DNA from: a virus | Taxonomy: Duplodnaviria > Heunggongvirae > Uroviricota > Caudoviricetes | Virus record (IMG/VR): IMGVR_UViG_2667527965_000003 | Span: 1-48,868 of that record | Reading direction: 5' to 3' (one strand) | DNA length: 48,868 nucleotides | Part shown: piece by piece, positions 1-48,868 of the stretch | Position numbering within the stretch: position 1 is the stretch's first letter | Layout: the number at the start of each line of letters is the position of its first letter | The notes under the pieces: model-generated | The model's input: the letters and a program-made list of their open reading frames with translations, nothing else | Database searches by the model: none | Told to the model about the DNA's origin: nothing | Position numbers and translations under genes: made by a program

Positions 1-342
1 ATGATGAAAAAAAGTATTCTGGCGTTTCTGTTACTCACCAGTTCTGCAGCGGCGCTGGCTGCACCGCAGGTGATTACCGTCAGCCGTTTTGAAGTGGGTA
101 AAGACAAATGGGCGTTTAATCGCGAAGAGGTGATGCTGACTTGCAGACCGGGTAATGCTTTGTATGTCATTAACCCAAGTACCCTCGTGCAGTATCCTTT
201 AAACGATATCGCACAGAAGGAAGTTGCCAGTGGGAAGACTAAAGCCCAACCCATTTCGGTGATTCAGATTGATGATCCCAACAATCCCGGCGAAAAAATG
301 AGTCTGGCACCGTTTATAGAACGAGCTGAAAAACTCTGTTAA
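1..342 (+). CDS. yebY: YebY-like secreted protein (DUF2511), host gene
   Basis: 113-aa ORF with N-terminal signal peptide ([20 protein letters not shown]); sequence recognised from memory as enterobacterial YebY; followed by hairpin terminator. Confidence 0.75.
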
Positions 343-377
343 TTACCTAAAATAGCCTTTTGATTTCCAATAAAAAA

Positions 378-413
378 ACCGCCTCAGTTCTTTCACCAGA
401 ACGGGCGGTTTTT
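378..413. terminator. Rho-independent terminator downstream of yebY
   Basis: ACCGCC...GGCGGT stem with inner GTTCT/AGAAC pairing followed by TTTT. Confidence 0.5.
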
Positions 414-500
414 AACATTTAAGCTGATGACCACCGCGCTTTTTATTGACCATTTTGCACGCAAACTGGAAAACCTGGCGTCGTCATCTATTCTTAAAGG

Positions 501-603
501 GCAAGGCAACTAAGCCTGCATTAATGCCAACTTTTAGCGCACGGCTCTCTCCCAAGAGCCATTTCCCTGGACCGAATACAGGAATCGTATTCGGTCTCTT
601 TTT
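501..603 (+). ncRNA. sdsR: SdsR (RyeB) small RNA
   Basis: Lies in the yebY-pphA intergenic context; sequence GCAAGGCAACTAAGCCTGCATTAATGCC...CCAAGAGCC... ends in perfect hairpin ACCGAATAC/GTATTCGGT plus T-tract; matches my recollection of E. coli RyeB/SdsR, not checked against a database. Confidence 0.6.
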
Positions 604-605
604 AT
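572..605. repeat. attL: left copy of 34-bp imperfect direct repeat (prophage boundary)
   Basis: CCGAATACAGGAATCGTATTCGGTCTCTTTTTAT here versus CCGTAAACAGGAATCGTGTTCGGTCTCTTTTTAT at 47769-47802; 16 bp TTCGGTCTCTTTTTAT identical; integrase gene immediately adjacent. Confidence 0.65.
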
Positions 606-638
606 GTCTTTGATTTCTATGGGTTTTTTTGGCGTCCT

Positions 639-667
639 CACGAAATCCCACGAAAATTACTCGAAAT
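639..667 (+). promoter_or_regulatory. Putative integrase arm-type binding sites
   Basis: Three direct repeats CACGAAAT / CACGAAAA / CTCGAAAT at 10-11 bp spacing between att core and int; similar CACGAATT / CTCGAATA at 47630-47659 next to attR. Confidence 0.3.
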
Positions 668-680
668 GTCCATATACTGT

Positions 681-1766
681 CTAAACCATAACATACTCTG
701 CACCGCGTGCGTCCAGGTATTTTTTCGTCATTGTTAAATTTTTGTGGCCCAGTAATCGCTGTGCAAAATCCTCGCCACGTTCCTTTTCATAGAGTCTGCT
801 CGCCAAGCTCCTGATCTCATGGTACGGAGGCGGGTTAGGCCCAAATTTTAAAGCAGTCGCATCACGAACGTCGGCAAACGCCTGAGTTAATCCATCAGGG
901 GTAAGAGGCCCCGGCTTTCTGCCGCCGCGCCTGACTGGCGAGTAAAGCATAAAATCTGAAGGATTATTCACCCTGCAGCGCTCGATCACTTCTCCCAGCA
1001 CCAGGCCAACAGCTTCCAGTTTTAAATCGAGTGGGAGCGCCAGCTTGTGCCCGGTCTTTTCCTGAGTAACGAACAACCTGTTTTCTTTTACATCACTGAA
1101 CCGGAAAAGCGAAATATCTTCGCGGCGCTGACCAGACACCAGGGCAAGATCGCACGCATTCGGCAGCCATTCCGAATGAGTGAAAGCCGCCTCCCTGATC
1201 ACAACAAAATGCTCGAGCAGCAAACGCTCACGTTTAACCTTCGGCGTCGGCGTTCGTGTCGGCTCCGCCGGGTTCCTCTCTATATGCCCCTCCACGATTG
1301 CCTCCCTGAATATGTCCAACAGTACCGACCGCAAGCCAGCCGCCATACTCTTCTTGTCGCAGAGGATGTATGACTCCAGGAAGTTCGATATGTCCTTTGT
1401 GCTGACTGACGACAGCGGCGTGCGGCCGAACTCATCATTAATAGTGGCGATCTGATTTCGCCTGACCTTCATCGTGTTTGGCTTCAGCTCTCTTCGCTCC
1501 AGAATTACCTCGTAACGCTCAAGCCACGCCGACACCGTAAAAGTCGGCGCGTCTTTAATGCGGTCCAGAAGTGAGGACGGGAGGTAGTTCTGGTCGATGT
1601 AGTTGTTGGCTTCTATTGCCTGGGCGACGGCGTCTTTTCTGTCGATCCGGCCAAGAGAGATTTCCTGGCCGGTTGTCGGATTTCGCCAGCTGTAAAGCCT
1701 GTCTCTTTTGCGATAGGTCAGGTTACGGGGCAGATTAGCGTCGTAACGAACTGGCCTTTTCGCCAT
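681..1766 (-). CDS. int: Tyrosine site-specific integrase (lambda Int family)
   Basis: 361-aa ORF adjacent to att; C-terminal catalytic motifs (HEIRSL, LLGHKN, TKKYLD tyrosine); overlaps excisionase as in lambda. Confidence 0.85.
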   Translation of the reverse strand: MAKRPVRYDANLPRNLTYRKRDRLYSWRNPTTGQEISLGRIDRKDAVAQAIEANNYIDQNYLPSSLLDRIKDAPTFTVSAWLERYEVILERRELKPNTMKVRRNQIATINDEFGRTPLSSVSTKDISNFLESYILCDKKSMAAGLRSVLLDIFREAIVEGHIERNPAEPTRTPTPKVKRERLLLEHFVVIREAAFTHSEWLPNACDLALVSGQRREDISLFRFSDVKENRLFVTQEKTGHKLALPLDLKLEAVGLVLGEVIERCRVNNPSDFMLYSPVRRGGRKPGPLTPDGLTQAFADVRDATALKFGPNPPPYHEIRSLASRLYEKERGEDFAQRLLGHKNLTMTKKYLDARGAEYVMV

Positions 1767-2007
1767 GAGTCAGTCTCTCCAGTAAGGTGCCGCCAGCTGG
1801 CAGCTTCATGTGTTTTGTCTTGGGGCGCAGATTCTTTTTGCTCGGATCCACATACGTGGCGCCAGGCTCAACCTGATATTCCCTACCGTGCAATTGGGGC
1901 GCAGGATAAATACGCCCCTCTCGTGCCCAGCGGCGAAGAGTGGAAAGGGAAGGCGGCTTTGAGTAAGTCAGGTCTGCCCATTCCTGTAAATTTAGAAGCT
2001 TGGCCAT
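1735..2007 (-). CDS. xis: Excisionase (Xis-like)
   Basis: MAKLLNLQEWADLTYSKPPSLSTLRRWAREGRIYPAP... resembles lambda Xis; GGAGGA RBS before ATG at 2007; overlaps int start. Confidence 0.7.
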   Translation of the reverse strand: MAKLLNLQEWADLTYSKPPSLSTLRRWAREGRIYPAPQLHGREYQVEPGATYVDPSKKNLRPKTKHMKLPAGGTLLERLTHGEKASSLRR

Positions 2008-2071
2008 ACATCCTCCTGCTTCCGACAACTCATTATAAAGTTGCCGGAAAAGTGTTTGTGATATTTCAATA

Positions 2072-2317
2072 TCAGGCGGCATGCCCGGATAAAGATCGCA
2101 GGCGGCGCATGCCCGTCATCGCCGTGGCCACGTAGCTCGCCTTCCGGTTCACCACCTCCACCCAGACCTTCACGCCTTCCACCCGCACCGTGTACGTCTC
2201 CCTCATCTTGCTGCGCCCGTAATCGCCGTAGCGTTCTGCGTGGGCCGCCAGCGCGAGCTCACATGCCTTGCGCGCCAGTGGGGACTGTGTGCTGCGGTTA
2301 ATCAGTTTCATGGCCAC
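2072..2317 (-). CDS. Hypothetical small phage protein
   Basis: 81-aa ORF in the int-proximal early-left operon; no recognisable motif. Confidence 0.4.
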   Translation of the reverse strand: MAMKLINRSTQSPLARKACELALAAHAERYGDYGRSKMRETYTVRVEGVKVWVEVVNRKASYVATAMTGMRRLRSLSGHAA

Positions 2318-2984
2318 CTCCTTCGATACGTTTAAACTCGATCACCCAGACCCACGGGTTAGCGTTCCAATTTTCTTGTCCATAGATTGATTGCCACAGG
2401 TATGCAAAGGCATCAGTCGCGTCAGGTTCTGGATTCGCGCAGCCACATGGCTCCGGCTCTCCACAATTGAGGCAACCACCGTCAATGATCCCTTCCGCTC
2501 GCGCATCTTCCTCACTGATATCGTTCAGCCTTTCAACGCGCACATCGGTAATTTCCAGTAGTATGCGGGACGCCCAGCGAGGCATGTGAATGGATGGACG
2601 CCAACGGCCTTCTTTCGGCCAGTCTTCCGGCGTTGTCGCGCGGTATGCCATATCGTGGCTGTCCTGGTCGATGTTGTAGCGCGCCCAAGTTTCCCGCACC
2701 CAGATGCGATCGCCGACGGCACCGAACGGGCAGGTATATCCTTCATTCTCGTCAGCAACCCCAAATACATCTTTCTTTGCAGGTTGCAGGTAGCCGTTTT
2801 TGTCTACTACACCGGGTGTGTACCAGTGGGCTTTAGAATCCAGATCGAAACCGTTATGTGTTGGGTGGAAGCCATCAGAAGGCTGAATTTTCATAATGCG
2901 CCGCGTCTGCGTCTTCCGGCCGTCGAGAATGGCGCGCACCATCTCACCGTTAAAAATCATCCCGCGTTCTGTAATTTTCGTCAT
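2298..2984 (-). CDS. ASCH-domain protein
   Basis: N-terminal ILDGRKTQTRR and C-terminal VWVIEFKRI resemble the ASCH/YqfB pattern (ILAGRKTITIR ... VIEFK). Confidence 0.5.
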   Translation of the reverse strand: MTKITERGMIFNGEMVRAILDGRKTQTRRIMKIQPSDGFHPTHNGFDLDSKAHWYTPGVVDKNGYLQPAKKDVFGVADENEGYTCPFGAVGDRIWVRETWARYNIDQDSHDMAYRATTPEDWPKEGRWRPSIHMPRWASRILLEITDVRVERLNDISEEDARAEGIIDGGCLNCGEPEPCGCANPEPDATDAFAYLWQSIYGQENWNANPWVWVIEFKRIEGGGHETD

Positions 2985-3018
2985 CTCGTTACCGGGAGGA
3001 CGAACCCTCCCGCCTCCC

Positions 3019-4110
3019 TTAGGCCACGTATTCCGGTTTCATATCTGCCAGGGTGATGCTGAACTTATCGTGCAGCTCGTCGCCCAGGTGACGTTTCGCC
3101 GCCGCCAGCGCGCGCTCGGCTTCTTCGAACCGCTCAGTTGCGCCCGGCTCGCCCGAATTCGGCAGGGAGTTAATCGCCGCCTCGACCCGGTTATACGCAT
3201 CCACCAGGTGGTAACGCTTCACGGCCTTGTTCTTAAGTTCGGTGTACAGCGTAGAACCCAGCGCTGCTTTAGCTGTTTCGATATCAGCACGAACTGCGCT
3301 GGCGCTATCAACATCCTGAGCAGCCTCAATTCGATCCCGGAAATCATCGGCCAGACCATCGATGTTGGCGGCCGATTCCTGCGCGATGTGCGTATGTGTT
3401 ACGGTGTCACCTTTGATATCAGCCAGGCTTACGCGCTGGGCGGGTGCCGGGTTGATCTCCTTCTCGGTGCGCTGCTCGACTTCATCCACACTGTTTACGC
3501 CAAGAATCACGTCAGGGCAGTAGAGGCTAGCCCAGCGTTTAACCCCCAGATAAGCTAGTTGCTGACGCGGATCGCTTGCCCAGAGTGTCGAGTTGCGAAC
3601 CTGAGCTTGAGAAAGCATGAGCACCAGCTCACGTGGTTCATCCTCGCCTTTCATGGTTGCCCACACCCGCACACCTACACCGGCCTCATCCTTTAAATCC
3701 CAGCCTGGCGCGAGGTATTCATTGCCTTTGCTGCTGGTTTTTTTAACAAAGCGTCCAACGATGTTTTCCCAGCTCCCAAACCAGTCATAATGGAGGCGGT
3801 CTTTAGTGGGTGACATTTTGGTGATCACCGCGTTAATCAACTGCGCCTCATAACCTAACGACCCGCTAATAATGTGAGTCTTTTGCGCTACAGCGAAAGG
3901 ATCCATACCCCATCGGGCTGCTTGCATCACTACTGCCATGCAGGCATCCGGCTTGCCGCGAAAGTGGTCAGGCACGAACGCGCCACTGTTAGCCATTACT
4001 ACTGAGAGAGTGCGCAGGCGCTCGAAGAGCTCCCCATTGGTTAAAATGGAGATGTTGTCGATCAGTTGCGTCTTGTTTTCGTTTGTAGAAATTGCGGTAG
4101 ACATGTTCAT
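3019..4110 (-). CDS. recT: RecT-family single-strand annealing protein
   Basis: 363 aa; MAVVMQAARWGMDP segment resembles the RecT core; immediately downstream of a RecE-like exonuclease gene in the same operon. Confidence 0.65.
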   Translation of the reverse strand: MNMSTAISTNENKTQLIDNISILTNGELFERLRTLSVVMANSGAFVPDHFRGKPDACMAVVMQAARWGMDPFAVAQKTHIISGSLGYEAQLINAVITKMSPTKDRLHYDWFGSWENIVGRFVKKTSSKGNEYLAPGWDLKDEAGVGVRVWATMKGEDEPRELVLMLSQAQVRNSTLWASDPRQQLAYLGVKRWASLYCPDVILGVNSVDEVEQRTEKEINPAPAQRVSLADIKGDTVTHTHIAQESAANIDGLADDFRDRIEAAQDVDSASAVRADIETAKAALGSTLYTELKNKAVKRYHLVDAYNRVEAAINSLPNSGEPGATERFEEAERALAAAKRHLGDELHDKFSITLADMKPEYVA

Positions 4111-4116
4111 TTCCCC

Positions 4117-7100
4117 TTATGCCTGAGTACGCAGCGCTTCAAGGCGGCGCAGGTCGAAGTCGTTCAGTTCGTCGGTGTAGTCTTCGGTGATCGGCGCTGG
4201 CCACTCGCCAGTGTCGAACGCGTTAGCGATGCGGTTCATCGTCTGGCGATACTCCAGCATCCCCAGCTCAATCAGTTCTTCGCTGGCCTCAACGATGGCG
4301 ATCCAGTGATAGCCCTCGTCTTTGTTGACGAAAATCCAGAAGAACTGGTCCAGGGCAGCGGTCTGCATGTACATGGCCGCGCTGAGGTGGTAATCGCGGT
4401 CGATGATTTCGCGGTGCAGGCGGGCGCGCAGGCCGGACTGCTTCACGTTCCACATGCTGATGGTTTTCAGGTCGGCACCTACGCGCACCGCCTCGATGTC
4501 GATTTCCAGATCCGGGCGCACGCGGATTTCCAGCCCGGTCTCTTCATCGATACCGAAATAGCTCGTCTCAACAGCGCGATCAGGGTGCAGCAGCAGTTTT
4601 CCGGCGGTCGGGTGCTCATGCAGCGCTTTCTGAATGGCCAGCGCCGTTTCCATCTGCTGGTGGGTCACCAGAATCTTGTCGCCCGGGTTCTCGCGCCATG
4701 CATCCAGCAGTTCGTCAGCGAATACGGCATCCGGCTTAACGGACTTCACTGCCTGGATCATCTCCGCTTTGGTGCCGGACACTTTCAGGGGTGCTGGTTT
4801 CTGCGCTTCCTGCGCCACTAGGTCAGGGTTGATGATCGCCAGCTGCTCCAGCAGCGCGTCACGGCTTCCGCTGGTTTTAACCGGCGCGGGCAGGGTGGCG
4901 TTGTACTCTTTGATGCAGGCCTTCATCGCGACAGCGGTCTGCTTCTGGTCTGCCTCGATACGCTGGAACTCAGCTGGCAGCGTCATATAGCTCTGCGCTG
5001 TTTCTTCCAGGCTCCCGCCCATCGGCACCTGCGCGGGCAGGGTGGCGTTGTACTCTTCAAGCAGCGCTTTAATATCGTCTGCGCTCAGCAGTGCGGGCAG
5101 GCTGGCGTTGTGTTCGTCGATAAAGGCGCGCAGGGTCGCCGCGGTGGTGAAGGCACCTTTCGGGATCATCGGCTCCACGCTGAACTCTTCGTCAAGGTTT
5201 TCCGGCTGCAGCGCCAGCGCATGCACCAGGTTCCCCATATCCAGCACTTTGGAGCCTTCGCGCGGGATGGTCTTGGCGACGTGGCGCGCGTTGAAGTACA
5301 TCAGGCTGACGCGGGCATCTTTCACCTGAGTGCTGCTGATCCCGTTCGCTGCGTGATAAACGTTATTCGGCAGGCCTTCATAGCGGCCCGGTTCGAAGTA
5401 CGCTGGGTATTCCGGGGCGCTGGCGGTTTCCTCCGGCGCTTCGGTGGTTACTTCCGGCGCAGTGGCGTTCGCCAGCTCCGGCGCCGCGGCGGCCAGCACC
5501 TCAGTTGGGTTCAGGGCATCTGTTTGCGTATCAGTTGCATCAGCGCTTTCGCCTGGTTGAACCGGGTTACCAGCTTCTCCTTCCGCCGGGTCAGTCGTTT
5601 CCATCTGCACATCGCTGGTGGTCTCCTCAGTAACCGGTGAGCGGTCATCGTTTTGTGGTTGTTTTTCGTTCATCAGGCCTTCGATGGAGTACATGCCTCC
5701 GCCGAGGTTCGCGACCTGCGGCTGGCTGGCGGCGGTCAGGTCCTCTTTAACCCACTTCGGATCGGCTGGGTCGCTGATGCCTTCCACGAATTCGCCGCGG
5801 TCGGCCGCCAGTTGCCCATCAACAAATTGGCTATCAATTTCAGGTTCAACTGGTGCAGGTAGTGGCAGCAATTCAACGGCAGCATTAAATTCAGCTGTCA
5901 TCGTCCGGTTCACGAACTCCAGATGCGCAGCAGGAGTCAGGTGGATATTCTCTGGCGCGATGCGTACCAGGTTGAAGATGGCCGCGCGGTTAACAGCCAG
6001 AACGCCGGGCTGGTTACGCAGGATTTTGCTCCACGACTTCCACGGCTCTTCTTTATTCGCGACGATATCTTTGGCGCGACGTATTACGCTTGATGAAATG
6101 TCGAAGTGGTGGGTGCAACCCTTGTCCTGCGCGCAGGCGATTTCCAGATCGAGGGTGTCCAGGGTGTGGTGTGCGCCTTCGCCGCGGTCAGTTACATACC
6201 CGCCGTCGGCATTGGTGCCTGCGTCAGTGCGCTGCACCAGGTTAATACGGTTACCGGCGGTCCACTCACGCGTCAGGATGCCGCGGTCAATATATGGTGT
6301 GGCTACCCAGGCCTTTGTGAACTGCAAAAGCAGGCCCAGCTCATGGCGCTTTTCCATGCTAAACACTTTGCGAATGGCGTTCGTGTAGCGCCAAAGGTCT
6401 TTGGTGTCGAAAGCTTTAACTTCCGGGAAATTTTCAGCAGCGAGCAGCAGATCCTGGACATAACCATTGTCGGTATCCATTTCCAGCGCATGCAGCTCTG
6501 CATTTTCGCTACGGGTGATGTGGTGGCGCAGTTCGTCCACCGTCAACTGGGCAAGCAGCTGTTTGCGGAATGGCATTTTGCAGACCGGATAGCGTGTTAA
6601 CCCATCGTCGTTTTTATTTACACGCAGGCCGTTTTCATACCAATGAGTCGGCTCATCCTTGGGTGGAAGCTTGCCGCTCTTCCAGTCTTCAACCAGCTGG
6701 TTGCGGTCATCGGCTTTAATCCAGCCCGACATGAAGGCGGCCAGCATCGCGGGTTCGTGTTCTTTGTCCTGGGGGAAAACGTCTTTGATGGCCTGCACCA
6801 GTTTCCACTCAGCATGCAGACTGAGGTCGCCAATATCCGCAACGTCATTTTTGGCCTGCAGCAGGTTCTGGAAATATGCATTCCCCTCATCGGTGGCCAG
6901 TTCATTGGCAACGATTTGCTGCTCCTGGCTGATCTCCGAAAGGTATTTATCACCCAACAGATGGACGGCGAAGCGGACAGCCGGGGTGCGATTTTCAAGC
7001 AGGGAGGTGTTGCCGGCGTTTGCGGTATCAGTGGCGGTCACCGACGCGTCAGGCAGTACCTCATCGCTGGTAGTCGCCGGGGCGAGGGCGGTCTCATCCT

Positions 7101-7389
7101 GTGGGGCAGTGCCAGGGATCACGTTCCAGGTGCGCTGGTCGTCTGCCAGGGTGTAGCGTTCGCACCAGGTGTAATCGATGGTGCTTTCTTCGGGCAGGTC
7201 ATTGAACACCGGGAAATCGGTGCGGACAGGCTTGGCGTAGTCTTTACCGCGGCCAGTTTCGATGCCAGCTTCTTCCAGCTCAACATCGAGCGTCAGGGCG
7301 GCGCGGGCTTCGCTTTTCGCAGTGAACCAGATCACTGCATCTTGCTTGCCGGATTTCTGAGTGGCCTTAACCACGTAGAAAAATTCCAT
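4117..7389 (-). CDS. recE: RecE-like exonuclease VIII
   Basis: 1090-aa ORF; C-terminal region (GLPNNVYHAANGISSTQVKDARVSLMYF...) resembles the RecE nuclease domain; paired with recT; contains internal repeats. Confidence 0.65.
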   Translation of the reverse strand: MEFFYVVKATQKSGKQDAVIWFTAKSEARAALTLDVELEEAGIETGRGKDYAKPVRTDFPVFNDLPEESTIDYTWCERYTLADDQRTWNVIPGTAPQDETALAPATTSDEVLPDASVTATDTANAGNTSLLENRTPAVRFAVHLLGDKYLSEISQEQQIVANELATDEGNAYFQNLLQAKNDVADIGDLSLHAEWKLVQAIKDVFPQDKEHEPAMLAAFMSGWIKADDRNQLVEDWKSGKLPPKDEPTHWYENGLRVNKNDDGLTRYPVCKMPFRKQLLAQLTVDELRHHITRSENAELHALEMDTDNGYVQDLLLAAENFPEVKAFDTKDLWRYTNAIRKVFSMEKRHELGLLLQFTKAWVATPYIDRGILTREWTAGNRINLVQRTDAGTNADGGYVTDRGEGAHHTLDTLDLEIACAQDKGCTHHFDISSSVIRRAKDIVANKEEPWKSWSKILRNQPGVLAVNRAAIFNLVRIAPENIHLTPAAHLEFVNRTMTAEFNAAVELLPLPAPVEPEIDSQFVDGQLAADRGEFVEGISDPADPKWVKEDLTAASQPQVANLGGGMYSIEGLMNEKQPQNDDRSPVTEETTSDVQMETTDPAEGEAGNPVQPGESADATDTQTDALNPTEVLAAAAPELANATAPEVTTEAPEETASAPEYPAYFEPGRYEGLPNNVYHAANGISSTQVKDARVSLMYFNARHVAKTIPREGSKVLDMGNLVHALALQPENLDEEFSVEPMIPKGAFTTAATLRAFIDEHNASLPALLSADDIKALLEEYNATLPAQVPMGGSLEETAQSYMTLPAEFQRIEADQKQTAVAMKACIKEYNATLPAPVKTSGSRDALLEQLAIINPDLVAQEAQKPAPLKVSGTKAEMIQAVKSVKPDAVFADELLDAWRENPGDKILVTHQQMETALAIQKALHEHPTAGKLLLHPDRAVETSYFGIDEETGLEIRVRPDLEIDIEAVRVGADLKTISMWNVKQSGLRARLHREIIDRDYHLSAAMYMQTAALDQFFWIFVNKDEGYHWIAIVEASEELIELGMLEYRQTMNRIANAFDTGEWPAPITEDYTDELNDFDLRRLEALRTQA

Positions 7390-7528
7390 GTCAGATCCTC
7401 ATTTTTGAATGTAAGATCCCCGGGCCAGAGATAGCGCCCATTGGGTGTGTTTTTGGTTTTAAGTAGTTTTCCGGTGTAACTTTGGTCGGTGGCACCGGAC
7501 GTAGACCCCGCCTTGCGCGGGTTTTACG

Positions 7529-7693
7529 TTAGGCTTCGTGGGCCATCTGGTCGTACGAAGCGCAACGCACAGAACAGTAATCACGTTGTTCGCGCGCCAA
7601 CTGGGCTCCGCGGATGAAGAGCAATTCGTTTTTAACTTCTTTCCCTTGCTCGATAGGTTTGCGGCAGTAAGCGCATTTCTTCGAGTTACACAT
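7529..7693 (-). CDS. Small zinc-finger protein (YdaE-like)
   Basis: 54 aa from internal Met of the 72-aa ORF; CAYC...CSVRC cysteine pairs; GGGGAA RBS upstream of ATG at 7693. Confidence 0.5.
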   Translation of the reverse strand: MCNSKKCAYCRKPIEQGKEVKNELLFIRGAQLAREQRDYCSVRCASYDQMAHEA

Positions 7694-7814
7694 CAGGATT
7701 CCCCTTCTGTGCCAAGAGGTAACAGAGGCGGCGAATAAACGCCCCAAGAGAACTCAGTTTTACGGCCTGCTGCCGTACTGGCTTACGTGCGTAGTCAATC
7801 ATGGTCACCCTCAT
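7686..7814 (-). CDS. Small basic protein, first gene of leftward early operon (possible Kil-like)
   Basis: The track ORF start at 7889 lies inside the OL operator, so an internal Met (7814 or 7802) is more plausible; function guessed only from position. Confidence 0.25.
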   Translation of the reverse strand: MRVTMIDYARKPVRQQAVKLSSLGAFIRRLCYLLAQKGNPDV

Positions 7815-7879
7815 TTGCCCTTGTCGCCAGGCTGGCGGAACGTTTATCGGAGCAACGCAGCGCGTTGTTGATGGGATAA

Positions 7880-7897
7880 GTTTACTCATTACTAAAC
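7880..7897. promoter_or_regulatory. OL-type operator for the CI-like repressor
   Basis: GTTTACTCATTACTAAAC is the reverse complement of the OR site at 8446-8463 with one mismatch; additional TAAAC half-sites follow at 7914-7948. Confidence 0.55.
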
Positions 7898-7992
7898 CAT
7901 TCTGTAAAGTAAATAATAAACAAAATTGTTAAGTTCGTACTAAACGTATGAAGAAGGGGGGATATTTGCGGTCGGAGGGGATCTGTAGGCAT

Positions 7993-8015
7993 AAAAAAAA
8001 CCGCCATGGCGGCGG
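7993..8015 (-). terminator. Rho-independent terminator after the repressor gene
   Basis: On the minus strand a CCGCCATGGCGG palindrome is followed by an 8-nt T-tract, directly downstream of the repressor stop. Confidence 0.55.
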
Positions 8016-8035
8016 TTCAGTTATCAATAAATTGG

Positions 8036-8395
8036 TTACTTATTGCGGGAAGCCAGCAGTTCCTGGAAAAGCTTGTTGTACTTGTCGTGTTTAGCTTTGA
8101 ATTCCTGAAGAACAGCCTTCTTCTCCGAGTCTGGGAAAGCTCGGAAGTGCAAAAGCAGCTCAACCTCGTCAGCAAGAAGAACGGTATCATTGCTGGCCTT
8201 GTCAGGATGCTGCTCATCAGTATCGAGATAGCCCGAGGGCATACCATAGTCGCGCTCAATTCGTCTGGCAGCTCTTTCACCAAAGGAGGCCTTACCATTT
8301 ATCAATTGTGATAAATAGCTCTTCTCTTTTTCTGGTAGCGACTTATCGGCAAACCATGCCTTTAGCTGCTTCCTACGGATATCTGCTGTGCTCAT
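8036..8395 (-). CDS. CI/RacR-like repressor, HTH only, no S24 peptidase domain
   Basis: 119 aa from Met at 8395; N-terminal HTH-like segment (SYLSQLINGKASFGERAARRIERDYGMPSGYLD); divergent to Cro-like gene; too short for a LexA-like C-terminal cleavage domain. Confidence 0.65.
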   Translation of the reverse strand: MSTADIRRKQLKAWFADKSLPEKEKSYLSQLINGKASFGERAARRIERDYGMPSGYLDTDEQHPDKASNDTVLLADEVELLLHFRAFPDSEKKAVLQEFKAKHDKYNKLFQELLASRNK

Positions 8396-8406
8396 CTGCG
8401 TATTTT

Positions 8407-8463
8407 GATTAGTTAATGCTAAACAAGCAAATACTTGACTAAAAGGTTTAGTAATTAGTAAAC
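8407..8463. promoter_or_regulatory. OR operator region between repressor and cro-like gene
   Basis: Near-palindrome GTTTAGTAATTAGTAAAC (8446-8463) plus related GATTAGTTAATGCTAAAC (8407-8424); TTGACT -35-like hexamer at 8435-8440. Confidence 0.5.
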
Positions 8464-8492
8464 TCATCTCACACCTTACCTGGAGCGCATAT

Positions 8493-8753
8493 ATGCAACT
8501 CAAAGATTACTTATCCCAGCAGCGCGGAAACGCCAAATGGTTGGCTAAAAAGCTGGGCATTTCGATGCCGTATCTGTCTCAGATGGCCTCATCCACTTCC
8601 GCAATTTCGCCTGAGAGAGCCATCGAAATTGAGCGATTCACGAATGGAGTCGTTAACCGTGCCGACTGCCTGCCAGAGAAATGGATGCGAATCTGGCCGG
8701 AATACACCCCTGTGAACATGTGTCCTGTAGAGGGCGCCCAAAAGAGGACTTAA
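8493..8753 (+). CDS. Cro-like / YdaS-family HTH regulator
   Basis: 86 aa; ...AKKLGISMPYLSQMASS... resembles Rac YdaS; divergent from repressor across the operator region. Confidence 0.65.
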   Translation: MQLKDYLSQQRGNAKWLAKKLGISMPYLSQMASSTSAISPERAIEIERFTNGVVNRADCLPEKWMRIWPEYTPVNMCPVEGAQKRT

Positions 8754-8755
8754 TA

Positions 8756-9313
8756 ATGCAAACACTTTCTTTTCAACAGAATAACAGAGCGCCAGCAGAG
8801 CGGCTGACATTCCAGTTTCACCATGAAGAAATGTCGAGCCAAAAGGTTGATCACCGCGCCATCTGTTCTGCCGTTCGCGCGTGGGCGGCGGCTGAAGGCC
8901 GTGTCGCGGTCGCATTAATAATCCGGGAAGCGGTTGAAGAGGCTGGCCTGGAGGATATCGATACATCCGTTAATGCCGATGTGTGGAACGTGAAATTGTT
9001 CCGATGGTTAGACCAGCCAGAGAAATCGGCGGTTTACCGGGCGAACGTGGAGCAGCTGGCACCGGTAATCATCTCAGTTCTGCCGCTGGCGTACCGGGAT
9101 CGGGTTGTTAAGCACGATAACTTCGCGCTTCGCATCGCCAAGTCGGTGAAAGAGGATGCAGAGGCCATCCAGGCTGTCGTTCTCAAAGCTCCCAAACAGG
9201 AACGCTGGAAAGAGATCAGCGAAAGCATCGTTGCAAAGTGTCTCCTGGATGGGCCGGATTCAGTCGCGCCAATTATGGCGATGGTTACAACGATGCTAAG
9301 TGGAGCGATCTGA
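8756..9313 (+). CDS. YdaT-like (CII-position) regulatory protein
   Basis: 185 aa from ATG at 8756 with AAGAGGA RBS; segment ...FRWLDQPEKS...APVIISVLPLAYRDRV resembles Rac YdaT; immediately follows the ydaS-like gene. Confidence 0.5.
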   Translation: MQTLSFQQNNRAPAERLTFQFHHEEMSSQKVDHRAICSAVRAWAAAEGRVAVALIIREAVEEAGLEDIDTSVNADVWNVKLFRWLDQPEKSAVYRANVEQLAPVIISVLPLAYRDRVVKHDNFALRIAKSVKEDAEAIQAVVLKAPKQERWKEISESIVAKCLLDGPDSVAPIMAMVTTMLSGAI

Positions 9314-9314
9314 C

Positions 9315-9572
9315 ATGAACCATATCGAGTTCATCGAAAAGCATGTGCGCGAAGAGCTGATCAAACAGGGCTTCACTGTGGCGGTCGCACAGGGGGGGGC
9401 ATTCCAGGCAGTCGACATGTACAAGCGTATGTCTCAGGCCAGTCGTAAGGGGAGAATTTTTGATGATGTGTTACGCCACGCAAAGCTGTGGGCCGAGAAG
9501 CAACAGACGGCGTCCGATAAGTTTGCAGAACGCAGGGTTAAACGGAATGAGCAGCAAGCAGGGTTGTTCTGA
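9315..9572 (+). CDS. Hypothetical protein
   Basis: 85-aa ORF from ATG at 9315, overlapping the preceding stop. Confidence 0.4.
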   Translation: MNHIEFIEKHVREELIKQGFTVAVAQGGAFQAVDMYKRMSQASRKGRIFDDVLRHAKLWAEKQQTASDKFAERRVKRNEQQAGLF

Positions 9573-9646
9573 AATGGTGAAGACCGTTGTGCGTCAACAC
9601 AGCCGGTCTTCGGGTGCAATAACGTCAAGCAATTGCGGAGATAAGT

Positions 9647-10570
9647 ATGTCAAATACCGCTGAAGTTATCAAATTTCCGACTAAAACCGAGCAAGCAGGA
9701 GGTCCCATGGCCGACCTGTCCAACGGGTACACCCGGATCGCAAACGAGATTCAGAAGCTGAAACCGCGCCTGCGCATGTCAGGGCGTGAATGGCAGTGCC
9801 TGGAAGCGGTGATCTGGCTTACCTACGGATGGAACAAGAAACAGGACCGGGTTACCAACACCGTCATCGCCGGGCTCACAGGGCTGGCTGACACGCATGT
9901 TTCTGATGCGATCAGCTCTCTGGCAGAGCGTGGAATTATTTTTAGTCACAAGCAGGGCGTGATGAAAATTGTCGGTATAAATACTGACCTATCAGCCTGG
10001 ATTTTGGACAAACCGAAAACGGGAAAACTCTTCCCGAAAACGGGAAAATCCTTCCCGAAATCGAGAAAAACCTTCCCGGAAACGGTAGCCACCCAAGACT
10101 ATAACAATAACAATATTAAAAGATCATCGTCAGAGAATTCTGGCGAATCCTCCGACGACCGTCTGAAGAAGTTTTTATCAGCTCATCCTGAGGCGGTGAT
10201 TTACACCCCCAACTTCACCAAGTGGGGCACTGCAGCCGACCAGCAGTGCGCTGAGTGGATCCTCGCCCTGCTCGAAAAAGTTAAACCCTTCCCGAAGCAA
10301 CCCGTCATGGCCTCCTGGGCTAACGACGTGCGCCTGATGCGTGAACTGGACGGCCGCAGCCATCGTGAAATTTGCGAGCTATTCCAGTGGGCGAGCAAAG
10401 ACGCGTTCTGGCATACCAACATCCTCTCGCCTGCAAAGCTCCGTGCTAAGTGGGACACGCTGAGCCTTCAGCGCGATTCCGGCCGCCGGAAGAATGTCGC
10501 GAGCGCCCAGGGCATCGACTTCAACAATACAGACTGGATCAACGAGGTGTTCGATGGAAAGACTATCTGA
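9647..10570 (+). CDS. Replication initiator (lambda O-like)
   Basis: 307 aa; N-terminal GYTRIANEIQKLKPRLRMSGREWQCLEAVIWLTYGWNKK resembles phage O N-terminal domain; gene contains tandem iterons plus AT-rich tract. Confidence 0.7.
   Translation: MSNTAEVIKFPTKTEQAGGPMADLSNGYTRIANEIQKLKPRLRMSGREWQCLEAVIWLTYGWNKKQDRVTNTVIAGLTGLADTHVSDAISSLAERGIIFSHKQGVMKIVGINTDLSAWILDKPKTGKLFPKTGKSFPKSRKTFPETVATQDYNNNNIKRSSSENSGESSDDRLKKFLSAHPEAVIYTPNFTKWGTAADQQCAEWILALLEKVKPFPKQPVMASWANDVRLMRELDGRSHREICELFQWASKDAFWHTNILSPAKLRAKWDTLSLQRDSGRRKNVASAQGIDFNNTDWINEVFDGKTI
10013..10130. repeat. Putative origin of replication: 3-4 tandem 21-bp iterons plus AT-rich tract inside the O-like gene
   Basis: CCGAAAACGGGAAAACTCTTC / CCGAAAACGGGAAAATCCTTC / CCGAAATCGAGAAAAACCTTC / degenerate CCGGAAACGGTAGCC, then ACTATAACAATAACAATATTAAAAGA. 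Confidence 0.6.
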
Positions 10571-11243
10571 GCAGCTGGCGAACTGCGATCGCGAAAGCTT
10601 TCGCCGCATCGCCCATAACATGCCTGAAGCCCCGGCAGAACGCCCGCAGGTTGAGCAGACGGCCGAAATCTTCAACTCCCTGTTCAGCGCGCTGCGTGCT
10701 GCATTTCCGGCAGCAATGGCTGCTTTCCGTGAGCAGAGCGAGTTCAACGAACTGCGCCGCCAGTGGGTGATGGCATTTCAGGAGAACGGGATCACCACCA
10801 TGGCACAGGTGGCCGCAGGCATGCGGATTGCCCGCCGCCAGGAGAAGCCATTCCTGCCGTCACCCGGTCAGTTCGTTGCCTGGTGCAAAGAGGGGCGCTG
10901 CCTGCTCGGGTTCAGCGTTGATGACGTGATGACTGAGTACTGGAAATGGCGCCGCCTGGTGTTCCGGTATCCAACCAGCGAACAGTATCCATGGCCAGCG
11001 CCGGTTTTATATCACGTCTGCACTGAGCTGCGTCGGCAAAGTACGGATCGCCAGATGACCGAAAGCGAGATGCGCCAGGCCGCTGGCAAGGTCCTGGCTG
11101 GATGGGAAGAGCGCGTTGCCGCAGGTAAGCCGGTACCGCCGATCCGCCGTGCTATCGCCGCCCCGGCCAAGGCCAGCGGTCCTACGCCAGCAGAAATACT
11201 GATGGCTGAATATAAAAAACGCAAAGCAGCTGGTCTGATTTAA
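10554..11243 (+). CDS. Replication protein P-like (helicase loader)
   Basis: 229 aa from ATG at 10554, overlapping the O stop; position and size match lambda P; weak sequence recollection only. Confidence 0.5.
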   Translation: MERLSEQLANCDRESFRRIAHNMPEAPAERPQVEQTAEIFNSLFSALRAAFPAAMAAFREQSEFNELRRQWVMAFQENGITTMAQVAAGMRIARRQEKPFLPSPGQFVAWCKEGRCLLGFSVDDVMTEYWKWRRLVFRYPTSEQYPWPAPVLYHVCTELRRQSTDRQMTESEMRQAAGKVLAGWEERVAAGKPVPPIRRAIAAPAKASGPTPAEILMAEYKKRKAAGLI

Positions 11244-11255
11244 CAGGAGATCCCC

Positions 11256-11957
11256 ATGGAAACCGTAATTCAAGCACTGAACGTAATGGGCAAAGCCACC
11301 GCGCGCGAGGTAGCAAGCCGTCTGGGTATTGAGCCTGCAACCGCGCTGAACATGCTACGCGAACACGAAGAGTGCGAAGAGGTTACCCAGAGCAATGGTT
11401 ACTGGGTCGTCGGGAAACCTTCGCTCAACCGAACCGCCAGAACCGCAGTCCAGCCGCCGGTGAAAGTGACGGTGAATGATCTGGCCCGGCTGCTGGCAGA
11501 GCATGGACCAAAATCCTCTGCGGAACTGGCCGCGCTGGCGCGGATCGAGTCAAAAAGAGTAGCGCCCATGCTGACGTATCACCTGGAGAAGGGCAAAATC
11601 CTGCGCGAAAAAATTGACGGCAAATTCGTTTACTCCGTCCGTTCTGAGAAGCCTGCAGCTGCGGTGGTAAAAGAACCTGCCATCGAGCAAAAAGAACCTG
11701 TGCCAGCTCCTGCAGCGCCTGCGTTAACCGACGCCGACAAGCCGCTGGAGCAGTTCGTCAGTGAGATCCCCTCGTTCACCGAAGGGCGGTCAGCCGGGCA
11801 GGTAATCCCAACCGTCCGGGTTCTTTCCCGTGAAATTCGCCGCACCAAAAACAAGCTGGCGAGCCTGGAGAAACTGCGCGATGCGGTCCGGGTTGTTGGA
11901 CGCCACAAGAATCTCGTTAACCAACTGGTGAGCGCGGAGGTGGGCAATGGCCAGTAA
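11256..11957 (+). CDS. Hypothetical phage protein
   Basis: 233 aa, Ala/Pro-rich linker; function not recognised. Confidence 0.4.
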   Translation: METVIQALNVMGKATAREVASRLGIEPATALNMLREHEECEEVTQSNGYWVVGKPSLNRTARTAVQPPVKVTVNDLARLLAEHGPKSSAELAALARIESKRVAPMLTYHLEKGKILREKIDGKFVYSVRSEKPAAAVVKEPAIEQKEPVPAPAAPALTDADKPLEQFVSEIPSFTEGRSAGQVIPTVRVLSREIRRTKNKLASLEKLRDAVRVVGRHKNLVNQLVSAEVGNGQ

Positions 11958-12258
11958 CAACCTCTGGACAATCATCCGCGCCATCCAGCACGGCGGCGAG
12001 ATCACCCCGCGTCAGGTTCGCCGGCTGCTCGGCTGCGACAGCAAAAAGGCCTGCCGCCTGCTGGAGCACCTCGTTTCTGCTGGTGCTGTGAAGAATATCG
12101 GCCAGCGCCGCCACCCGGTCTACGTTATGGAGCCAGGCGGGGAAGCGCGTATCAAGCCACTGCCGGTTGCGCGCCATAAACCCAGCATCGCAGACGTATG
12201 CCGCCAGAACTGGCAGGGCTATCAGATCCACAAAATTATCGGGAGTGCACGGGCATGA
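11947..12258 (+). CDS. Hypothetical protein
   Basis: 103-aa ORF overlapping neighbours by a few nt. Confidence 0.4.
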   Translation: MASNNLWTIIRAIQHGGEITPRQVRRLLGCDSKKACRLLEHLVSAGAVKNIGQRRHPVYVMEPGGEARIKPLPVARHKPSIADVCRQNWQGYQIHKIIGSARA

Positions 12259-12713
12259 GTGGTTCACTGAATAACAAAGAGCTGGTGGCCGTTGGTCATC
12301 AGTTCGCGAAAGCGATAAGCAGCGACACGCCGATCATCGATATGGCTAAGATTGTGTCACGCCTGGCAGAACGTCTGGACTGCACCTCCGCGGTGCTGCA
12401 CGAAACGCAGAAGCAGCGGGATGCGCTGGCTGCTGAGAATGCGGACCTGAAACACGCATTGGCTGTAACCCTCGAGCATATATCGGTCACTGATTCAGGG
12501 CAGGCAGGCGTTGCGGCGATGATTATCAATGATGCTATGCACCACAGCGAAACCCCGGCAACCGACGCCTTCCTGGCTGAATTGCGGGCTCAGGGTGTGG
12601 AGATGTTTGGCAAGGATGTGGAGGAGTCAGGCAGCGGTAACAGATTGATGAGAGCAATCGCGCGCCGCGCCCTTAATTTCGCCGCCCAACTTCGCCAGGG
12701 AGACGCCCAATGA
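12255..12713 (+). CDS. Hypothetical protein
   Basis: 152 aa from ATG at 12255 (MSGSLNNKELVA...). Confidence 0.4.
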   Translation: MSGSLNNKELVAVGHQFAKAISSDTPIIDMAKIVSRLAERLDCTSAVLHETQKQRDALAAENADLKHALAVTLEHISVTDSGQAGVAAMIINDAMHHSETPATDAFLAELRAQGVEMFGKDVEESGSGNRLMRAIARRALNFAAQLRQGDAQ

Positions 12714-12994
12714 GCAACGCTATCGACGCGCACCTGACCGATGAGGTAATCAATGCCGCTTTCGAGAATACCAACTTCGGGCGCACTGACTTCCGAACTA
12801 TCCTGGCTGAAACGGTCATGAAACGTGCTGCCGGATATCATTCAGGATGGACTGCAACAACAATCTGCAGTCGCCTTGGGCTGCTTGGCAGGGAAGAGCG
12901 CCCGACAAAGCTGGGTCTAACGTTCGCTTTTCATCACTACTACAAACCATGCGTTCGTGAAGCGCTGATGCCAGTTCAGGAGGCAGCCCAATGA
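12710..12994 (+). CDS. Hypothetical protein
   Basis: 94-aa ORF, stop/start overlap with neighbours. Confidence 0.4.
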   Translation: MSNAIDAHLTDEVINAAFENTNFGRTDFRTILAETVMKRAAGYHSGWTATTICSRLGLLGREERPTKLGLTFAFHHYYKPCVREALMPVQEAAQ

Positions 12995-13548
12995 CAATCA
13001 ACAAACAGGCACTGCGGAGTAAGGCGCGCTCAGCAAGTGCTGGCGAATGGATTAAAGAGTCCGGCGACGGGTGGGAGGCTATCTGCAGCACTAACGACCA
13101 GGCCAACGGTAACTTCATCATCGCGCATTTTGAAGGCCCGGATGCGAAGGCCAACCGTGAGTTTGCGCAGGCTGCCCACCCGGATGTCGTGCTGGCGCTG
13201 CTGGATGAGCTGGAAGCCGCAGAGCGTCGTAATGCTGAGCTTGAAGATCTTCTGGAGGCTGAGGTTCGGTTGTGGACACAACGTTACGACTGCGCAAATA
13301 GCCGCAGAGAAGCCGCAGAGAAGCGCGTGGCTGAACTCTCGGCGAATAACGATTCGGCCGTTAATGCTCTACTTAAAGCGCGGCGCAGAACAGTCACCCT
13401 TCCAACGGGTTATTCAGTTCGGCCTGGGCATCCCATCAACGAAACAGAGCGCAGCGTCATGATCCCAAAAGATGGTGGGGCTTGGCTGTCTCGGTTCGAT
13501 GTTGAGCATGCTCTTCGGGCCGCTGGCATCAGCATCAAGGGGGAGTAG
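12991..13548 (+). CDS. Ead/Ea22-like protein
   Basis: 185 aa with central coiled-coil-like segment (DVVLALLDELEAAERRNAELEDLLEAE); family resemblance from memory only. Confidence 0.4.
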   Translation: MTINKQALRSKARSASAGEWIKESGDGWEAICSTNDQANGNFIIAHFEGPDAKANREFAQAAHPDVVLALLDELEAAERRNAELEDLLEAEVRLWTQRYDCANSRREAAEKRVAELSANNDSAVNALLKARRRTVTLPTGYSVRPGHPINETERSVMIPKDGGAWLSRFDVEHALRAAGISIKGE

Positions 13549-13552
13549 GGAT

Positions 13553-13759
13553 ATGGCTGATAAGTGTAACCGCTGCACAGTCGGCATGATCGGCACTAAA
13601 CCTATCCTGACGGGTGAATGGGCTGCGGCCTCAGCTGACTTTGACCGAGTGATTGCCGACTGGAACGAGCAAACCAAACGTTTTGCCGTTCCGCATCCTG
13701 GTTTCGCCCGTAAGTTCAATTACTGCCCGCACTGCGGGAGTAAGGTTGAAGGAGAGTGA
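13553..13759 (+). CDS. Small zinc-ribbon protein
   Basis: 68 aa from ATG at 13553; CNRC ... CPHC cysteine pairs. Confidence 0.4.
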   Translation: MADKCNRCTVGMIGTKPILTGEWAAASADFDRVIADWNEQTKRFAVPHPGFARKFNYCPHCGSKVEGE

Positions 13760-13761
13760 GC

Positions 13762-14508
13762 ATGGCAGAGCAAACCGTTTTGGATATGTGCTGCGGTTCC
13801 CGCATGTTCTGGTTCGATAAGCAGGATAAGCGCGCCGTATTCAGCGACATCCGCGCTGAGGAGCACACCCTTTGTGATGGACGCCATCTGGTCATCAGTC
13901 CGGATGTGATCGCCGACTTCCGTGCGCTGCCGTTCGCTGACAACACTTTCCCTGTGGTGGTGTTCGACCCGCCACATCTTGAACGTGTTGGTGACGATGC
14001 CTGGATGGGTAAGAAATACGGAAGGCTGAACAAAGATACCTGGCGCGACGACCTGCGCGCCGGGTTCAAAGAGTCGTTTCGCGTATTGCGGCCACACGGC
14101 GTTCTCATCTTCAAATGGAACGAAACGCAGATCCCTGTTAGCCAGGTTCTGGCGCTTACAGACGTTAAGCCAATCATCGGCCAGCGCACTGGAAAGAACG
14201 ACAAAACCCACTGGATTTCTTTCGTCAAAGACGGTGAGCAGCAGCAAAAATCTGACACGCAACTGCGATATGCCACAAAACGGATCGTCGAGCTGGAAAG
14301 CCTGCTGCTGGCGGACGTGACTGAAACCGTATGGCCTGCCGAAGTTGGCATGGTCTACGGCCAGATTGAAAACGCCGGGGATCTCCCGGCGCATCACCAG
14401 CGCCGCCTGAAACATCACATTAATCGAATGTGGCTGGAGAAAATGCCGGTGCCAGCCATCGTAACCGCGGCCCGGTCGCTGGCCGCCGCCATGGAGGAAT
14501 ACGCGTGA
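13762..14508 (+). CDS. Putative DNA amino-methyltransferase (N6-adenine or N4-cytosine)
   Basis: LDMCCGS near N-terminus and VVFDPPHL (DPPH-type motif IV); GGAGAG RBS before ATG at 13762. Confidence 0.55.
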   Translation: MAEQTVLDMCCGSRMFWFDKQDKRAVFSDIRAEEHTLCDGRHLVISPDVIADFRALPFADNTFPVVVFDPPHLERVGDDAWMGKKYGRLNKDTWRDDLRAGFKESFRVLRPHGVLIFKWNETQIPVSQVLALTDVKPIIGQRTGKNDKTHWISFVKDGEQQQKSDTQLRYATKRIVELESLLLADVTETVWPAEVGMVYGQIENAGDLPAHHQRRLKHHINRMWLEKMPVPAIVTAARSLAAAMEEYA

Positions 14509-16382
14509 GAGAAATTATCGTTGATAACTTTGCCGGCGGCGGCGGGGCGAGTACGGGTATCGAGCTGGCGATCGGCCGCAGCGTGGATATTGCCATCAAT
14601 CACGATCCGAACGCCGTGGCGATGCATACCACGAACCACCCGGACACGCTGCACTACTGCGAAAGCGTGTTTGATGTAAATCCCCTGGTGGCGACCGCAG
14701 GCCGCCCGGTGGGGCTGGCGTGGTTCTCCCCGGATTGTCGCCACTTTTCTAAGGCCAAAGGCTCGAAGCCGGTGGAGAAAGAAATCCGCGGTCTGGCGTG
14801 GATCGTCATTCGTTGGGCGCTGGCGGTTCGTCCTCGCGTGATGATGCTCGAGAACGTGGAAGAGTTCAAAACGTGGGGCCCGCTTATCGTATCGGCAGAC
14901 GGCGGACAGCGCCCGGACCCGGCCCGCGCCGGAGAAATCTTTGAGGCGTTCTGCGGCATGCTATCTGGCGGTATTCCTGCCGGGCATCCGGCGCTGGTGG
15001 AATGCTGTGAGTTTCTGGGCATTGCCGCCGATGGCGTGCAGGCGCAGCAGCTGGTGGCCGGACTGGGTTATGCCGTTGATCACCGAGAACTGCGCGCCTG
15101 CGACTTTGGCGCGCCGACCATCCGGAAGCGATTCTTCATGGTAATGCGCTGCGACGGCGTGCCGGTGACCTGGCCAGCGCCGACCCATGGGGATCCGAAA
15201 ACGCCAGCAGTGCAGGGCGGCAAACTGGCGTCATGGCGCACCGCGGCGGAATGTATCGACTGGTCTATCCCGGCGCAGTCCATCTTCGAACGCAAGAAGC
15301 CGCTGGCGGAGAACACGCTTAAGCGTATCGCGCGCGGCATCCAGCGCTTCGTGATTGATTGCGCCTCGCCGTTTATCGTTAAGTGCAACCACACCACGAC
15401 GAAAGGGAAATACGACTGCTTCCGCGGTCAGGCGCTGGCAGAGCCGCTGCAGACCATCACCAAAACGCATGGCTATGCGATCGCCACCCCCGTGATGGCT
15501 CCGCTGTTCGCTGGCACCGGTGGATCTGAATTCCAGATGAGGCCGCGCCCGGTAAACAAACCGTTCTTCACTCTGCTTACGCAGAACCGGACCAATGTCA
15601 TCGCGCCCGTACTGGCCCCATTGATCGCCCGGCAGTTCGGATCCAGCATCGGGCACCGCGCCGACGAACCGAGCGCCACGATCACCGCTGGTGGTGGTGG
15701 GAAATCGCAGCTGGTGTCCACGACAATGATCCAGATGGGTTACGGCGAACGCCCGGGACAGGAACCACGCGTACCGGGCCTGCATAAGCCGCTGGGCACG
15801 GTCGTCGCTGGCGGTGGTAAGTTCGGGTTGGTGGCAGCGAATCTGGTTAAGCACTTCGGCGGGAACTACCAGGGCGCTGGCGTGGCTCTGGACGAACCGG
15901 CACACACGGTCACCACCACGGATCACCATGGTCTGGTCACATCGCACCTGGTGTTGCTGCGCGGTACCTGCCGGGATGGCCGGGTAGTTGATGCGCCAGC
16001 GCCGGGATTAACCGCGGGCGGCCTGCATGTCGGGAACGTTGAGACCAGCCTGGCGACGGATGGCTATGACGAACAGCGCGCGGCGCAGGTGCTGGCGTTT
16101 TTGCGGGAGTATTGCGGGGCGGATTCTGACGGGCTGGTGACTGTTGATGGCGTGGTGTATCGCATAGTGGATATCGGCATGCGCATGCTGCAGCCAGCGG
16201 AACTGTACCGTGCGCAGGGCTTCCCGGAGTGGTACATCATCGACCAAGACTACCGCGGCGTGAAGTACGCGAAGGATAAGCAGGTAGCCCGCTGCGGTAA
16301 CGCCGTGCCGCCGCCATTCGCTGAGGCGCTGGTGCGGTCAAACCTGCCGGAGTTGTGTGACATGCGGGAGCGAGCTGCGTGA
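14505..16382 (+). CDS. DNA cytosine-5 methyltransferase
   Basis: GTG start at 14505 with GGAGGA RBS; motif I FAGGGGAS, catalytic motif IV SPDCRHFS, motif VI MMLENV, motif X RCGNAVPPPFAEAL; long variable region (625 aa). Confidence 0.75.
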   Translation: MREIIVDNFAGGGGASTGIELAIGRSVDIAINHDPNAVAMHTTNHPDTLHYCESVFDVNPLVATAGRPVGLAWFSPDCRHFSKAKGSKPVEKEIRGLAWIVIRWALAVRPRVMMLENVEEFKTWGPLIVSADGGQRPDPARAGEIFEAFCGMLSGGIPAGHPALVECCEFLGIAADGVQAQQLVAGLGYAVDHRELRACDFGAPTIRKRFFMVMRCDGVPVTWPAPTHGDPKTPAVQGGKLASWRTAAECIDWSIPAQSIFERKKPLAENTLKRIARGIQRFVIDCASPFIVKCNHTTTKGKYDCFRGQALAEPLQTITKTHGYAIATPVMAPLFAGTGGSEFQMRPRPVNKPFFTLLTQNRTNVIAPVLAPLIARQFGSSIGHRADEPSATITAGGGGKSQLVSTTMIQMGYGERPGQEPRVPGLHKPLGTVVAGGGKFGLVAANLVKHFGGNYQGAGVALDEPAHTVTTTDHHGLVTSHLVLLRGTCRDGRVVDAPAPGLTAGGLHVGNVETSLATDGYDEQRAAQVLAFLREYCGADSDGLVTVDGVVYRIVDIGMRMLQPAELYRAQGFPEWYIIDQDYRGVKYAKDKQVARCGNAVPPPFAEALVRSNLPELCDMRERAA

Positions 16383-16741
16383 TGATAAAATTAACCAGAG
16401 AGCTTATTGAGGATGCACTCATCAAATGTGAGTCGTGCAAAGACTCGGGGACATTCCCAGTTAGCGTAGAGGTAATTCGGGAGTTGGCGCTTTTAGCGTT
16501 GGCGGACATCGATTCAGACCAAAATGCAACGCTTCAACCTCAGGAAAGTTCTTGTGAGTCTGATTTGTTGCCAGTGGGTTGGGTGGTTGTGCCGGTGGAA
16601 ATGACTCCATCACAAATGAGAGCTATACAGTTAAGATCTGAGGTGGGTGGCTACATTACCTCGAATCTTACAGGTGCCTACTCGCTACTGTCTGAGCTTT
16701 GGGAAGTAGCTCTGGCAGCCGCACCTAAGCGTATGGGGTAG
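16379..16741 (+). CDS. Hypothetical acidic protein
   Basis: 120 aa, D/E-rich; lower GC than the upstream methyltransferase genes; hairpin terminator follows. Confidence 0.4.
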   Translation: MMIKLTRELIEDALIKCESCKDSGTFPVSVEVIRELALLALADIDSDQNATLQPQESSCESDLLPVGWVVVPVEMTPSQMRAIQLRSEVGGYITSNLTGAYSLLSELWEVALAAAPKRMG

Positions 16742-16907
16742 TATGGAAAGGGCTGAAAGAAGTCGGCCCTTTTACCCATGGTGGTAAAAATAGGGATCAT
16801 TTGAAGAAAGTTCAGGATAGTTGGCCTGTGTCAGAGAAACACATTTTAACGACTGCATAATGGGTTAAACCCGGTTATAAATACTTTTTCATTCAAGAAT
16901 TTAAAAA

Positions 16908-17690
16908 ATGAGCACAATAAATAAGCACGGACTTTCGCGTACAATACCTCCGTCCGTAAAACGATTAGTGCGGCAGAGATGTGGATTTGGATGCGTGATC
17001 TGCGGTTTTGGATTTTACGATTATGAGCATTTCGCTCCGGACTTTGCCGATGCCACAGAACACAACCCTGAAGGCATGACGTTATTGTGCTCTCAATGCA
17101 ATCAAAAACGTGCGCGTGGGCGCTTGTCAGCCCATACAGTTGCGGTCGCCAATGCCAACCCGAAGTGCCTGCAGCAAGGCTTCGCCAGTGAAATGTTCGA
17201 TTTTCACAGCGAACCTATCGAAATAAAATTCGCAGGCGTAACTTTTTATGACTGCAAGCATTTAATTGTTGTTAATGATCGCCCAATTTTATCGGTACGG
17301 CCAGCGATTGATGATAAGTCTCCCATTCTGCTTTCAGGCGTTTTTAGTGATCCTGCCGGCAGGGAGACCCTAATTATCAATGAAAATGAATGGTCAGTAG
17401 ATTCCGAATACTGGGATGTTGAGTGTGTAGGGCCAAGGATAATCATTCGAAGTTCACCGGGGCAGATAGTTCTCGTACTAAAAATGAACAGCCCTACAGG
17501 GATTGTAGTTGAACGCTTCGATATGCTTTTTGAGGGCGTCAGGCTAAGAGGGGACGAAGAGGCGCTACAGGTATGTTATGACGGTGAAAACTGGAATGAA
17601 TATGTGTGTCACAGCATAAGACATTGCAATACGGGTATAAATATCATTACGCGACCATGCGCAGCAAATGACCCGGTTTACGCTGCATAA
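16908..17690 (+). CDS. HNH-endonuclease-domain protein with unknown C-terminal domain
   Basis: N-terminal CGFGCVIC ... YEHF ... TEHNPEGMTLLCSQCNQ (Cys pairs with His/Asn typical of HNH); about 160-aa C-terminal region not recognised; low-GC gene. Confidence 0.5.
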   Translation: MSTINKHGLSRTIPPSVKRLVRQRCGFGCVICGFGFYDYEHFAPDFADATEHNPEGMTLLCSQCNQKRARGRLSAHTVAVANANPKCLQQGFASEMFDFHSEPIEIKFAGVTFYDCKHLIVVNDRPILSVRPAIDDKSPILLSGVFSDPAGRETLIINENEWSVDSEYWDVECVGPRIIIRSSPGQIVLVLKMNSPTGIVVERFDMLFEGVRLRGDEEALQVCYDGENWNEYVCHSIRHCNTGINIITRPCAANDPVYAA

Positions 17691-17796
17691 TCGTTAAACA
17701 TGAGCTACCAGAAAACCCTTTTACTTCAGCCTGTCGATTTAGCCAAAAGGCTGCCTACCATACAAGCGATATGGGAATCCCCATATCGACAGCTAG

Positions 17797-17817
17797 GGCC
17801 TCTCCGGAGGCCTTTTT
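17797..17817 (+). terminator. Rho-independent terminator after the HNH-domain gene
   Basis: GGCCTC-TCCG-GAGGCC hairpin followed by TTTTT. Confidence 0.6.
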
Positions 17818-18163
17818 CACGCCCGGTGAATAGGTGATTCGAGCATGATCGATAATACCGATCGATACAAGAATATTGATCTATGAAATCGATTATTAAA
17901 TAGACACAGAACAGCAACAAATTACCGAAGGGCACCCTCTGACGCAGACGAAATACCCTCTGTCGATAGTGACATCTTTGCCATTTATCTGGCGCCAGGC
18001 TTTCCGTACAGATATTTACGGTCGACATTTCTGACGTGAGCCTTTGTTAAAAATAACGATCACTTTTTACACGTAAGTAGCAATAAAATTTATTTAAATC
18101 AATCAGATGAATGGGCTTGCGCAGCCATGTACTTCATGTGCATACTTAAGCCAAACGAATAAA

Positions 18164-18183
18164 TACTGTTTATACATACAGTA
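18164..18183. promoter_or_regulatory. LexA (SOS) box
   Basis: TACTGTTTATACATACAGTA fits CTGT-N8-ACAG with AT-rich spacer (LexA consensus TACTGTATATATATACAGTA). Confidence 0.65.
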
Positions 18184-18201
18184 TTTTGTTGTATGGTTTA
18201 G

Positions 18202-18327
18202 ATGCTACAGAAAAAAATGAATTTTTCTTCCGGCGAACTTATTAGGAAATTTGCGCCATTTGTTATTTTGGCTCTGTGGAGTGGATTTCTCCCCGCCGGG
18301 AGAGCGTATTTGGTGATAGCAAAGTGA
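18202..18327 (+). CDS. Possible small hydrophobic peptide (41 aa), not in the ORF track
   Basis: ATG at 18202, stop at 18325-18327; MLQKKMNFSSGELIRKFAPFVILALWSGFLPAGRAYLVIAK; about 20 bp downstream of the LexA box; translation unproven. Confidence 0.25.
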   Translation: MLQKKMNFSSGELIRKFAPFVILALWSGFLPAGRAYLVIAK

Positions 18328-18336
18328 GGAGGGGAT

Positions 18337-18531
18337 GTGAGCATAGAGGTCGCCGAAGCGATTAAAACAGTCTCGGAGGGCGGTAAGTTCGTCATTACTT
18401 GCAATAATGGGGAAATTACCAGCCTGGAGCGCGTTAGGGACGATCAGCACGTTCTCTCGCTTGCTGAGTTACTCTACCTTCTTCGAGAAGCTGGGTTCCG
18501 CATTGACGGAGCGGATAGCCTACTGCCATAA
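18337..18531 (+). CDS. Hypothetical small protein (64 aa)
   Basis: GTG start with AGGAGG RBS at 18327-18332; downstream of the LexA box. Confidence 0.4.
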   Translation: MSIEVAEAIKTVSEGGKFVITCNNGEITSLERVRDDQHVLSLAELLYLLREAGFRIDGADSLLP

Positions 18532-18588
18532 TCCTCACGTCGCCTGAACAGCGACACGGAGCAGCAAAGCGCCACGGAGAAAGCTCCC

Positions 18589-19188
18589 ATGGCGCAGTTA
18601 CAACTCATCAAGCAGTCCTCAGGAATCCTGATCCCGGCCACGCCGGAGACCAGCGACTTTCTGCAATCAAAAATCAAGCTCGGCGCCGTGCTGGTGGCCG
18701 ACTTCAAACAGGTCCGTAACCCGGCCTTTCATCGTCGCTTCTTCGCTCTGCTGAATCTCGGCTTCGAATACTGGGAGCCAACCGGCGGCGCTATCTCATC
18801 CAACGAACGCAAGCTGGTGACCGGCTATGCGAAGTTTCTGGCATCGTTCGGCGGGAGCGAAACCGCGCTGCTGGATGCTGCTGAGCAGTATCTCGATCAG
18901 GTGGGCAGCCGCCGCATCACCAATGGCATCAGCCTGTGCAAATCCTTCGACGCCTATCGCGCATGGGTGACCATCGAATCCGGCCACTACGACACCATAC
19001 AGCTGCCTGACGGCATCCTCCGGAAGCATCCCCGCAGCATCGCCTTCGCCAATATGGACGAGACCGAGTTTCAGCAGCTCTACAAAGCCGCGCTCGATGT
19101 TCTGTGGCGCTGGATATTGTCGCGCGCATTCAGGGACCAGCGCGAGGCTGAGAACGCCGCCGCGCAGTTGATGAGCTTCGGAGGCTGA
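18589..19188 (+). CDS. DUF1367-like nin-region protein
   Basis: 199 aa; resembles a family commonly found in lambdoid nin regions (from memory). Confidence 0.5.
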   Translation: MAQLQLIKQSSGILIPATPETSDFLQSKIKLGAVLVADFKQVRNPAFHRRFFALLNLGFEYWEPTGGAISSNERKLVTGYAKFLASFGGSETALLDAAEQYLDQVGSRRITNGISLCKSFDAYRAWVTIESGHYDTIQLPDGILRKHPRSIAFANMDETEFQQLYKAALDVLWRWILSRAFRDQREAENAAAQLMSFGG

Positions 19189-19192
19189 CCAG

Positions 19193-19393
19193 ATGGCGAA
19201 ATCATGGTTCCAGCATACCGATTGCACTACGGCGCAGGCCGACGAACTGATGGCTACGTACCGGGCCCGCGGCGTGGCCGTTGAACGGAGCCTCAATCCT
19301 GACTTCATCACCTGGACCGTCAGCGTCCGGCTGCCGGAAGCAAAGCGGCAGGAACGCACGCCGCGTACGTTCCGCCAAAAGGTCTGGGGGTGA
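19193..19393 (+). CDS. Hypothetical small protein
   Basis: 66-aa ORF between DUF1367-like gene and ninG. Confidence 0.35.
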   Translation: MAKSWFQHTDCTTAQADELMATYRARGVAVERSLNPDFITWTVSVRLPEAKRQERTPRTFRQKVWG

Positions 19394-19395
19394 GC

Positions 19396-20001
19396 ATGTC
19401 TAAGAAACCCCGCCGTAAGTGCACAAACCAGAGCTGCCGCGAGTGGTTCCACCCGGTGCGCAACGGCCAGGTGGTCTGCTGCTACGAGTGCGCCACTGCC
19501 GTCGCCAAAGCGCAGACCGCAAAGAACCGGGCCGAGGCTCTGCGTGCTGAGAAGAAACGCCAGCGCGAAGAGGAGAAGGCGCAGCGTGCGCGGCAGGCCG
19601 AACGCCGCCAGGCGGTGAAGCCATTAAGTTACTTTCGCGACCAGGCCCAACAGGCTTTTAACGAGTTCATCCGATACCGGGATCGGCATCAGCCATGCAT
19701 CAGCTGTGGTCGATATCACTACGGTCAGTATCACGCCGGGCATTACCGCACGACTGGTGCCAATCCGGAGCTGCGCTTCAACGAGGACAACTGCCATAAG
19801 CAGTGTTCGGCCTGCAATAACCATCTTTCTGGCAACCTTACCGCCTACCGTCCGGCGTTGATCGCCAAAATCGGACAGGCCCGCTTTGATGCCCTGATGG
19901 GGCCGCACGAATTACCGAAATGGAAGCGCGACGACTACATCAGGATCCGCGACGAGTACCGCGCAAAGCTCAAAAAACTAAAACAGCAGGTGGCTGCATG
20001 A
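19396..20001 (+). CDS. ninG: NinG/Rap-like recombination-associated protein
   Basis: ATG at 19396; multiple Cys pairs (CTNQSC, CCYEC, CISC, CSAC) and basic Lys/Arg-rich stretch typical of NinG. Confidence 0.65.
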   Translation: MSKKPRRKCTNQSCREWFHPVRNGQVVCCYECATAVAKAQTAKNRAEALRAEKKRQREEEKAQRARQAERRQAVKPLSYFRDQAQQAFNEFIRYRDRHQPCISCGRYHYGQYHAGHYRTTGANPELRFNEDNCHKQCSACNNHLSGNLTAYRPALIAKIGQARFDALMGPHELPKWKRDDYIRIRDEYRAKLKKLKQQVAA

Positions 20002-20138
20002 AACCAGAACTAATCGAATCGCTTCGCATGCGCTGGCTGCGCCTTCGCATTTATCGCCGCCCGGGAACGGTGCTGGTGGACTATCGCATCCTTCGTAACT
20101 TTATTCGCATCTACCAGATTGCAGGAGCTGCAGCGTGA
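19998..20138 (+). CDS. Hypothetical small basic protein (46 aa)
   Basis: ATG at 19998 overlapping the ninG stop; ends overlapping the next start; Arg-rich. Confidence 0.3.
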   Translation: MKPELIESLRMRWLRLRIYRRPGTVLVDYRILRNFIRIYQIAGAAA

Positions 20139-20824
20139 ATACTCAATACCTGGAATTTGTACGCCAGCAGCTCATCGTTGCGACTGCTGATCTGAGCGGG
20201 GCGACCAAAGGGCAGTTGATGGCCTGGCTGGAGAACGCCCAGTTCGATACCGGGACATTTAAGCGGAAGAAGCCTAAAGTATGGGACGAAGAAAGCGAGA
20301 AGTGGGTGCCGGTTGATAACCCACCGATCCCCGGCAAACAGTCACACGCAAAGGGCTCACACATTCCTCTGGTTCAGCCGGTCGAATACTCCACCGCGTC
20401 GTGGCGCCGGGCGGTCCTGTCACTGGAGGAACATCAGAAGGCCTGGCTGCTATGGAACTACAGCGAAAACACGCGCTGGGAGAATCAGGTGTCGATCACC
20501 CAGTGGGCATGGGGCGAGTTCAGGGCGCAGCTGGTTGGTAAGAAAGTGGCCGGTAAGACGATGGAGCGGTTGAAGGCATTAATCTGGCTGGCGGCGCAGG
20601 ACGTGAAAGCTGAACTGGCCGGGCGGGAGACTTACCAGAAGCAGGAACTGGCTGAGCTATGCGGTGTGAAGCCGGATAACTGGAGTCATAACTACGCCGA
20701 TTACTGGAATGCCATGTGCGCCATATTTGAGCGACTTGATAGTGATGCTTTACTGCGAGCAGTGAGAACACGATCACAACAAAAATCAGCAAATTCGCAG
20801 CAAGGTATTGCAAAAGTCAATTAA
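20135..20824 (+). CDS. Putative late-gene antiterminator (Q-like)
   Basis: 229 aa; GTG start with AGGAG RBS; positioned after ninG and before the lysis cassette as Q is in lambdoid phages; call is mainly positional. Confidence 0.45.
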   Translation: MNTQYLEFVRQQLIVATADLSGATKGQLMAWLENAQFDTGTFKRKKPKVWDEESEKWVPVDNPPIPGKQSHAKGSHIPLVQPVEYSTASWRRAVLSLEEHQKAWLLWNYSENTRWENQVSITQWAWGEFRAQLVGKKVAGKTMERLKALIWLAAQDVKAELAGRETYQKQELAELCGVKPDNWSHNYADYWNAMCAIFERLDSDALLRAVRTRSQQKSANSQQGIAKVN

Positions 20825-20902
20825 ATAGGCCATATTCACGTCTACTTTGATATGCTGCCTTAACTTTAAGTGGCGGCATTGAAGAAAGAAGAAAAGATTC
20901 CA

Positions 20903-20934
20903 GCCCTGCGGTTAACCCCACGGGGCTTTGTCGT
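20903..20934 (+). terminator. Possible tR'-like terminator downstream of Q-like gene
   Basis: GCCCTG...CGGGGC imperfect hairpin followed by TTTGTCGTTTCT about 80 nt after the Q-like stop. Confidence 0.3.
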
Positions 20935-21392
20935 TTCTGGAGGGCCATAATATGTGACAGCCAAACGGATAGACCGCAGCCAAAAGGCAATGCAGCAGTC
21001 ATGATGCTGCCCTGAGTCGCTATTGAGCGAGCCTGTGTAGTGACGGGTCAAGGTTCATATATCAAAAAAAGCTCCGGTAGAGCAGCGCGAACGCCAGACG
21101 CGCACCGGTTATCAGCGGCGATGATGCGACAGCGACTCAAGGGCATGAGCGTAGCCACTCCGGGAAGTGGCAAAGAGTTTACAGCCCCGCTTTAGCGAGG
21201 CTTTTCGTTTTCAAATGGTCTTACGACACCAATATCTACCAAGTAGGTGTCCGAGCCAGCGCAAACTACGACTGATGAAGCTAAAAGCAGAAACCTAATG
21301 GTCTCGTAGTCCCCCGTGCGCTGGTATGGTGGGGGAGTGAGGTAGATAATTATATTTTTTAAGCGGTAAGCTCATAAGCATGTGGCTTAATC

Positions 21393-21923
21393 CTACTTCA
21401 GCTTAATAGAAAACCCCTCCCTGGGATCTATCATCTTTATTTCGAGCAGCCCGTTTATTTTACTTGTTTTTTCACGATCATCTTTAATATCTATTAACCA
21501 GGCATTAACTGCTGCCATTACGTCTTTGCCAAATTGCTCAACGGAAAGTAACAGCGTACTGTTAAACTGGTTGCAGTGGAATCCGCCCGGACCAGAAGTA
21601 TTCTGAACAAATACAAAATCTCGCAATACATCTCTTGCGTTCTGAGAGGTGATATCACCACTTCCTTCATGTAAATAGGCGCATCGCAACGCATAGAAAT
21701 CGGAACCTGTCAGGAACACACGATCTTCTCTGTTGCCAGCTATGTTACGTGTATACGCATGTTTTAGATATTTGTTATACCAGTGTATGGTTCTTGCCTT
21801 CGAGCCTTTGTTTGGGTCATCTATTTTCCCGCAAATATCAGGAAGAGTCAGGGATATAAACAATACTGAGTACCAATTTTTGGTTTTGATAGACATATCT
21901 AGTGCTTGAATAAAATTATTCAT
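21393..21923 (-). CDS. HEPN-motif protein (candidate abortive-infection or toxin RNase), low-GC moron
   Basis: 176 aa on the strand opposite to flanking late genes; contains RCAYLHEGSG (Rx4H with following Gly); GC visibly lower than backbone. Confidence 0.45.
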   Translation of the reverse strand: MNNFIQALDMSIKTKNWYSVLFISLTLPDICGKIDDPNKGSKARTIHWYNKYLKHAYTRNIAGNREDRVFLTGSDFYALRCAYLHEGSGDITSQNARDVLRDFVFVQNTSGPGGFHCNQFNSTLLLSVEQFGKDVMAAVNAWLIDIKDDREKTSKINGLLEIKMIDPREGFSIKLK

Positions 21924-22141
21924 TTCGGCAACTCCATTTGATTAAATTACTATTTAATACAATCTAATAGAATCCAACTAAAAGTTGGTTCCAGCAACAT
22001 AATTACGTCAACTCTCTGAATTTGATCACCATTCCAGGCCCTGTAGTGGGGCATTTTTCTATTTGAGGCTCCGGGCAACACCCTTAACACGCTTTGTTGT
22101 TAATTCACCACGAGAGCCCGACCTCTACACATGGACCACCT

Positions 22142-22540
22142 ATGTCTGAACCTCTAACCATTGCTGGCGGTGTCACGTCCGCAACTATCGGAGTGACGTT
22201 CGCATCTTTGTTCCCCGAGGCAACGCCCGGCGTAATGCTGTGCGCGCTGGCTGGTGCAGCAATGTACGTTCTGACATCCGATCCACACCAACTGTGGAAG
22301 CAGTTCCTGTTCGCCGTCATCAGCTTTGTCGGCGGGGTTTTCTTCTCGGTGCCGATGGCGAAGATACTGGCCGGGGTGATTAATACCGCCCTTGGCCTGT
22401 TGCAGCCGCCGGTAAGCATCGAGGTATCCCCGAATATCGGCGCACTGGTTTCCGCTTCCATCTCTGTCGCAGTCCTGCTTCGCATCCTCGCCAAATCAAA
22501 ACGGGGGAAGATGCCGGGACTGGAGGAGGAAGGCCAATGA
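22142..22540 (+). CDS. Putative holin
   Basis: 132 aa from ATG at 22142 with several hydrophobic segments; first gene of lysis cassette; start uncertain. Confidence 0.5.
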   Translation: MSEPLTIAGGVTSATIGVTFASLFPEATPGVMLCALAGAAMYVLTSDPHQLWKQFLFAVISFVGGVFFSVPMAKILAGVINTALGLLQPPVSIEVSPNIGALVSASISVAVLLRILAKSKRGKMPGLEEEGQ

Positions 22541-22818
22541 CATGGCAAAACATCATTCTGGATGCAAACGCCATAATCTGTGCCCTGATCGTCGTCAGGC
22601 TGATGTTCTTCAGTAAAAGCGGTAAGCGGCACAGGCCAGGTGTAACGCTGATGGCGTACCTGATGATTCTGGCCGCCGGTTTCACGGCGTTTCGCATTCT
22701 CTACGGTAAATACCTGCAGGTGGATCCGGGAGAGCTGATGCTGAACGTCGCCATATGCGTCGCGGTGTGGCGCTCCCGCGGTAATCTCGCCAAAGTTTTT
22801 CAGAAGGCCGGGCAATGA
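22537..22818 (+). CDS. Putative holin/antiholin-like membrane protein
   Basis: 93 aa with two hydrophobic helices (IICALIVVRLMFF, LMAYLMILAAGFTAF); overlaps neighbours. Confidence 0.5.
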   Translation: MTWQNIILDANAIICALIVVRLMFFSKSGKRHRPGVTLMAYLMILAAGFTAFRILYGKYLQVDPGELMLNVAICVAVWRSRGNLAKVFQKAGQ

Positions 22819-23357
22819 ACAAAGACGACATCTTCAACGCTATCCTCGGCAAAGAGGGCGGTTACGTGAATCACCCTGATGACAAAGGCGGCCCGACGAA
22901 CTGGGGCATTACCCAGGCGACAGCTCGCGCTCATGGCTATACCGGTGATATGCGCAACTTGACCCGCAAGCAGGCTCTGGAAATCCTCGAGGCTGATTAC
23001 TGGTATGGTCCACGCTTCGATCAAGTGGCGGCCGTCTCACCAGTTATAGCTGCAGAACTCTGTGACACCGGCGTGAATATGGGGCCATCCGTACAGGTGA
23101 AATGGTTCCAGCGCTGGCTGAACGTATTCAACAACCAGCAGCAGTTTTATCCCGACCTGATCGCCGACGGCCAGATTGGGCCGCGCAGCATCAGCGCGCT
23201 GAAATCTTTCCTGGCGAAACGCGGTAGTGAAGGGGAGGCCGTATTGCTCCGCGCATTGAACTGCAGCCAGGGTCAGCGTTATCTCGAGCTGGCAGAGCAG
23301 CGCGCGGCTAACGAGTCATTCGCCTATGGCTGGATTCGGGAGCGCGTGACCCTATGA
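22815..23357 (+). CDS. Endolysin, GH108-type lysozyme with peptidoglycan-binding domain
   Basis: N-terminal EGGYVNHPDDKGGPTNWGIT resembles the GH108 motif; C-terminal part resembles a PG-binding domain. Confidence 0.7.
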   Translation: MNKDDIFNAILGKEGGYVNHPDDKGGPTNWGITQATARAHGYTGDMRNLTRKQALEILEADYWYGPRFDQVAAVSPVIAAELCDTGVNMGPSVQVKWFQRWLNVFNNQQQFYPDLIADGQIGPRSISALKSFLAKRGSEGEAVLLRALNCSQGQRYLELAEQRAANESFAYGWIRERVTL

Positions 23358-23626
23358 CCAAACTGAAAGCCATCCTGGCGTTTATCGTCACTGCTGTGCT
23401 GGTGGTGCTGGGCGCTTTTGGCCTGGGCAGCATGCGTGGCCGGGAGAGGGCGGAAGCCAAAGCCGATAAGCAGCGAACCGACGAGAACGCCGCAGCCACC
23501 AAAGCAGCTGCAGAACGCCGCGTTGAAGTAACCAAGGAGGCCAGCAATGTTCACCAGACGGTTAACCATATGCCTGATGACGATGTCGATCGTGAGCTGC
23601 GCACAAACTGGACCCGCAAAGGTTGA
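23354..23626 (+). CDS. i-spanin (Rz-like)
   Basis: 90 aa with N-terminal TM helix then charged coiled-coil; contains embedded o-spanin gene. Confidence 0.6.
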   Translation: MTKLKAILAFIVTAVLVVLGAFGLGSMRGRERAEAKADKQRTDENAAATKAAAERRVEVTKEASNVHQTVNHMPDDDVDRELRTNWTRKG

Positions 23627-23780
23627 GCTCATTGATACTGGCTGCGACTGGGTCAACGTCATTCGCCTCAGTGAGCACGACATCGAAGTGATGGATCGCC
23701 AGACGAAGCGCGACATCCTGGCACATAACAAATCGTGGCAGGCGAACTGCCAGCCAAACAGTGTGATATCCATTAAATAG
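23547..23780 (+). CDS. o-spanin (Rz1-like lipoprotein)
   Basis: AAGGAGG RBS before ATG at 23547; lipobox IVSC; overlaps i-spanin in another frame. Confidence 0.6.
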   Translation: MFTRRLTICLMTMSIVSCAQTGPAKVELIDTGCDWVNVIRLSEHDIEVMDRQTKRDILAHNKSWQANCQPNSVISIK

Positions 23781-23840
23781 CAGGTTGATTTAGGAAAGGT
23801 AAATGGCATAGTAAATCCCATCATTCAATGAGGATTAATT

Positions 23841-24062
23841 ATGACGACCGAAGAGACTAAGCATTATCTTGCACTTGGTGGAGAAATGCATGGGAAAGTC
23901 ATTTCTGACTTAAGCGACGAATATCAACCGCTGGAGCATATGGCAGCTACTGGTAACGGTCCTTTTCGCCATTACCATGTCGCCTGTCATGACACCTATG
24001 ATCGATCTAATACATTACGGGATATTGAGGCTCACGGGTTTAGACCGCATAGGGTTGAGTGA
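23841..24062 (+). CDS. Hypothetical small protein
   Basis: 73-aa ORF after spanins, followed by a strong terminator. Confidence 0.35.
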   Translation: MTTEETKHYLALGGEMHGKVISDLSDEYQPLEHMAATGNGPFRHYHVACHDTYDRSNTLRDIEAHGFRPHRVE

Positions 24063-24092
24063 ATCTCTTGACGTAATAACTAAGAGAATCAA

Positions 24093-24113
24093 GCCGCCTC
24101 CGGGCGGTTTTTT
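24093..24113 (+). terminator. Rho-independent terminator
   Basis: CCGCC-TCCG-GGCGG hairpin followed by TTTTTT. Confidence 0.6.
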
Positions 24114-24187
24114 ATTGCCATCAACATGGGGAAACCTATCGTAATGGCTGCAAAGGTTAAATCGTAGTTAAGCCCTGCAGGGGATAA

Positions 24188-24838
24188 ATGGAGCACTCCA
24201 TGCCGATCGATGACGAGCGCAGGCCATATCCACCGGTTAGCTTCATTAACGCTGAGAACTGGCACCCTTACACCAGACTGATCCCTGCCAGCGAAGTGAA
24301 TGAGTGGGTAAACCGGCAAATCCTCAGTGACGAAGGCAGTATCCACAACCCAGACCATGAGCATCTGATCGATGCGGATCTCTGCTTCATGTGGGCGTCA
24401 GACTCGTTCGCGAAGAAAGGGCGCTTTGTGCTCGGCCAGGCTGAACAGGTAATGCTGCGTGCTGGTGGGTGGCAGAAGGCCCGGATGGAACAGCAGATGC
24501 ATGAATGGTTCGGGCGCGTTCCGAAGTACATCATCACGCTGGCTGCCGATTACTGTTCACAGTGCAGCGACCTCGAGTTCTGCGCGCTGGTTGAACATGA
24601 GCTTTACCACATCGCCCAAGCCACTGATGATTTTGGTGCGCCGAAGTTCAACAAAGAGACCGGCCAGCCAGTGCTTACTCTGCGCGGCCACGACGTCGAA
24701 GAGTTCGTTGGCGTAGTACGCCGGTACGGTGCCAGCAAAGATGTGCAGGAGCTGGTGGACGCGGCCAATGCGCCAGCGGAAGTCGCTCACCTTGATATCG
24801 CCAGATCATGCGGAACGTGCATGCTGAAACTGGCTTAA
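24188..24838 (+). CDS. HExxH-motif protein (putative phage metallopeptidase)
   Basis: 216 aa; HELYH motif (ALVEHELYHIAQ); located just upstream of terminase small subunit. Confidence 0.4.
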   Translation: MEHSMPIDDERRPYPPVSFINAENWHPYTRLIPASEVNEWVNRQILSDEGSIHNPDHEHLIDADLCFMWASDSFAKKGRFVLGQAEQVMLRAGGWQKARMEQQMHEWFGRVPKYIITLAADYCSQCSDLEFCALVEHELYHIAQATDDFGAPKFNKETGQPVLTLRGHDVEEFVGVVRRYGASKDVQELVDAANAPAEVAHLDIARSCGTCMLKLA

Positions 24839-24870
24839 CTTTATGACTGATTATGACAGGCAGGTGATTT

Positions 24871-25350
24871 ATGGCGGCACTGAAAGGTGAGGTCAAAGCC
24901 TTCATCGTTCAGTCTCTTGCCTGCTTTGATACCCCCTCTCAAGTGGTTGAGTCGGTCAAAAAAGAATTTGGCCTGGCGATACCTCGTCAGCAGGTCGAAT
25001 CCCACGACCCGACGAAAGCAAACGGCAAAGGACTGGCGCAAAAATGGGTGGACATGTTCAACGCCACCCGCGAACGCTTCCAGAGTGAAATCTCCGACAT
25101 CCCGATCGCCAATAAGGCGTACCGGCTGCGCGTTCTCGACCGCATGGCTACGCGTGCCGAGGGAATGAAGAACCTCGCGTTAACCGCGGAGATTATCGAG
25201 CAGGCCGCCAAAGAGTGCGGCGACGCTTACACCAACAGGCACAAGTTCGAGCATTCCGGCCCCAATGGTGGCGCTATCCAGACGATCACTATGAGCAAGG
25301 ATGAATATAAGTCAGCACGGCAGGAGATGATGGAGGATGACGACTGCTGA
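24871..25350 (+). CDS. Terminase small subunit
   Basis: 159 aa immediately upstream of and overlapping the large terminase gene; family resemblance from memory. Confidence 0.55.
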   Translation: MAALKGEVKAFIVQSLACFDTPSQVVESVKKEFGLAIPRQQVESHDPTKANGKGLAQKWVDMFNATRERFQSEISDIPIANKAYRLRVLDRMATRAEGMKNLALTAEIIEQAAKECGDAYTNRHKFEHSGPNGGAIQTITMSKDEYKSARQEMMEDDDC

Positions 25351-26809
25351 GCAAAAGACATTTGCCCGTCGGGTAGAGTGTGAAGAGGACGGCCTGTATT
25401 ACGCGCGCTACTTCTTCAAGCAGCGCACCGGCGGCAAGATGATTGTCGCGCCTCACCACAAGGTGATTCAGCAGACGCTGGATCGCGTTATCGATGGTGA
25501 GATTACGCGCCTGATCATCAACGTTCCGCCTGGGTACACGAAGACGGAACTGGCGACCATCAACATGATGGGCCGCGGACTGGCGCTGAACTGCCGGGCC
25601 CGCTTTATGCACCTGTCATATTCGCACAATCTGGCGCTGCTGAACTCCTCCACCGCGCGCGGCATGATTAAGTCCCAGGCCTATCAGTCGATGTGGCCCA
25701 TGTCGCTACGCGATGACGCTGACAGTAAGGCGATGTGGTGGACCGAACATGGTGGCGGCGTTTATGCATCGTCAGCTGCCGGGCAGGTTACCGGCTTTCG
25801 TGCCGGGCATATGGAACCAGGCTGGCAGGGCGCGCTGATTATCGATGACCCGGTTAAGCCGGATGACGCTTATTCAGAGATCGTCCGTGACGGCGTCAAC
25901 AACCGCTTTAACGAGACAATCAAATCACGACTGGCGATCGAGACGACGCCGATGATTGTCATCATGCAGCGCATTCACTACCACGACCTGAGCGGCTACC
26001 TGCTGCGGGGTGGTAGCGGCGAGAAGTGGCACCACCTGAATCTGCCGGTACTCATCAACAACAGTCAGGCATACGCCGACCAGTACCCGGAAAACACCCA
26101 CGCCATCCCGGTTGACCACGGCCTGCCTGATGGCTGGCTATGGCCGTTTAAGCACAACGAGTCGCACCGCGTATCGCTGTTTTCTCACCGGCGCACCGCC
26201 GAAGCCCAGTACATGCAGAACCCGAAACGCTTCAATGCGGAGGGAGCGCTGTGGAACGAGGAGATGATCAGCGCCGCACACGCGATGCGGATCACTCAAG
26301 AGCTTGTCCGTACGGTCGTGGCAATCGACCCGCAGGCCACCAACAGCGAAGCGAGTGACGAATCAGGCATTGCCGTCGCCAGTGCTTACGGAACCGGCGA
26401 CGAGCGGCAGTACAGCCTCGATGCGGATTACAGCGGGAAGTATTCACCAAACGGTTGGGCCACCAAAGCCATTGAAGCCTATGAGCAGCACGAAGCTGAC
26501 GCGATCGTAATCGAAACCAACCAGGGCGGCGATATGGCGGAGGACACGCTGCGCAATGCCGGGTTCAGCGGCCGCATCATCCGCGTGCACGCCAGTAAGG
26601 GTAAATACGCACGTGCAGAGCCCATCTCTGCGCTGTATGCGCAGGGCCGGGTCGCTCACCGTGGCAGCCTCTACGAGATCGAGAATCAGTTTATGGAGTA
26701 CGTGCCATCTACTGCGAAGAAATCACCTGACCGGCTTGATGCCGCGGTATACGCGCTCACCGAACTATCAGAACCACAATCAACCGGCATGTTGGTGCGC
26801 TCGCGCTGA
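25337..26809 (+). CDS. Terminase large subunit
   Basis: 490 aa; position between small terminase and portal; Walker-like and nuclease-region segments not individually verified. Confidence 0.7.
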   Translation: MTTAEQKTFARRVECEEDGLYYARYFFKQRTGGKMIVAPHHKVIQQTLDRVIDGEITRLIINVPPGYTKTELATINMMGRGLALNCRARFMHLSYSHNLALLNSSTARGMIKSQAYQSMWPMSLRDDADSKAMWWTEHGGGVYASSAAGQVTGFRAGHMEPGWQGALIIDDPVKPDDAYSEIVRDGVNNRFNETIKSRLAIETTPMIVIMQRIHYHDLSGYLLRGGSGEKWHHLNLPVLINNSQAYADQYPENTHAIPVDHGLPDGWLWPFKHNESHRVSLFSHRRTAEAQYMQNPKRFNAEGALWNEEMISAAHAMRITQELVRTVVAIDPQATNSEASDESGIAVASAYGTGDERQYSLDADYSGKYSPNGWATKAIEAYEQHEADAIVIETNQGGDMAEDTLRNAGFSGRIIRVHASKGKYARAEPISALYAQGRVAHRGSLYEIENQFMEYVPSTAKKSPDRLDAAVYALTELSEPQSTGMLVRSR

Positions 26810-26820
26810 CGGAGGAGACC

Positions 26821-28272
26821 GTGAACGAAAGCGAAATGAAACAACAACGCGCCGCCAATGCCAGCGTCGAACGCACCCGGATGCGTAACCTGAATTCTCT
26901 GTTTAACGGCACCAGTAACACCAAACGCCAGCGCCTGTATCAGGAGTTTGGGTACCCGCAGGAGCTCTGCTTCGATGACTTCTACCGGGCGTATCGCCGC
27001 AATGCTATAGCTGGTGCCGCAGTGACGCGCATGGTTGACGGTTGCTGGGAAGATTACCCGGAAGTTTACGAAGGCGACCAGACGAAGGATGCCACCCGAC
27101 AGACAGCGTGGGATAAGCGCACCAACAAGCTGCTCAAGCGCTGCTGGAAACAGATTAAGGGCGCTGACAAGCGTAACCTGGTTGGCCGCTACTCTGCGCT
27201 GCTGATTCAAGTCAAGGACAGCAAGCCATGGTCTGAGCCCGTTGATAAGGCGATGGTCGGCAGGCTGCAGGAACGGGCCCTTGTCCGGTTGATTCCTGTA
27301 TGGGAGGCCCAGCTCGACCCGATCAGTTACGACGAGGACCAGAACAGCGAGAACTATGGCGCTGTCAGCATGTACTCGTTTACCGAGATTCCGGTGCAGC
27401 AGCAGCGCAGCGGTCAGCCCGGGCGAATCATCAACGTTCACCCCGATCGCGTCATCATCCTGGCTGAAGGCTCGGATGACGGACGGCTTGATTCCGGCGA
27501 GTCGCTGCTGGAAGAGGGCTTCAACAAACTGCTGGACCTCGAAAAGGTGTCTGGCGGTGCTGCTGAGGGGTTCCTGAAGAACGCCAGCCGGCAGCTCAAC
27601 TTCAACTTCAGCGCCAAGACAAGCTTTACGCAGCTCGCAAGGGCGCTGGGCGTAAGCGAGGCCCAACTCTCTGAGGGAATGGATGAACAGGTTCGCCGCC
27701 TGAATGACAGCACAGACAGCGCCGTCATCATGCAGGAGGGCGATACCAGCGTGCTTTCCGTGGCGGTTGCCGACCCGGAGCCAACCTGGCGGACTGCGCT
27801 CAATGAGTTCTGCGCCACCGTGCCGATCCCTGTGAAAGTGCTGGTGGGCATGCAGACCGGCGAACGGGCCAGCACGGAAGATGCGAAGGACTGGGCCAAA
27901 ACCCGGATGAGCCGACGCAATGGCTTCCTGACCGACGTGATCACTGAGGTGGTCACCCGCTTCTGGACACTTGGCTTTATCCCTCAAGCCAGGGGTGAGG
28001 AAGTCACCGTGGGATGGTCCGATCTACTGGCACCGAGCCAGGCAGAGAAGATAGCCAACATGGATAAGCTGGCTGATGTCGCCGTTAAATCCACGAACGC
28101 GTTTGGCCGCTCAGCCATCACCGAAAACGAGATACGCGCGGCAGGCGAGCTGCAAGCCCTGCCAGAACTTGATGACGAGGTGAAGCCAGATGGCAATAAG
28201 CCAAAGCCTGACCCACTGGCCGACCCAGAATCAGAAGCCGAAGAGTCCGGTAATACCACGGTCGAAGGTTGA
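26821..28272 (+). CDS. Portal protein
   Basis: 483 aa following terminase; GTG start with GGAGGA RBS; acidic C-terminal tail. Confidence 0.6.
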   Translation: MNESEMKQQRAANASVERTRMRNLNSLFNGTSNTKRQRLYQEFGYPQELCFDDFYRAYRRNAIAGAAVTRMVDGCWEDYPEVYEGDQTKDATRQTAWDKRTNKLLKRCWKQIKGADKRNLVGRYSALLIQVKDSKPWSEPVDKAMVGRLQERALVRLIPVWEAQLDPISYDEDQNSENYGAVSMYSFTEIPVQQQRSGQPGRIINVHPDRVIILAEGSDDGRLDSGESLLEEGFNKLLDLEKVSGGAAEGFLKNASRQLNFNFSAKTSFTQLARALGVSEAQLSEGMDEQVRRLNDSTDSAVIMQEGDTSVLSVAVADPEPTWRTALNEFCATVPIPVKVLVGMQTGERASTEDAKDWAKTRMSRRNGFLTDVITEVVTRFWTLGFIPQARGEEVTVGWSDLLAPSQAEKIANMDKLADVAVKSTNAFGRSAITENEIRAAGELQALPELDDEVKPDGNKPKPDPLADPESEAEESGNTTVEG

Positions 28273-28279
28273 CCCCACG

Positions 28280-29197
28280 ATGTCGCGCAAGCCAGTCAGC
28301 AGGATGGAGCGCGATATCGAGGACCGGTATTACGCGATTAAGTCAGCCCTGAAGGCCCTGTTCGACCAGCGTCTGACCGGGCGAGAGCGAGAGGTTAACA
28401 GCCACTGCTGGCACTTCCTGTGTCACGTCAACGGCGAGGATCAGAGGCTCTACCAGGTCAACGCCGGGAAGTTCATCTACGACATGACCCCGCAGGAGCT
28501 GGCAGAGCTGCTCGAGGCGGTGCAGGGCATTCTGGATGACTACCTGCTGGACGGCGGCGAGAACAACCAGTGGGCGATGGATTACGTCGTCGCTGAGACG
28601 CAGCGCGGTACGCTGGAGGCGTTTAATAACCTCTCGCAGCAGTCGCAGGTGTACGCCAGCCAGACGACGTTACAGCAGCTTTTAAGCAGTCCCGGTTATC
28701 AAAACCAGATCGCATCCGCCAGGCTGACAACGTTCAGTGACTGGAAGGCGATCAGCGATGCCGCCCGGGCAGACCTGACAGGCATCATCACCGACGCGGT
28801 GGCGCGCGGGGTTAACCCGAGGGAAACGGCCAGCGTCATCAGTAAGCGTCTTGATGTGAGCATGTCGAAGGCCAAGACCATCGCTCAGACTGAGCAGGTC
28901 GGCGCACTGCGACAGGCACAGTGGAACGAAACTGACTGGGCTGCTGACCGGCTGGGGCTGAATACCGGCCTTCTGTGGCTGTCAGCGCTCAAGCCGACAA
29001 CTCGCCTGTGGCATGCCAGCCGGCACGGCAAGGTCTACACCACCGAAGAGGTGCGAGACTTCTACGCTGAGAACGGCAACCGGTACAACTGCTACTGCAG
29101 CCAGATCCCGGTGCTGCTTAACGACGACGGCAGCATATTCAACGAAGGGCTGGCGGAAAAGCTTGCGAAAGAACGGAAGAACTGGAAAGAAACCTGA
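28280..29197 (+). CDS. Head morphogenesis protein (Mu F-like)
   Basis: ATG at 28280; follows portal as in Mu F/SPP1 gp7-type modules. Confidence 0.5.
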   Translation: MSRKPVSRMERDIEDRYYAIKSALKALFDQRLTGREREVNSHCWHFLCHVNGEDQRLYQVNAGKFIYDMTPQELAELLEAVQGILDDYLLDGGENNQWAMDYVVAETQRGTLEAFNNLSQQSQVYASQTTLQQLLSSPGYQNQIASARLTTFSDWKAISDAARADLTGIITDAVARGVNPRETASVISKRLDVSMSKAKTIAQTEQVGALRQAQWNETDWAADRLGLNTGLLWLSALKPTTRLWHASRHGKVYTTEEVRDFYAENGNRYNCYCSQIPVLLNDDGSIFNEGLAEKLAKERKNWKET

Positions 29198-29244
29198 CCA
29201 AGATGATATAAAAAATCTATCAAAATTAACGTGGTAGATTAGAT

Positions 29245-29760
29245 ATGAGCTCTGTTACGCCAAACGAAGTTGGTTCGTACGTTCTTTCCCTTATTGGGCC
29301 AATTATTATTGGTATTGCGGCGGCAGCATTCACTGCTTATTTCGCGTTACGCCGGTTCTACAGGGAAAAGTGGTGGGAAAAGAAGCATGCAGCCTATGGG
29401 CAACTGATCGATATCCTTATCGATATAAAGTCAATATATGCTATGGCCTCGAATTATCATCAGCGCATCTATGAGGCTGAGCGAAGGTTGGAAGACGTGC
29501 CAGATTACCATTTCGATTGGAGTCGGTTTAACGACCTCCAAAAACAACTAAGAAGGTCATTTATACTGGCTCCCATATCTCTCAGCAGTAACACAGAGAA
29601 TTTATTAGATGAATTATTTTCTTTGGATGCTAGTGCAAAGGAAATGATATATGAAGAGAACTATCCAGCGCAGGCTGCGTATGCAGACATGGCAAATGAT
29701 GTCGAAGGCATCATTAGATTAATAGTTGAAGATGCCAAAACAGAATTGAGCTTCCACTAA
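29245..29760 (+). CDS. Single-pass membrane protein of unknown function (low-GC moron)
   Basis: 171 aa; N-terminal TM helix (VLSLIGPIIIGIAAAAFTAYFAL) then soluble domain; AT-rich gene between head genes; own terminator. Confidence 0.45.
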   Translation: MSSVTPNEVGSYVLSLIGPIIIGIAAAAFTAYFALRRFYREKWWEKKHAAYGQLIDILIDIKSIYAMASNYHQRIYEAERRLEDVPDYHFDWSRFNDLQKQLRRSFILAPISLSSNTENLLDELFSLDASAKEMIYEENYPAQAAYADMANDVEGIIRLIVEDAKTELSFH

Positions 29761-29777
29761 ATAAAAATACCAATTGA

Positions 29778-29797
29778 CCCGCTTCGGCGGGTTTTTT
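29778..29797 (+). terminator. Rho-independent terminator
   Basis: CCCGC-TTCG-GCGGG hairpin plus TTTTTT; same hairpin motif recurs at 37618 and 44627. Confidence 0.65.
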
Positions 29798-29828
29798 ATT
29801 GCCTGAAATTCACCAATGAGGACGCAAC

Positions 29829-31214
29829 GTGAAGCTATCCAGCATCCACGTTAAATCCCTCGCCATCAACGCCTCCAACATCTCAACGACCACCATCAAC
29901 GGCCAGAAACACTACGTCATTCGTGGTGCGGTTCCGATCGTCGATGACATCGTGATGAATGGCGGCCTGTACCCGGCTGAGGAGATTAACAACAGCTACC
30001 AGACGATGGAAGGCAAGCTGATGCCGCTGCCGCACCCGATGGTAGATGGCAAGTATGTCAGCGCCAACGACCCGCGCGCCATCAACGCTTATCACGTTGG
30101 TGCCTGGGCGCAGAACGTCAGCAAATCCGGCGATCAGGTCGTCATGGACGTTTACATCAACCAGGCTGTTGCTGAGACGAAACCTGATGGCAAGCGCCTG
30201 ATTAACCGCCTCGACGAGATGATGGCCGGCACTAATACCGACCCGATTCACCTCTCAACCGGCCTTCTCACCAACAAAGAGAAGAAGTCGGGCGAGTCGA
30301 AGGAGAAGAAGTACACCTGGATCGCCCGCAACATGCAGTTCGACCACATCGCGATCCTGCTCGACGAGCCCGGTGCCGGGACGCCGGAAGAGGGCGTTGG
30401 CATGTTCGTGAACGCTGACGGGCAGGAAGGTGAAGTTGAAACCGCCAGCCTCATCGACGCGGCGAACAGCCTTAAAGACGGACTGCTGAATAAGGTGAAG
30501 TTCTTCCTCACCCACAACTCCGACGCCTCATTCGACGAAATCTACCAGATGCTGCGCGAGGCTATCCGCGCACCGTCCGGCAGTGACGTTTATCGCTATG
30601 TGGTGACCGTCTGGCCGGACAAATTCATCTACGAAGAGGGTTCGAAACTCTTCCAGCAGAAATACCTCATCGATGATAACGCGGTAACGCTGGTCGGTGA
30701 GCCCATCGAAGTCGTGCGCAAACCCACTGAGTACGAGATTAAAACCAACGGAGAGAACGATCCGATGAAAGAACTGATTATCAATGCGCTGCAAGCCGCT
30801 GGTAAGCCGACCGAAGGCAAGTCCGACGCCGAGCTGATGGACGCATACAACCAGCTGGCAGCAGAGAAGGCGGCCGCCAAAACCGAAACGCCTGAAGAGA
30901 AGGCGGCTCGCGAAAAGGCTGAGAAAGAAGAGCGTGAGCGCGCAAATAACCAGGCGGAAGCCCCAGCATGGTTTAAGCCATTCGCCGACGATCTCGCCGC
31001 GGTTAAATCTGGCCTGACCGTTAACGCCGACAAAGAGAAGTCAGAGCAGCGCGCTGCGGTGAAAGCCAAGTTCGGCATGACCGATGTCGCGGTGAATGCG
31101 CTGGACGGCGAGCCGCTGAAAGAGCTGTTTGCTCAGTGCCAGACCTCAACCGGCCTGAATGGTGCATTCCGCCAGGCTACCAATAACCAGTCAGTCAGCG
31201 AAATGCCGGAGTAA
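29829..31214 (+). CDS. Putative scaffolding / prohead core protein
   Basis: 461 aa; GTG start; long Ala/Lys/Glu-rich C-terminal coiled-coil-like region; position before capsid genes. Confidence 0.45.
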   Translation: MKLSSIHVKSLAINASNISTTTINGQKHYVIRGAVPIVDDIVMNGGLYPAEEINNSYQTMEGKLMPLPHPMVDGKYVSANDPRAINAYHVGAWAQNVSKSGDQVVMDVYINQAVAETKPDGKRLINRLDEMMAGTNTDPIHLSTGLLTNKEKKSGESKEKKYTWIARNMQFDHIAILLDEPGAGTPEEGVGMFVNADGQEGEVETASLIDAANSLKDGLLNKVKFFLTHNSDASFDEIYQMLREAIRAPSGSDVYRYVVTVWPDKFIYEEGSKLFQQKYLIDDNAVTLVGEPIEVVRKPTEYEIKTNGENDPMKELIINALQAAGKPTEGKSDAELMDAYNQLAAEKAAAKTETPEEKAAREKAEKEERERANNQAEAPAWFKPFADDLAAVKSGLTVNADKEKSEQRAAVKAKFGMTDVAVNALDGEPLKELFAQCQTSTGLNGAFRQATNNQSVSEMPE

Positions 31215-31217
31215 AAA

Positions 31218-31649
31218 ATGGCTAAAGACGGAAAACACGTAATCCACGCCGGTGGCGTATTCCCTAACCCGCTTCTCAATCGTGAAGGTGCGGCAGCGGC
31301 AGCAACTAAGCCAGGTACCGTTGGTTTCTTCTCTGCCGGTAAATTTACGGCATCAGTAGATGGTGATGAAGAAGCGATTCTTTACGTCGCTGACTTCGAC
31401 TATCTGCGCTGCCAGACGGTTGATGACTCCATCCCAATCAACGAGCTGGTGGTTGCCATCCACCCGATGCAGGGCATGTTCCTGAACGTGCGCGCCGCTG
31501 CCGGCACGTACAAAAAAGGCCAGCCGTTATCCATCGCAAACGGCCAGGTAAAAGCCCACGCTTCTGGCGAGTCCATCCGCGCATATGTCGAAGAAGACAC
31601 GGCGTACACCGTTGCTGCAGGCGATCTGCTGCGCGTCGTTATCAAGTAA
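31218..31649 (+). CDS. Putative head decoration / structural protein
   Basis: 143-aa ORF between scaffold and major capsid genes. Confidence 0.4.
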   Translation: MAKDGKHVIHAGGVFPNPLLNREGAAAAATKPGTVGFFSAGKFTASVDGDEEAILYVADFDYLRCQTVDDSIPINELVVAIHPMQGMFLNVRAAAGTYKKGQPLSIANGQVKAHASGESIRAYVEEDTAYTVAAGDLLRVVIK

Positions 31650-31660
31650 GGAGCACCTGA

Positions 31661-32743
31661 ATGCTTGTATTTTCCCGCTCTATCGGTGAACGCACCGGTA
31701 ACCTCGAAGTCAACCAGGCTCAGTTCCGCGAGCTGGAGATGGCGCGCAACATGAGTGCGCAGTCCGTCGCTGACTTCATTGCCCGTGCCCGCTTCGGTGA
31801 AAACGGACATCTGGACGCAGTGAACGCGGTGGACGACATCCGCCGCATGTACCGCGCGTACGATCAGACCGTTCTGGCGCAGTTCGAACCCAATACCGAG
31901 TTCACTCTGCTCAACGACCTGATGCCGCTGTCCCGCTCAGTTCGCCTGGAAGATTCCGTGTATGAATATGCGCGTACCGGTGGTCGTGGCTGGGCGCACA
32001 CCTCAATGTCCGGCCAGATTGGTGCGGCGCTGGATGCTCGCGCGTACAGCTTTGACGGGACGATGGTGCCGGTGCACGACAGCGGCTTCAAGTTCCACTG
32101 GCGTGACCCGATCTTCAACAAAGGATCTGCACTGGCCTCCCTGTCTGACGCTCAGCGTGGCTCTGTTGATGATGTGCGTCGCAAAATCGTCGACTACATG
32201 TTCAACGGTTTCCGCGACTCAGAAGGTAACTTCGTTACATTCGACGGCAAGACCTGGAAAGGGCTGAAGAATGACGACCGCGTAGCTCAGGTTGACCTCG
32301 GCGCTTCCGGCCTGAACATCAACTTCGCCACCAGTACTGATCCCGAAGCGATGCGTAACGGAGCTATCAAGCTGCGCGATACGCTGAAACTTCAGAACAA
32401 CCAGTACGGCCAGCAGACCTGGTACGTTTCCAGCGAAATCATGTCCAACTGGGAGCAGTACTACGACACGCAGAACAAGACCCGCACGGTGCTGGAAGAG
32501 ATCCTGAAACTGTCTGGTATTTCCGCGGTGAAAGAGGATGCCGAGCTGACCGGAAACCAGATCCTGATTGTTCCGCTGGCGGCGGGTGTTATCGCACCAG
32601 TTGTTGGTCAGGCCGTTGGAACAGTCGCAGATCCACGCCCGTTCTATAACAGCGACTATGTATGGCGTACTTGGGGTGCTGCTGGCCTGATGGTCAAGCA
32701 GGACATCAATCTTAAACACGGCGTTCTGTACGCTCACGGTTAA
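31661..32743 (+). CDS. Major capsid protein
   Basis: 360 aa; AAGGAG RBS; position and size typical of major capsid protein. Confidence 0.6.
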   Translation: MLVFSRSIGERTGNLEVNQAQFRELEMARNMSAQSVADFIARARFGENGHLDAVNAVDDIRRMYRAYDQTVLAQFEPNTEFTLLNDLMPLSRSVRLEDSVYEYARTGGRGWAHTSMSGQIGAALDARAYSFDGTMVPVHDSGFKFHWRDPIFNKGSALASLSDAQRGSVDDVRRKIVDYMFNGFRDSEGNFVTFDGKTWKGLKNDDRVAQVDLGASGLNINFATSTDPEAMRNGAIKLRDTLKLQNNQYGQQTWYVSSEIMSNWEQYYDTQNKTRTVLEEILKLSGISAVKEDAELTGNQILIVPLAAGVIAPVVGQAVGTVADPRPFYNSDYVWRTWGAAGLMVKQDINLKHGVLYAHG

Positions 32744-32752
32744 GGGGGCCTT

Positions 32753-33133
32753 ATGGCACTGGTAGAAATCACAGCAGGTAACGTCTTCGCCGGTGCCAAC
32801 CTCCGCAAACTGGAGGTTGGTGCGGTAGTTGAAGTTGACGATGCGACGGCGGCGCGCTGGAAAGCATCTGGCAAGGCAAAAGACACCGACAAGAAGAAGG
32901 GTGAGAAGCTCTTTGACGAGTCATCCACGGTGGCCTCGCCGCAATCAGGCGATTTGCAGGAACAGCTCGCGGCGGTGACCAAGTCACGCGATGAGGCGAT
33001 GGAGCAGGTATCACAGTTCACCGAGCTGGCGGCGAAAGAGAAGGCAGCTTTCGATGCGCAGCTCGCGGCGGTGACCAAACGCGCTGAAGATGCAGAGGCC
33101 GCACTGGCAGAAGCAATCAAGAAGGCGAAATAA
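32753..33133 (+). CDS. Hypothetical head-associated protein with internal repeat
   Basis: 126 aa; repeated LQEQLAAVTKSRDEA / FDAQLAAVTKRAEDA segments. Confidence 0.4.
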   Translation: MALVEITAGNVFAGANLRKLEVGAVVEVDDATAARWKASGKAKDTDKKKGEKLFDESSTVASPQSGDLQEQLAAVTKSRDEAMEQVSQFTELAAKEKAAFDAQLAAVTKRAEDAEAALAEAIKKAK

Positions 33134-33135
33134 CC

Positions 33136-33516
33136 ATGGCTGACCCAATCACGGCGGCAGACGTGCAGGCGTTCCTCGGTGAATTGGGTTACTCCATCCC
33201 GGGAGCGCTGCTGGAGCCGATCCTCTGCGTGGTGAACAAAATCATCCCGTGTCTCGATGGGGCCGGGTATGACGACTGCACCGCAAAGCTGATCCTGATG
33301 TACGCGGCCGCGCTGATGGCGACGTCCTCCGGCGCGCGACGAATCAAATCGCAGGGTGCGCCGTCTGGCGCGTCACGCTCGTTTGAGTATGGCGACGACA
33401 GTATCACCTGGCTGCGCGACTCACTGGGTCGCCTCGATACCAGTGGCTGTACCGGGGAACTGCCTATCAGCGCCGGTAACAGCGTAGGCATGTTCATGGT
33501 TGTCGGGGGCTGCTGA
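33136..33516 (+). CDS. Putative head-tail connector protein
   Basis: 126-aa ORF in head-tail joining region. Confidence 0.4.
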   Translation: MADPITAADVQAFLGELGYSIPGALLEPILCVVNKIIPCLDGAGYDDCTAKLILMYAAALMATSSGARRIKSQGAPSGASRSFEYGDDSITWLRDSLGRLDTSGCTGELPISAGNSVGMFMVVGGC

Positions 33517-33689
33517 TGACCTGGACACCCGTAAGCGTCCGGCTGCCGCGCTCATTCACCCGCGTCTGGGTGCTGACCGACACCGGGCGGGAGACCACCG
33601 GCTACGTCAAATCGGACGGCGAGTGGTTCATTAACTGCCCGCGTATCCGGGCTACTGGCGCGGTGGTGCTGCGCTGGAAGGAGGACTGA
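33516..33689 (+). CDS. DUF551-like small protein (57 aa), absent from the ORF track
   Basis: ATG at 33516 overlapping upstream stop, stop overlapping next ATG; translated MTWTPVSVRLPRSFTRVWVLTDTGRETTGYVKSDGEWF...; W..VS..LP pattern resembles DUF551. Confidence 0.45.
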   Translation: MTWTPVSVRLPRSFTRVWVLTDTGRETTGYVKSDGEWFINCPRIRATGAVVLRWKED

Positions 33690-34045
33690 TGTCATCAGCT
33701 GCAAACTGGTCCTACACCGCCAAAGCCACTATCTGGCGCAAGGGTGCTGGCGGCAGGGATGAAAACGGTGACCCCATAAACGGCTACGCCGCTCCGGTAG
33801 TTATCATGGTCGATTATGAGGGCGGGCTGTCAAAGCGCATCGGCAACCTGGGCGCTGAAATTGTCGTGAAAAATACCGTCTGGACGGAGTACGCGCTGGC
33901 CGACGCTGGTGATTACCTGCTGATTGGCGTATCGACTGAAGCCGACCCGGTTGCCGCTGGCGCTGACGAGGTTCGGCAGGTCATCCGCTACGCCGACACG
34001 TTCGAGCGTGTAGCGGACGATTATGCAATTTTGACTGGAGTCTGA
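33689..34045 (+). CDS. Hypothetical structural protein
   Basis: 118-aa ORF in head-tail joining cluster. Confidence 0.4.
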   Translation: MSSAANWSYTAKATIWRKGAGGRDENGDPINGYAAPVVIMVDYEGGLSKRIGNLGAEIVVKNTVWTEYALADAGDYLLIGVSTEADPVAAGADEVRQVIRYADTFERVADDYAILTGV

Positions 34046-34046
34046 T

Positions 34047-34415
34047 ATGGCCGGGAAAGTGAGAGGCATCAATCAGGCGAAAGCCAACCTCGACAAGCTC
34101 ATTAGTGACGTGCAGGGCCGCAAGGTTGTCCGGGCCATCCAGTCAGCGCTAATCATCGGTAGCTCCCAAGCAGCGCTTTATACGCCTATCGACACTTCCA
34201 CGCTGCTGAATAGCCAGTTTCGTGAGATGGACGCCAACGGTACGAGGGTTACTGGAAGAGTGGGTTACTCGGCTAATTACGCGGTGTACGTGCATGATCC
34301 AAGCGTGCCGCAGACTTTCCGTCGGTCGACTGCACGAAAAGAGTTCCTGACTAAAGGTTTTGAGGATATGCGCAGTCAGATCGATGCGGTGATTAAGAAG
34401 GAGTTATCCCTGTGA
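34047..34415 (+). CDS. HK97 gp10-like protein
   Basis: 122 aa; segment SSQAALYTPIDTSTLLNS resembles the gp10-family pattern. Confidence 0.5.
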   Translation: MAGKVRGINQAKANLDKLISDVQGRKVVRAIQSALIIGSSQAALYTPIDTSTLLNSQFREMDANGTRVTGRVGYSANYAVYVHDPSVPQTFRRSTARKEFLTKGFEDMRSQIDAVIKKELSL

Positions 34416-34801
34416 CCCCTCCGATGTATAAGCGTTTTCGCAACGTTATCGTTGATGCCGGACTTACTACAGGCTACATCGTTCAGTCTCTTTTGTGGTC
34501 TGATTCCGGGAAACTTGCCGATCGGTTCATTGTGTTCCGCCCAAATGGAGGGACGGCGATAGACCGCGACATGGCGGCTGATTATTACGTCCTTGTTGAC
34601 CTTATCACGGGTAAGTCTCTTGGCGACAAATCAAAAGCTGAGGATGACGTTCAGGCCATCATCGACTATGTGAAAGCCAACCCGATGACAAATCGCTGCC
34701 TTGGGCAAATCTCAAATATGGGCGGCATACCATCTCCTGTAATGACTACCGAAGGGCGCATGGTGTGGCGCCTGCAATTTTCCTGTCTGTTTGGCGGATA
34801 G
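34412..34801 (+). CDS. Putative tail terminator / tail completion protein
   Basis: 129-aa ORF immediately upstream of major tail gene. Confidence 0.4.
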   Translation: MTPPMYKRFRNVIVDAGLTTGYIVQSLLWSDSGKLADRFIVFRPNGGTAIDRDMAADYYVLVDLITGKSLGDKSKAEDDVQAIIDYVKANPMTNRCLGQISNMGGIPSPVMTTEGRMVWRLQFSCLFGG

Positions 34802-34870
34802 CTCAAAATCAACATCACACAAGGTCGCCCGGAGCGGCCTTTTTTATTATCAGAAGTGAGGTAAGCAACG

Positions 34871-35623
34871 ATGCAAGGCTGCTCCAATAACGAACAATTC
34901 ATTGGTCGCGCGAAGACGCTGGAACTGGCGTACGGATGCGCTGACGTGGTACCAGAGGAAGGTGACTGGAAGCTGATGGGCCTTCCAACTTCGGCTACGT
35001 GGGATTTAAGTCCTGAGGCACTTACGTCTGATGCCGATAATGGCGGTTTCAGTTCAAACCTGATCTCCAGCCTCGATCCAACCTATTCGATTGAAGGAGA
35101 GGTGCGTGTTAAGGACCGCACCGACGAATTCGGTGTTCAGCAGTTCGTGAAGTATATCGTTGATGAGGTTCGGGCCCGCCGTCAACCTGGCGTGTGGATG
35201 CGTTTCCATTGGGGCGATTATTATCACATAGGCTACATGGTGCCGTCTGGTGCCAGTGATGGTGGCGGCGTAAAGGAAATTGTCACCTATAGCTTTGAGT
35301 TCAAGCTGGCAGATGGTTCTACTTTCCAGATCACCGAAGCTGACGGCGATATCGCGGTAACAGGCGTGACGGTTACGCCAACCAGCAGTTCTATTGCGGC
35401 CGGTTCAAGCACGACGTTCACCGTGAACATTGCGCCTGTAGATGCTGACAATAAAGTGTTTACTGTCTCGTCATCCGTACCAGCTCGCGCTACGGTGGCT
35501 TTCTCAGGTAATACCGTAACCGTATCTGCCCCTTCCGGGGCCACGGCGGGAACCGCGGTGATTACTGTCACCACTGATGATGGCGCATTCACGGCAACCC
35601 ACACCGTAACTGTCACTGTGTAA
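34871..35623 (+). CDS. Major tail protein with C-terminal Ig-like domain
   Basis: 250 aa; Thr/Val-rich C-terminus (TVTPTSSSIAAGSSTTFTVN...VTVTV) typical of Ig-like tail tube decorations. Confidence 0.6.
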   Translation: MQGCSNNEQFIGRAKTLELAYGCADVVPEEGDWKLMGLPTSATWDLSPEALTSDADNGGFSSNLISSLDPTYSIEGEVRVKDRTDEFGVQQFVKYIVDEVRARRQPGVWMRFHWGDYYHIGYMVPSGASDGGGVKEIVTYSFEFKLADGSTFQITEADGDIAVTGVTVTPTSSSIAAGSSTTFTVNIAPVDADNKVFTVSSSVPARATVAFSGNTVTVSAPSGATAGTAVITVTTDDGAFTATHTVTVTV

Positions 35624-35672
35624 GCAAAACAAAGGGCAGCGATCTGCCCTTGATTTTGCTTATGGGGGAAAG

Positions 35673-36362
35673 ATGACACCAGTTAAAGAGTTTGGAGAAT
35701 GCCTTATTAGTGTCGGTGATAAGGACTACTTTTTCCGTCCGTCACTATTCGCGATGTCCAGAATTGGCGATCCTGTAAACATCGTTCAGACGTTTTACGA
35801 CCTCTGCAATGATGAAGTGGCTACTGTCATCCAGAAGGCTGCTGCATCCTACATTCATTCAGAATATGACCGTCTTCCTGAATATGTAATCAACTACATA
35901 CGGAGCGGGATACTGAGCCGCAAGGCTATCATGGCTGCGCATACAGTGCTGTCTGCGTGCTGCGATGATGACACAGGAAACCTTATTGGCTGGATGCAGC
36001 CAGGAAAAAGCCGGAAGCGTAGCTTTATGTGGCGGCAAGGTGTCATGCCGCCGCAGGATATGGTCATTATTGCTCAAAGTCTCATGATGCACGGCATTAT
36101 CGGCCAAGCTAAGTTACGCAAGCTGCAGCGGCACGAACCGAACGAGCCCACCAATGAGTTCAGGGCATTGGATTACATTATTGCCGCACGCAACCACTTC
36201 AACATCAGCAAAGAAGAAGCTGGACAGCTGACGATGACAGAGTTCCAGATGATGCTTGCCGTGAAATATCCTGAACAGAAGGGATATACCAGGGAAGAAT
36301 ACGATAGTGCGGCAGATGACTACTTTGCGCGACGCAAACGGCGGCAGGCTAAGCAGAAGTAG
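35673..36362 (+). CDS. Putative tail assembly chaperone
   Basis: 229 aa between major tail and tape measure genes; basic C-terminus; positional call. Confidence 0.4.
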   Translation: MTPVKEFGECLISVGDKDYFFRPSLFAMSRIGDPVNIVQTFYDLCNDEVATVIQKAAASYIHSEYDRLPEYVINYIRSGILSRKAIMAAHTVLSACCDDDTGNLIGWMQPGKSRKRSFMWRQGVMPPQDMVIIAQSLMMHGIIGQAKLRKLQRHEPNEPTNEFRALDYIIAARNHFNISKEEAGQLTMTEFQMMLAVKYPEQKGYTREEYDSAADDYFARRKRRQAKQK

Positions 36363-36406
36363 CCCACTCAGGTGGGCTTTAGATCTGTTATCTCGGGGAG
36401 AGGGCG

Positions 36407-36601
36407 GTGAAACCTAAGCAAACATTAACCATTAACAATTTGATACCATTCCCAAGCGAAGCGCCGAGAGAAGAGACCATAGAGTGTAATGATGTTTTTC
36501 TTGATAATTCAATGCTAGAGGAAAAAATTTCTACTCGAATAGGTTTTAGTAGATTGATTTTTGTTAATGAAATCAACTCGATCAATTCCATCTCGGAGTG
36601 A
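36407..36601 (+). CDS. Hypothetical small protein (moron cluster)
   Basis: 64-aa ORF with GTG start in AT-rich region; weak. Confidence 0.25.
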   Translation: MKPKQTLTINNLIPFPSEAPREETIECNDVFLDNSMLEEKISTRIGFSRLIFVNEINSINSISE

Positions 36602-36638
36602 ATTATCATATGCGCATACCTTTCAATAGGATGCGAAA

Positions 36639-37220
36639 ATGATTAACGAATATGATTTCGTGACAGCGGCAGGTCATATAGCTAAACATGAAGCCGGTCA
36701 CTGGCTTGCGGCGTTTAAATTAGGCTGGAACCCAAGAGGTATAGGCTTGAGAGTGCCGTCTCATGCTAAAGATCACATGGGTTATTCAGAAACAAGTCAC
36801 AAAGTCGATTTAAGCAGCATTGAGGATGTCCGGGATTACGCAAGAGGCAGGGTAAAAATTCTCTACAGTGGCGTATATGCAGAGCACTTTGACGGAAAAG
36901 ACTTTGATCACGAATCCATAATGCGTGATATGAAGCGTGGCGGCGGTGCTTATTCTGATTTCTGGAAAGCTGAAGAAATCTACTTCTTTTACTACAACTG
37001 CCTCGACATAAAGGGAACGTGGGAGCAAGAGTTTCAGCCTATTATTTGCGACGTTCAGCTCATGATCGAAATGCATTACGACTTCATCATCTCTGTAGCC
37101 AAATACGTCATGGCAAGGGCAAACTTTGTTGGTCAGAGTATAGAGGTTTCATCCTCCGACCTGATCAGGATATTCAAAAATAGCACCATTAAGCTTCCTG
37201 ATCATGACCCTCTTCGTTGA
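36639..37220 (+). CDS. HExxH-motif protein (candidate zinc metallopeptidase), moron
   Basis: 193 aa; HEAGH near N-terminus (IAKHEAGHWLAAF); low GC; inserted between tail chaperone and tape measure genes. Confidence 0.4.
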   Translation: MINEYDFVTAAGHIAKHEAGHWLAAFKLGWNPRGIGLRVPSHAKDHMGYSETSHKVDLSSIEDVRDYARGRVKILYSGVYAEHFDGKDFDHESIMRDMKRGGGAYSDFWKAEEIYFFYYNCLDIKGTWEQEFQPIICDVQLMIEMHYDFIISVAKYVMARANFVGQSIEVSSSDLIRIFKNSTIKLPDHDPLR

Positions 37221-37325
37221 GTGTGTTCCCGTTTCCGGTCGATTGAGATCAATAAATCAGCGTTTGCCGTTGCGCCTGTGCTATTCCTGGGTAGGATGTT
37301 CATTTTTACCAATGGGGATAGGGAT

Positions 37326-37613
37326 ATGAGAAAGACGATGTTGTTGTTAGCACTAAGTTGCTCATTGTCTGCTGCGCATGCAAACAGCGATATGAGATCA
37401 ACACTTCAAGCTTCTGAGAATGCAATTTGTCAGGATAACGCAAAAAAAGAGCAGTGCATTACAGCGGTTCAGAAGCTCATGTTTGCAGTCAGCAAAGTTA
37501 CTGAGCTTAATGAAAACTGCAAGAAGCCGAATGGCAATGTTGGAATTGAACAGCAATGCCAACAGTCTGAAGAAGCTATAGGCTACATAAATAGCCTGGT
37601 AAATAAACCATAA
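37326..37613 (+). CDS. Secreted Cys-rich small protein, moron
   Basis: 95 aa from ATG at 37326; signal peptide MRKTMLLLALSCSLSAAHA; several Cys; followed by terminator. Confidence 0.45.
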   Translation: MRKTMLLLALSCSLSAAHANSDMRSTLQASENAICQDNAKKEQCITAVQKLMFAVSKVTELNENCKKPNGNVGIEQQCQQSEEAIGYINSLVNKP

Positions 37614-37617
37614 CCAA

Positions 37618-37638
37618 CCCGCTCCGGCGGGTTTTTTT
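37618..37638 (+). terminator. Rho-independent terminator
   Basis: CCCGC-TCCG-GCGGG hairpin plus TTTTTTT. Confidence 0.65.
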
Positions 37639-37654
37639 ATAGCCGGAGATAATA

Positions 37655-40180
37655 ATGGCAGGCGCAGAAAATGCTGGAAGTATCGTTTATGAAGTAAGCG
37701 CCGAAGTAGCGCCTCTATTACAGGGTGGGCGTCAGGTAAACAGGGTTCTTAGCGATATTGAGTCCGCATTAGACGATAACATAAACCAGTTCAAGCGGCT
37801 TGAAACCAGTGTTAGTACCACCGCCCAAGCGGTATCTACTGCAACAAGAAGTATGGGTAATCTTCGCGGCGTTTTTGGGCAGCTTGGGTACCAGGTGCAG
37901 GACATCGCGGTTCAGTTACAAATGGGCCAAAATGCAATGCTTGTGTTCGCACAACAAGGCTCACAGATCGCTTCTATCTTTGGTCCTGGTGGCGCTGTAA
38001 TCGGTGCAATTATTGCCATCTCTGGCGCAATAGCTGGAGCGCTTCTCCCATCCCTTTTTAATTCCAAAGATGCAACACAAGAGCTTGAATCCGCCCAAAA
38101 GGCGCTTTCAGAGACTGTTGTAAAAACCGACTCAGGAGTGAGCGCTCTATCTGAAAAAATACAGCGACTAGCAGCAGTTAGTTCAGATGCTGCAAAGGCA
38201 CAGATAGCCGTAGCCATGACTGATGCGCAACGAGCCATCAGCGCTGCAGGAAGCGTCATCTCTGACCAAATCAATGATTTGGGAACCTGGCGTAACAGCA
38301 TGTCAGCTGCTGAAAGTCAGTTAACCACGCTCGAAGGTAAAGGCGTTGATGTTTCGAAGATGCTAAAAGATCTTGGCGGAAGCTATGAAGGAAATATTGC
38401 TGGCATCAATATTCTGAACAACGTAACCAATTCAATGTCCGAGGCGTTCGGAATAACACAGACTCAGGCTGTTGGCCTGGTAAAAGTATTCCGAGACCTC
38501 CAAAAAGAGCCTACAGCAGAAAACATGCAGGCCGCAGCATCTGCCCTTTCCTCACTCAGTGAGCAAACTGGTTATGCAAACCCCAAGCTTAATGAGTTGA
38601 CCAATGTCGTCAACCAAAACTATGTCTCTGCGGCAAATGCAACAGATGCTATCAACGTTCTTAAAGGCGCTCTTGACAACCTTACCGGCGCAACAGAGTC
38701 ATCCCAGAAGGCATTATCGGGCAATGCGGAGCAATTAAATAAACTGGTTGAGGCTGCAAAAAATGAAGCCGCAACTGTCGGATTTAGTACCCGACAGCGA
38801 GCTAAATATGTGGCTGGTCTTTTAGGGGCAACAGATGCTGAATTGAAGTCTCTTGATGCAAGCTATGACCGAATAGAATCATACGAGAACGAGCAGAAGG
38901 CGCTTAAAGAGCAAGAAGGAGAGCAAAAGAAAGCAGCATCGGAAGCTGAGGCAGCGGCTAAACGGTCAGCCGCTGCGCAGCAACAGGTGGTTAATCAGCT
39001 GGAACAGTTATCAGAAAAATATCAGATAGCCGTTCTTGAACAGCAAGGTATGGGCCGGGAAGCTGCGGTCCTGGCTGCTCAACAGCAAATGGGGGCAGCT
39101 GCCACCAAACAGCAGGTGCAACAGGCGGGAGATCTTGCTGGCAAGTTGTATGATGTTGCCCAAGCCACAAAAGCAGCACAGGAAGCGGAGCAGGCTAGAA
39201 AGCAATCGAGCCAGAACTTCTCCAACCTTCAAGGCCAGGCATCGCCAGTAGCAGCAGTAGATAACCAGTTTCAGCAGCAGATGGATCAGCTCAACCAATA
39301 TGCCATCTACTATCCCCAGAAAATAGCTGAAGTCGAAGCTACACGGGCAGCGATAGAGGATCAGTACCGGCAAAAGAGGGTGGCAGCCATGTGGCAAGAA
39401 TGGCAGCAGCAAAGCACGATAAACGCTCTTGCCGCTTCAGCTGTAGAGTCTTTGCAAAGCGGCGCAACAAATGCCATCACAGGGTTGGTAAACGGCACGC
39501 AAAGTCTTTCCGAGGCGTTTGCTAACCTTGGCACGTCAGTAATTAACGGCATTGTGAGCAGTCTCGTACAGATGGGTACACAGTGGGTTATGTCCGCAGC
39601 GATGGGGCAGGCTGCGCAGACCGGCGCAATAGCGGCGAACCAGGCGGCGGCAACTGCGGCGCTTGCGGCATCCACTTTGGCCGGAACAGCTGCCGCCACG
39701 ACGCTTCTCGCATCGTGGTCTCCCGCTGCGATGGCTGCTAGTATCGCAACATCTGGTGGTGCGGCAACAGCTGGGTTGGCTGGTTATAACGTTGCAATGG
39801 CTGGCTCGAAAATAATGACCGTCGCCGGTGCCCGCGAACATGGCGGCCCGGTATCGGCCAGCTCCATGTATCGTGTGGGCGAGGGTGGTAAACCTGAGAT
39901 TTTCAAAGCCAGCAATGGCAGCCAGTACATGATCCCCGGAGATAACGGTCGCGTCATCAGTAACCGGGATATCGGCGGTGGTGGTGGCGGGTTCAATTAC
40001 AGCCCGACTATCCAGATCAACGGTAATCCGGATGAAAAAACCATAGCTCTGGTAGAGGCGGCCGTGGCTCGCGGTGGTAAGCAGGTATATCAGCAAATAA
40101 GTGGGGATCTTGCCTCAGGGAAAGGAAACGTTTCTAAAGGCCTGCAAAGCGGCTGGACCGCTAAAAGGAGGATTGGTTAA
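37655..40180 (+). CDS. Tail tape measure protein
   Basis: 841 aa; Ala/Gln-rich, hydrophobic Gly-rich segments (GAVIGAIIAISGAIAGA); position before tail tip genes. Confidence 0.75.
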   Translation: MAGAENAGSIVYEVSAEVAPLLQGGRQVNRVLSDIESALDDNINQFKRLETSVSTTAQAVSTATRSMGNLRGVFGQLGYQVQDIAVQLQMGQNAMLVFAQQGSQIASIFGPGGAVIGAIIAISGAIAGALLPSLFNSKDATQELESAQKALSETVVKTDSGVSALSEKIQRLAAVSSDAAKAQIAVAMTDAQRAISAAGSVISDQINDLGTWRNSMSAAESQLTTLEGKGVDVSKMLKDLGGSYEGNIAGINILNNVTNSMSEAFGITQTQAVGLVKVFRDLQKEPTAENMQAAASALSSLSEQTGYANPKLNELTNVVNQNYVSAANATDAINVLKGALDNLTGATESSQKALSGNAEQLNKLVEAAKNEAATVGFSTRQRAKYVAGLLGATDAELKSLDASYDRIESYENEQKALKEQEGEQKKAASEAEAAAKRSAAAQQQVVNQLEQLSEKYQIAVLEQQGMGREAAVLAAQQQMGAAATKQQVQQAGDLAGKLYDVAQATKAAQEAEQARKQSSQNFSNLQGQASPVAAVDNQFQQQMDQLNQYAIYYPQKIAEVEATRAAIEDQYRQKRVAAMWQEWQQQSTINALAASAVESLQSGATNAITGLVNGTQSLSEAFANLGTSVINGIVSSLVQMGTQWVMSAAMGQAAQTGAIAANQAAATAALAASTLAGTAAATTLLASWSPAAMAASIATSGGAATAGLAGYNVAMAGSKIMTVAGAREHGGPVSASSMYRVGEGGKPEIFKASNGSQYMIPGDNGRVISNRDIGGGGGGFNYSPTIQINGNPDEKTIALVEAAVARGGKQVYQQISGDLASGKGNVSKGLQSGWTAKRRIG

Positions 40181-40650
40181 TGGGTAAGCAAACCGACATC
40201 AATTACCCCCACGAGTACCTGCCAATGCCCCAACGCCCCGGGCATGGCTTCACCCCCGTCAGCCCCCTGCAGCGTTCCACCATGACATCCGGCCGCACGC
40301 GCCAGCGTCGCAAATACACCTCTGTACCGACAGCGGCAAGTGTTTCGTGGGTGTTCACTGATGCCCAGGCGCAGCTGTTTGAGGTGTGGTATCGGGATGT
40401 TATTACGGACGGTGCCGCTTGGTTCAACATGCGCATACGCACGCCGCTGGGTGTTGGTGACTACGTGTGCCGGTTTGATGATATTTACGACGGCCCGTTA
40501 CTTTATGCGCTGGGATACTGGAAATTCACGGCAACACTGGAGCTGTGGGAGCGCCCAATTCTGCCGCCTGGCTGGGGTAATTTCCCTGAGTTCATCGTCG
40601 GGCAGAGCATTATTGATTACGCGCTCAACAAGGAGTGGCCGGAAGCATGA
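40180..40650 (+). CDS. Putative distal/minor tail protein
   Basis: 156-aa ORF immediately after tape measure. Confidence 0.4.
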   Translation: MGKQTDINYPHEYLPMPQRPGHGFTPVSPLQRSTMTSGRTRQRRKYTSVPTAASVSWVFTDAQAQLFEVWYRDVITDGAAWFNMRIRTPLGVGDYVCRFDDIYDGPLLYALGYWKFTATLELWERPILPPGWGNFPEFIVGQSIIDYALNKEWPEA

Positions 40651-41135
40651 CAAGCCCAACACTCAACAGGCTGTATGCCAGCGGCGGCAGTGAGATCCTC
40701 TTCAACACGCTGCAGATTACCGTCGGCGGCCAGACTTACTGGCTGGTTGAGAACTTCGAGGATATCACCGCTGTCACGGAAACTGGCGCATCGGTGACGT
40801 TTCAGGCTGCAGCTATGACCGTCGCGCTGCCAGCCAGAAATAAGGATGGCACGCAGGATCTGCAGTTCGTCATCAGCAACATTGACGGCATCGTTTCAAC
40901 TGCAATACGAAACGCCCTGGCAAACCTCGATAGCGGCACGCTGATAATGCGGCAGTACATCTCAACCGATTTCAGTTTCCCTTCGGCTCCGCCCCTGATA
41001 TTCCAGATTAAAGACGGGTACTGGAAAGCGACGGAGGTACAGATCAAAGCCGGTTTCCTGAATATTCTCGACACTGCATGGCCGCGCTACCGTTACACGC
41101 TGCCAAACTTCCCCGGCCTCCGCTACCTCCAGTAG
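40647..41135 (+). CDS. Putative minor tail protein
   Basis: ATG at 40647 with AAGGAG RBS; 162 aa. Confidence 0.4.
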   Translation: MTSPTLNRLYASGGSEILFNTLQITVGGQTYWLVENFEDITAVTETGASVTFQAAAMTVALPARNKDGTQDLQFVISNIDGIVSTAIRNALANLDSGTLIMRQYISTDFSFPSAPPLIFQIKDGYWKATEVQIKAGFLNILDTAWPRYRYTLPNFPGLRYLQ

Positions 41136-41144
41136 GAAAACACC

Positions 41145-41525
41145 ATGTTCAATCCTGATAAATACCGTTCTGTCGAGTGGCAGAAGGGCGGACGCGCTTA
41201 CCCCGCGCTGGACTGTTTTGGCATCGTCAACGAAATCAGGCGCGATCTGGGCCTGGCGCCGTGGCCGGATTTTGCCGGGGTCACGAAGGATGATAACGGC
41301 CTCGACCGGGAGGCGCGCGGGCTCATGGCTGGCCTGACGCGATGTGAACCGGCCCCGGGCGCGGGTATCGCCTGTTATTCCGGCTCTGTGGTGACACACG
41401 TTGCCATCGTGGTCGAGATTGACGGCCAGCTGCGCGCCGCAGAGTGCAATCCCCGCACTAACGTGACCTTTCTGCCGCTGGCGCGGTTTGCGCGCCGCTT
41501 TGTTCGCGTGGAGTATTACCAGTGA
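41145..41525 (+). CDS. Tail-associated NlpC/P60-like protein
   Basis: 126 aa; conserved Cys (ALDCFGIV) and His (VTHVAIVV) spaced as in C40 peptidases. Confidence 0.4.
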   Translation: MFNPDKYRSVEWQKGGRAYPALDCFGIVNEIRRDLGLAPWPDFAGVTKDDNGLDREARGLMAGLTRCEPAPGAGIACYSGSVVTHVAIVVEIDGQLRAAECNPRTNVTFLPLARFARRFVRVEYYQ

Positions 41526-44500
41526 CGATCCGAATCTATCCCTCCCGGCTGCCGGGCGAACCGCTGGAAACGCATCAACATGAAACGGTGACACTTAGCG
41601 CCTGGTTTGCGCAGAACGTGAAGGACTGGGCACCGGATCAGCAGCATCCGGTCGCGGTTGAAATCGACGGCGTTCCCGTCCCGGCGTCAGAGTGGCCACT
41701 GTGCGTTATCAAGCGAGAAACTGACGTCCGGATGTATCCAGTGCCCTACGGCACCGGCGCAGAAATCGCGATCTGGGTTGCCGTCAGCGTAGCGGTCGCC
41801 TCTGCTGCGTACAGCATCTACATGATGAGTACAATGTCACAGGCTGGAGGTGGCGGTGCCCAAGCAGCCAGCGGTGACCAGATTGACCTCAACCCGGCCA
41901 AAGCGAACGCGGCGAAACTGGGCGACCCGATCCGGGAAATCTTCGGAAAATATCGCGTCTGGCCTGATTACGTCGTGCAGCCGGTGAGCCGGTTCGTTAA
42001 CGAGACCAGCATGGAAACCAGCATGTTCCTGTGCGTGGGTGTCGGCGACATGGTGATTAACCAGTCCGATATCCGGATCGGCAATACCCCGATCTCCGCG
42101 TTCGGCACTGACGTCCGTTACACACTTTACCCGCCTGGCTCCACGGTATCCGGCGACACGCGCACTGAAAACTGGTTCAACTCACCAGAGGTCGGCAATA
42201 CCGGCTCCGGTACCGCCGGGCTGGACCTGGGCTCAAGCGGCCCGGAGACGGTCAGTATTATCGCGGATGCGCTGGTCGTGTCCGGAAACTCCATCACGTT
42301 GGTTGATGTATCGTCGTCTGGCGATGAGGAGATCCCGCCGTCGTGGACTGTCGGAACGGTCATCACCGTCTTGGCTCCAAAATCTTACACGGTCGTGTCG
42401 TCTGGCGGTTACAGCGTGATTTATGGCGGGATAGAGGAGCTGGCACCAGTGGTCGGAATGCCGGTATCCCTGAACTATAACGGCAACGACTACGACCTGG
42501 TGATCGCCAGCTATGCCCCGGGCGTTCCGGCGGTGCCGGGGGTAGGAGGTAGCGCCGCCAGAATAACCGCCAGTGCAGCGCCGACGACATACGATTTCAG
42601 TAGTACGCCTGTCACGTTCAGCATCAGCTGGCAGGGCACGACCTACCCGGTATCGCTGGTTACCAATTACGTCACCATGTCGGGGCTGGTTTCCTCGATT
42701 ACCTCCCAGCTCTCAGGTTCCGGACTGGTCGCGCGCGATAACAGCGGACGGCTCGAAATCGGCGAGGTCAGCAGTCCCTATGCTGGCGGATCCATCACCA
42801 ACAGCCCATTACCCGTAGCTGTGTTCGGTGATGCCCCGGTCAATACGGCTGGCGTAAAATCTACGGGCGGCACGGCCGAGGTACGGGCACACATCACCCT
42901 GGCGTACAACAGCGCCACCGGCACGCCGTTTACGGGACTGCCGGAGGGCATTCAGCGGTTTTCTCTGGGGTTGTCCGGCAATCAGTTCCGGATAACTGCT
43001 GTGGATAGCCAGACGGTCACGGTTGAGCGGCTTACAGTCACTACCGGACCGGGCGGTGAGACCATCACCACGCCGGATCCATCGTGGCCTGGCTTCACTG
43101 AGCGTACGCTGCTGGATGCGACCGTGACGGGTGTCAGCGACGATTACGAATGGGTTGGCCCGTTCCTGGCCTGCCCCGACGGTGAGACCCTGGACGCATT
43201 CGAGGTGAACATCAACTTCCAGAGCGGCCTGGTGCGTTACACCGACCAGGGGAATAAGCGTTCCATGCCGGTACGCCTGGTAATCCAGTATCGCAAGGTT
43301 GGCACCACCACCTGGCAGCAGCAGTCTCCGTTCTATTCCCGCAGTACCGAGAACCAGATCGGGTTTACGCATCGCTACAGCGTGTCTCCTGGGCAGTATG
43401 AGATCCGGATGCGCCGCACCGAACCGGTTAAGGGTGGCAGCACTCGCGACCAGGTGTTCTGGCAGGCGCTGCGCTCACGGCTCAGTAAGCGCCCCACGAA
43501 ATACGACGGCGTCACCACCATGGCGCTGACCGTGCGCACAGGGAATCGCCTGGCGGCCATGTCCGATCGCCGGATTAGCGTTACACCAACCCGGATTTAC
43601 AGCGGTGGCAGAACGGCGCGGAGCATCAGCGGGGCGCTTTACCACGTGCTGGAGTCGCTGGGGTTCACGGTCAGCCAGATTGACACGGCGGCGATTGACG
43701 CGCTGGAGCAAACCTACTGGACGCCCCGCGGTGAGAAATTCGACTGGGCGAGCGGTGAGAGCAAGTCTGCGCTCGAGGTGTTGCAGAAAATCACCAACGC
43801 AGGGATGGGATATTTCCTTCTGTCTGACGGGCTGGCGTCTGCCGGCAGGGAAGGCATTAAACCTTGGGTAGGCATGATCACCCCACAGGAAACCACCGAG
43901 GAGATGCAGACCGCGTTTAAGGCCCCATCACAGGACGATTACGACGGCGTGGACGTGACCTATATCAACGGCACCACCTGGGCAGAGGAAACCGTGCAGT
44001 GTCGCCAGCCTGGCAACCCAACACCGCTGAAAATCGAGAGCTACACGCTGGATGGCGTTCTGGACGAGGACCGGGCATACCGCATCGGCATGCGCCGACT
44101 ACTGGGCTACCAGCTGCAGCGCCTGCAGCACACCACCTCAACAGAGATGGATGCACTCTGCTATGAGTTCATGGATCGTATTGTACTGGCTGACGACATC
44201 CCTGGTGGTCAGCAACTGAGTTGCCTAATTACCGATATGACGTATGACAGTAGCAAAATCACCATGACGCTCAGCGAGCCGCCGGACTGGTCGTTCCAAA
44301 GCCCGCGCGTGATTATCCGCCATCAGGATGGCAGGGCATCGCCAATGGTTGTGCCGACACGCATTGACGACTTCACCATCTCGGTGCCGTACAGCGCCGC
44401 GCTGGAGCCTGAATTGTGGGCGATGAACGACGCGTACATTGAGCCGCCGCGCTTGCTGTTCTGCTCATCAGTTCGTGTGCCGTATGACGCACTGGTGGGG

Positions 44501-44605
44501 GAAATATCTCCGGGCAATGACGGAATCAGTCAGGTAACAGCCATCCAGTACCACCCAGGGAAGTACGCCTACGACGACGCCACCTATCCCGGCGACGCCG
44601 CTTAA
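41522..44605 (+). CDS. Tail tip / host-specificity protein (J-like)
   Basis: 1027 aa; GTG start overlapping upstream stop; large size and position after tail assembly genes. Confidence 0.6.
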   Translation: MTIRIYPSRLPGEPLETHQHETVTLSAWFAQNVKDWAPDQQHPVAVEIDGVPVPASEWPLCVIKRETDVRMYPVPYGTGAEIAIWVAVSVAVASAAYSIYMMSTMSQAGGGGAQAASGDQIDLNPAKANAAKLGDPIREIFGKYRVWPDYVVQPVSRFVNETSMETSMFLCVGVGDMVINQSDIRIGNTPISAFGTDVRYTLYPPGSTVSGDTRTENWFNSPEVGNTGSGTAGLDLGSSGPETVSIIADALVVSGNSITLVDVSSSGDEEIPPSWTVGTVITVLAPKSYTVVSSGGYSVIYGGIEELAPVVGMPVSLNYNGNDYDLVIASYAPGVPAVPGVGGSAARITASAAPTTYDFSSTPVTFSISWQGTTYPVSLVTNYVTMSGLVSSITSQLSGSGLVARDNSGRLEIGEVSSPYAGGSITNSPLPVAVFGDAPVNTAGVKSTGGTAEVRAHITLAYNSATGTPFTGLPEGIQRFSLGLSGNQFRITAVDSQTVTVERLTVTTGPGGETITTPDPSWPGFTERTLLDATVTGVSDDYEWVGPFLACPDGETLDAFEVNINFQSGLVRYTDQGNKRSMPVRLVIQYRKVGTTTWQQQSPFYSRSTENQIGFTHRYSVSPGQYEIRMRRTEPVKGGSTRDQVFWQALRSRLSKRPTKYDGVTTMALTVRTGNRLAAMSDRRISVTPTRIYSGGRTARSISGALYHVLESLGFTVSQIDTAAIDALEQTYWTPRGEKFDWASGESKSALEVLQKITNAGMGYFLLSDGLASAGREGIKPWVGMITPQETTEEMQTAFKAPSQDDYDGVDVTYINGTTWAEETVQCRQPGNPTPLKIESYTLDGVLDEDRAYRIGMRRLLGYQLQRLQHTTSTEMDALCYEFMDRIVLADDIPGGQQLSCLITDMTYDSSKITMTLSEPPDWSFQSPRVIIRHQDGRASPMVVPTRIDDFTISVPYSAALEPELWAMNDAYIEPPRLLFCSSVRVPYDALVGEISPGNDGISQVTAIQYHPGKYAYDDATYPGDAA

Positions 44606-44626
44606 CAGCAAATCAAAATTATCTGA

Positions 44627-44647
44627 CCCGCTTCGGCGGGTTTTTTT
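44627..44647 (+). terminator. Rho-independent terminator
   Basis: CCCGC-TTCG-GCGGG hairpin plus TTTTTTT. Confidence 0.65.
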
Positions 44648-44662
44648 ATGCCCGGAGCGAGC

Positions 44663-46591
44663 ATGACGACATACGCCACGAATAACCCGATAGGGTCGAT
44701 GGATCCGAAGGACCTTTTCGATAACTCCCAGAACCTTGATTACGCGCTGAATGACATTACCCGCGCGATCTGGACTGACCGATTCGGCAGAAGCAGGAAA
44801 AGCTACTGGGGGATGGAGCAGGCGTTCTCAGCTCAGTTGCTCAGTCAGCAGGAGCGTTTCAATACTTTCATCCAAAGCTCTGGCTATAAGGTTATTGGTG
44901 AATATACCAGCGGCCCTTTAACAATTACTGACTATAACCAGCTGATTAGGTATCAGGACGCATTCTGGAAACTGACTGCCACAACAGATCTCCCCTATAC
45001 GACCACCGGGAATGATGCTGCGTCATGGGTGAACGACTCCGTGCATTTCTTTAATGTAGGGGATGGGGAACTGCGTCAGGAATTAGCCGCGCCGGGTGGC
45101 GCTGGACTTGTCGGTGGGCTGGTAACACCTGTAACCTGGTCTGGGTTTTCCGGCGGCGCTGACTCTACTGGCATTGCAGCATCTGACGCGGCATTTGCAG
45201 CTGCGAATGCTTCTGGTTCGGGCGTTTTCGTACCCGCCGGCACATACAAAATCTCTGGCAATACGGACATGTCAGCATGTGAGTTGATGTTTGAGAAAGG
45301 TGCCACTATTGACGTGCAGGCGGGTGCAACCCTTACTGTCGGCAGGATCCTGTGTGGGTTACATCATGTTTTCTCAGGCGCTGGCAGCGTAGTTTTCACG
45401 ACCAGCACAATAAAGGCGCACCCGGAGTGGTTTGGTGCGTCACGAAACGTTGATTCCACCGCTGCATTAACTAAATGCCAGAGTGCCTGTTCGCCTAATA
45501 AAATCACCATCGCTCTGGTAGACGAATATCTGATCGACACTCTGGACTGGGACAGGCGCGTCCCTTCAGATGCCAGCCAGCGCTCAGCATTCAAGCCTAT
45601 TCCAGGCGCAACAAAAGGCGTGAAGTTAACGGGTGGTAACTCTGTTGGAAAGTCCTCCTTTCCCGCCATATCTGGGTTTGCTGGATATGGACTGCGCGTT
45701 GTTGGAACCAGTCTGCTCAATCTCTATATCCCTGAAATTCAGCAGTGCGGTGATGCACTCATCCTGGAAACCTCAGGGGCCGACACGACACTACTGAATA
45801 CAGAAATCAGCCTGACATCTATATCTGCGTGTACCAATGCTATCGTCTTTGTTGCAGATGCACTGGCGAACGTGATGCAGGGCAATAAGGTTTACTGTAA
45901 TTTTATTGCGAACTGCGAAAAGGCAGTTCTGTTCCGCGACAATGGTCTGGCCGGGCCGGGGCCGAACTGGGACAGCAACCAGGTAATCACCCAGGCGATA
46001 GACCCTACACCATCAAGAACTTCTGCGGTGATGTTAAAAAACGAATGTTCGTATGCGATAAACAGATTTGTCTTTAGGGTTGAGACCTGGTGCGGTGGGC
46101 TGGCATCAACCGGTAAATTTATCTCCGGCCGGTTTAATGACCTTGATGCTTATATAAACCTGTCCCAGAATCCTGTTGCCGGGATGCTGGCATACATAGG
46201 GGCATCTAACCGGGTAGATTTCAGCTCAGCCAGGGGAAGGAATACCACGCCGGTCACAGCTGTCAACGCATCTAACTCAATGCCATCATTCAACGGTGGG
46301 GTCCCCCTGTTCCATAACGTTGTGAAACTTAAATATATCCCTTCTGTTGACTGGGCAAATAACACTCAAAAGCAGATTTATATTTATCATCAGTTAACGG
46401 ATCAGAACACCAACGCATTTACTGTCCAACCCCCAGACTCGGGTTCGTTAAGGGGTACCACAGTAGATTCCGTAATAGATAACAGCCTCACTGTTCCTTA
46501 TGAGATTGTAATTAACCTGCGAAATGTGTCGGGTACGACTATTCCTGCAGGAACGGAACTCGAATTTAAACTCCGCGTTGGCCTGTATTAA
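44663..46591 (+). CDS. Tail fibre / tailspike protein with divergent C-terminal receptor-binding region
   Basis: ATG at 44663 with GGAG RBS; C-terminal half Gly/Ser/Thr/Asn-rich with lower GC, consistent with a beta-helical receptor-binding or depolymerase-like domain. Confidence 0.55.
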   Translation: MTTYATNNPIGSMDPKDLFDNSQNLDYALNDITRAIWTDRFGRSRKSYWGMEQAFSAQLLSQQERFNTFIQSSGYKVIGEYTSGPLTITDYNQLIRYQDAFWKLTATTDLPYTTTGNDAASWVNDSVHFFNVGDGELRQELAAPGGAGLVGGLVTPVTWSGFSGGADSTGIAASDAAFAAANASGSGVFVPAGTYKISGNTDMSACELMFEKGATIDVQAGATLTVGRILCGLHHVFSGAGSVVFTTSTIKAHPEWFGASRNVDSTAALTKCQSACSPNKITIALVDEYLIDTLDWDRRVPSDASQRSAFKPIPGATKGVKLTGGNSVGKSSFPAISGFAGYGLRVVGTSLLNLYIPEIQQCGDALILETSGADTTLLNTEISLTSISACTNAIVFVADALANVMQGNKVYCNFIANCEKAVLFRDNGLAGPGPNWDSNQVITQAIDPTPSRTSAVMLKNECSYAINRFVFRVETWCGGLASTGKFISGRFNDLDAYINLSQNPVAGMLAYIGASNRVDFSSARGRNTTPVTAVNASNSMPSFNGGVPLFHNVVKLKYIPSVDWANNTQKQIYIYHQLTDQNTNAFTVQPPDSGSLRGTTVDSVIDNSLTVPYEIVINLRNVSGTTIPAGTELEFKLRVGLY

Positions 46592-46657
46592 CCCAGTTAA
46601 AGGCGGCAGCAATGCCGCCATCTTCCGGTAAATCTCAGTAAGAACTACCCTATAAGG

Positions 46658-46957
46658 ATGATAATGAGAGACTTATCTCCGCTAATACATGCGGTTGTTG
46701 CCATTACGGTGCAATTAGCTTTCGGCTGGCTTTCAGGAATGTGGGCTGCTGGCGGCGCGATAAGCTGCATCTGGTTTATCGCTCGTGAGCACACCCAAGC
46801 CGAGTATCGCTGGATCGCGCAGTTCGGCGCAGGGAAGCGCGCCAATATGCCATGGTGGGGCGGTTTCGACTGGCGAGCATGGAATCCGCCCAGCCTCCTA
46901 GACTGGCTTGTTCCGGTACTGGCATGCGCTGTCGTTTATTTCGTATCCACCCTTTAA
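46658..46957 (+). CDS. Small inner-membrane protein of unknown function
   Basis: 99 aa with hydrophobic helices (LIHAVVAITVQLAFGWL; LLDWLVPVLACAVVYFV) and Trp-rich middle; located after tail fibre. Confidence 0.4.
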   Translation: MIMRDLSPLIHAVVAITVQLAFGWLSGMWAAGGAISCIWFIAREHTQAEYRWIAQFGAGKRANMPWWGGFDWRAWNPPSLLDWLVPVLACAVVYFVSTL

Positions 46958-47013
46958 CTACTGTCGGCAGCATTGATAGGCGCCGCCGCATTGATCTGCA
47001 CCTCCTTTAAAAA

Positions 47014-47033
47014 TACTGTATATATAAACAGTA
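47014..47033. promoter_or_regulatory. LexA (SOS) box overlapping a promoter
   Basis: TACTGTATATATAAACAGTA, one mismatch from consensus; TTGATC -35-like hexamer 17 bp upstream; ATG of next gene 19 bp downstream. Confidence 0.7.
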
Positions 47034-47051
47034 AAATAATAAGGAGGGGTT

Positions 47052-47291
47052 ATGCCACGCAGAATCGATATTGAGGGTGCTTTTCACACAGCCATTAAAC
47101 ACGAGTCCAACGGGCGCCGTACGGTGACTACTGAGGACTTCGTGAAGCACCTGGCCCGCGCTAACTGGAACTGGTCGCTTAAAGAGGCGAACGACTGGAT
47201 CGAGAGCCACGTTTCTACCTTTAAGGATGTTTCGACCTGTGAGGGCCAGGCGCGCACCTTCATGCTCTACAACCCGAACGGAGGCCTGTGA
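47052..47291 (+). CDS. DinI-like small protein, SOS-regulated (tentative)
   Basis: 79 aa; AAGGAGGGG RBS; directly downstream of LexA box; N-terminus MPRRIDIEG and ANDWIESH segment loosely resemble DinI (MRIEVTI... / ADDWFVSE). Confidence 0.4.
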   Translation: MPRRIDIEGAFHTAIKHESNGRRTVTTEDFVKHLARANWNWSLKEANDWIESHVSTFKDVSTCEGQARTFMLYNPNGGL

Positions 47292-47292
47292 C

Positions 47293-47610
47293 ATGGGCTT
47301 TCCATCTCCAGCTGCTGATTACGTTTCTCAGCGAATGACCCCGGAGCTCATTTGCGGCGTCAGTATTGATACCCGCATTCTTGAAACATCATCCGGTTTC
47401 GCATTAATCGAACCGGTTACCCGGTTAGTGCAAGGTCAGGTTCTGCTGATTTTGTCCGGCGGCAGGACGCAGTTTGTGAAACTCAGGGGCAGGGCATTAA
47501 TCACTGATGATGGTGAAGCGATCGAGGGGGAGGCGGCGGAGGAAGTTGAGGTTCTGGGGCGAGTGACGTTCTTCATCAACAGTGCGCTGCAGGATGACAG
47601 AATTGTGTGA
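47293..47610 (+). CDS. UmuD'-like (S24-fold) protein starting at the UmuD cleavage-product N-terminus
   Basis: 105 aa; begins MGFPSPAADYVSQR, matching the UmuD' N-terminus GFPSPAADYVEQR; C-terminal region (GQVLLILSGGRTQFVKLRGRALI) aligns loosely with UmuD; no umuC-like gene adjacent. Confidence 0.5.
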   Translation: MGFPSPAADYVSQRMTPELICGVSIDTRILETSSGFALIEPVTRLVQGQVLLILSGGRTQFVKLRGRALITDDGEAIEGEAAEEVEVLGRVTFFINSALQDDRIV

Positions 47611-47629
47611 ATTTGTGGATCGAGGTGCC

Positions 47630-47659
47630 CACGAATTTCACTCGTCGCCCACTCGAATA
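47630..47659 (+). promoter_or_regulatory. Putative integrase arm-type sites near attR
   Basis: CACGAATT and CTCGAATA direct repeats resembling the repeats at 639-667. Confidence 0.25.
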
Positions 47660-47768
47660 ATAAAGTAACGGTTTGATCTTGAAAGAACGCAATGGTAAGT
47701 GTTGTAACGCTTATTTTGGGGTGTTTTCGATGGTAACTGCTTGATAGATAACGAAGAACAGAGCTTGA

Positions 47769-47802
47769 GCCGTAAACAGGAATCGTGTTCGGTCTCTTTT
47801 TA
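47769..47802. repeat. attR: right copy of 34-bp imperfect direct repeat
   Basis: CCGTAAACAGGAATCGTGTTCGGTCTCTTTTTAT; 31/34 identical to 572-605. Confidence 0.65.
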
Positions 47803-47932
47803 TCTGTTAAAAGCCAGAAGCATTTCCTTCGCTGACTTTATAGTCAACCATAACACACACTCTACTGTCTGAGTCCAGCATTTTTTAACATTCTTGTTAA
47901 GATTATGTGATCTTTAGCGCGGGAGGAAAATA

Positions 47933-48592
47933 TTGATGAAACAGCCTGCGCCCGTTTATCAGAGAATTGCGGGTCATCAATGGCGACATATCTGGCTTTC
48001 TGGCGATATACACGGTTGTCTTGAGCAGTTGCGCCGCAAATTATGGCATTGTCGTTTTGATCCGTGGCGAGATTTACTTATCTCAGTGGGAGACGTTATC
48101 GATCGTGGGCCGCAAAGTTTACGTTGTCTGCAGTTACTGGAACAACATTGGGTTCGTGCGGTAAGAGGCAATCATGAACAGATGGCGATGGATGCGCTGG
48201 CATCCCAGCAGATGTCTTTATGGTTGATGAATGGCGGCGACTGTTTTATTGCGCTGGCAGATAATCAACAGAAACAAGCGAAAACGGCGCTGGGGAAATG
48301 TCAGCATTTGCCCTTTATTCTTGAAGTACACAGTCGCACCGGCAAGCATGTTATTGCTCATGCCGATTATCCAGATGATGTTTATGAATGGCAAAAGGAC
48401 GTCGATTTGCATCAGGTCTTGTGGAGCCGCTCGCGATTAAGTGAACGCCAAAAAGTGCAGGGAATTACAGGTGCTGATCATTTCTGGTTTGGTCATACAC
48501 CGTTGCGACATCGCGTGGATATTGGCAACCTGCATTATATTGATACCGGTGCTGTCTTTGGGGGCGAACTGACTCTTGTGCAATTGCAATAA
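47933..48592 (+). CDS. pphA: Serine/threonine protein phosphatase 1 (host gene)
   Basis: 219 aa with metallophosphatase motifs (GDIHGC, GDVIDRG, GNHE); recognised as E. coli-type PphA. Confidence 0.8.
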   Translation: MMKQPAPVYQRIAGHQWRHIWLSGDIHGCLEQLRRKLWHCRFDPWRDLLISVGDVIDRGPQSLRCLQLLEQHWVRAVRGNHEQMAMDALASQQMSLWLMNGGDCFIALADNQQKQAKTALGKCQHLPFILEVHSRTGKHVIAHADYPDDVYEWQKDVDLHQVLWSRSRLSERQKVQGITGADHFWFGHTPLRHRVDIGNLHYIDTGAVFGGELTLVQLQ

Positions 48593-48784
48593 TTAAAAAT
48601 CACCGTACTCCTGTGCAGGTCGCCAGAAACCATCTATAAAATCCTCAATCGGAAAACAACCGCCATGGCGGATCCGTTGATCGCTCATAGAATGAAGACA
48701 CTGCTGTTCCGTGTTGTAGACATCCACAACAATATCTTCACAACCGCCATCCAGGTAGCAAACAAAAAGTACCAGCGCGAACAT
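48593..48784 (-). CDS. yebW: YebW-like small protein (host gene)
   Basis: 63 aa from internal Met (MFALVLFVCYLDGG...) of the 91-aa track ORF; convergent with pphA; identity from memory of gene order and length. Confidence 0.4.
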   Translation of the reverse strand: MFALVLFVCYLDGGCEDIVVDVYNTEQQCLHSMSDQRIRHGGCFPIEDFIDGFWRPAQEYGDF

Positions 48785-48868
48785 TTCATCCCCGAAGTGT
48801 GGTGCCGTACCGTTAAGTTTAGGAGAGATTTTACAACGGGGGAATAACCAGGACAAATAACCCGCCAT

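Follow-up and report, generated by a model that had tools for sequence, protein, structure and literature searches.

Closest described systems

The closest described counterpart of the gene examined here is gene 12 of Salmonella phage ES18, whose product (YP_224150.1) has 59 aa. It is flanked by gene 11, which belongs to the DUF7370 family, and by gene 13, and the starts and stops of these genes overlap. ES18 gp12 is itself listed as 'function unknown', so a match to it names a gene and does not explain it. Very small neck proteins have a precedent: lambda gpW (68 aa) is a head-completion protein of a siphovirus and shows that neck components may have a size of ~60 aa. In RefSeq, ES18 gp12 and its homologues from SPN3UB and Oslo bear the label 'DUF551 domain-containing protein'. 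In the literature, DUF551 (PF04448 / IPR007539) figures as a portable domain found in early or accessory proteins of phages, examples being YfdS of the E. coli CPS-53 prophage and an Ea22 variant, V2 (PMC10834534, PMC4776307).

The DNA analyzed in this work (referred to as the window; 48,868 nucleotides) represents an ES18-like prophage, a virus of the Caudoviricetes (IMG/VR record IMGVR_UViG_2667527965_000003). On its plus strand, at 33516..33689, it contains an open reading frame with an ATG start and 57 codons plus TGA (33687-33689). The predicted product, MTWTPVSVRLPRSFTRVWVLTDTGRETTGYVKSDGEWFINCPRIRATGAVVLRWKED, has 57 aa, a mass of 6.6 kDa and a pI of 9.8. Given its 46% identity to ES18 gp12, its similar length and its position within an equivalent set of overlapping genes, this frame is identified as the orthologue of ES18 gene 12 (PHROG 1261); it has diverged, and nothing essential sets the two apart. 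The window gene and its homologues are referred to below as gp12, and the products of the adjacent genes are numbered as in ES18.

Reading frame and its overlaps

The gp12 frame is coupled to both of its neighbors, as proposed in an earlier reading made from the sequence alone (the sequence-only reading), which had described a small ORF of 57 codons with overlapping start and stop. At the start, within the sequence TGATG (33514..33518, +), one A belongs both to the stop codon of the 126-aa ORF upstream and to the gp12 ATG; at the end, within a second TGATG (33687..33691, +), the gp12 TGA and the ATG of the 118-aa ORF downstream likewise have an A in common. When the window was compared with related loci (86 copies in total), the GCTGATG context was found at the start of 70 copies, and TGATG or TAATG at the end of 56, with an inserted gene at this point in most of the others.

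Two putative translation signals were recognized from the sequence. A GGGGG run (33505..33509, +), located 6 nt before the gp12 ATG within Gly-Gly codons of the upstream gene, is weakly Shine-Dalgarno-like. The sequence AGGAGG (33679..33684, +) lies in the last codons of gp12 (TGG AAG GAG GAC TGA, encoding W-K-E-D), 4 nt before the next ATG, and may function as the Shine-Dalgarno site of the downstream gene. No promoter- or terminator-like site was found between 32598 and 34581, and the GC content of gp12 (0.64-0.65) is like that of the upstream adaptor gene, with no compositional break.

The 57-aa ORF falls under the default cutoff of the ORF listing (60 aa). The statement of the sequence-only reading that such a track misses short genes holds for this one, which we consider real for the reasons given in the next section. 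Length cutoffs of 60 aa thus hide phage genes that are real and under selection. The 57-aa gene itself is an ordinary short gene concealed by such a cutoff and of little importance beyond annotation hygiene.

Taken alone, an open frame of 57 codons is unremarkable. The GC content around the ORF is 60-65%, and by a simple estimate from stop codon frequency the chance of 57 stop-free codons at this GC is ~0.2; moreover, the other frames of the same stretch contain several spurious ORFs of 44-50 aa. These values would suit a chance open frame in GC-rich DNA, and the double use of the gp12 3' end as a downstream Shine-Dalgarno site would suit a spacer maintained for the coupled translation of the neighboring genes. 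The case for a gene therefore rests on comparative evidence.

Conservation and selection

The predicted product matched phrog_1261 with an E value of 9.6e-33, its residues 1-57 being aligned with profile positions 1-57 of 57. A search of a collection of 5.8 billion proteins yielded 160 homologues, nearly all of 56-57 aa (160-274 across searches). To examine the slot itself, we used 80 IMG/VR viral contigs fetched solely by similarity of the upstream gene (gp11 at least 96% identical) plus five annotated loci. A homologue of the 57-aa protein was detected by tblastn in all 85 of these loci. Intact ORFs of 56-61 codons with an ATG start were found in 84 of the 86 copies (window included); of the other two, one is cut by the end of the locus and the second is an artefact of start extrapolation in mEp013. 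Wherever the related locus examined was long enough, an intact copy was present in the same slot.

The pattern of variation is of the coding type. The median dN/dS was 0.20 (2882 pairs of 77 distinct coding sequences), with 98% of pairs below 0.5, and the third codon position varied 2.3-2.6 times more than the first two. In an alignment of 22 sequences, whose identity to the window protein extends down to 46%, eleven residues are invariant (P11, V17, W18, T21, D22, K32, G35, W37, C41, V51 and W54). The 57-codon frame is almost certainly a genuine protein-coding gene under purifying selection.

The same observations, complemented by a confident structure model (pLDDT 95) and by the profile and fold results that tie the protein to a known domain family (see below), effectively refute the view that the frame is not a gene, to which we assign only a very small probability. 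For the spacer in particular, relatives exist in which the two neighboring genes are coupled directly, with nothing between them.

A further explanation, highly improbable in our view, is a gp11-gp12 fusion protein, in which programmed -1 frameshifting at the GGGGG run would extend the adaptor at its C-terminus by gp12. The gp12 frame is open from 33480, i.e. upstream of the gp11 stop codon, a run of five G residues lies at 33505-33509, and a few database proteins do fuse DUF7370 with gp12 or with sequence from other frames (P0081, P0151, P0247, P0259, P0280 and P0282; P0259, P0280 and P0282 have 161 aa). However, these proteins carry several frame changes or read a third frame, and most originate from assemblies of metagenomes or raw reads; they most likely reflect faulty assembly and not biology. 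In addition, C GGG GGC is not a canonical slippery heptamer (X XXY YYZ), gp12 has kept its ATG and the TGATG overlap, as would be predicted if it were initiated independently, and in four loci (L065, L071, L080 and L082) another gene separates gp11 from gp12.

Distribution and existing annotation

When 50,697 phage records were searched by tblastn, the 57-aa protein was found in 41, from phages of Klebsiella, Salmonella, Erwinia, Escherichia, Enterobacter, Cronobacter and Hafnia. The description of the gene as unannotated is correct for the ORF track used in the sequence-only reading and does not extend to public data: the identical protein has been deposited under four accessions (KQJ07445.1, OJP98051.1, MCI5011516.1 and GAB0972726.1), as 'hypothetical protein [Escherichia coli]'. 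The gene family is already known, since it is present in the ES18 genome record as gene 12, has its own PHROG and includes this deposited protein.

Individual genomes may nevertheless lack the annotation. In E. coli GN25 (NZ_CP139196.1), which has the closest of the E. coli prophages, an intact homologue of 56 aa (L001:2940-3110) has been skipped by RefSeq/PGAP, and the next annotated gene, encoding a DUF6527 protein (L001:3107-3424), begins at its stop codon. GN25 was at one stage considered as a case of replacement of the 57-aa gene by DUF6527, but tblastn and ORF extraction revealed the intact homologue, with DUF6527 inserted after it. The idea of a replaceable cassette was dropped for close relatives on this account.

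Dozens of homologues are entered as '50S ribosomal protein L13', including those in RefSeq complete E. coli genomes and in Klebsiella prophage records (among others NZ_CP069571.1, NZ_CP098229.1, MK448231.1 and MK714353.1). Taken at face value, this name would make the 57-aa protein a homologue of L13. No L13 model of Pfam or NCBIfam reached even E≤10 with the window protein or with any of four homologues, and BLASTP against the E. coli L13 sequence gave no alignment. The size of 57 aa, the position in a phage neck operon and the DUF551-like fold are also at odds with the name. We see practically no chance that this homology is real; the name looks like a mis-annotation passed on between records, and it keeps propagating.

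Relation to DUF551

The sequence-only reading had called the peptide DUF551-like and had named a profile search for this domain as a check. In the direct search, Pfam DUF551 (PF04448) did not match the window protein even at E≤10, and so its gathering threshold of 22 bits was not reached. The same model gave 22.8 bits with ES18 gp12, just above this cutoff, and 16.5 bits with the homologue from Klebsiella phage 2b.

Searches in the opposite direction were more productive. A profile of the gp12 family, run against 1.84 billion representative proteins, matched no more than 24 proteins at E≤1e-3. Those of short length belong to the family, and five of the longer matches, P0164, P0165, P0168, P0169 and P0170 (library-wide E values of 1e-6 to 7e-4), scored 40-53 bits with PF04448. 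The alignment of the gp12 family with five DUF551 proteins by hhalign gave a probability of 98.2% and an E value of 4.7e-14 over 40 columns, a result to be read with the caveat that the five proteins were chosen through their similarity to the query profile. When an HMM built from these five proteins was used to search the six-frame translation of the window, the 57-aa ORF was the sole match (E value of 1.9e-12), and no second DUF551-like ORF was found there.

The structure model of the 57-aa protein, which has a single domain (pLDDT 95.3), predicts a small SH3/Tudor-like beta barrel, which may be viewed as a minimal version of the DUF551 fold. A Foldseek search of BFVD, in which the DUF551 matches are predicted and not solved structures, returned as best matches almost exclusively proteins named 'DUF551 domain-containing protein' (TM 0.7-0.82, probability 1.00, E values of 2e-3 to 5e-2). 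Besides the predicted fold, gp12 and DUF551 have in common an N-terminal W-I-x-V-x-x-R-L-P motif, a V-x-V-x-T-D-x-G strand-turn and a G-x-W hairpin. They differ at the C-terminus: the gp12 family ends 2-3 residues past its last conserved Trp (...V-L-R-W-(K/R)-E) and lacks the HW(M/Q)PLPxPP tail, whose W-x-P-L-P-x-P core is invariant in the five aligned DUF551 proteins. They also differ in setting, since members of the gp12 family are basic, free-standing and confined to a slot among neck genes, in contrast to the portable domain of the literature. The canonical DUF551 matches were located among runs of small ORFs and not in neck clusters.

It is very probable that the 57-aa protein is related to DUF551 by remote homology and a shared fold. 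The term DUF551-like is thus appropriate in this sense, although formal Pfam membership does not apply to the window protein, and the check by profile succeeded through ES18 gp12 and the family profile and not through a direct Pfam match.

A likeness to the foldon of T4 fibritin was also considered for the hairpin encoded at 33591-33632 (residues 26-39; T-T-G-Y-V-K-S-D-G-E-W-F-I compared with A-Y-V-R-K-D-G-E-W-V-L). The PDB profile match covered 15 residues with an E value of 0.47 and probably reflects a chance beta-hairpin; this candidate was rejected.

Neck gene neighborhood

The gene upstream of gp12 (33136..33516, +) encodes a 126-aa homologue of ES18 gp11 (DUF7370 / PHROG 786) with a pI of 4.4. 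The best matches of a model of this DUF7370 protein were phage head-to-tail adaptors, and it is a probable adaptor itself. The gene downstream (33689..34045, +) occupies the position of ES18 gene 13 and encodes a 118-aa protein of PHROG 797, likewise with a pI of 4.4, which showed no similarity to ES18 gp13 by tblastn; it is presumed, by elimination, to be the head-closure (stopper) protein. Next come the genes of a tail completion (Neck1) protein (gp14; 34047..34415, +; PHROG 5, named 'HK97 gp10 family' by RefSeq in relatives), of a tail terminator (gp15; 34412..34801, +; Pfam Phage_tail_terminator_3, 167.7 bits) and of an Ig-domain major tail protein. With the major capsid protein gene and an adaptor-like gene on the upstream side, and Neck1, terminator and major tail protein genes on the other, gp12 does lie in a head-tail joining cluster, where the sequence-only reading had placed it.

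PDB sequence searches with gp11, gp13 and gp15 retrieved no solved close relative. The capsid protein of the window had distant matches only (5wk1 and 9ocb), and the one paper found to cite both entries describes the tail of the Shigella siphophage Sf11 and not its neck. Compared with solved neck components (adaptor, stopper or head closure, tail completion and tail terminator proteins), the 57-aa protein exhibited no similarity of fold or sequence.

Two other features of this region deserve mention. Between the major capsid and adaptor genes, at 32753-33133, there is a 126-aa ORF rich in Ala, Glu and Lys (PHROG 25242, with a weak DUF7302 match), which stands where ES18 has gene 10, a far shorter CDS of 189 bp. 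Further downstream (35673-36362 and 36639-37613), a DUF6246 gene, homologous to that of ES18 gp17, precedes the tape measure gene; the ES18 record indicates a possible +1 frameshift at the gp17 3' end, of the tail assembly chaperone type.

Occupancy of the slot among relatives

The genes are ordered alike in ES18, mEp013, Klebsiella phage 2b LV-2017 and E. coli prophages, running from those of the decoration and major capsid proteins through a small ORF and gp11 to gp15 to the major tail protein and DUF6246. Even the most divergent short members of the family that were found (P0157, P0160 and P0161) have the DUF7370 gene on one side and, on the other, the next neck gene, beyond which come the genes of the terminator, major tail protein, DUF6246 protein and tape measure. 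This single position in ES18-type siphovirus modules of Enterobacterales was seen for all gp12-family members whose context was examined. With only 24 profile matches among 1.84 billion representatives, the gp12 clade is narrow and tied to this type of module.

The slot is faithfully kept, but its borders are not closed. In 27 of the 81 loci in which both neighbors were found, extra genes are present just before or just after gp12, which is never replaced or lost there. Both junctions flanking the 57-aa gene are insertion hot spots. The inserts include DUF6527 (confirmed by Pfam), homing endonucleases of the GIY-YIG and HNH types (recognized by motif) and ORFs of 50-93 aa that belong to no family; examples are L030:3656-4093, L065:3484-4023, L001:3107-3424, L023:3555-3791, L019:3547-3780 and L071:3375-3656.

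In one locus a 51-aa ORF (L006:3548-3703) is situated between gp12 and gp13 and ends with VVLRWRED, compared with VVLRWKED in the window gp12, a single Lys/Arg change. This suggests that the insertion may have duplicated the 3' end of gp12 that bears the putative gp13 Shine-Dalgarno site.

On a wider scale, gp12 is much less frequent than its neighbors: gp11 was found in 300 phage records, gp13 in 245 and gp12 in 41. The gp11 and gp13 genes of Salmonella phage Akira and of Mannheimia phage 587AP2 abut, with no gp12 between them. Cronobacter phage ENT47670 carries in this slot a 90-aa ORF that is unrelated and coupled to the same degree, and Klebsiella phage VLCpiS13e an unrelated hydrophobic ORF of 44 aa. 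Related modules thus work without gp12, which is not universal to this type of neck; it is a lineage-specific addition to the neck operon.

Possible role of gp12

The charge of the window protein is complementary to that of its neighbors, with a pI of 9.8 (family median 10.0) against 4.4 for both of them. The mechanism that we consider most likely, at slightly under an even chance, is that gp12 serves as a lineage-specific accessory of head completion or of the neck. According to this model, gp12 would be transcribed with the late operon and translated from the adaptor gene by termination-reinitiation coupling. Its last codons would supply AGGAGG for the downstream gene, so that gp12 would be made in step with the neck proteins. 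The basic barrel could then attach to the acidic ring of the adaptor, of the stopper or of both, or else to the end of the DNA at the portal, and gp12 would act as a minor neck component or assembly factor.

This role is favored by the coupling on both sides, the exclusive slot, the fixation within the clade and the lack of the hallmarks of morons. A resemblance to proteins of the lambda gpW type may also be noted, as gp12 is very small and is encoded, and presumably made, together with the head-tail joining proteins. As for published virion analyses, the one relevant proteome, that of mEp021, comprises 16 proteins identified from bands of a 10% gel, a method that would probably miss a protein of 6.6 kDa; the paper on Midgardsormr38 contains no proteomics.

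Nearly as likely is a role outside the virion, in which gp12 would be a real but non-structural, moron-like accessory expressed late, with a barrel that binds a target unrelated to virion assembly (e.g. in host takeover, defense or counter-defense). Its standing derives from the portability of DUF551, which is characteristic of phage and prophage proteins of the early or accessory kind and whose canonical matches lie outside neck clusters, from the acceptance of foreign genes at the adaptor/stopper junction (the 27 loci described above, ENT47670 and VLCpiS13e) and from the related necks that function without gp12. The absence of the gp12 fold from solved neck proteins points the same way. In these respects gp12 does resemble a moron: its junction takes foreign genes in relatives, and the gene is missing from related modules. 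Unlike typical morons, however, it has neither a promoter or terminator of its own nor a break in GC content, and it is coupled on both sides and fixed in every close relative examined. Moreover, an accessory gene that stands on its own should turn up in a variety of contexts, whereas even the divergent members of this family are known from a single slot.

A more specific version of the neck accessory model, which we put forward tentatively and hold to be possible rather than probable, is that ES18-type siphoviruses have recruited a narrow clade of the widespread DUF551 domain to serve specifically as a fifth neck gene, placed between those of the adaptor and the stopper, with a basic SH3-like barrel that would bind the acidic rings or the end of the packaged DNA. 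If true, this would be the first concrete molecular role for DUF551, and it would suggest that other DUF551 domains are small binding modules. A clade locked into the neck operon is in any case a tractable place to test what DUF551 binds.

Other small ORFs of the window

Two more short ORFs had been named in the sequence-only reading as genes missed by the track, and they fared differently. For the 41-aa ORF (18202..18327, +), no support as a gene was obtained: it had no PHROG or Pfam match, and megablast of the segment that holds it (17700-18340) against 5,426 complete E. coli genomes gave no match. The ORF that follows it, of 64 aa (18337..18531), matches PHROG 340.

The 46-aa ORF (19998..20138, +), by comparison, matched phrog_2705 over its full length (E value of 2.9e-28) and had no Pfam match. 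It is coupled between the genes of NinG (19390..20001) and antiterminator Q (20135..20824), and in E. coli DNA that is 94% identical RefSeq places a 'YlcG family protein' at this point, between ninG/rusA and Q. On these matches it is identified as a real and known small gene of the YlcG family (PHROG 2705). This gene is hidden inside a longer ORF call of 72 aa that starts at 19920.

Follow-up and report, generated by a model that had tools for sequence, protein, structure and literature searches.

In a temperate siphovirus prophage, the DUF6246 and tape-measure genes flank a slot with an insert, one gene of which encodes M41L, a homologue of the FtsH (peptidase M41) protease domain that is free-standing and cytoplasmic. 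M41L (193 aa) is preceded by a small gene, orf64, with which it forms a first unit; a second unit consists of a leader, a gene for a 95-aa protein with a signal peptide, sec95, and a terminator. We read the stretch as accessory cargo in a hypervariable slot, made up of two independent mobile units, and consider this explanation as a whole to have a somewhat better than even chance of being right. Our best guess is that the cargo comprises a partner-controlled protease and an envelope exclusion factor. Throughout, the window is the whole stretch of phage DNA that was analysed, 48,868 nucleotides in length.

The window contains a complete prophage, in which an integrase, an O-like replication protein, a terminase and a portal are present. 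From 36363 to 37654, the 1.3 kb poorest in GC of the whole prophage, the GC content is 0.426, compared with a mean of 0.542 for the window, and just 0.19% of equally long segments are this low. Three ORFs and a terminator had been placed in this low-GC stretch by a preliminary description, and all are present as described (Table 1). The start that it gave, 36388, belongs to an antisense ORF; the insert begins at 36363, directly after the stop codon of DUF6246. The left flank had also been called a tail chaperone. Flanked by the genes for the major tail protein and the tape measure, DUF6246 does occupy the place of a tail assembly chaperone, but a PDB search without a match and an uninformative literature search give the label no backing beyond gene position. 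Prophages with identical flanks differ in the content of the slot, the cargo being present or absent among otherwise near-identical prophages. This variable presence between conserved genes, together with the deviant GC content, the closing terminator and a slot matching that of HK97 gene 15 (PMC3594210), bears out the description of the stretch as accessory moron cargo.

Table 1. Positions in the window of the cargo features, the flanking genes and the gene for the Q antiterminator.
Feature	Position	Strand	Evidence
Q antiterminator gene	20135..20824	+	Pfam Phage_antiter_Q E 1.4e-95
DUF6246 gene, left flank	35673..36362	+	Pfam PF19759 E 3.7e-77; phrog_791
Left-boundary hairpin GCCCAC-TCAG-GTGGGC, then TTTAGATCT	36361..36378	+	Fold, terminator scan
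orf64, 64 aa, GTG start	36407..36601	+	Conserved frame, partner linkage
Intercistronic RNA hairpin pairing the protease Shine-Dalgarno (AGGA) and AUG	36605..36643	+	Fold
M41L, 193 aa, HEAGH at residues 17-21	36639..37220	+	phrog_36675 E 5.7e-72
Cassette leader TTGAGATCAATAAATCAG...GGGTAGGATG...TTTTACCAATGGGGATAGGGAT, ending at the sec95 start codon	37243..37325	+	Conservation
sec95, 95 aa	37326..37613	+	Signal peptide; phrog_21025 E 2.5e-14
Intrinsic terminator AACCCGC-TCCG-GCGGGTT and T7 run	37616..37640	+	Fold, z -2.6
Tape-measure gene, right flank	37655..40180	+	phrog_1538 E 1.8e-157; Pfam TMP_2

On the strength of its HEAGH motif the 193-aa protein had been described as zincin-like, with a Foldseek search suggested as a check of the fold. 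Using the AF2 model, which has a pLDDT of 90.4, this search returned FtsH-type proteins: the matches ranked 1-33 in the PDB are all FtsH, YME1, AFG3L2 or FtsHi, with the exception of two chains of 5iqj (probability 0.69-1.00, TMq 0.28-0.61). The BFVD matches are M41 proteins, the best being a 214-aa 'Peptidase M41 domain-containing protein', and alignment of the M41L family to an alignment of FtsH protease domains with hhalign gave 96.5% with an E of 9.3e-10 over 144 columns. Together these sharpen the assignment to a free-standing FtsH/M41 domain. M41L has the same fold as the FtsH/M41 proteins (E. coli FtsH; 2di4, 3kds, 2ce7; YME1, AFG3L2) and the same order of elements, namely the HEAGH helix, a beta-hairpin, the LYxGxxAE helix, the GxxxD helix and C-terminal helices, such that its HEAGH, LY(S/G)G..AE and G...D motifs align with HEAGH, LYGGRLAE and GASND of E. 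coli FtsH. H17, E18 and H21 are invariant in 18 close relatives and in 96 diverse relatives, as are G78 and D107 in the latter. D107 aligns by hhalign with the Asp of GASND at the position of the third zinc ligand, this Asp being the zinc ligand in the crystal structures of FtsH. The zinc-binding His-Glu-His and Asp of FtsH are kept, and M41L is probably catalytically active.

The relationship to FtsH is distant, with an identity of about 15%. Searches of Pfam, NCBIfam and PADLOC with M41L gave no match; for PF01434 its relatives appear only below threshold (E 0.014-0.09, cutoff 29.9 bits), and M41L is a homologue outside the curated boundary of this family. A PDB sequence search gave nothing useful with M41L alone or with a profile of its close family, and with the E. 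coli FtsH sequence by itself as target hhalign reached just 10.7%, a weak result; with a profile of 96 sequences, FtsH 2di4 was reached at an E of 0.0097. The family comprises 368 representatives. Scanning the contigs with the alignment of close M41L sequences gave only four loci. Unlike FtsH, M41L lacks the AAA+ ATPase, the transmembrane anchor and the periplasmic domain, and it has no signal peptide, so that its 193 residues comprise the protease domain alone. It also differs from FtsH in being phage-borne, mobile and paired with a small partner rather than with an unfoldase. Two uncharacterised proteins are similarly short, with an FtsH-type HExxH helix and no ATPase: 5iqj from Vibrio cholerae (131-134 aa) and UniProt A0A6J5RJ76, a 'Peptidase M41 domain-containing protein' from an uncultured Caudovirales phage.

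For lambda-type phages the decision between lysis and lysogeny lies with the host protease FtsH, and to our knowledge homologues carried by phages have barely been reported. In the present case only the protease half, its catalytic site preserved, recurs as mobile cargo of temperate enterobacterial phages, always together with a small partner. A paper from 2019 called the full-length FtsH of a jumbo phage the first phage-borne one (PMC6892783); beyond this protein, a literature search on free-standing M41 or FtsH-like phage proteins gave nothing relevant, and no paper was found that describes the M41L family or its partner genes. Being homologous over its full length to the FtsH domain of which the protease ring is built, and belonging to a temperate phage, M41L might be imagined to mimic FtsH, co-assembling with it, capping it or competing with it. 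The stability of FtsH substrates (lambda-type CII/CIII, sigma-32, LpxC) would thereby be altered, biasing the choice between lysis and lysogeny or the physiology of the host. FtsH control of CII is established (Shotland 2000, as cited in PMC6892783), but no datum ties M41L to CII, at about 15% identity the ring interface may not be conserved, and the invariant catalytic residues argue for catalysis by M41L itself over a pure decoy. We therefore regard mimicry as unlikely.

The gene in front of M41L, orf64, encodes a small acidic protein with a net charge of about -5. Its frame of 64 codons, its start and its stop are conserved across three diverged copies, with dN/dS of 0.32-0.46. Codon-position counts cannot tell orf64 from an antisense ORF of 73 aa because the wobble positions of the two coincide; the strand was chosen because start, stop and length are conserved, because the operon runs in this direction and because of a fusion found in Pectobacterium, where an orf64-type partner forms an N-terminal extension of the protease, in frame. 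At least eight clades have an ORF of 53-64 aa located 33-77 nt upstream of the protease gene, and these small ORFs share the core P-[IFL]-P-x-E-x9-D-x-F-x6-E-[RK]-[FIL]. The connection between orf64 and the Klebsiella small ORFs came only through the Pectobacterium fusion, an HMM built from the three close copies of orf64 having missed them (E 5-9). Starting from the Pectobacterium extension, jackhmmer led to L003 and L016 and from there to the orf64-type ORF of L014 (borderline, E 0.002 in 5161 ORFs), and its best sub-threshold matches were, every one, ORFs upstream of a protease gene. orf64 itself is confined to contigs that also carry the protease. It is very probably the cognate partner of M41L, while its being an inhibitor or pro-domain is a possibility that we would put a little below even. 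Other M41L subfamilies have partners that differ in sequence and position (downstream ORFs of 56-70 aa or TM-anchored proteins), so the pro-domain reading cannot simply be generalised.

The RNA between the two genes suggests how they may be linked in expression. A hairpin that begins 4 nt past the orf64 stop has an MFE of -13.3 kcal/mol (z -3.0), and none of 200 shuffled sequences was as stable. The fold is kept in L001 and L014 with pair-preserving changes, and two Klebsiella units that are unrelated in sequence, L002 (z -2.3) and L003 (z -4.2), share the design. Since the hairpin buries the ribosome-binding site of the protease right after the orf64 stop, translational coupling is implied. 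The pair, in which a small acidic gene comes first and translation is by implication coupled, is reminiscent in its design of type II toxin-antitoxin modules; searches of Pfam, PHROG and NCBIfam detected neither a DNA-binding nor any other domain in orf64. The preliminary description had placed the insert with orf64 where the frameshift extension of the chaperone is usually found. orf64 does lie in the -1 frame, as a G/GT-type extension would, but stop codons at 36380 and before it interrupt this frame, and DUF6246 has neither an in-frame XXXYYYZ slippery heptamer nor a -1 extension; the identity of orf64 as such an extension was rejected.

The left edge of the unit is marked by the boundary hairpin, which looks like a weak terminator. 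Homology between loci begins exactly at this hairpin, irrespective of the gene upstream, which is DUF6246 in the window and in L001, KilA-N-like in L011 and L013 and something else in L014. Between the boundary hairpin and orf64 there is no room for a promoter, so expression of the unit may depend wholly on the late operon; this would speak for a role in the lytic cycle rather than in the lysogen. A sigma-70 scan of the cargo gave a single site of at least 9/12, at 36501-36528 within orf64, the -10 element of which is not conserved. Q-dependent late transcription is expected to pass through both of the hairpins around the cargo.

The KilA-N-type neighbours bear on a second alternative, that M41L is a derepression protease of the ImmA kind, which would cut the repressor of its own or of a co-resident prophage within a secondary-immunity or antirepressor region. 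The ImmA/IrrE proteases are likewise HExxH zincins. The unit is immediately preceded by a KilA-N-type gene in L002/L023-L028 and L011-L013, and genes of the KilA-N/ANT-like and Arc/Mnt-like kinds occupy this slot in related phages. On the other hand, M41L matches neither Peptidase_M78 nor another Pfam family, structures of IrrE or ImmA are missing from its Foldseek matches, and no repressor gene adjoins it in the window, all of which makes this reading improbable.

The second unit begins with the leader. It is near-identical in front of unrelated genes for exported proteins in L001, L009, L011, L013, L066, L067, L075 and L076, and its core, GGGGATAGGGATATG, recurs in Klebsiella loci and in L050. 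By eye a weak TTGCGC-16-TAGGAT can be read in it, while a sigma-70 scan of the leader gave no match of at least 9/12. It has no special fold, and in Rfam it matches no family, with only sub-threshold, terminator-like matches. The leader may serve as promoter and ribosome-binding site and as an anchor for recombination. The unit represents a single allele at a polymorphic site in front of the tape-measure gene, where cassettes for exported proteins or lipoproteins reside. Such a site amounts to an organised swapping of exported-protein genes and is a source of candidate exclusion factors.

The earlier description of the 95-aa protein as secreted and Cys-rich stands as regards secretion, whereas its richness in Cys is mild, with four Cys, all invariant, in the mature part. 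sec95 begins MRKTMLLLALSCSLSAAHA/NSD (the slash marks the cleavage site), comprising a positive n-region, a hydrophobic core and an AxA site. In a homologue from Siccibacter with 62% identity the signal peptide is free of Cys (..SASHA/AGE), which indicates a substrate of SPase I and not a lipoprotein. sec95 is thus predicted to be Sec-exported, leaving a mature part of about 75 aa. Its AF2 model is of moderate confidence (pLDDT 69.5, about 75-80 in the mature part) and shows a three-helix bundle (helices 16-35, 41-65 and 75-92); the fold check that had been called for on this protein thus gave a predicted fold, but the fold search found no match to it. Nor did tblastn find a match among 50,697 phage records, and in Pfam there was only a weak, sub-threshold one to DUF7032. 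Selection on all three genes is purifying, with pN 0.23 and pS 0.84 between sec95 and its counterpart in L010. The unit is closed by the terminator, with a stem at 37616-37633 that is followed by seven T, 15 nt before the start of the tape-measure gene. The CCCGC-N4-GCGGG element had been noted as recurring, and it occurs three times in the window (29778, 37618, 44627) against an expectation of 0.10.

In all four distinct loci that carry it, sec95 lies 41-44 nt upstream of the same tape-measure allele, three of these being without the protease. This association might reflect no more than a position next to each other behind a leader prone to recombination; the cassette family of L011 and L025 is not bound to one tape-measure type. 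The linkage parallels HK97, where gene 15 is the founding moron and encodes the superinfection exclusion protein gp15 (Juhala 2000; Cumby 2012; PMC3594210), the action of which depends on the tail and the tape-measure protein of the incoming phage (PMC3594210). The slot, between the gene in chaperone position and the tape-measure gene, the deviant GC content, the terminator and the small envelope-targeted product are all as in the window. gp15 is a YebO-like inner-membrane protein, whereas sec95 has a cleavable signal peptide, no membrane anchor and no Pfam match above threshold, and the window holds a protease unit in addition. We tentatively suggest that sec95 is an exclusion factor, and think it possible though not the likelier outcome; it would then be a periplasmic exclusion or envelope factor, matched to the tape-measure type.

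The three genes had initially been taken for one cassette. This would comprise a toxin, the protease, with an immunity protein or exported effector, co-expressed from the repressed prophage. They are neighbours on one strand, GC is low in each, and the only strong terminator comes after the last; the terminator that follows the protease in L001, L011 and L013 is degenerate here, so that read-through into sec95 is possible. The two units are inherited independently, however: L010, L066 and L067 have sec95 but no protease, L001, L009, L011-L014 and about 50 other loci have the protease but no sec95, and a leader that serves many unrelated genes lies between the units. A single cassette is in our view quite improbable.

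For the first of the two units, the order of hairpin, orf64, sequestering hairpin and M41L suggests that orf64 would be translated first and that its translation would be needed to open the ribosome-binding site of M41L. orf64 might then act in trans like a pro-domain, either as an inhibitor or as a specificity subunit, and the complex of the two could be a latent protease of narrow specificity, cutting a particular host or phage protein during conflict between phage and host or between phages. Lit, the HExxH zinc protease of the e14 prophage, brings about abortive infection through cleavage of EF-Tu. Like M41L it is prophage-encoded, free-standing and cytoplasmic, and it is latent until triggered; the analogy would be one of function, as no kinship in sequence or family to Lit was detected for M41L, which has no Pfam match. 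The logic of the unit may also be likened to pairs of the Tab/anti-Tab type. Tab/anti-Tab and Tai/Ati are pairs of prophage defence and counter-defence in late operons by which tail components are targeted (PMC10884400, PMC11364771). Both consist of small accessory genes set among the late or structural genes of temperate phages, with one member neutralising its partner, but they include no protease and lie elsewhere (between the terminase genes or ahead of the packaging genes), and Tai/Ati was rejected as the identity of the cargo for these reasons. In the defence models of PADLOC-DB 2.0, orf64, M41L and sec95 have no match at E up to 1.

A role in conflict for the protease unit seems to us about evenly balanced. 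A fuller version would have orf64 and M41L form a two-part phage protease not described before, in which an FtsH domain without its unfoldase is kept latent by a pro-domain acting in trans (in cis in Pectobacterium), which is mobile among the moron hot spots of siphoviruses and myoviruses, and which serves either as an anti-phage effector (abortive or exclusion) or in counter-defence by destroying a host immune protein. In all of its parts this version is speculative and rather doubtful. At about 800 bp, the pair is a compact two-gene system that bears on how M41 proteases act without an unfoldase and on what they target.

A role in the tail, in which M41L processes the tape measure or another tail protein and orf64 and sec95 are assembly factors or the missing extension of the chaperone, is very improbable. 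The genes do lie inside the tail operon, where they are probably co-transcribed under Q, and relatives of M41L are frequent in tail modules: their slots include those between DUF6246 and TMP and between DUF1833 and p126 and, in myoviruses, that between TMP and DNA-circulation genes, with others adjoining baseplate V. Distant relatives are found between the lysis cassette and terminase genes, by which a tail-specific M41L is ruled out, and L010, L066, L067, L075 and L076 share the DUF6246, tape-measure and tip genes yet lack M41L. Furthermore, orf64 is no frameshift extension, and sec95 is exported by prediction, whereas tails assemble in the cytoplasm. That the stretch is a remnant in decay, or DNA that hitch-hikes without a function, as its rarity might suggest (the leader is in 5 of 5426 complete E. 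coli genomes, and sec95 forms just two clusters among 5.8 billion proteins), is scarcely credible given a dN/dS of 0.13 for M41L, catalytic residues that are invariant in the 96 relatives, and the conservation of both the ORF lengths and the coupling hairpin.

From its sequence and its modelled fold, the 193-aa protein of the cargo stretch (M41L) appears to be a free-standing FtsH protease domain. It matched nothing in Pfam, NCBIfam or PADLOC and belongs to phrog_36675, a function-unknown family; when 1.84 billion representatives were searched with a profile, 368 relatives turned up, mostly of 180-215 aa. AlphaFold modelled the protein with confidence (pLDDT 90.4), and in a Foldseek comparison of the model with the PDB ranks 1-33 were chains of FtsH, YME1, AFG3L2 or FtsHi, bar two from entry 5iqj (an uncharacterised Vibrio protein). 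The top match amongst viral models was a 214-aa 'Peptidase M41 domain-containing protein'. Independently of the structure model, an alignment of 96 family sequences was compared by hhalign with one of FtsH protease domains (96.5%, E 9.3e-10, 144 columns); HEAGH was paired with HEAGH, LY(S/A)G..AE with LYGGR.AE and G..SD with GASND. The protein lacks the AAA+ module, membrane anchor and periplasmic domain of FtsH, and is a homologue beyond the curated M41 boundary rather than an FtsH. His17, Glu18, His21, Gly78 and Asp107 are invariant across the 96 relatives which, with a dN/dS of 0.13 for the gene, suggests that the enzyme is very probably active. Rival readings are an FtsH decoy and an ImmA-like derepressor for the protein, and junk for the cargo stretch.

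The features of the preliminary description (64-aa ORF, 193-aa HEAGH protein, exported 95-aa protein, terminator and low GC) are all present; its zincin-like motif is there, and homology now assigns it to a protease domain of the FtsH/M41 type. The stretch 36363-37654 (1292 bp) has a GC content of 42.6% against 54.2% for the window, and only 0.19% of windows of equal length are as low. The window constitutes the complete prophage of a temperate siphovirus, which also encodes a RecE-like exonuclease, an O-like replication protein, a DNA methyltransferase and a holin, with a structural and packaging set of terminase, portal, capsid and tail genes and tail fibre.

Features of the window and of related loci (L numbers, loci in other prophages and phages)
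Feature	Location	Remarks
Integrase gene	681-1766	
Q antiterminator gene	20135-20824	
DUF6246 gene	35673-36362	left neighbour of cargo
orf64	36407-36601	64-aa ORF
Hairpin between orf64 and protease gene	36605-36643	pairs protease SD sequence and AUG
M41L	36639-37220	193-aa ORF; HEAGH at residues 17-21
Leader upstream of sec95	37243-37325	about 85 nt; ends GGGGATAGGGAT-ATG
sec95	37326-37613	95-aa ORF; signal peptide, four conserved cysteines in mature part
Terminator closing cargo	stem 37616-37633	strong, intrinsic; run of 7 T
Tape-measure gene	37655-40180	right neighbour of cargo
M41L relatives, position 1	between DUF6246 and tape-measure genes	
M41L relatives, position 2	between DUF1833 and p126	same phage group (L036-L047)
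M41L relatives, position 3	between tape-measure and DNA-circulation protein, and beside baseplate V	myovirus-type prophages (L003, L016-L021, L048)
M41L relatives, position 4	lysis cassette to terminase genes	lambda-like genomes (L051-L063)
Small ORFs downstream of M41-like genes	L036-L047 5526-5696; L050 4549-4734; L051, L055, L060-L063 ~5570-5780	
TM-anchored neighbours	L048 4496-4933; L053 3199-3762; L057 5577-6056; L064 4286-4840	
KilA-N/ANT-like, Arc/Mnt-like genes	L002 2934-3689; L011 4150-4713; L030 1168-4675; L033/L034 5512-5772; L066/L067 1000-3850	

Comparison of the upstream ORFs points to orf64 as the cognate partner of the protease. In the window type, as in L002, L003, L015, L016, L029, L030, L033 and L034, the protease gene is preceded on its own strand by an ORF of 53-64 aa, with 33-77 nt between the end of the ORF and the gene. 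By our own estimate the chance of 60 open codons at 40% GC is about 2% per frame, and it is improbable that the recurrent ORF arises by chance in AT-rich DNA. Identically spaced, P-[IFL]-P-x-E-x9-D-x-F-x6-E-[RK]-[FIL] is common to seven of the nine aligned sequences. In the Pectobacterium protein clusters P0006 and P0007 (246 aa) the upstream-ORF segment and the protease are fused in frame, as confirmed on the DNA of L071 (Pectobacterium polonicum, 4818-5555). A jackhmmer search of 5161 ORFs, seeded with the Pectobacterium extension, recovered the Klebsiella ORFs at E 5e-4 and, next, a sequence of the orf64 type at E 0.002, and the best sub-threshold matches were all ORFs upstream of a protease gene; homology of the extension to orf64 itself is borderline on this evidence. 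With a dN/dS of 0.32-0.46, orf64 shows moderate purifying selection, and in IMG/VR it is found only in contigs that carry the protease too.

The hairpin between the two genes begins 4 nt past the orf64 stop (z -3.0; 0/200 shuffles fold equally well). The same design is seen in L001 (4253-4291) and L014 (872-910), and in the sequence-unrelated Klebsiella units of L002 (~3968-4011) and L003 (~3956-4011). A hairpin that buries the SD sequence and AUG directly after an upstream stop is the standard layout for translational coupling, by which the protease would be made only when orf64 has just been made.

The preliminary description placed the insert where a chaperone frameshift extension is usually found. 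Relative to DUF6246, orf64 lies in the -1 frame; since that frame is closed by stops at 36380 and further upstream, and the DUF6246 gene has no slippery heptamer, a G/GT-type extension was ruled out. Nor does the single three-gene cluster described there hold: the distribution of the genes argues for two units. In protease-bearing loci homology starts exactly at the hairpin 36361-36378, regardless of the upstream gene, and spans orf64 and the protease gene. sec95 lies always 41-44 nt upstream of the same tape-measure allele (79-95% identity) and is present in L010, L066 and L067, which lack the protease. In L001, L009 and L011-L014 the protease is found but sec95 is not, and the tape-measure genes there are of other types (33-43% identity). 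It is this separate inheritance that the rival reading of orf64, protease and sec95 as a single cassette has to face.

The leader of sec95 is near-identical ahead of unrelated genes, close upstream of the tape-measure gene, in L001, L009, L011, L013, L066, L067, L075 and L076. The Klebsiella loci (L002, L023-L028) share its 3' core, GGGGATAGGGATATG, which L050 has twice. In every case examined the first gene past the leader encodes a signal-peptide protein or lipoprotein. The site looks like an organised cassette-exchange site. The leader had no match in Rfam and was found in only 5/5426 complete E. coli genomes. In many cases a CCCGCTTAACTGCGGG terminator stands ahead of the leader.

sec95 itself is very rare (2 protein clusters). 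The signal peptide noted in the preliminary description is predicted to be cleaved by SPase-I between AHA and N, the four Cys are invariant, and the mature protein is a predicted three-helix bundle (pLDDT about 75-80) with no structural or family match apart from phrog_21025. A lipoprotein was excluded because the signal peptide of the Siccibacter homologue has no Cys.

The slot between the DUF6246 and tape-measure genes is the classic moron slot and is hypervariable. At least 24 contigs on record encode the identical 193-aa protein, flanked as in the window. Amongst related prophages sharing the DUF6246, tape-measure and tip genes with the window, the slot holds just a 91-aa sec95 homologue in L010 (Siccibacter), the protease with a VasI-like 165-aa exported protein in L009, the protease with two other genes in L001 (E. 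coli LR-28), a KilA-N protein, the protease and a lipoprotein in L002 (Klebsiella phage 2b), Arc/Mnt-like and ANT-like genes with sec95 in L066 and L067, and three small genes without the protease in L075 and L076. HK97 gene 15, for which the term moron was coined, occupies the same genomic place, between the tail chaperone and tape-measure genes (PMC3594210).

We sorted 54 IMG/VR loci with M41L relatives by genomic position. As the relatives lie in several differing slots, M41L is an accessory gene rather than a tail gene, which bears on the rival reading of it as a morphogenetic protease, and the orf64/protease unit appears to be mobile among moron hot spots. In some distant subfamilies a conserved ORF of 56-61 or 63-70 aa lies directly downstream of the M41-like gene, and the 56-61-aa ORF travels with the protease between two different slots. 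In others the protein encoded next door, upstream or downstream, is TM-anchored; these neighbours have an N-terminal transmembrane region in common (E 1e-5 to 1e-8) and may be another kind of partner. Given these own neighbours, working with a partner, not always the same one, seems general across M41-like subfamilies.

The best-supported model has two parts. Hairpin, orf64 and M41L would provide a soluble zinc protease of the M41 type, latent, controlled by its partner and directed at a specific target in host or phage. Leader, sec95 and terminator would supply a periplasmic factor that can be exchanged for others and that, if HK97 gp15 is a fair analogy, may be an exclusion protein matched to the type of tape measure. 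The architecture is that of a textbook moron; what is new with respect to the literature found is the leader-cassette site and the pairing of a free-standing FtsH-type protease with a small partner, neither of which was described in any paper that our search returned. A few M41L relatives are already auto-labelled 'M41 domain-containing' in databases. A full-length FtsH of a jumbo phage was regarded in 2019 as the first phage FtsH (PMC6892783).

Given the Q gene, late transcripts should read through both hairpins, and orf64, protease and sec95 would be expressed with the tail genes in lytic growth. Just one sigma-70 match reaches 9/12 or better; it falls within orf64 (36501-36528) and has a conserved -35 element and a -10 element that is not conserved; the leader has no clear sigma-70 promoter, its candidate being weak. 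A terminator ahead of the tape-measure gene is as would be expected if a lysogen-active transcript needs stopping there. CCCGC-N4-GCGGG occurs 3 times in the window, against 0.1 expected. The core CCCGCTTCGGCGGG is identical at 29778-29791, after a 171-aa ORF (29245-29760), and at 44627-44640, after the 1027-aa tip protein gene (41522-44605); as such terminators punctuate the late operon, it presumably depends on Q read-through.

In related phages the DUF6246/tape-measure slot is also home to KilA-N/ANT-like and Arc/Mnt-like ribbon-helix-helix genes, assigned by reading sequences and not by profile, except for KilA-N, annotated in KY271395. Inside the tail operon, these would resemble a P22 immI-like secondary immunity region. 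Two more islands of low GC (0.45 or below) are found in the window. One (~16600-18500) contains ORFs 16908-17690 (+, 260 aa) and 17726-18028 (-, 100 aa) and the other (~20650-22200) ORF 21393-21923 (-, 176 aa), between the Q antiterminator and holin, a slot in which Stx phages carry their toxin genes; none of the three ORFs matched Pfam. Past the tail fibre gene, at the right end, is a calcineurin-like metallophosphoesterase gene (Pfam E 1.4e-15; coordinates noted 47933-48592, 48593-48868), which may be further cargo or host DNA. Lastly, a 57-aa phage ORF of L075 (581-754; E. coli FDAARGOS_1250, WP_204156914.1), which separates the DUF7370 gene from the head-tail gene that comes next and has its window counterpart at 33516-33689, carries the RefSeq label '50S ribosomal protein L13', probably a mis-annotation.

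Follow-up and report, generated by a model that had tools for sequence, protein, structure and literature searches.

A widespread phage gene for a small, predicted three-pass inner-membrane protein carried with receptor-binding-protein genes

Introduction

Exclusion factors are encoded beside receptor-binding-protein (RBP) genes, downstream of J-like genes, in siphoviruses other than the one described here (PMC11990801). Cor of phages phi80, N15 and HK022 and Llp of T5 are small envelope proteins encoded in this position; they are dispensable for virion production, and are outer-membrane lipoproteins that block one protein receptor and change along with the RBP. T4 Imm, P22 SieA and HK97 gp15 are small phage inner-membrane proteins that are not linked to RBP genes, each of which acts on a narrow group of phages. 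T4 keeps imm in an early region of the kind found in the neighborhood of rIIB. In O-antigen conversion of the GtrABC/Oac kind, a membrane protein is encoded close to the end of the prophage, next to genes for tailspikes that target glycans. The class I holins, of which lambda S105 is one, are about 100 aa long and have three membrane helices, and the tail-fibre chaperones of the Caudo_TAP family are soluble proteins that the fibre requires.

The gene described here lies in an Escherichia coli prophage within a 48,868-nt stretch of DNA (the window; IMG/VR record IMGVR_UViG_2667527965_000003), and its product resembles these systems in part. Like Cor and Llp, it is a small, presumably envelope-located protein encoded beside an RBP gene and downstream of a J-like gene, and it appears to be dispensable for virion production; unlike them, it is predicted to be a three-pass inner-membrane protein, stays near-invariant behind 29 RBP types, and has no family-wide lipobox. 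It shares its small size and predicted inner-membrane location with T4 Imm, SieA and gp15, and one family member occupies the early region of a T4-like phage, but the RBP linkage sets it apart. T4 Imm itself belongs to a separate PHROG and has no sequence relationship to the small protein (hhalign of a 132-sequence profile against T4 Imm gave a probability of 0.08% and E=0.62). The likeness to GtrABC/Oac is one of position and of being a membrane protein; however, we find a single 97-aa gene with no partner glycosyltransferase and no Pfam match, GtrA-like and acyltransferase_3 Pfam domains are absent from the window protein and 40 relatives, and the placing of start and stop codons suggests that the gene is expressed jointly with the tailspike gene and not as a conversion operon of its own. 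With S105 the protein has in common a length of about 100 aa, three hydrophobic helices and probably late expression, but its predicted orientation is the opposite (N-in, C-out), it has a conserved polar motif in place of a charged C-terminal tail, it is encoded outside the prophage lysis cassette, and it matches no holin profile above cut-off: holin PHROGs gave no match among 40 diverse members, and the one weak match to Phage_holin_8 (1 of 40 members, E=0.0036) falls below the Pfam cut-off. In contrast to the soluble chaperones, it is predicted to be an integral membrane protein, and neither it nor the 40 relatives match Caudo_TAP.

Wider comparisons gave the same picture. Pfam holds no family for the window protein at E up to 1, and no convincing family among the 40 relatives; NCBIfam and, at E up to 1, the defence models of PADLOC-DB gave no match to it either. 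Sequence and profile searches of the PDB were negative, and Foldseek against viral models returned only a 42-aa fragment of the same family. We found no publication on the family under phrog_1443, other names or protein accessions, and the literature on SNIPE, Tai, DefensePredictor, P2 hotspots and infant-gut lambdas does not mention it. The family thus has no detectable relation to any characterized family or fold, and is catalogued but uncharacterized.

Gene and predicted product

The ORF list of the window gives a + strand frame at 46658-46957, which a first, sequence-only reading took as a 99-aa protein. An AAGGA Shine-Dalgarno motif lies 5 nt upstream of an ATG at 46664 and is overlapped by the ATG at 46658, and homologues are mostly 97 aa long and begin at a Met aligned with ATG 46664. 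This spacing and alignment make ATG 46664 the likely start of the small membrane-protein gene and shorten the product to 97 aa; translation from the other in-frame ATG, at 46658, would make it two residues longer. Of 73 non-redundant loci, 60 have a Shine-Dalgarno-like motif ahead of the aligned start. The description of the protein as Trp-rich is borne out, with Trp at nine of the 97 residues, six of them within residues 50-81. The elements of the gene and its product are as follows.

46654-46658, + strand: Shine-Dalgarno motif AAGGA (sequence; similar motifs before the aligned start in relatives)
46664-46957, + strand: likely coding sequence, with its stop codon, for the 97-aa membrane protein of phrog_1443 (ORF list, homologues, phrog_1443 match, purifying selection)
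46676-46735, + strand: predicted transmembrane helix 1 (residues 5-24), with the conserved face H9, A13, Q17, G21 (AlphaFold2, conservation)
46742-46783, + strand: predicted transmembrane helix 2 (residues 27-40; W27, G30, G34, F38) (AlphaFold2, alignment)
46784-46885, + strand: invariant Trp-rich loop (residues 41-74), predicted cytoplasmic, REHTQAEYRWIAQFGAGKRANMPWWGGFDWRAWN (K+R count, conservation, pN/pS)
46886-46948, + strand: predicted transmembrane helix 3 (residues 75-95), with conserved S77, D80, P84, C88 (AlphaFold2, conservation)

The small ORF is a real gene. It matches the phrog_1443 profile with E=3.5e-37 over residues 5-97 of the 99-aa form, a PHROG annotated as "unknown function", and all of 40 diverse relatives match the same profile; the only other PHROG hit is to a fragment family, phrog_34165. 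Selection was analyzed over 70 distinct coding sequences. Mean pairwise pS is 0.72 and pN 0.13 for residues 34-74, a pN/pS of 0.18, and the invariant R41 is encoded by all six Arg codons. Synonymous sites are therefore saturated while residues 34-74 are almost invariant, a pattern that indicates purifying selection at the level of the protein and not of the DNA. A DNA-level element or recombination anchor, which was considered as a candidate, is refuted by the pN/pS together with the structure prediction.

AlphaFold2 with a 132-sequence alignment predicts an integral membrane protein (pLDDT 98, pTM 0.85) with helices at residues 5-24, 27-54 and 75-95, and the same helices are returned from a shallow alignment (pLDDT 75). 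This agrees with the earlier description as a small membrane protein, but the two hydrophobic helices proposed there become three transmembrane helices, because the first hydrophobic stretch is modeled as a helical hairpin. The call of TMHMM in the phage 21 record differs, with two transmembrane helices. Helices 1 and 2 are joined by a two-residue turn of the pattern G-[N/D/E]-W, predicted to be periplasmic; helix 2 extends to residue 54 and so into the loop of residues 41-74; and the protein ends two residues past helix 3. In 125 members, the central loop averages 5.3 K+R residues per sequence, compared with 0.75 for the N-terminal tail, 0.66 for the C-terminal tail and 0.12 for the turn that joins helices 1 and 2; this puts about 6.1 charges on one side of the membrane against 0.8 on the other. 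By the positive-inside rule, this distribution favors a three-pass inner-membrane protein with the N-terminus inside, the central loop in the cytoplasm and the C-terminus outside, of which only two to three residues would be exposed to the periplasm.

Conservation is concentrated in polar residues. Across 132 diverse members R41 is invariant and E42, Q45, A46, E47 and W73 are conserved in at least 90%, as are H9 and P84, while Y48, R49, R59 and D80 are common throughout the family. Each of the three helices has a conserved face with i+4 spacing, and the AlphaFold2 model combined with conservation places H9, R41/E42 and D80 near the cytoplasmic face and Q17, G34 and C88 in mid-membrane, which suggests a buried polar pocket open to the cytoplasm. 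A lipoprotein was also considered, since C35 follows a hydrophobic stretch of 30 residues. It is ruled out, as C35 is the sole candidate and no cysteine is conserved family-wide: C35 is kept only in enterobacterial members, is A, G, I, V or S in diverse ones, and lies inside transmembrane helix 2 in the AlphaFold2 model.

Prophage setting

An E. coli prophage of about 47 kb, complete and bordered by short pieces of host DNA, fills the window; it interrupts the chromosome between yebY and pphA. Its attL (578-605) and attR (47776-47803) are identified by a 28-bp direct repeat whose two copies differ at one position, and the last 1.1 kb of the window (pphA, yebW) is about 99% identical to every E. 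coli chromosome. At the same yebY-pphA site, E. coli strain 98232 carries a degraded relative with IS1 and IS3 insertions. The small ORF lies about 0.8 kb from attR, in the following surroundings.

20135-20824: Q-like antiterminator gene
22094-23626: lysis cassette of two holin-family genes, endolysin and spanin
41522-44605: TipJ-like host-specificity gene
44625-44642, + strand: terminator-like hairpin GACCCGC-TTCG-GCGGGTT with T-run, between the TipJ-like gene and the fibre gene (terminator scan)
44648-46591, + strand: 647-aa tail-fibre/tailspike gene, the upstream partner (PHROG tail-fibre families)
46602-46619, + strand: 7-bp GC hairpin with GCAA loop, in the spacer that separates the fibre gene from the small ORF (RNA fold z = -3.6)
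47014-47033: near-consensus LexA box TACTGTATATATAAACAGTA, ahead of a two-gene operon
47052-47291: 79-aa ORF of the LexA-box operon, phrog_3893
47293-47610: 105-aa UmuD'-like ORF of the LexA-box operon, phrog_3469

The location between a tail fibre and an SOS operon, as first described, holds: the 647-aa fibre gene stands on one side and the LexA-box operon with its UmuD-like gene on the other. The 105-aa UmuD'-like ORF matches the HumD/UmuD NCBIfam models over its first ~20 residues only, and on this basis the protein may be without the usual protease core. In E. coli CUPF06 the fibre gene and the small ORF fall within one block of 92.6% identity (44624-47036 of the window), and a recombination breakpoint lies just past the small ORF, at 46991-47036. 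An Rfam search of 44000-48868 returned no RNA family.

The lysis cassette is far from the small ORF, which lies about 23-24 kb downstream of it. A role as the primary holin of the prophage is ruled out by the presence of its own Q gene and holin-holin-endolysin-spanin cassette (20135-23626). A transposase-like ORF (24188-24838; phrog_513, E=5.5e-102) is located just downstream of the lysis genes.

Linkage to receptor-binding-protein genes

At 79 IMG/VR loci a large ORF (550-1300 aa) has the small gene as its immediate 3' neighbor. The 36 upstream ORFs that were sampled are fibres or tailspikes, with PHROG assignments to tail fibre or tail spike and Pfam matches that include Tail_spike_N, Peptidase_S74, the P22-type Head_binding domain and the tail-collar fibre domain, as well as the pectate-lyase beta-helix, GDSL esterase and endosialidase N-terminal domains. 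The arrangement occurs in sipho-, myo- and podovirus-type loci, and the linkage persists in distant members with 34-53% identity. In phage 21 and its lambdoid relatives, the small gene comes after the side-tail-fibre gene with one gene between them, for a 92-aa, very acidic soluble protein (phrog_1361, unknown function; 3707-3985 of the phage 21 locus L001, and about 17 IMG/VR loci). The first two of these genes overlap stop/start in phage-21-type loci and the third, the small membrane gene, follows within 12 nt, so that the three look like one translational unit. Elsewhere, the P2-like myovirus phiHAP-1 and P2-like prophages have the gene between fibre genes and the sheath gene, the jumbo Aeromonas phage ACP1 has it flanked by two large fibre-like genes, a P22-coat-type contig has it behind a pectate-lyase and S74 tailspike, and an 80-kb contig with PhoH and ClpP genes has it behind a large unannotated ORF; the fibre-adjacent arrangement is repeated in E. 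coli ST131 and a cdt-carrying prophage. On a 154-kb IMG/VR contig (L015, 2905-10047), three tailspike genes stand in tandem, and a separate copy of the small gene follows the first and the second; the encoded proteins share 78% and 60% identity with the window protein.

Exceptions occur among distant members. On a T4-like contig (L090), the gene is among early genes beside a metallophosphoesterase gene, with rIIB about 5 kb away and no RBP gene near, and in another case the gene comes after lysis genes and ahead of a tailspike gene. Judged by gene order, the small gene is carried as part of the RBP cassette. The proposal that it belongs to a right-end accessory region is thus correct for this prophage, where the gene is close to the right end, but does not extend to other phages, in which it tracks fibre and tailspike genes, including mid-genome positions and one between two fibre genes. 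Cargo genes begin within ~100-500 bp after it in some phages, namely cdtABC in E. coli SCU-115 (L104, 4196-6296) and sitABCD in phage 21 (L001, 4383-7832), so the small gene marks a boundary between RBP cassette and cargo. In another locus (L002) an acyltransferase gene is present in the same neighborhood, where related phages have O-antigen conversion genes.

The RBPs upstream differ far more than the small protein does. Clustering of their last 200 residues gives 29 unrelated clusters, and that of their N-termini gives 18 groups, while the small proteins behind those unrelated fibres remain 57-98% identical, and 157 pairs of small proteins have at least 88% identity behind unrelated fibre C-termini. 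The 29 unrelated C-terminal clusters imply that no single receptor is the counterpart of the protein. A receptor-specific mask of the Cor/Llp kind is ruled out by the near-invariant core, set against the 29 RBP C-terminal clusters, and by the predicted periplasmic exposure of two to three residues; a chaperone for one fibre fold is ruled out by the diversity of the upstream RBPs.

The virulent phages 6947, ZCEC08 and HC8A retain only a partial match, to residues 42-95. In Escherichia phage 6947 (L085, 3961-4160) the N-terminal half is lost and an internal stop is present, behind an intact S74 fibre gene; the fragment family phrog_34165 is this remnant. Decay behind an intact fibre gene argues that the small gene is dispensable for fibre assembly and lytic growth, and excludes an essential assembly factor. 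The remnant suggests that the fibre cassette was captured from a prophage. A partial copy is also found in the virulent siphovirus anhysbys.

Expression

The start of the small gene overlaps the stop of the fibre gene, or lies no more than 30 nt from it, in 31 of 64 non-redundant loci. A promoter scan found no sigma-70-like promoter between the fibre gene and the small ORF in the window. The hairpin at 46602-46619 was not reported by the terminator scan and has no U-run, which indicates that it is not a canonical terminator. Late transcripts must read through the terminator-like hairpin at 44625-44642, so that expression of the fibre gene and the small ORF would depend on antitermination. With no promoter, no U-run at the second hairpin and the start/stop overlaps, read-through of the late operon is the simplest explanation; taken together, they speak for expression as part of the late tail operon and against a lysogen promoter, and the small gene is most probably co-transcribed and co-translated with the fibre or tailspike gene. 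An autonomous moron with its own promoter and terminator is unsupported on the same three grounds.

Possible functions

We tentatively favor a role in exclusion or conversion, of the sort raised in the first reading, for an accessory envelope protein that acts on a conserved inner-membrane partner, and regard this as possible rather than probable. In the proposed mechanism, an accessory inner-membrane protein would be inherited and expressed with the RBP cassette, and its polar and Trp-rich motif at the cytoplasmic face (H9, R41, E42, Q45, E47, D80 and PWWGGF) would interact with a component of the host inner membrane that is conserved irrespective of serotype. This interaction would alter membrane passage or the displayed glycans, and would not mask a particular receptor; the beneficiary would be the lysogen or infected cell rather than virion assembly. 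A conserved inner-membrane component is preferred to a receptor as the target because the protein is invariant behind any RBP and its motif is probably cytoplasmic. Exclusion or conversion is favored because the product is a (predicted) membrane protein, appears dispensable, is encoded in the slot of exclusion genes, borders cargo (sitABCD, cdtABC or the umuD-like operon, in different phages) and is found in the early region of one T4-like phage.

Topology, expression timing, host partner and exclusion phenotype are all points that we infer, and several observations stand against the favored reading. Late lytic expression, as predicted, would be an odd time to protect a lysogen; the known RBP-linked exclusion proteins co-vary with the RBP, which this protein does not; and a motif facing the cytoplasm cannot contact an incoming virion directly. 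The conserved H, E, E, D and R residues would fit an enzyme or ion site just as well as a surface for binding, and the tight synteny across morphotypes could mean a lytic-cycle role tied to the fibre.

Such a role might be that of a membrane-anchored helper, made together with the RBP, that aids its folding, trimerization, attachment or membrane-local synthesis. The position immediately 3' of RBP genes across morphotypes and in distant members would follow naturally from it, as would the close spacing at 31 of 64 loci, the separate copies behind two of the three tandem tailspike genes in L015, and the intact gene of jumbo Aeromonas phages. We nevertheless consider a lytic helper rather unlikely: the gene has decayed in phage 6947 while the fibre gene has not and is only partially matched in ZCEC08 and HC8A, the 29 C-terminal and 18 N-terminal RBP groups offer no common binding surface, no similarity to Caudo_TAP or other chaperone families is seen, and the L090 copy has no RBP gene in its vicinity. 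Moreover, the folding of P22-type tailspikes and of S74 fibres is known to need no separate chaperone. An unlikely alternative of a different kind is a small membrane enzyme or carrier binder, in which the polar pocket at the cytoplasmic face would bind or process universal lipid-linked glycan intermediates (undecaprenyl-phosphate or -pyrophosphate) or a conserved enzyme of the pathway. The supply of surface glycan would then be cut or altered whatever the serotype, which would explain why the gene travels with glycan-targeting RBPs. No known enzyme family or fold resembles the protein, a chain of 97 aa would be very short for an enzyme that does not oligomerize, and late expression would leave the existing surface glycan in place, as has been argued (PMC11990801); on the other side, H9, R41, E42, Q45, E47, R59 and D80 vary little or not at all among members down to ~27% identity and are predicted at one depth near the cytoplasmic face, the Trp/Gly-rich loop would sit at the membrane interface, S74 fibres and enzymatic tailspikes make up most of the upstream RBPs, conservation does not depend on the type of RBP, and O-antigen conversion genes occur in the same neighborhood of related phages (the acyltransferase of L002).

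A holin, antiholin or lysis-timing factor is improbable. The size and helix number are those of class I holins, expression is likely to be late, lysis genes adjoin the small gene in some loci (LydB in L039, a holin_8 gene in L053, an M15 endolysin and a spanin-like gene in L095), and one member gave the weak Phage_holin_8 match noted above, but the prophage has a complete cassette of its own (22094-23626), most loci have no lysis gene nearby, and all 40 members match phrog_1443 or the fragment family and no holin PHROG. The missing charged C-terminal tail also speaks against lysis, and a strictly conserved polar motif with a 34-residue loop is atypical of holins. We give next to no weight to a non-functional explanation, whether a chance ORF or conserved DNA that anchors recombination in fibre-cassette swaps. 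The gene does flank highly mosaic fibre genes and has the breakpoint at 46991-47036 beside it, yet the pS of 0.72 against a pN of 0.13, the six codons used for R41, the pLDDT of 98 that AlphaFold2 obtains from co-variation in the alignment, and the 380 diverged cluster representatives at 50% identity, with most of the 150 listed at ~90-110 aa, all contradict it. The remaining probability falls to functions of other kinds.

Distribution and significance

The family is very common. A set of 5.8 billion proteins clustered at 90% holds 604 homologues, and IMG/VR contains 431 related stretches. Among complete E. coli genomes at least 1864 of 5426, about a third, carry the family, with a median of two copies, and it occurs also in phages of Citrobacter, Klebsiella, Enterobacter, Leclercia, Aeromonas and Halomonas. 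All of the listed E. coli copies are annotated only as "hypothetical protein", and the names of the cluster members are likewise all "hypothetical". Its fixed slot makes the gene a marker of RBP cassettes regardless of morphotype or receptor type, and a good candidate for a general envelope function that is exchanged along with host-range genes. An effect on phage entry or surface glycans, if there is one, would bear on host-range prediction and on phage therapy against lysogens; action on lipid-linked glycan carriers, if true, would be a new mechanism and would define a previously unrecognized class of inner-membrane proteins linked to RBP cassettes. A protein of 97 aa, with a confident structure prediction and six or seven polar residues that do not vary, is also readily accessible to experiment. 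No domain fusions were found in the family, and its longer members are gene-calling artefacts or loop-insertion variants; in two of the variants, P0147 and P0223, the conserved central loop is split midway by an insertion of ~43 aa that is acidic and rich in Tyr and Trp.
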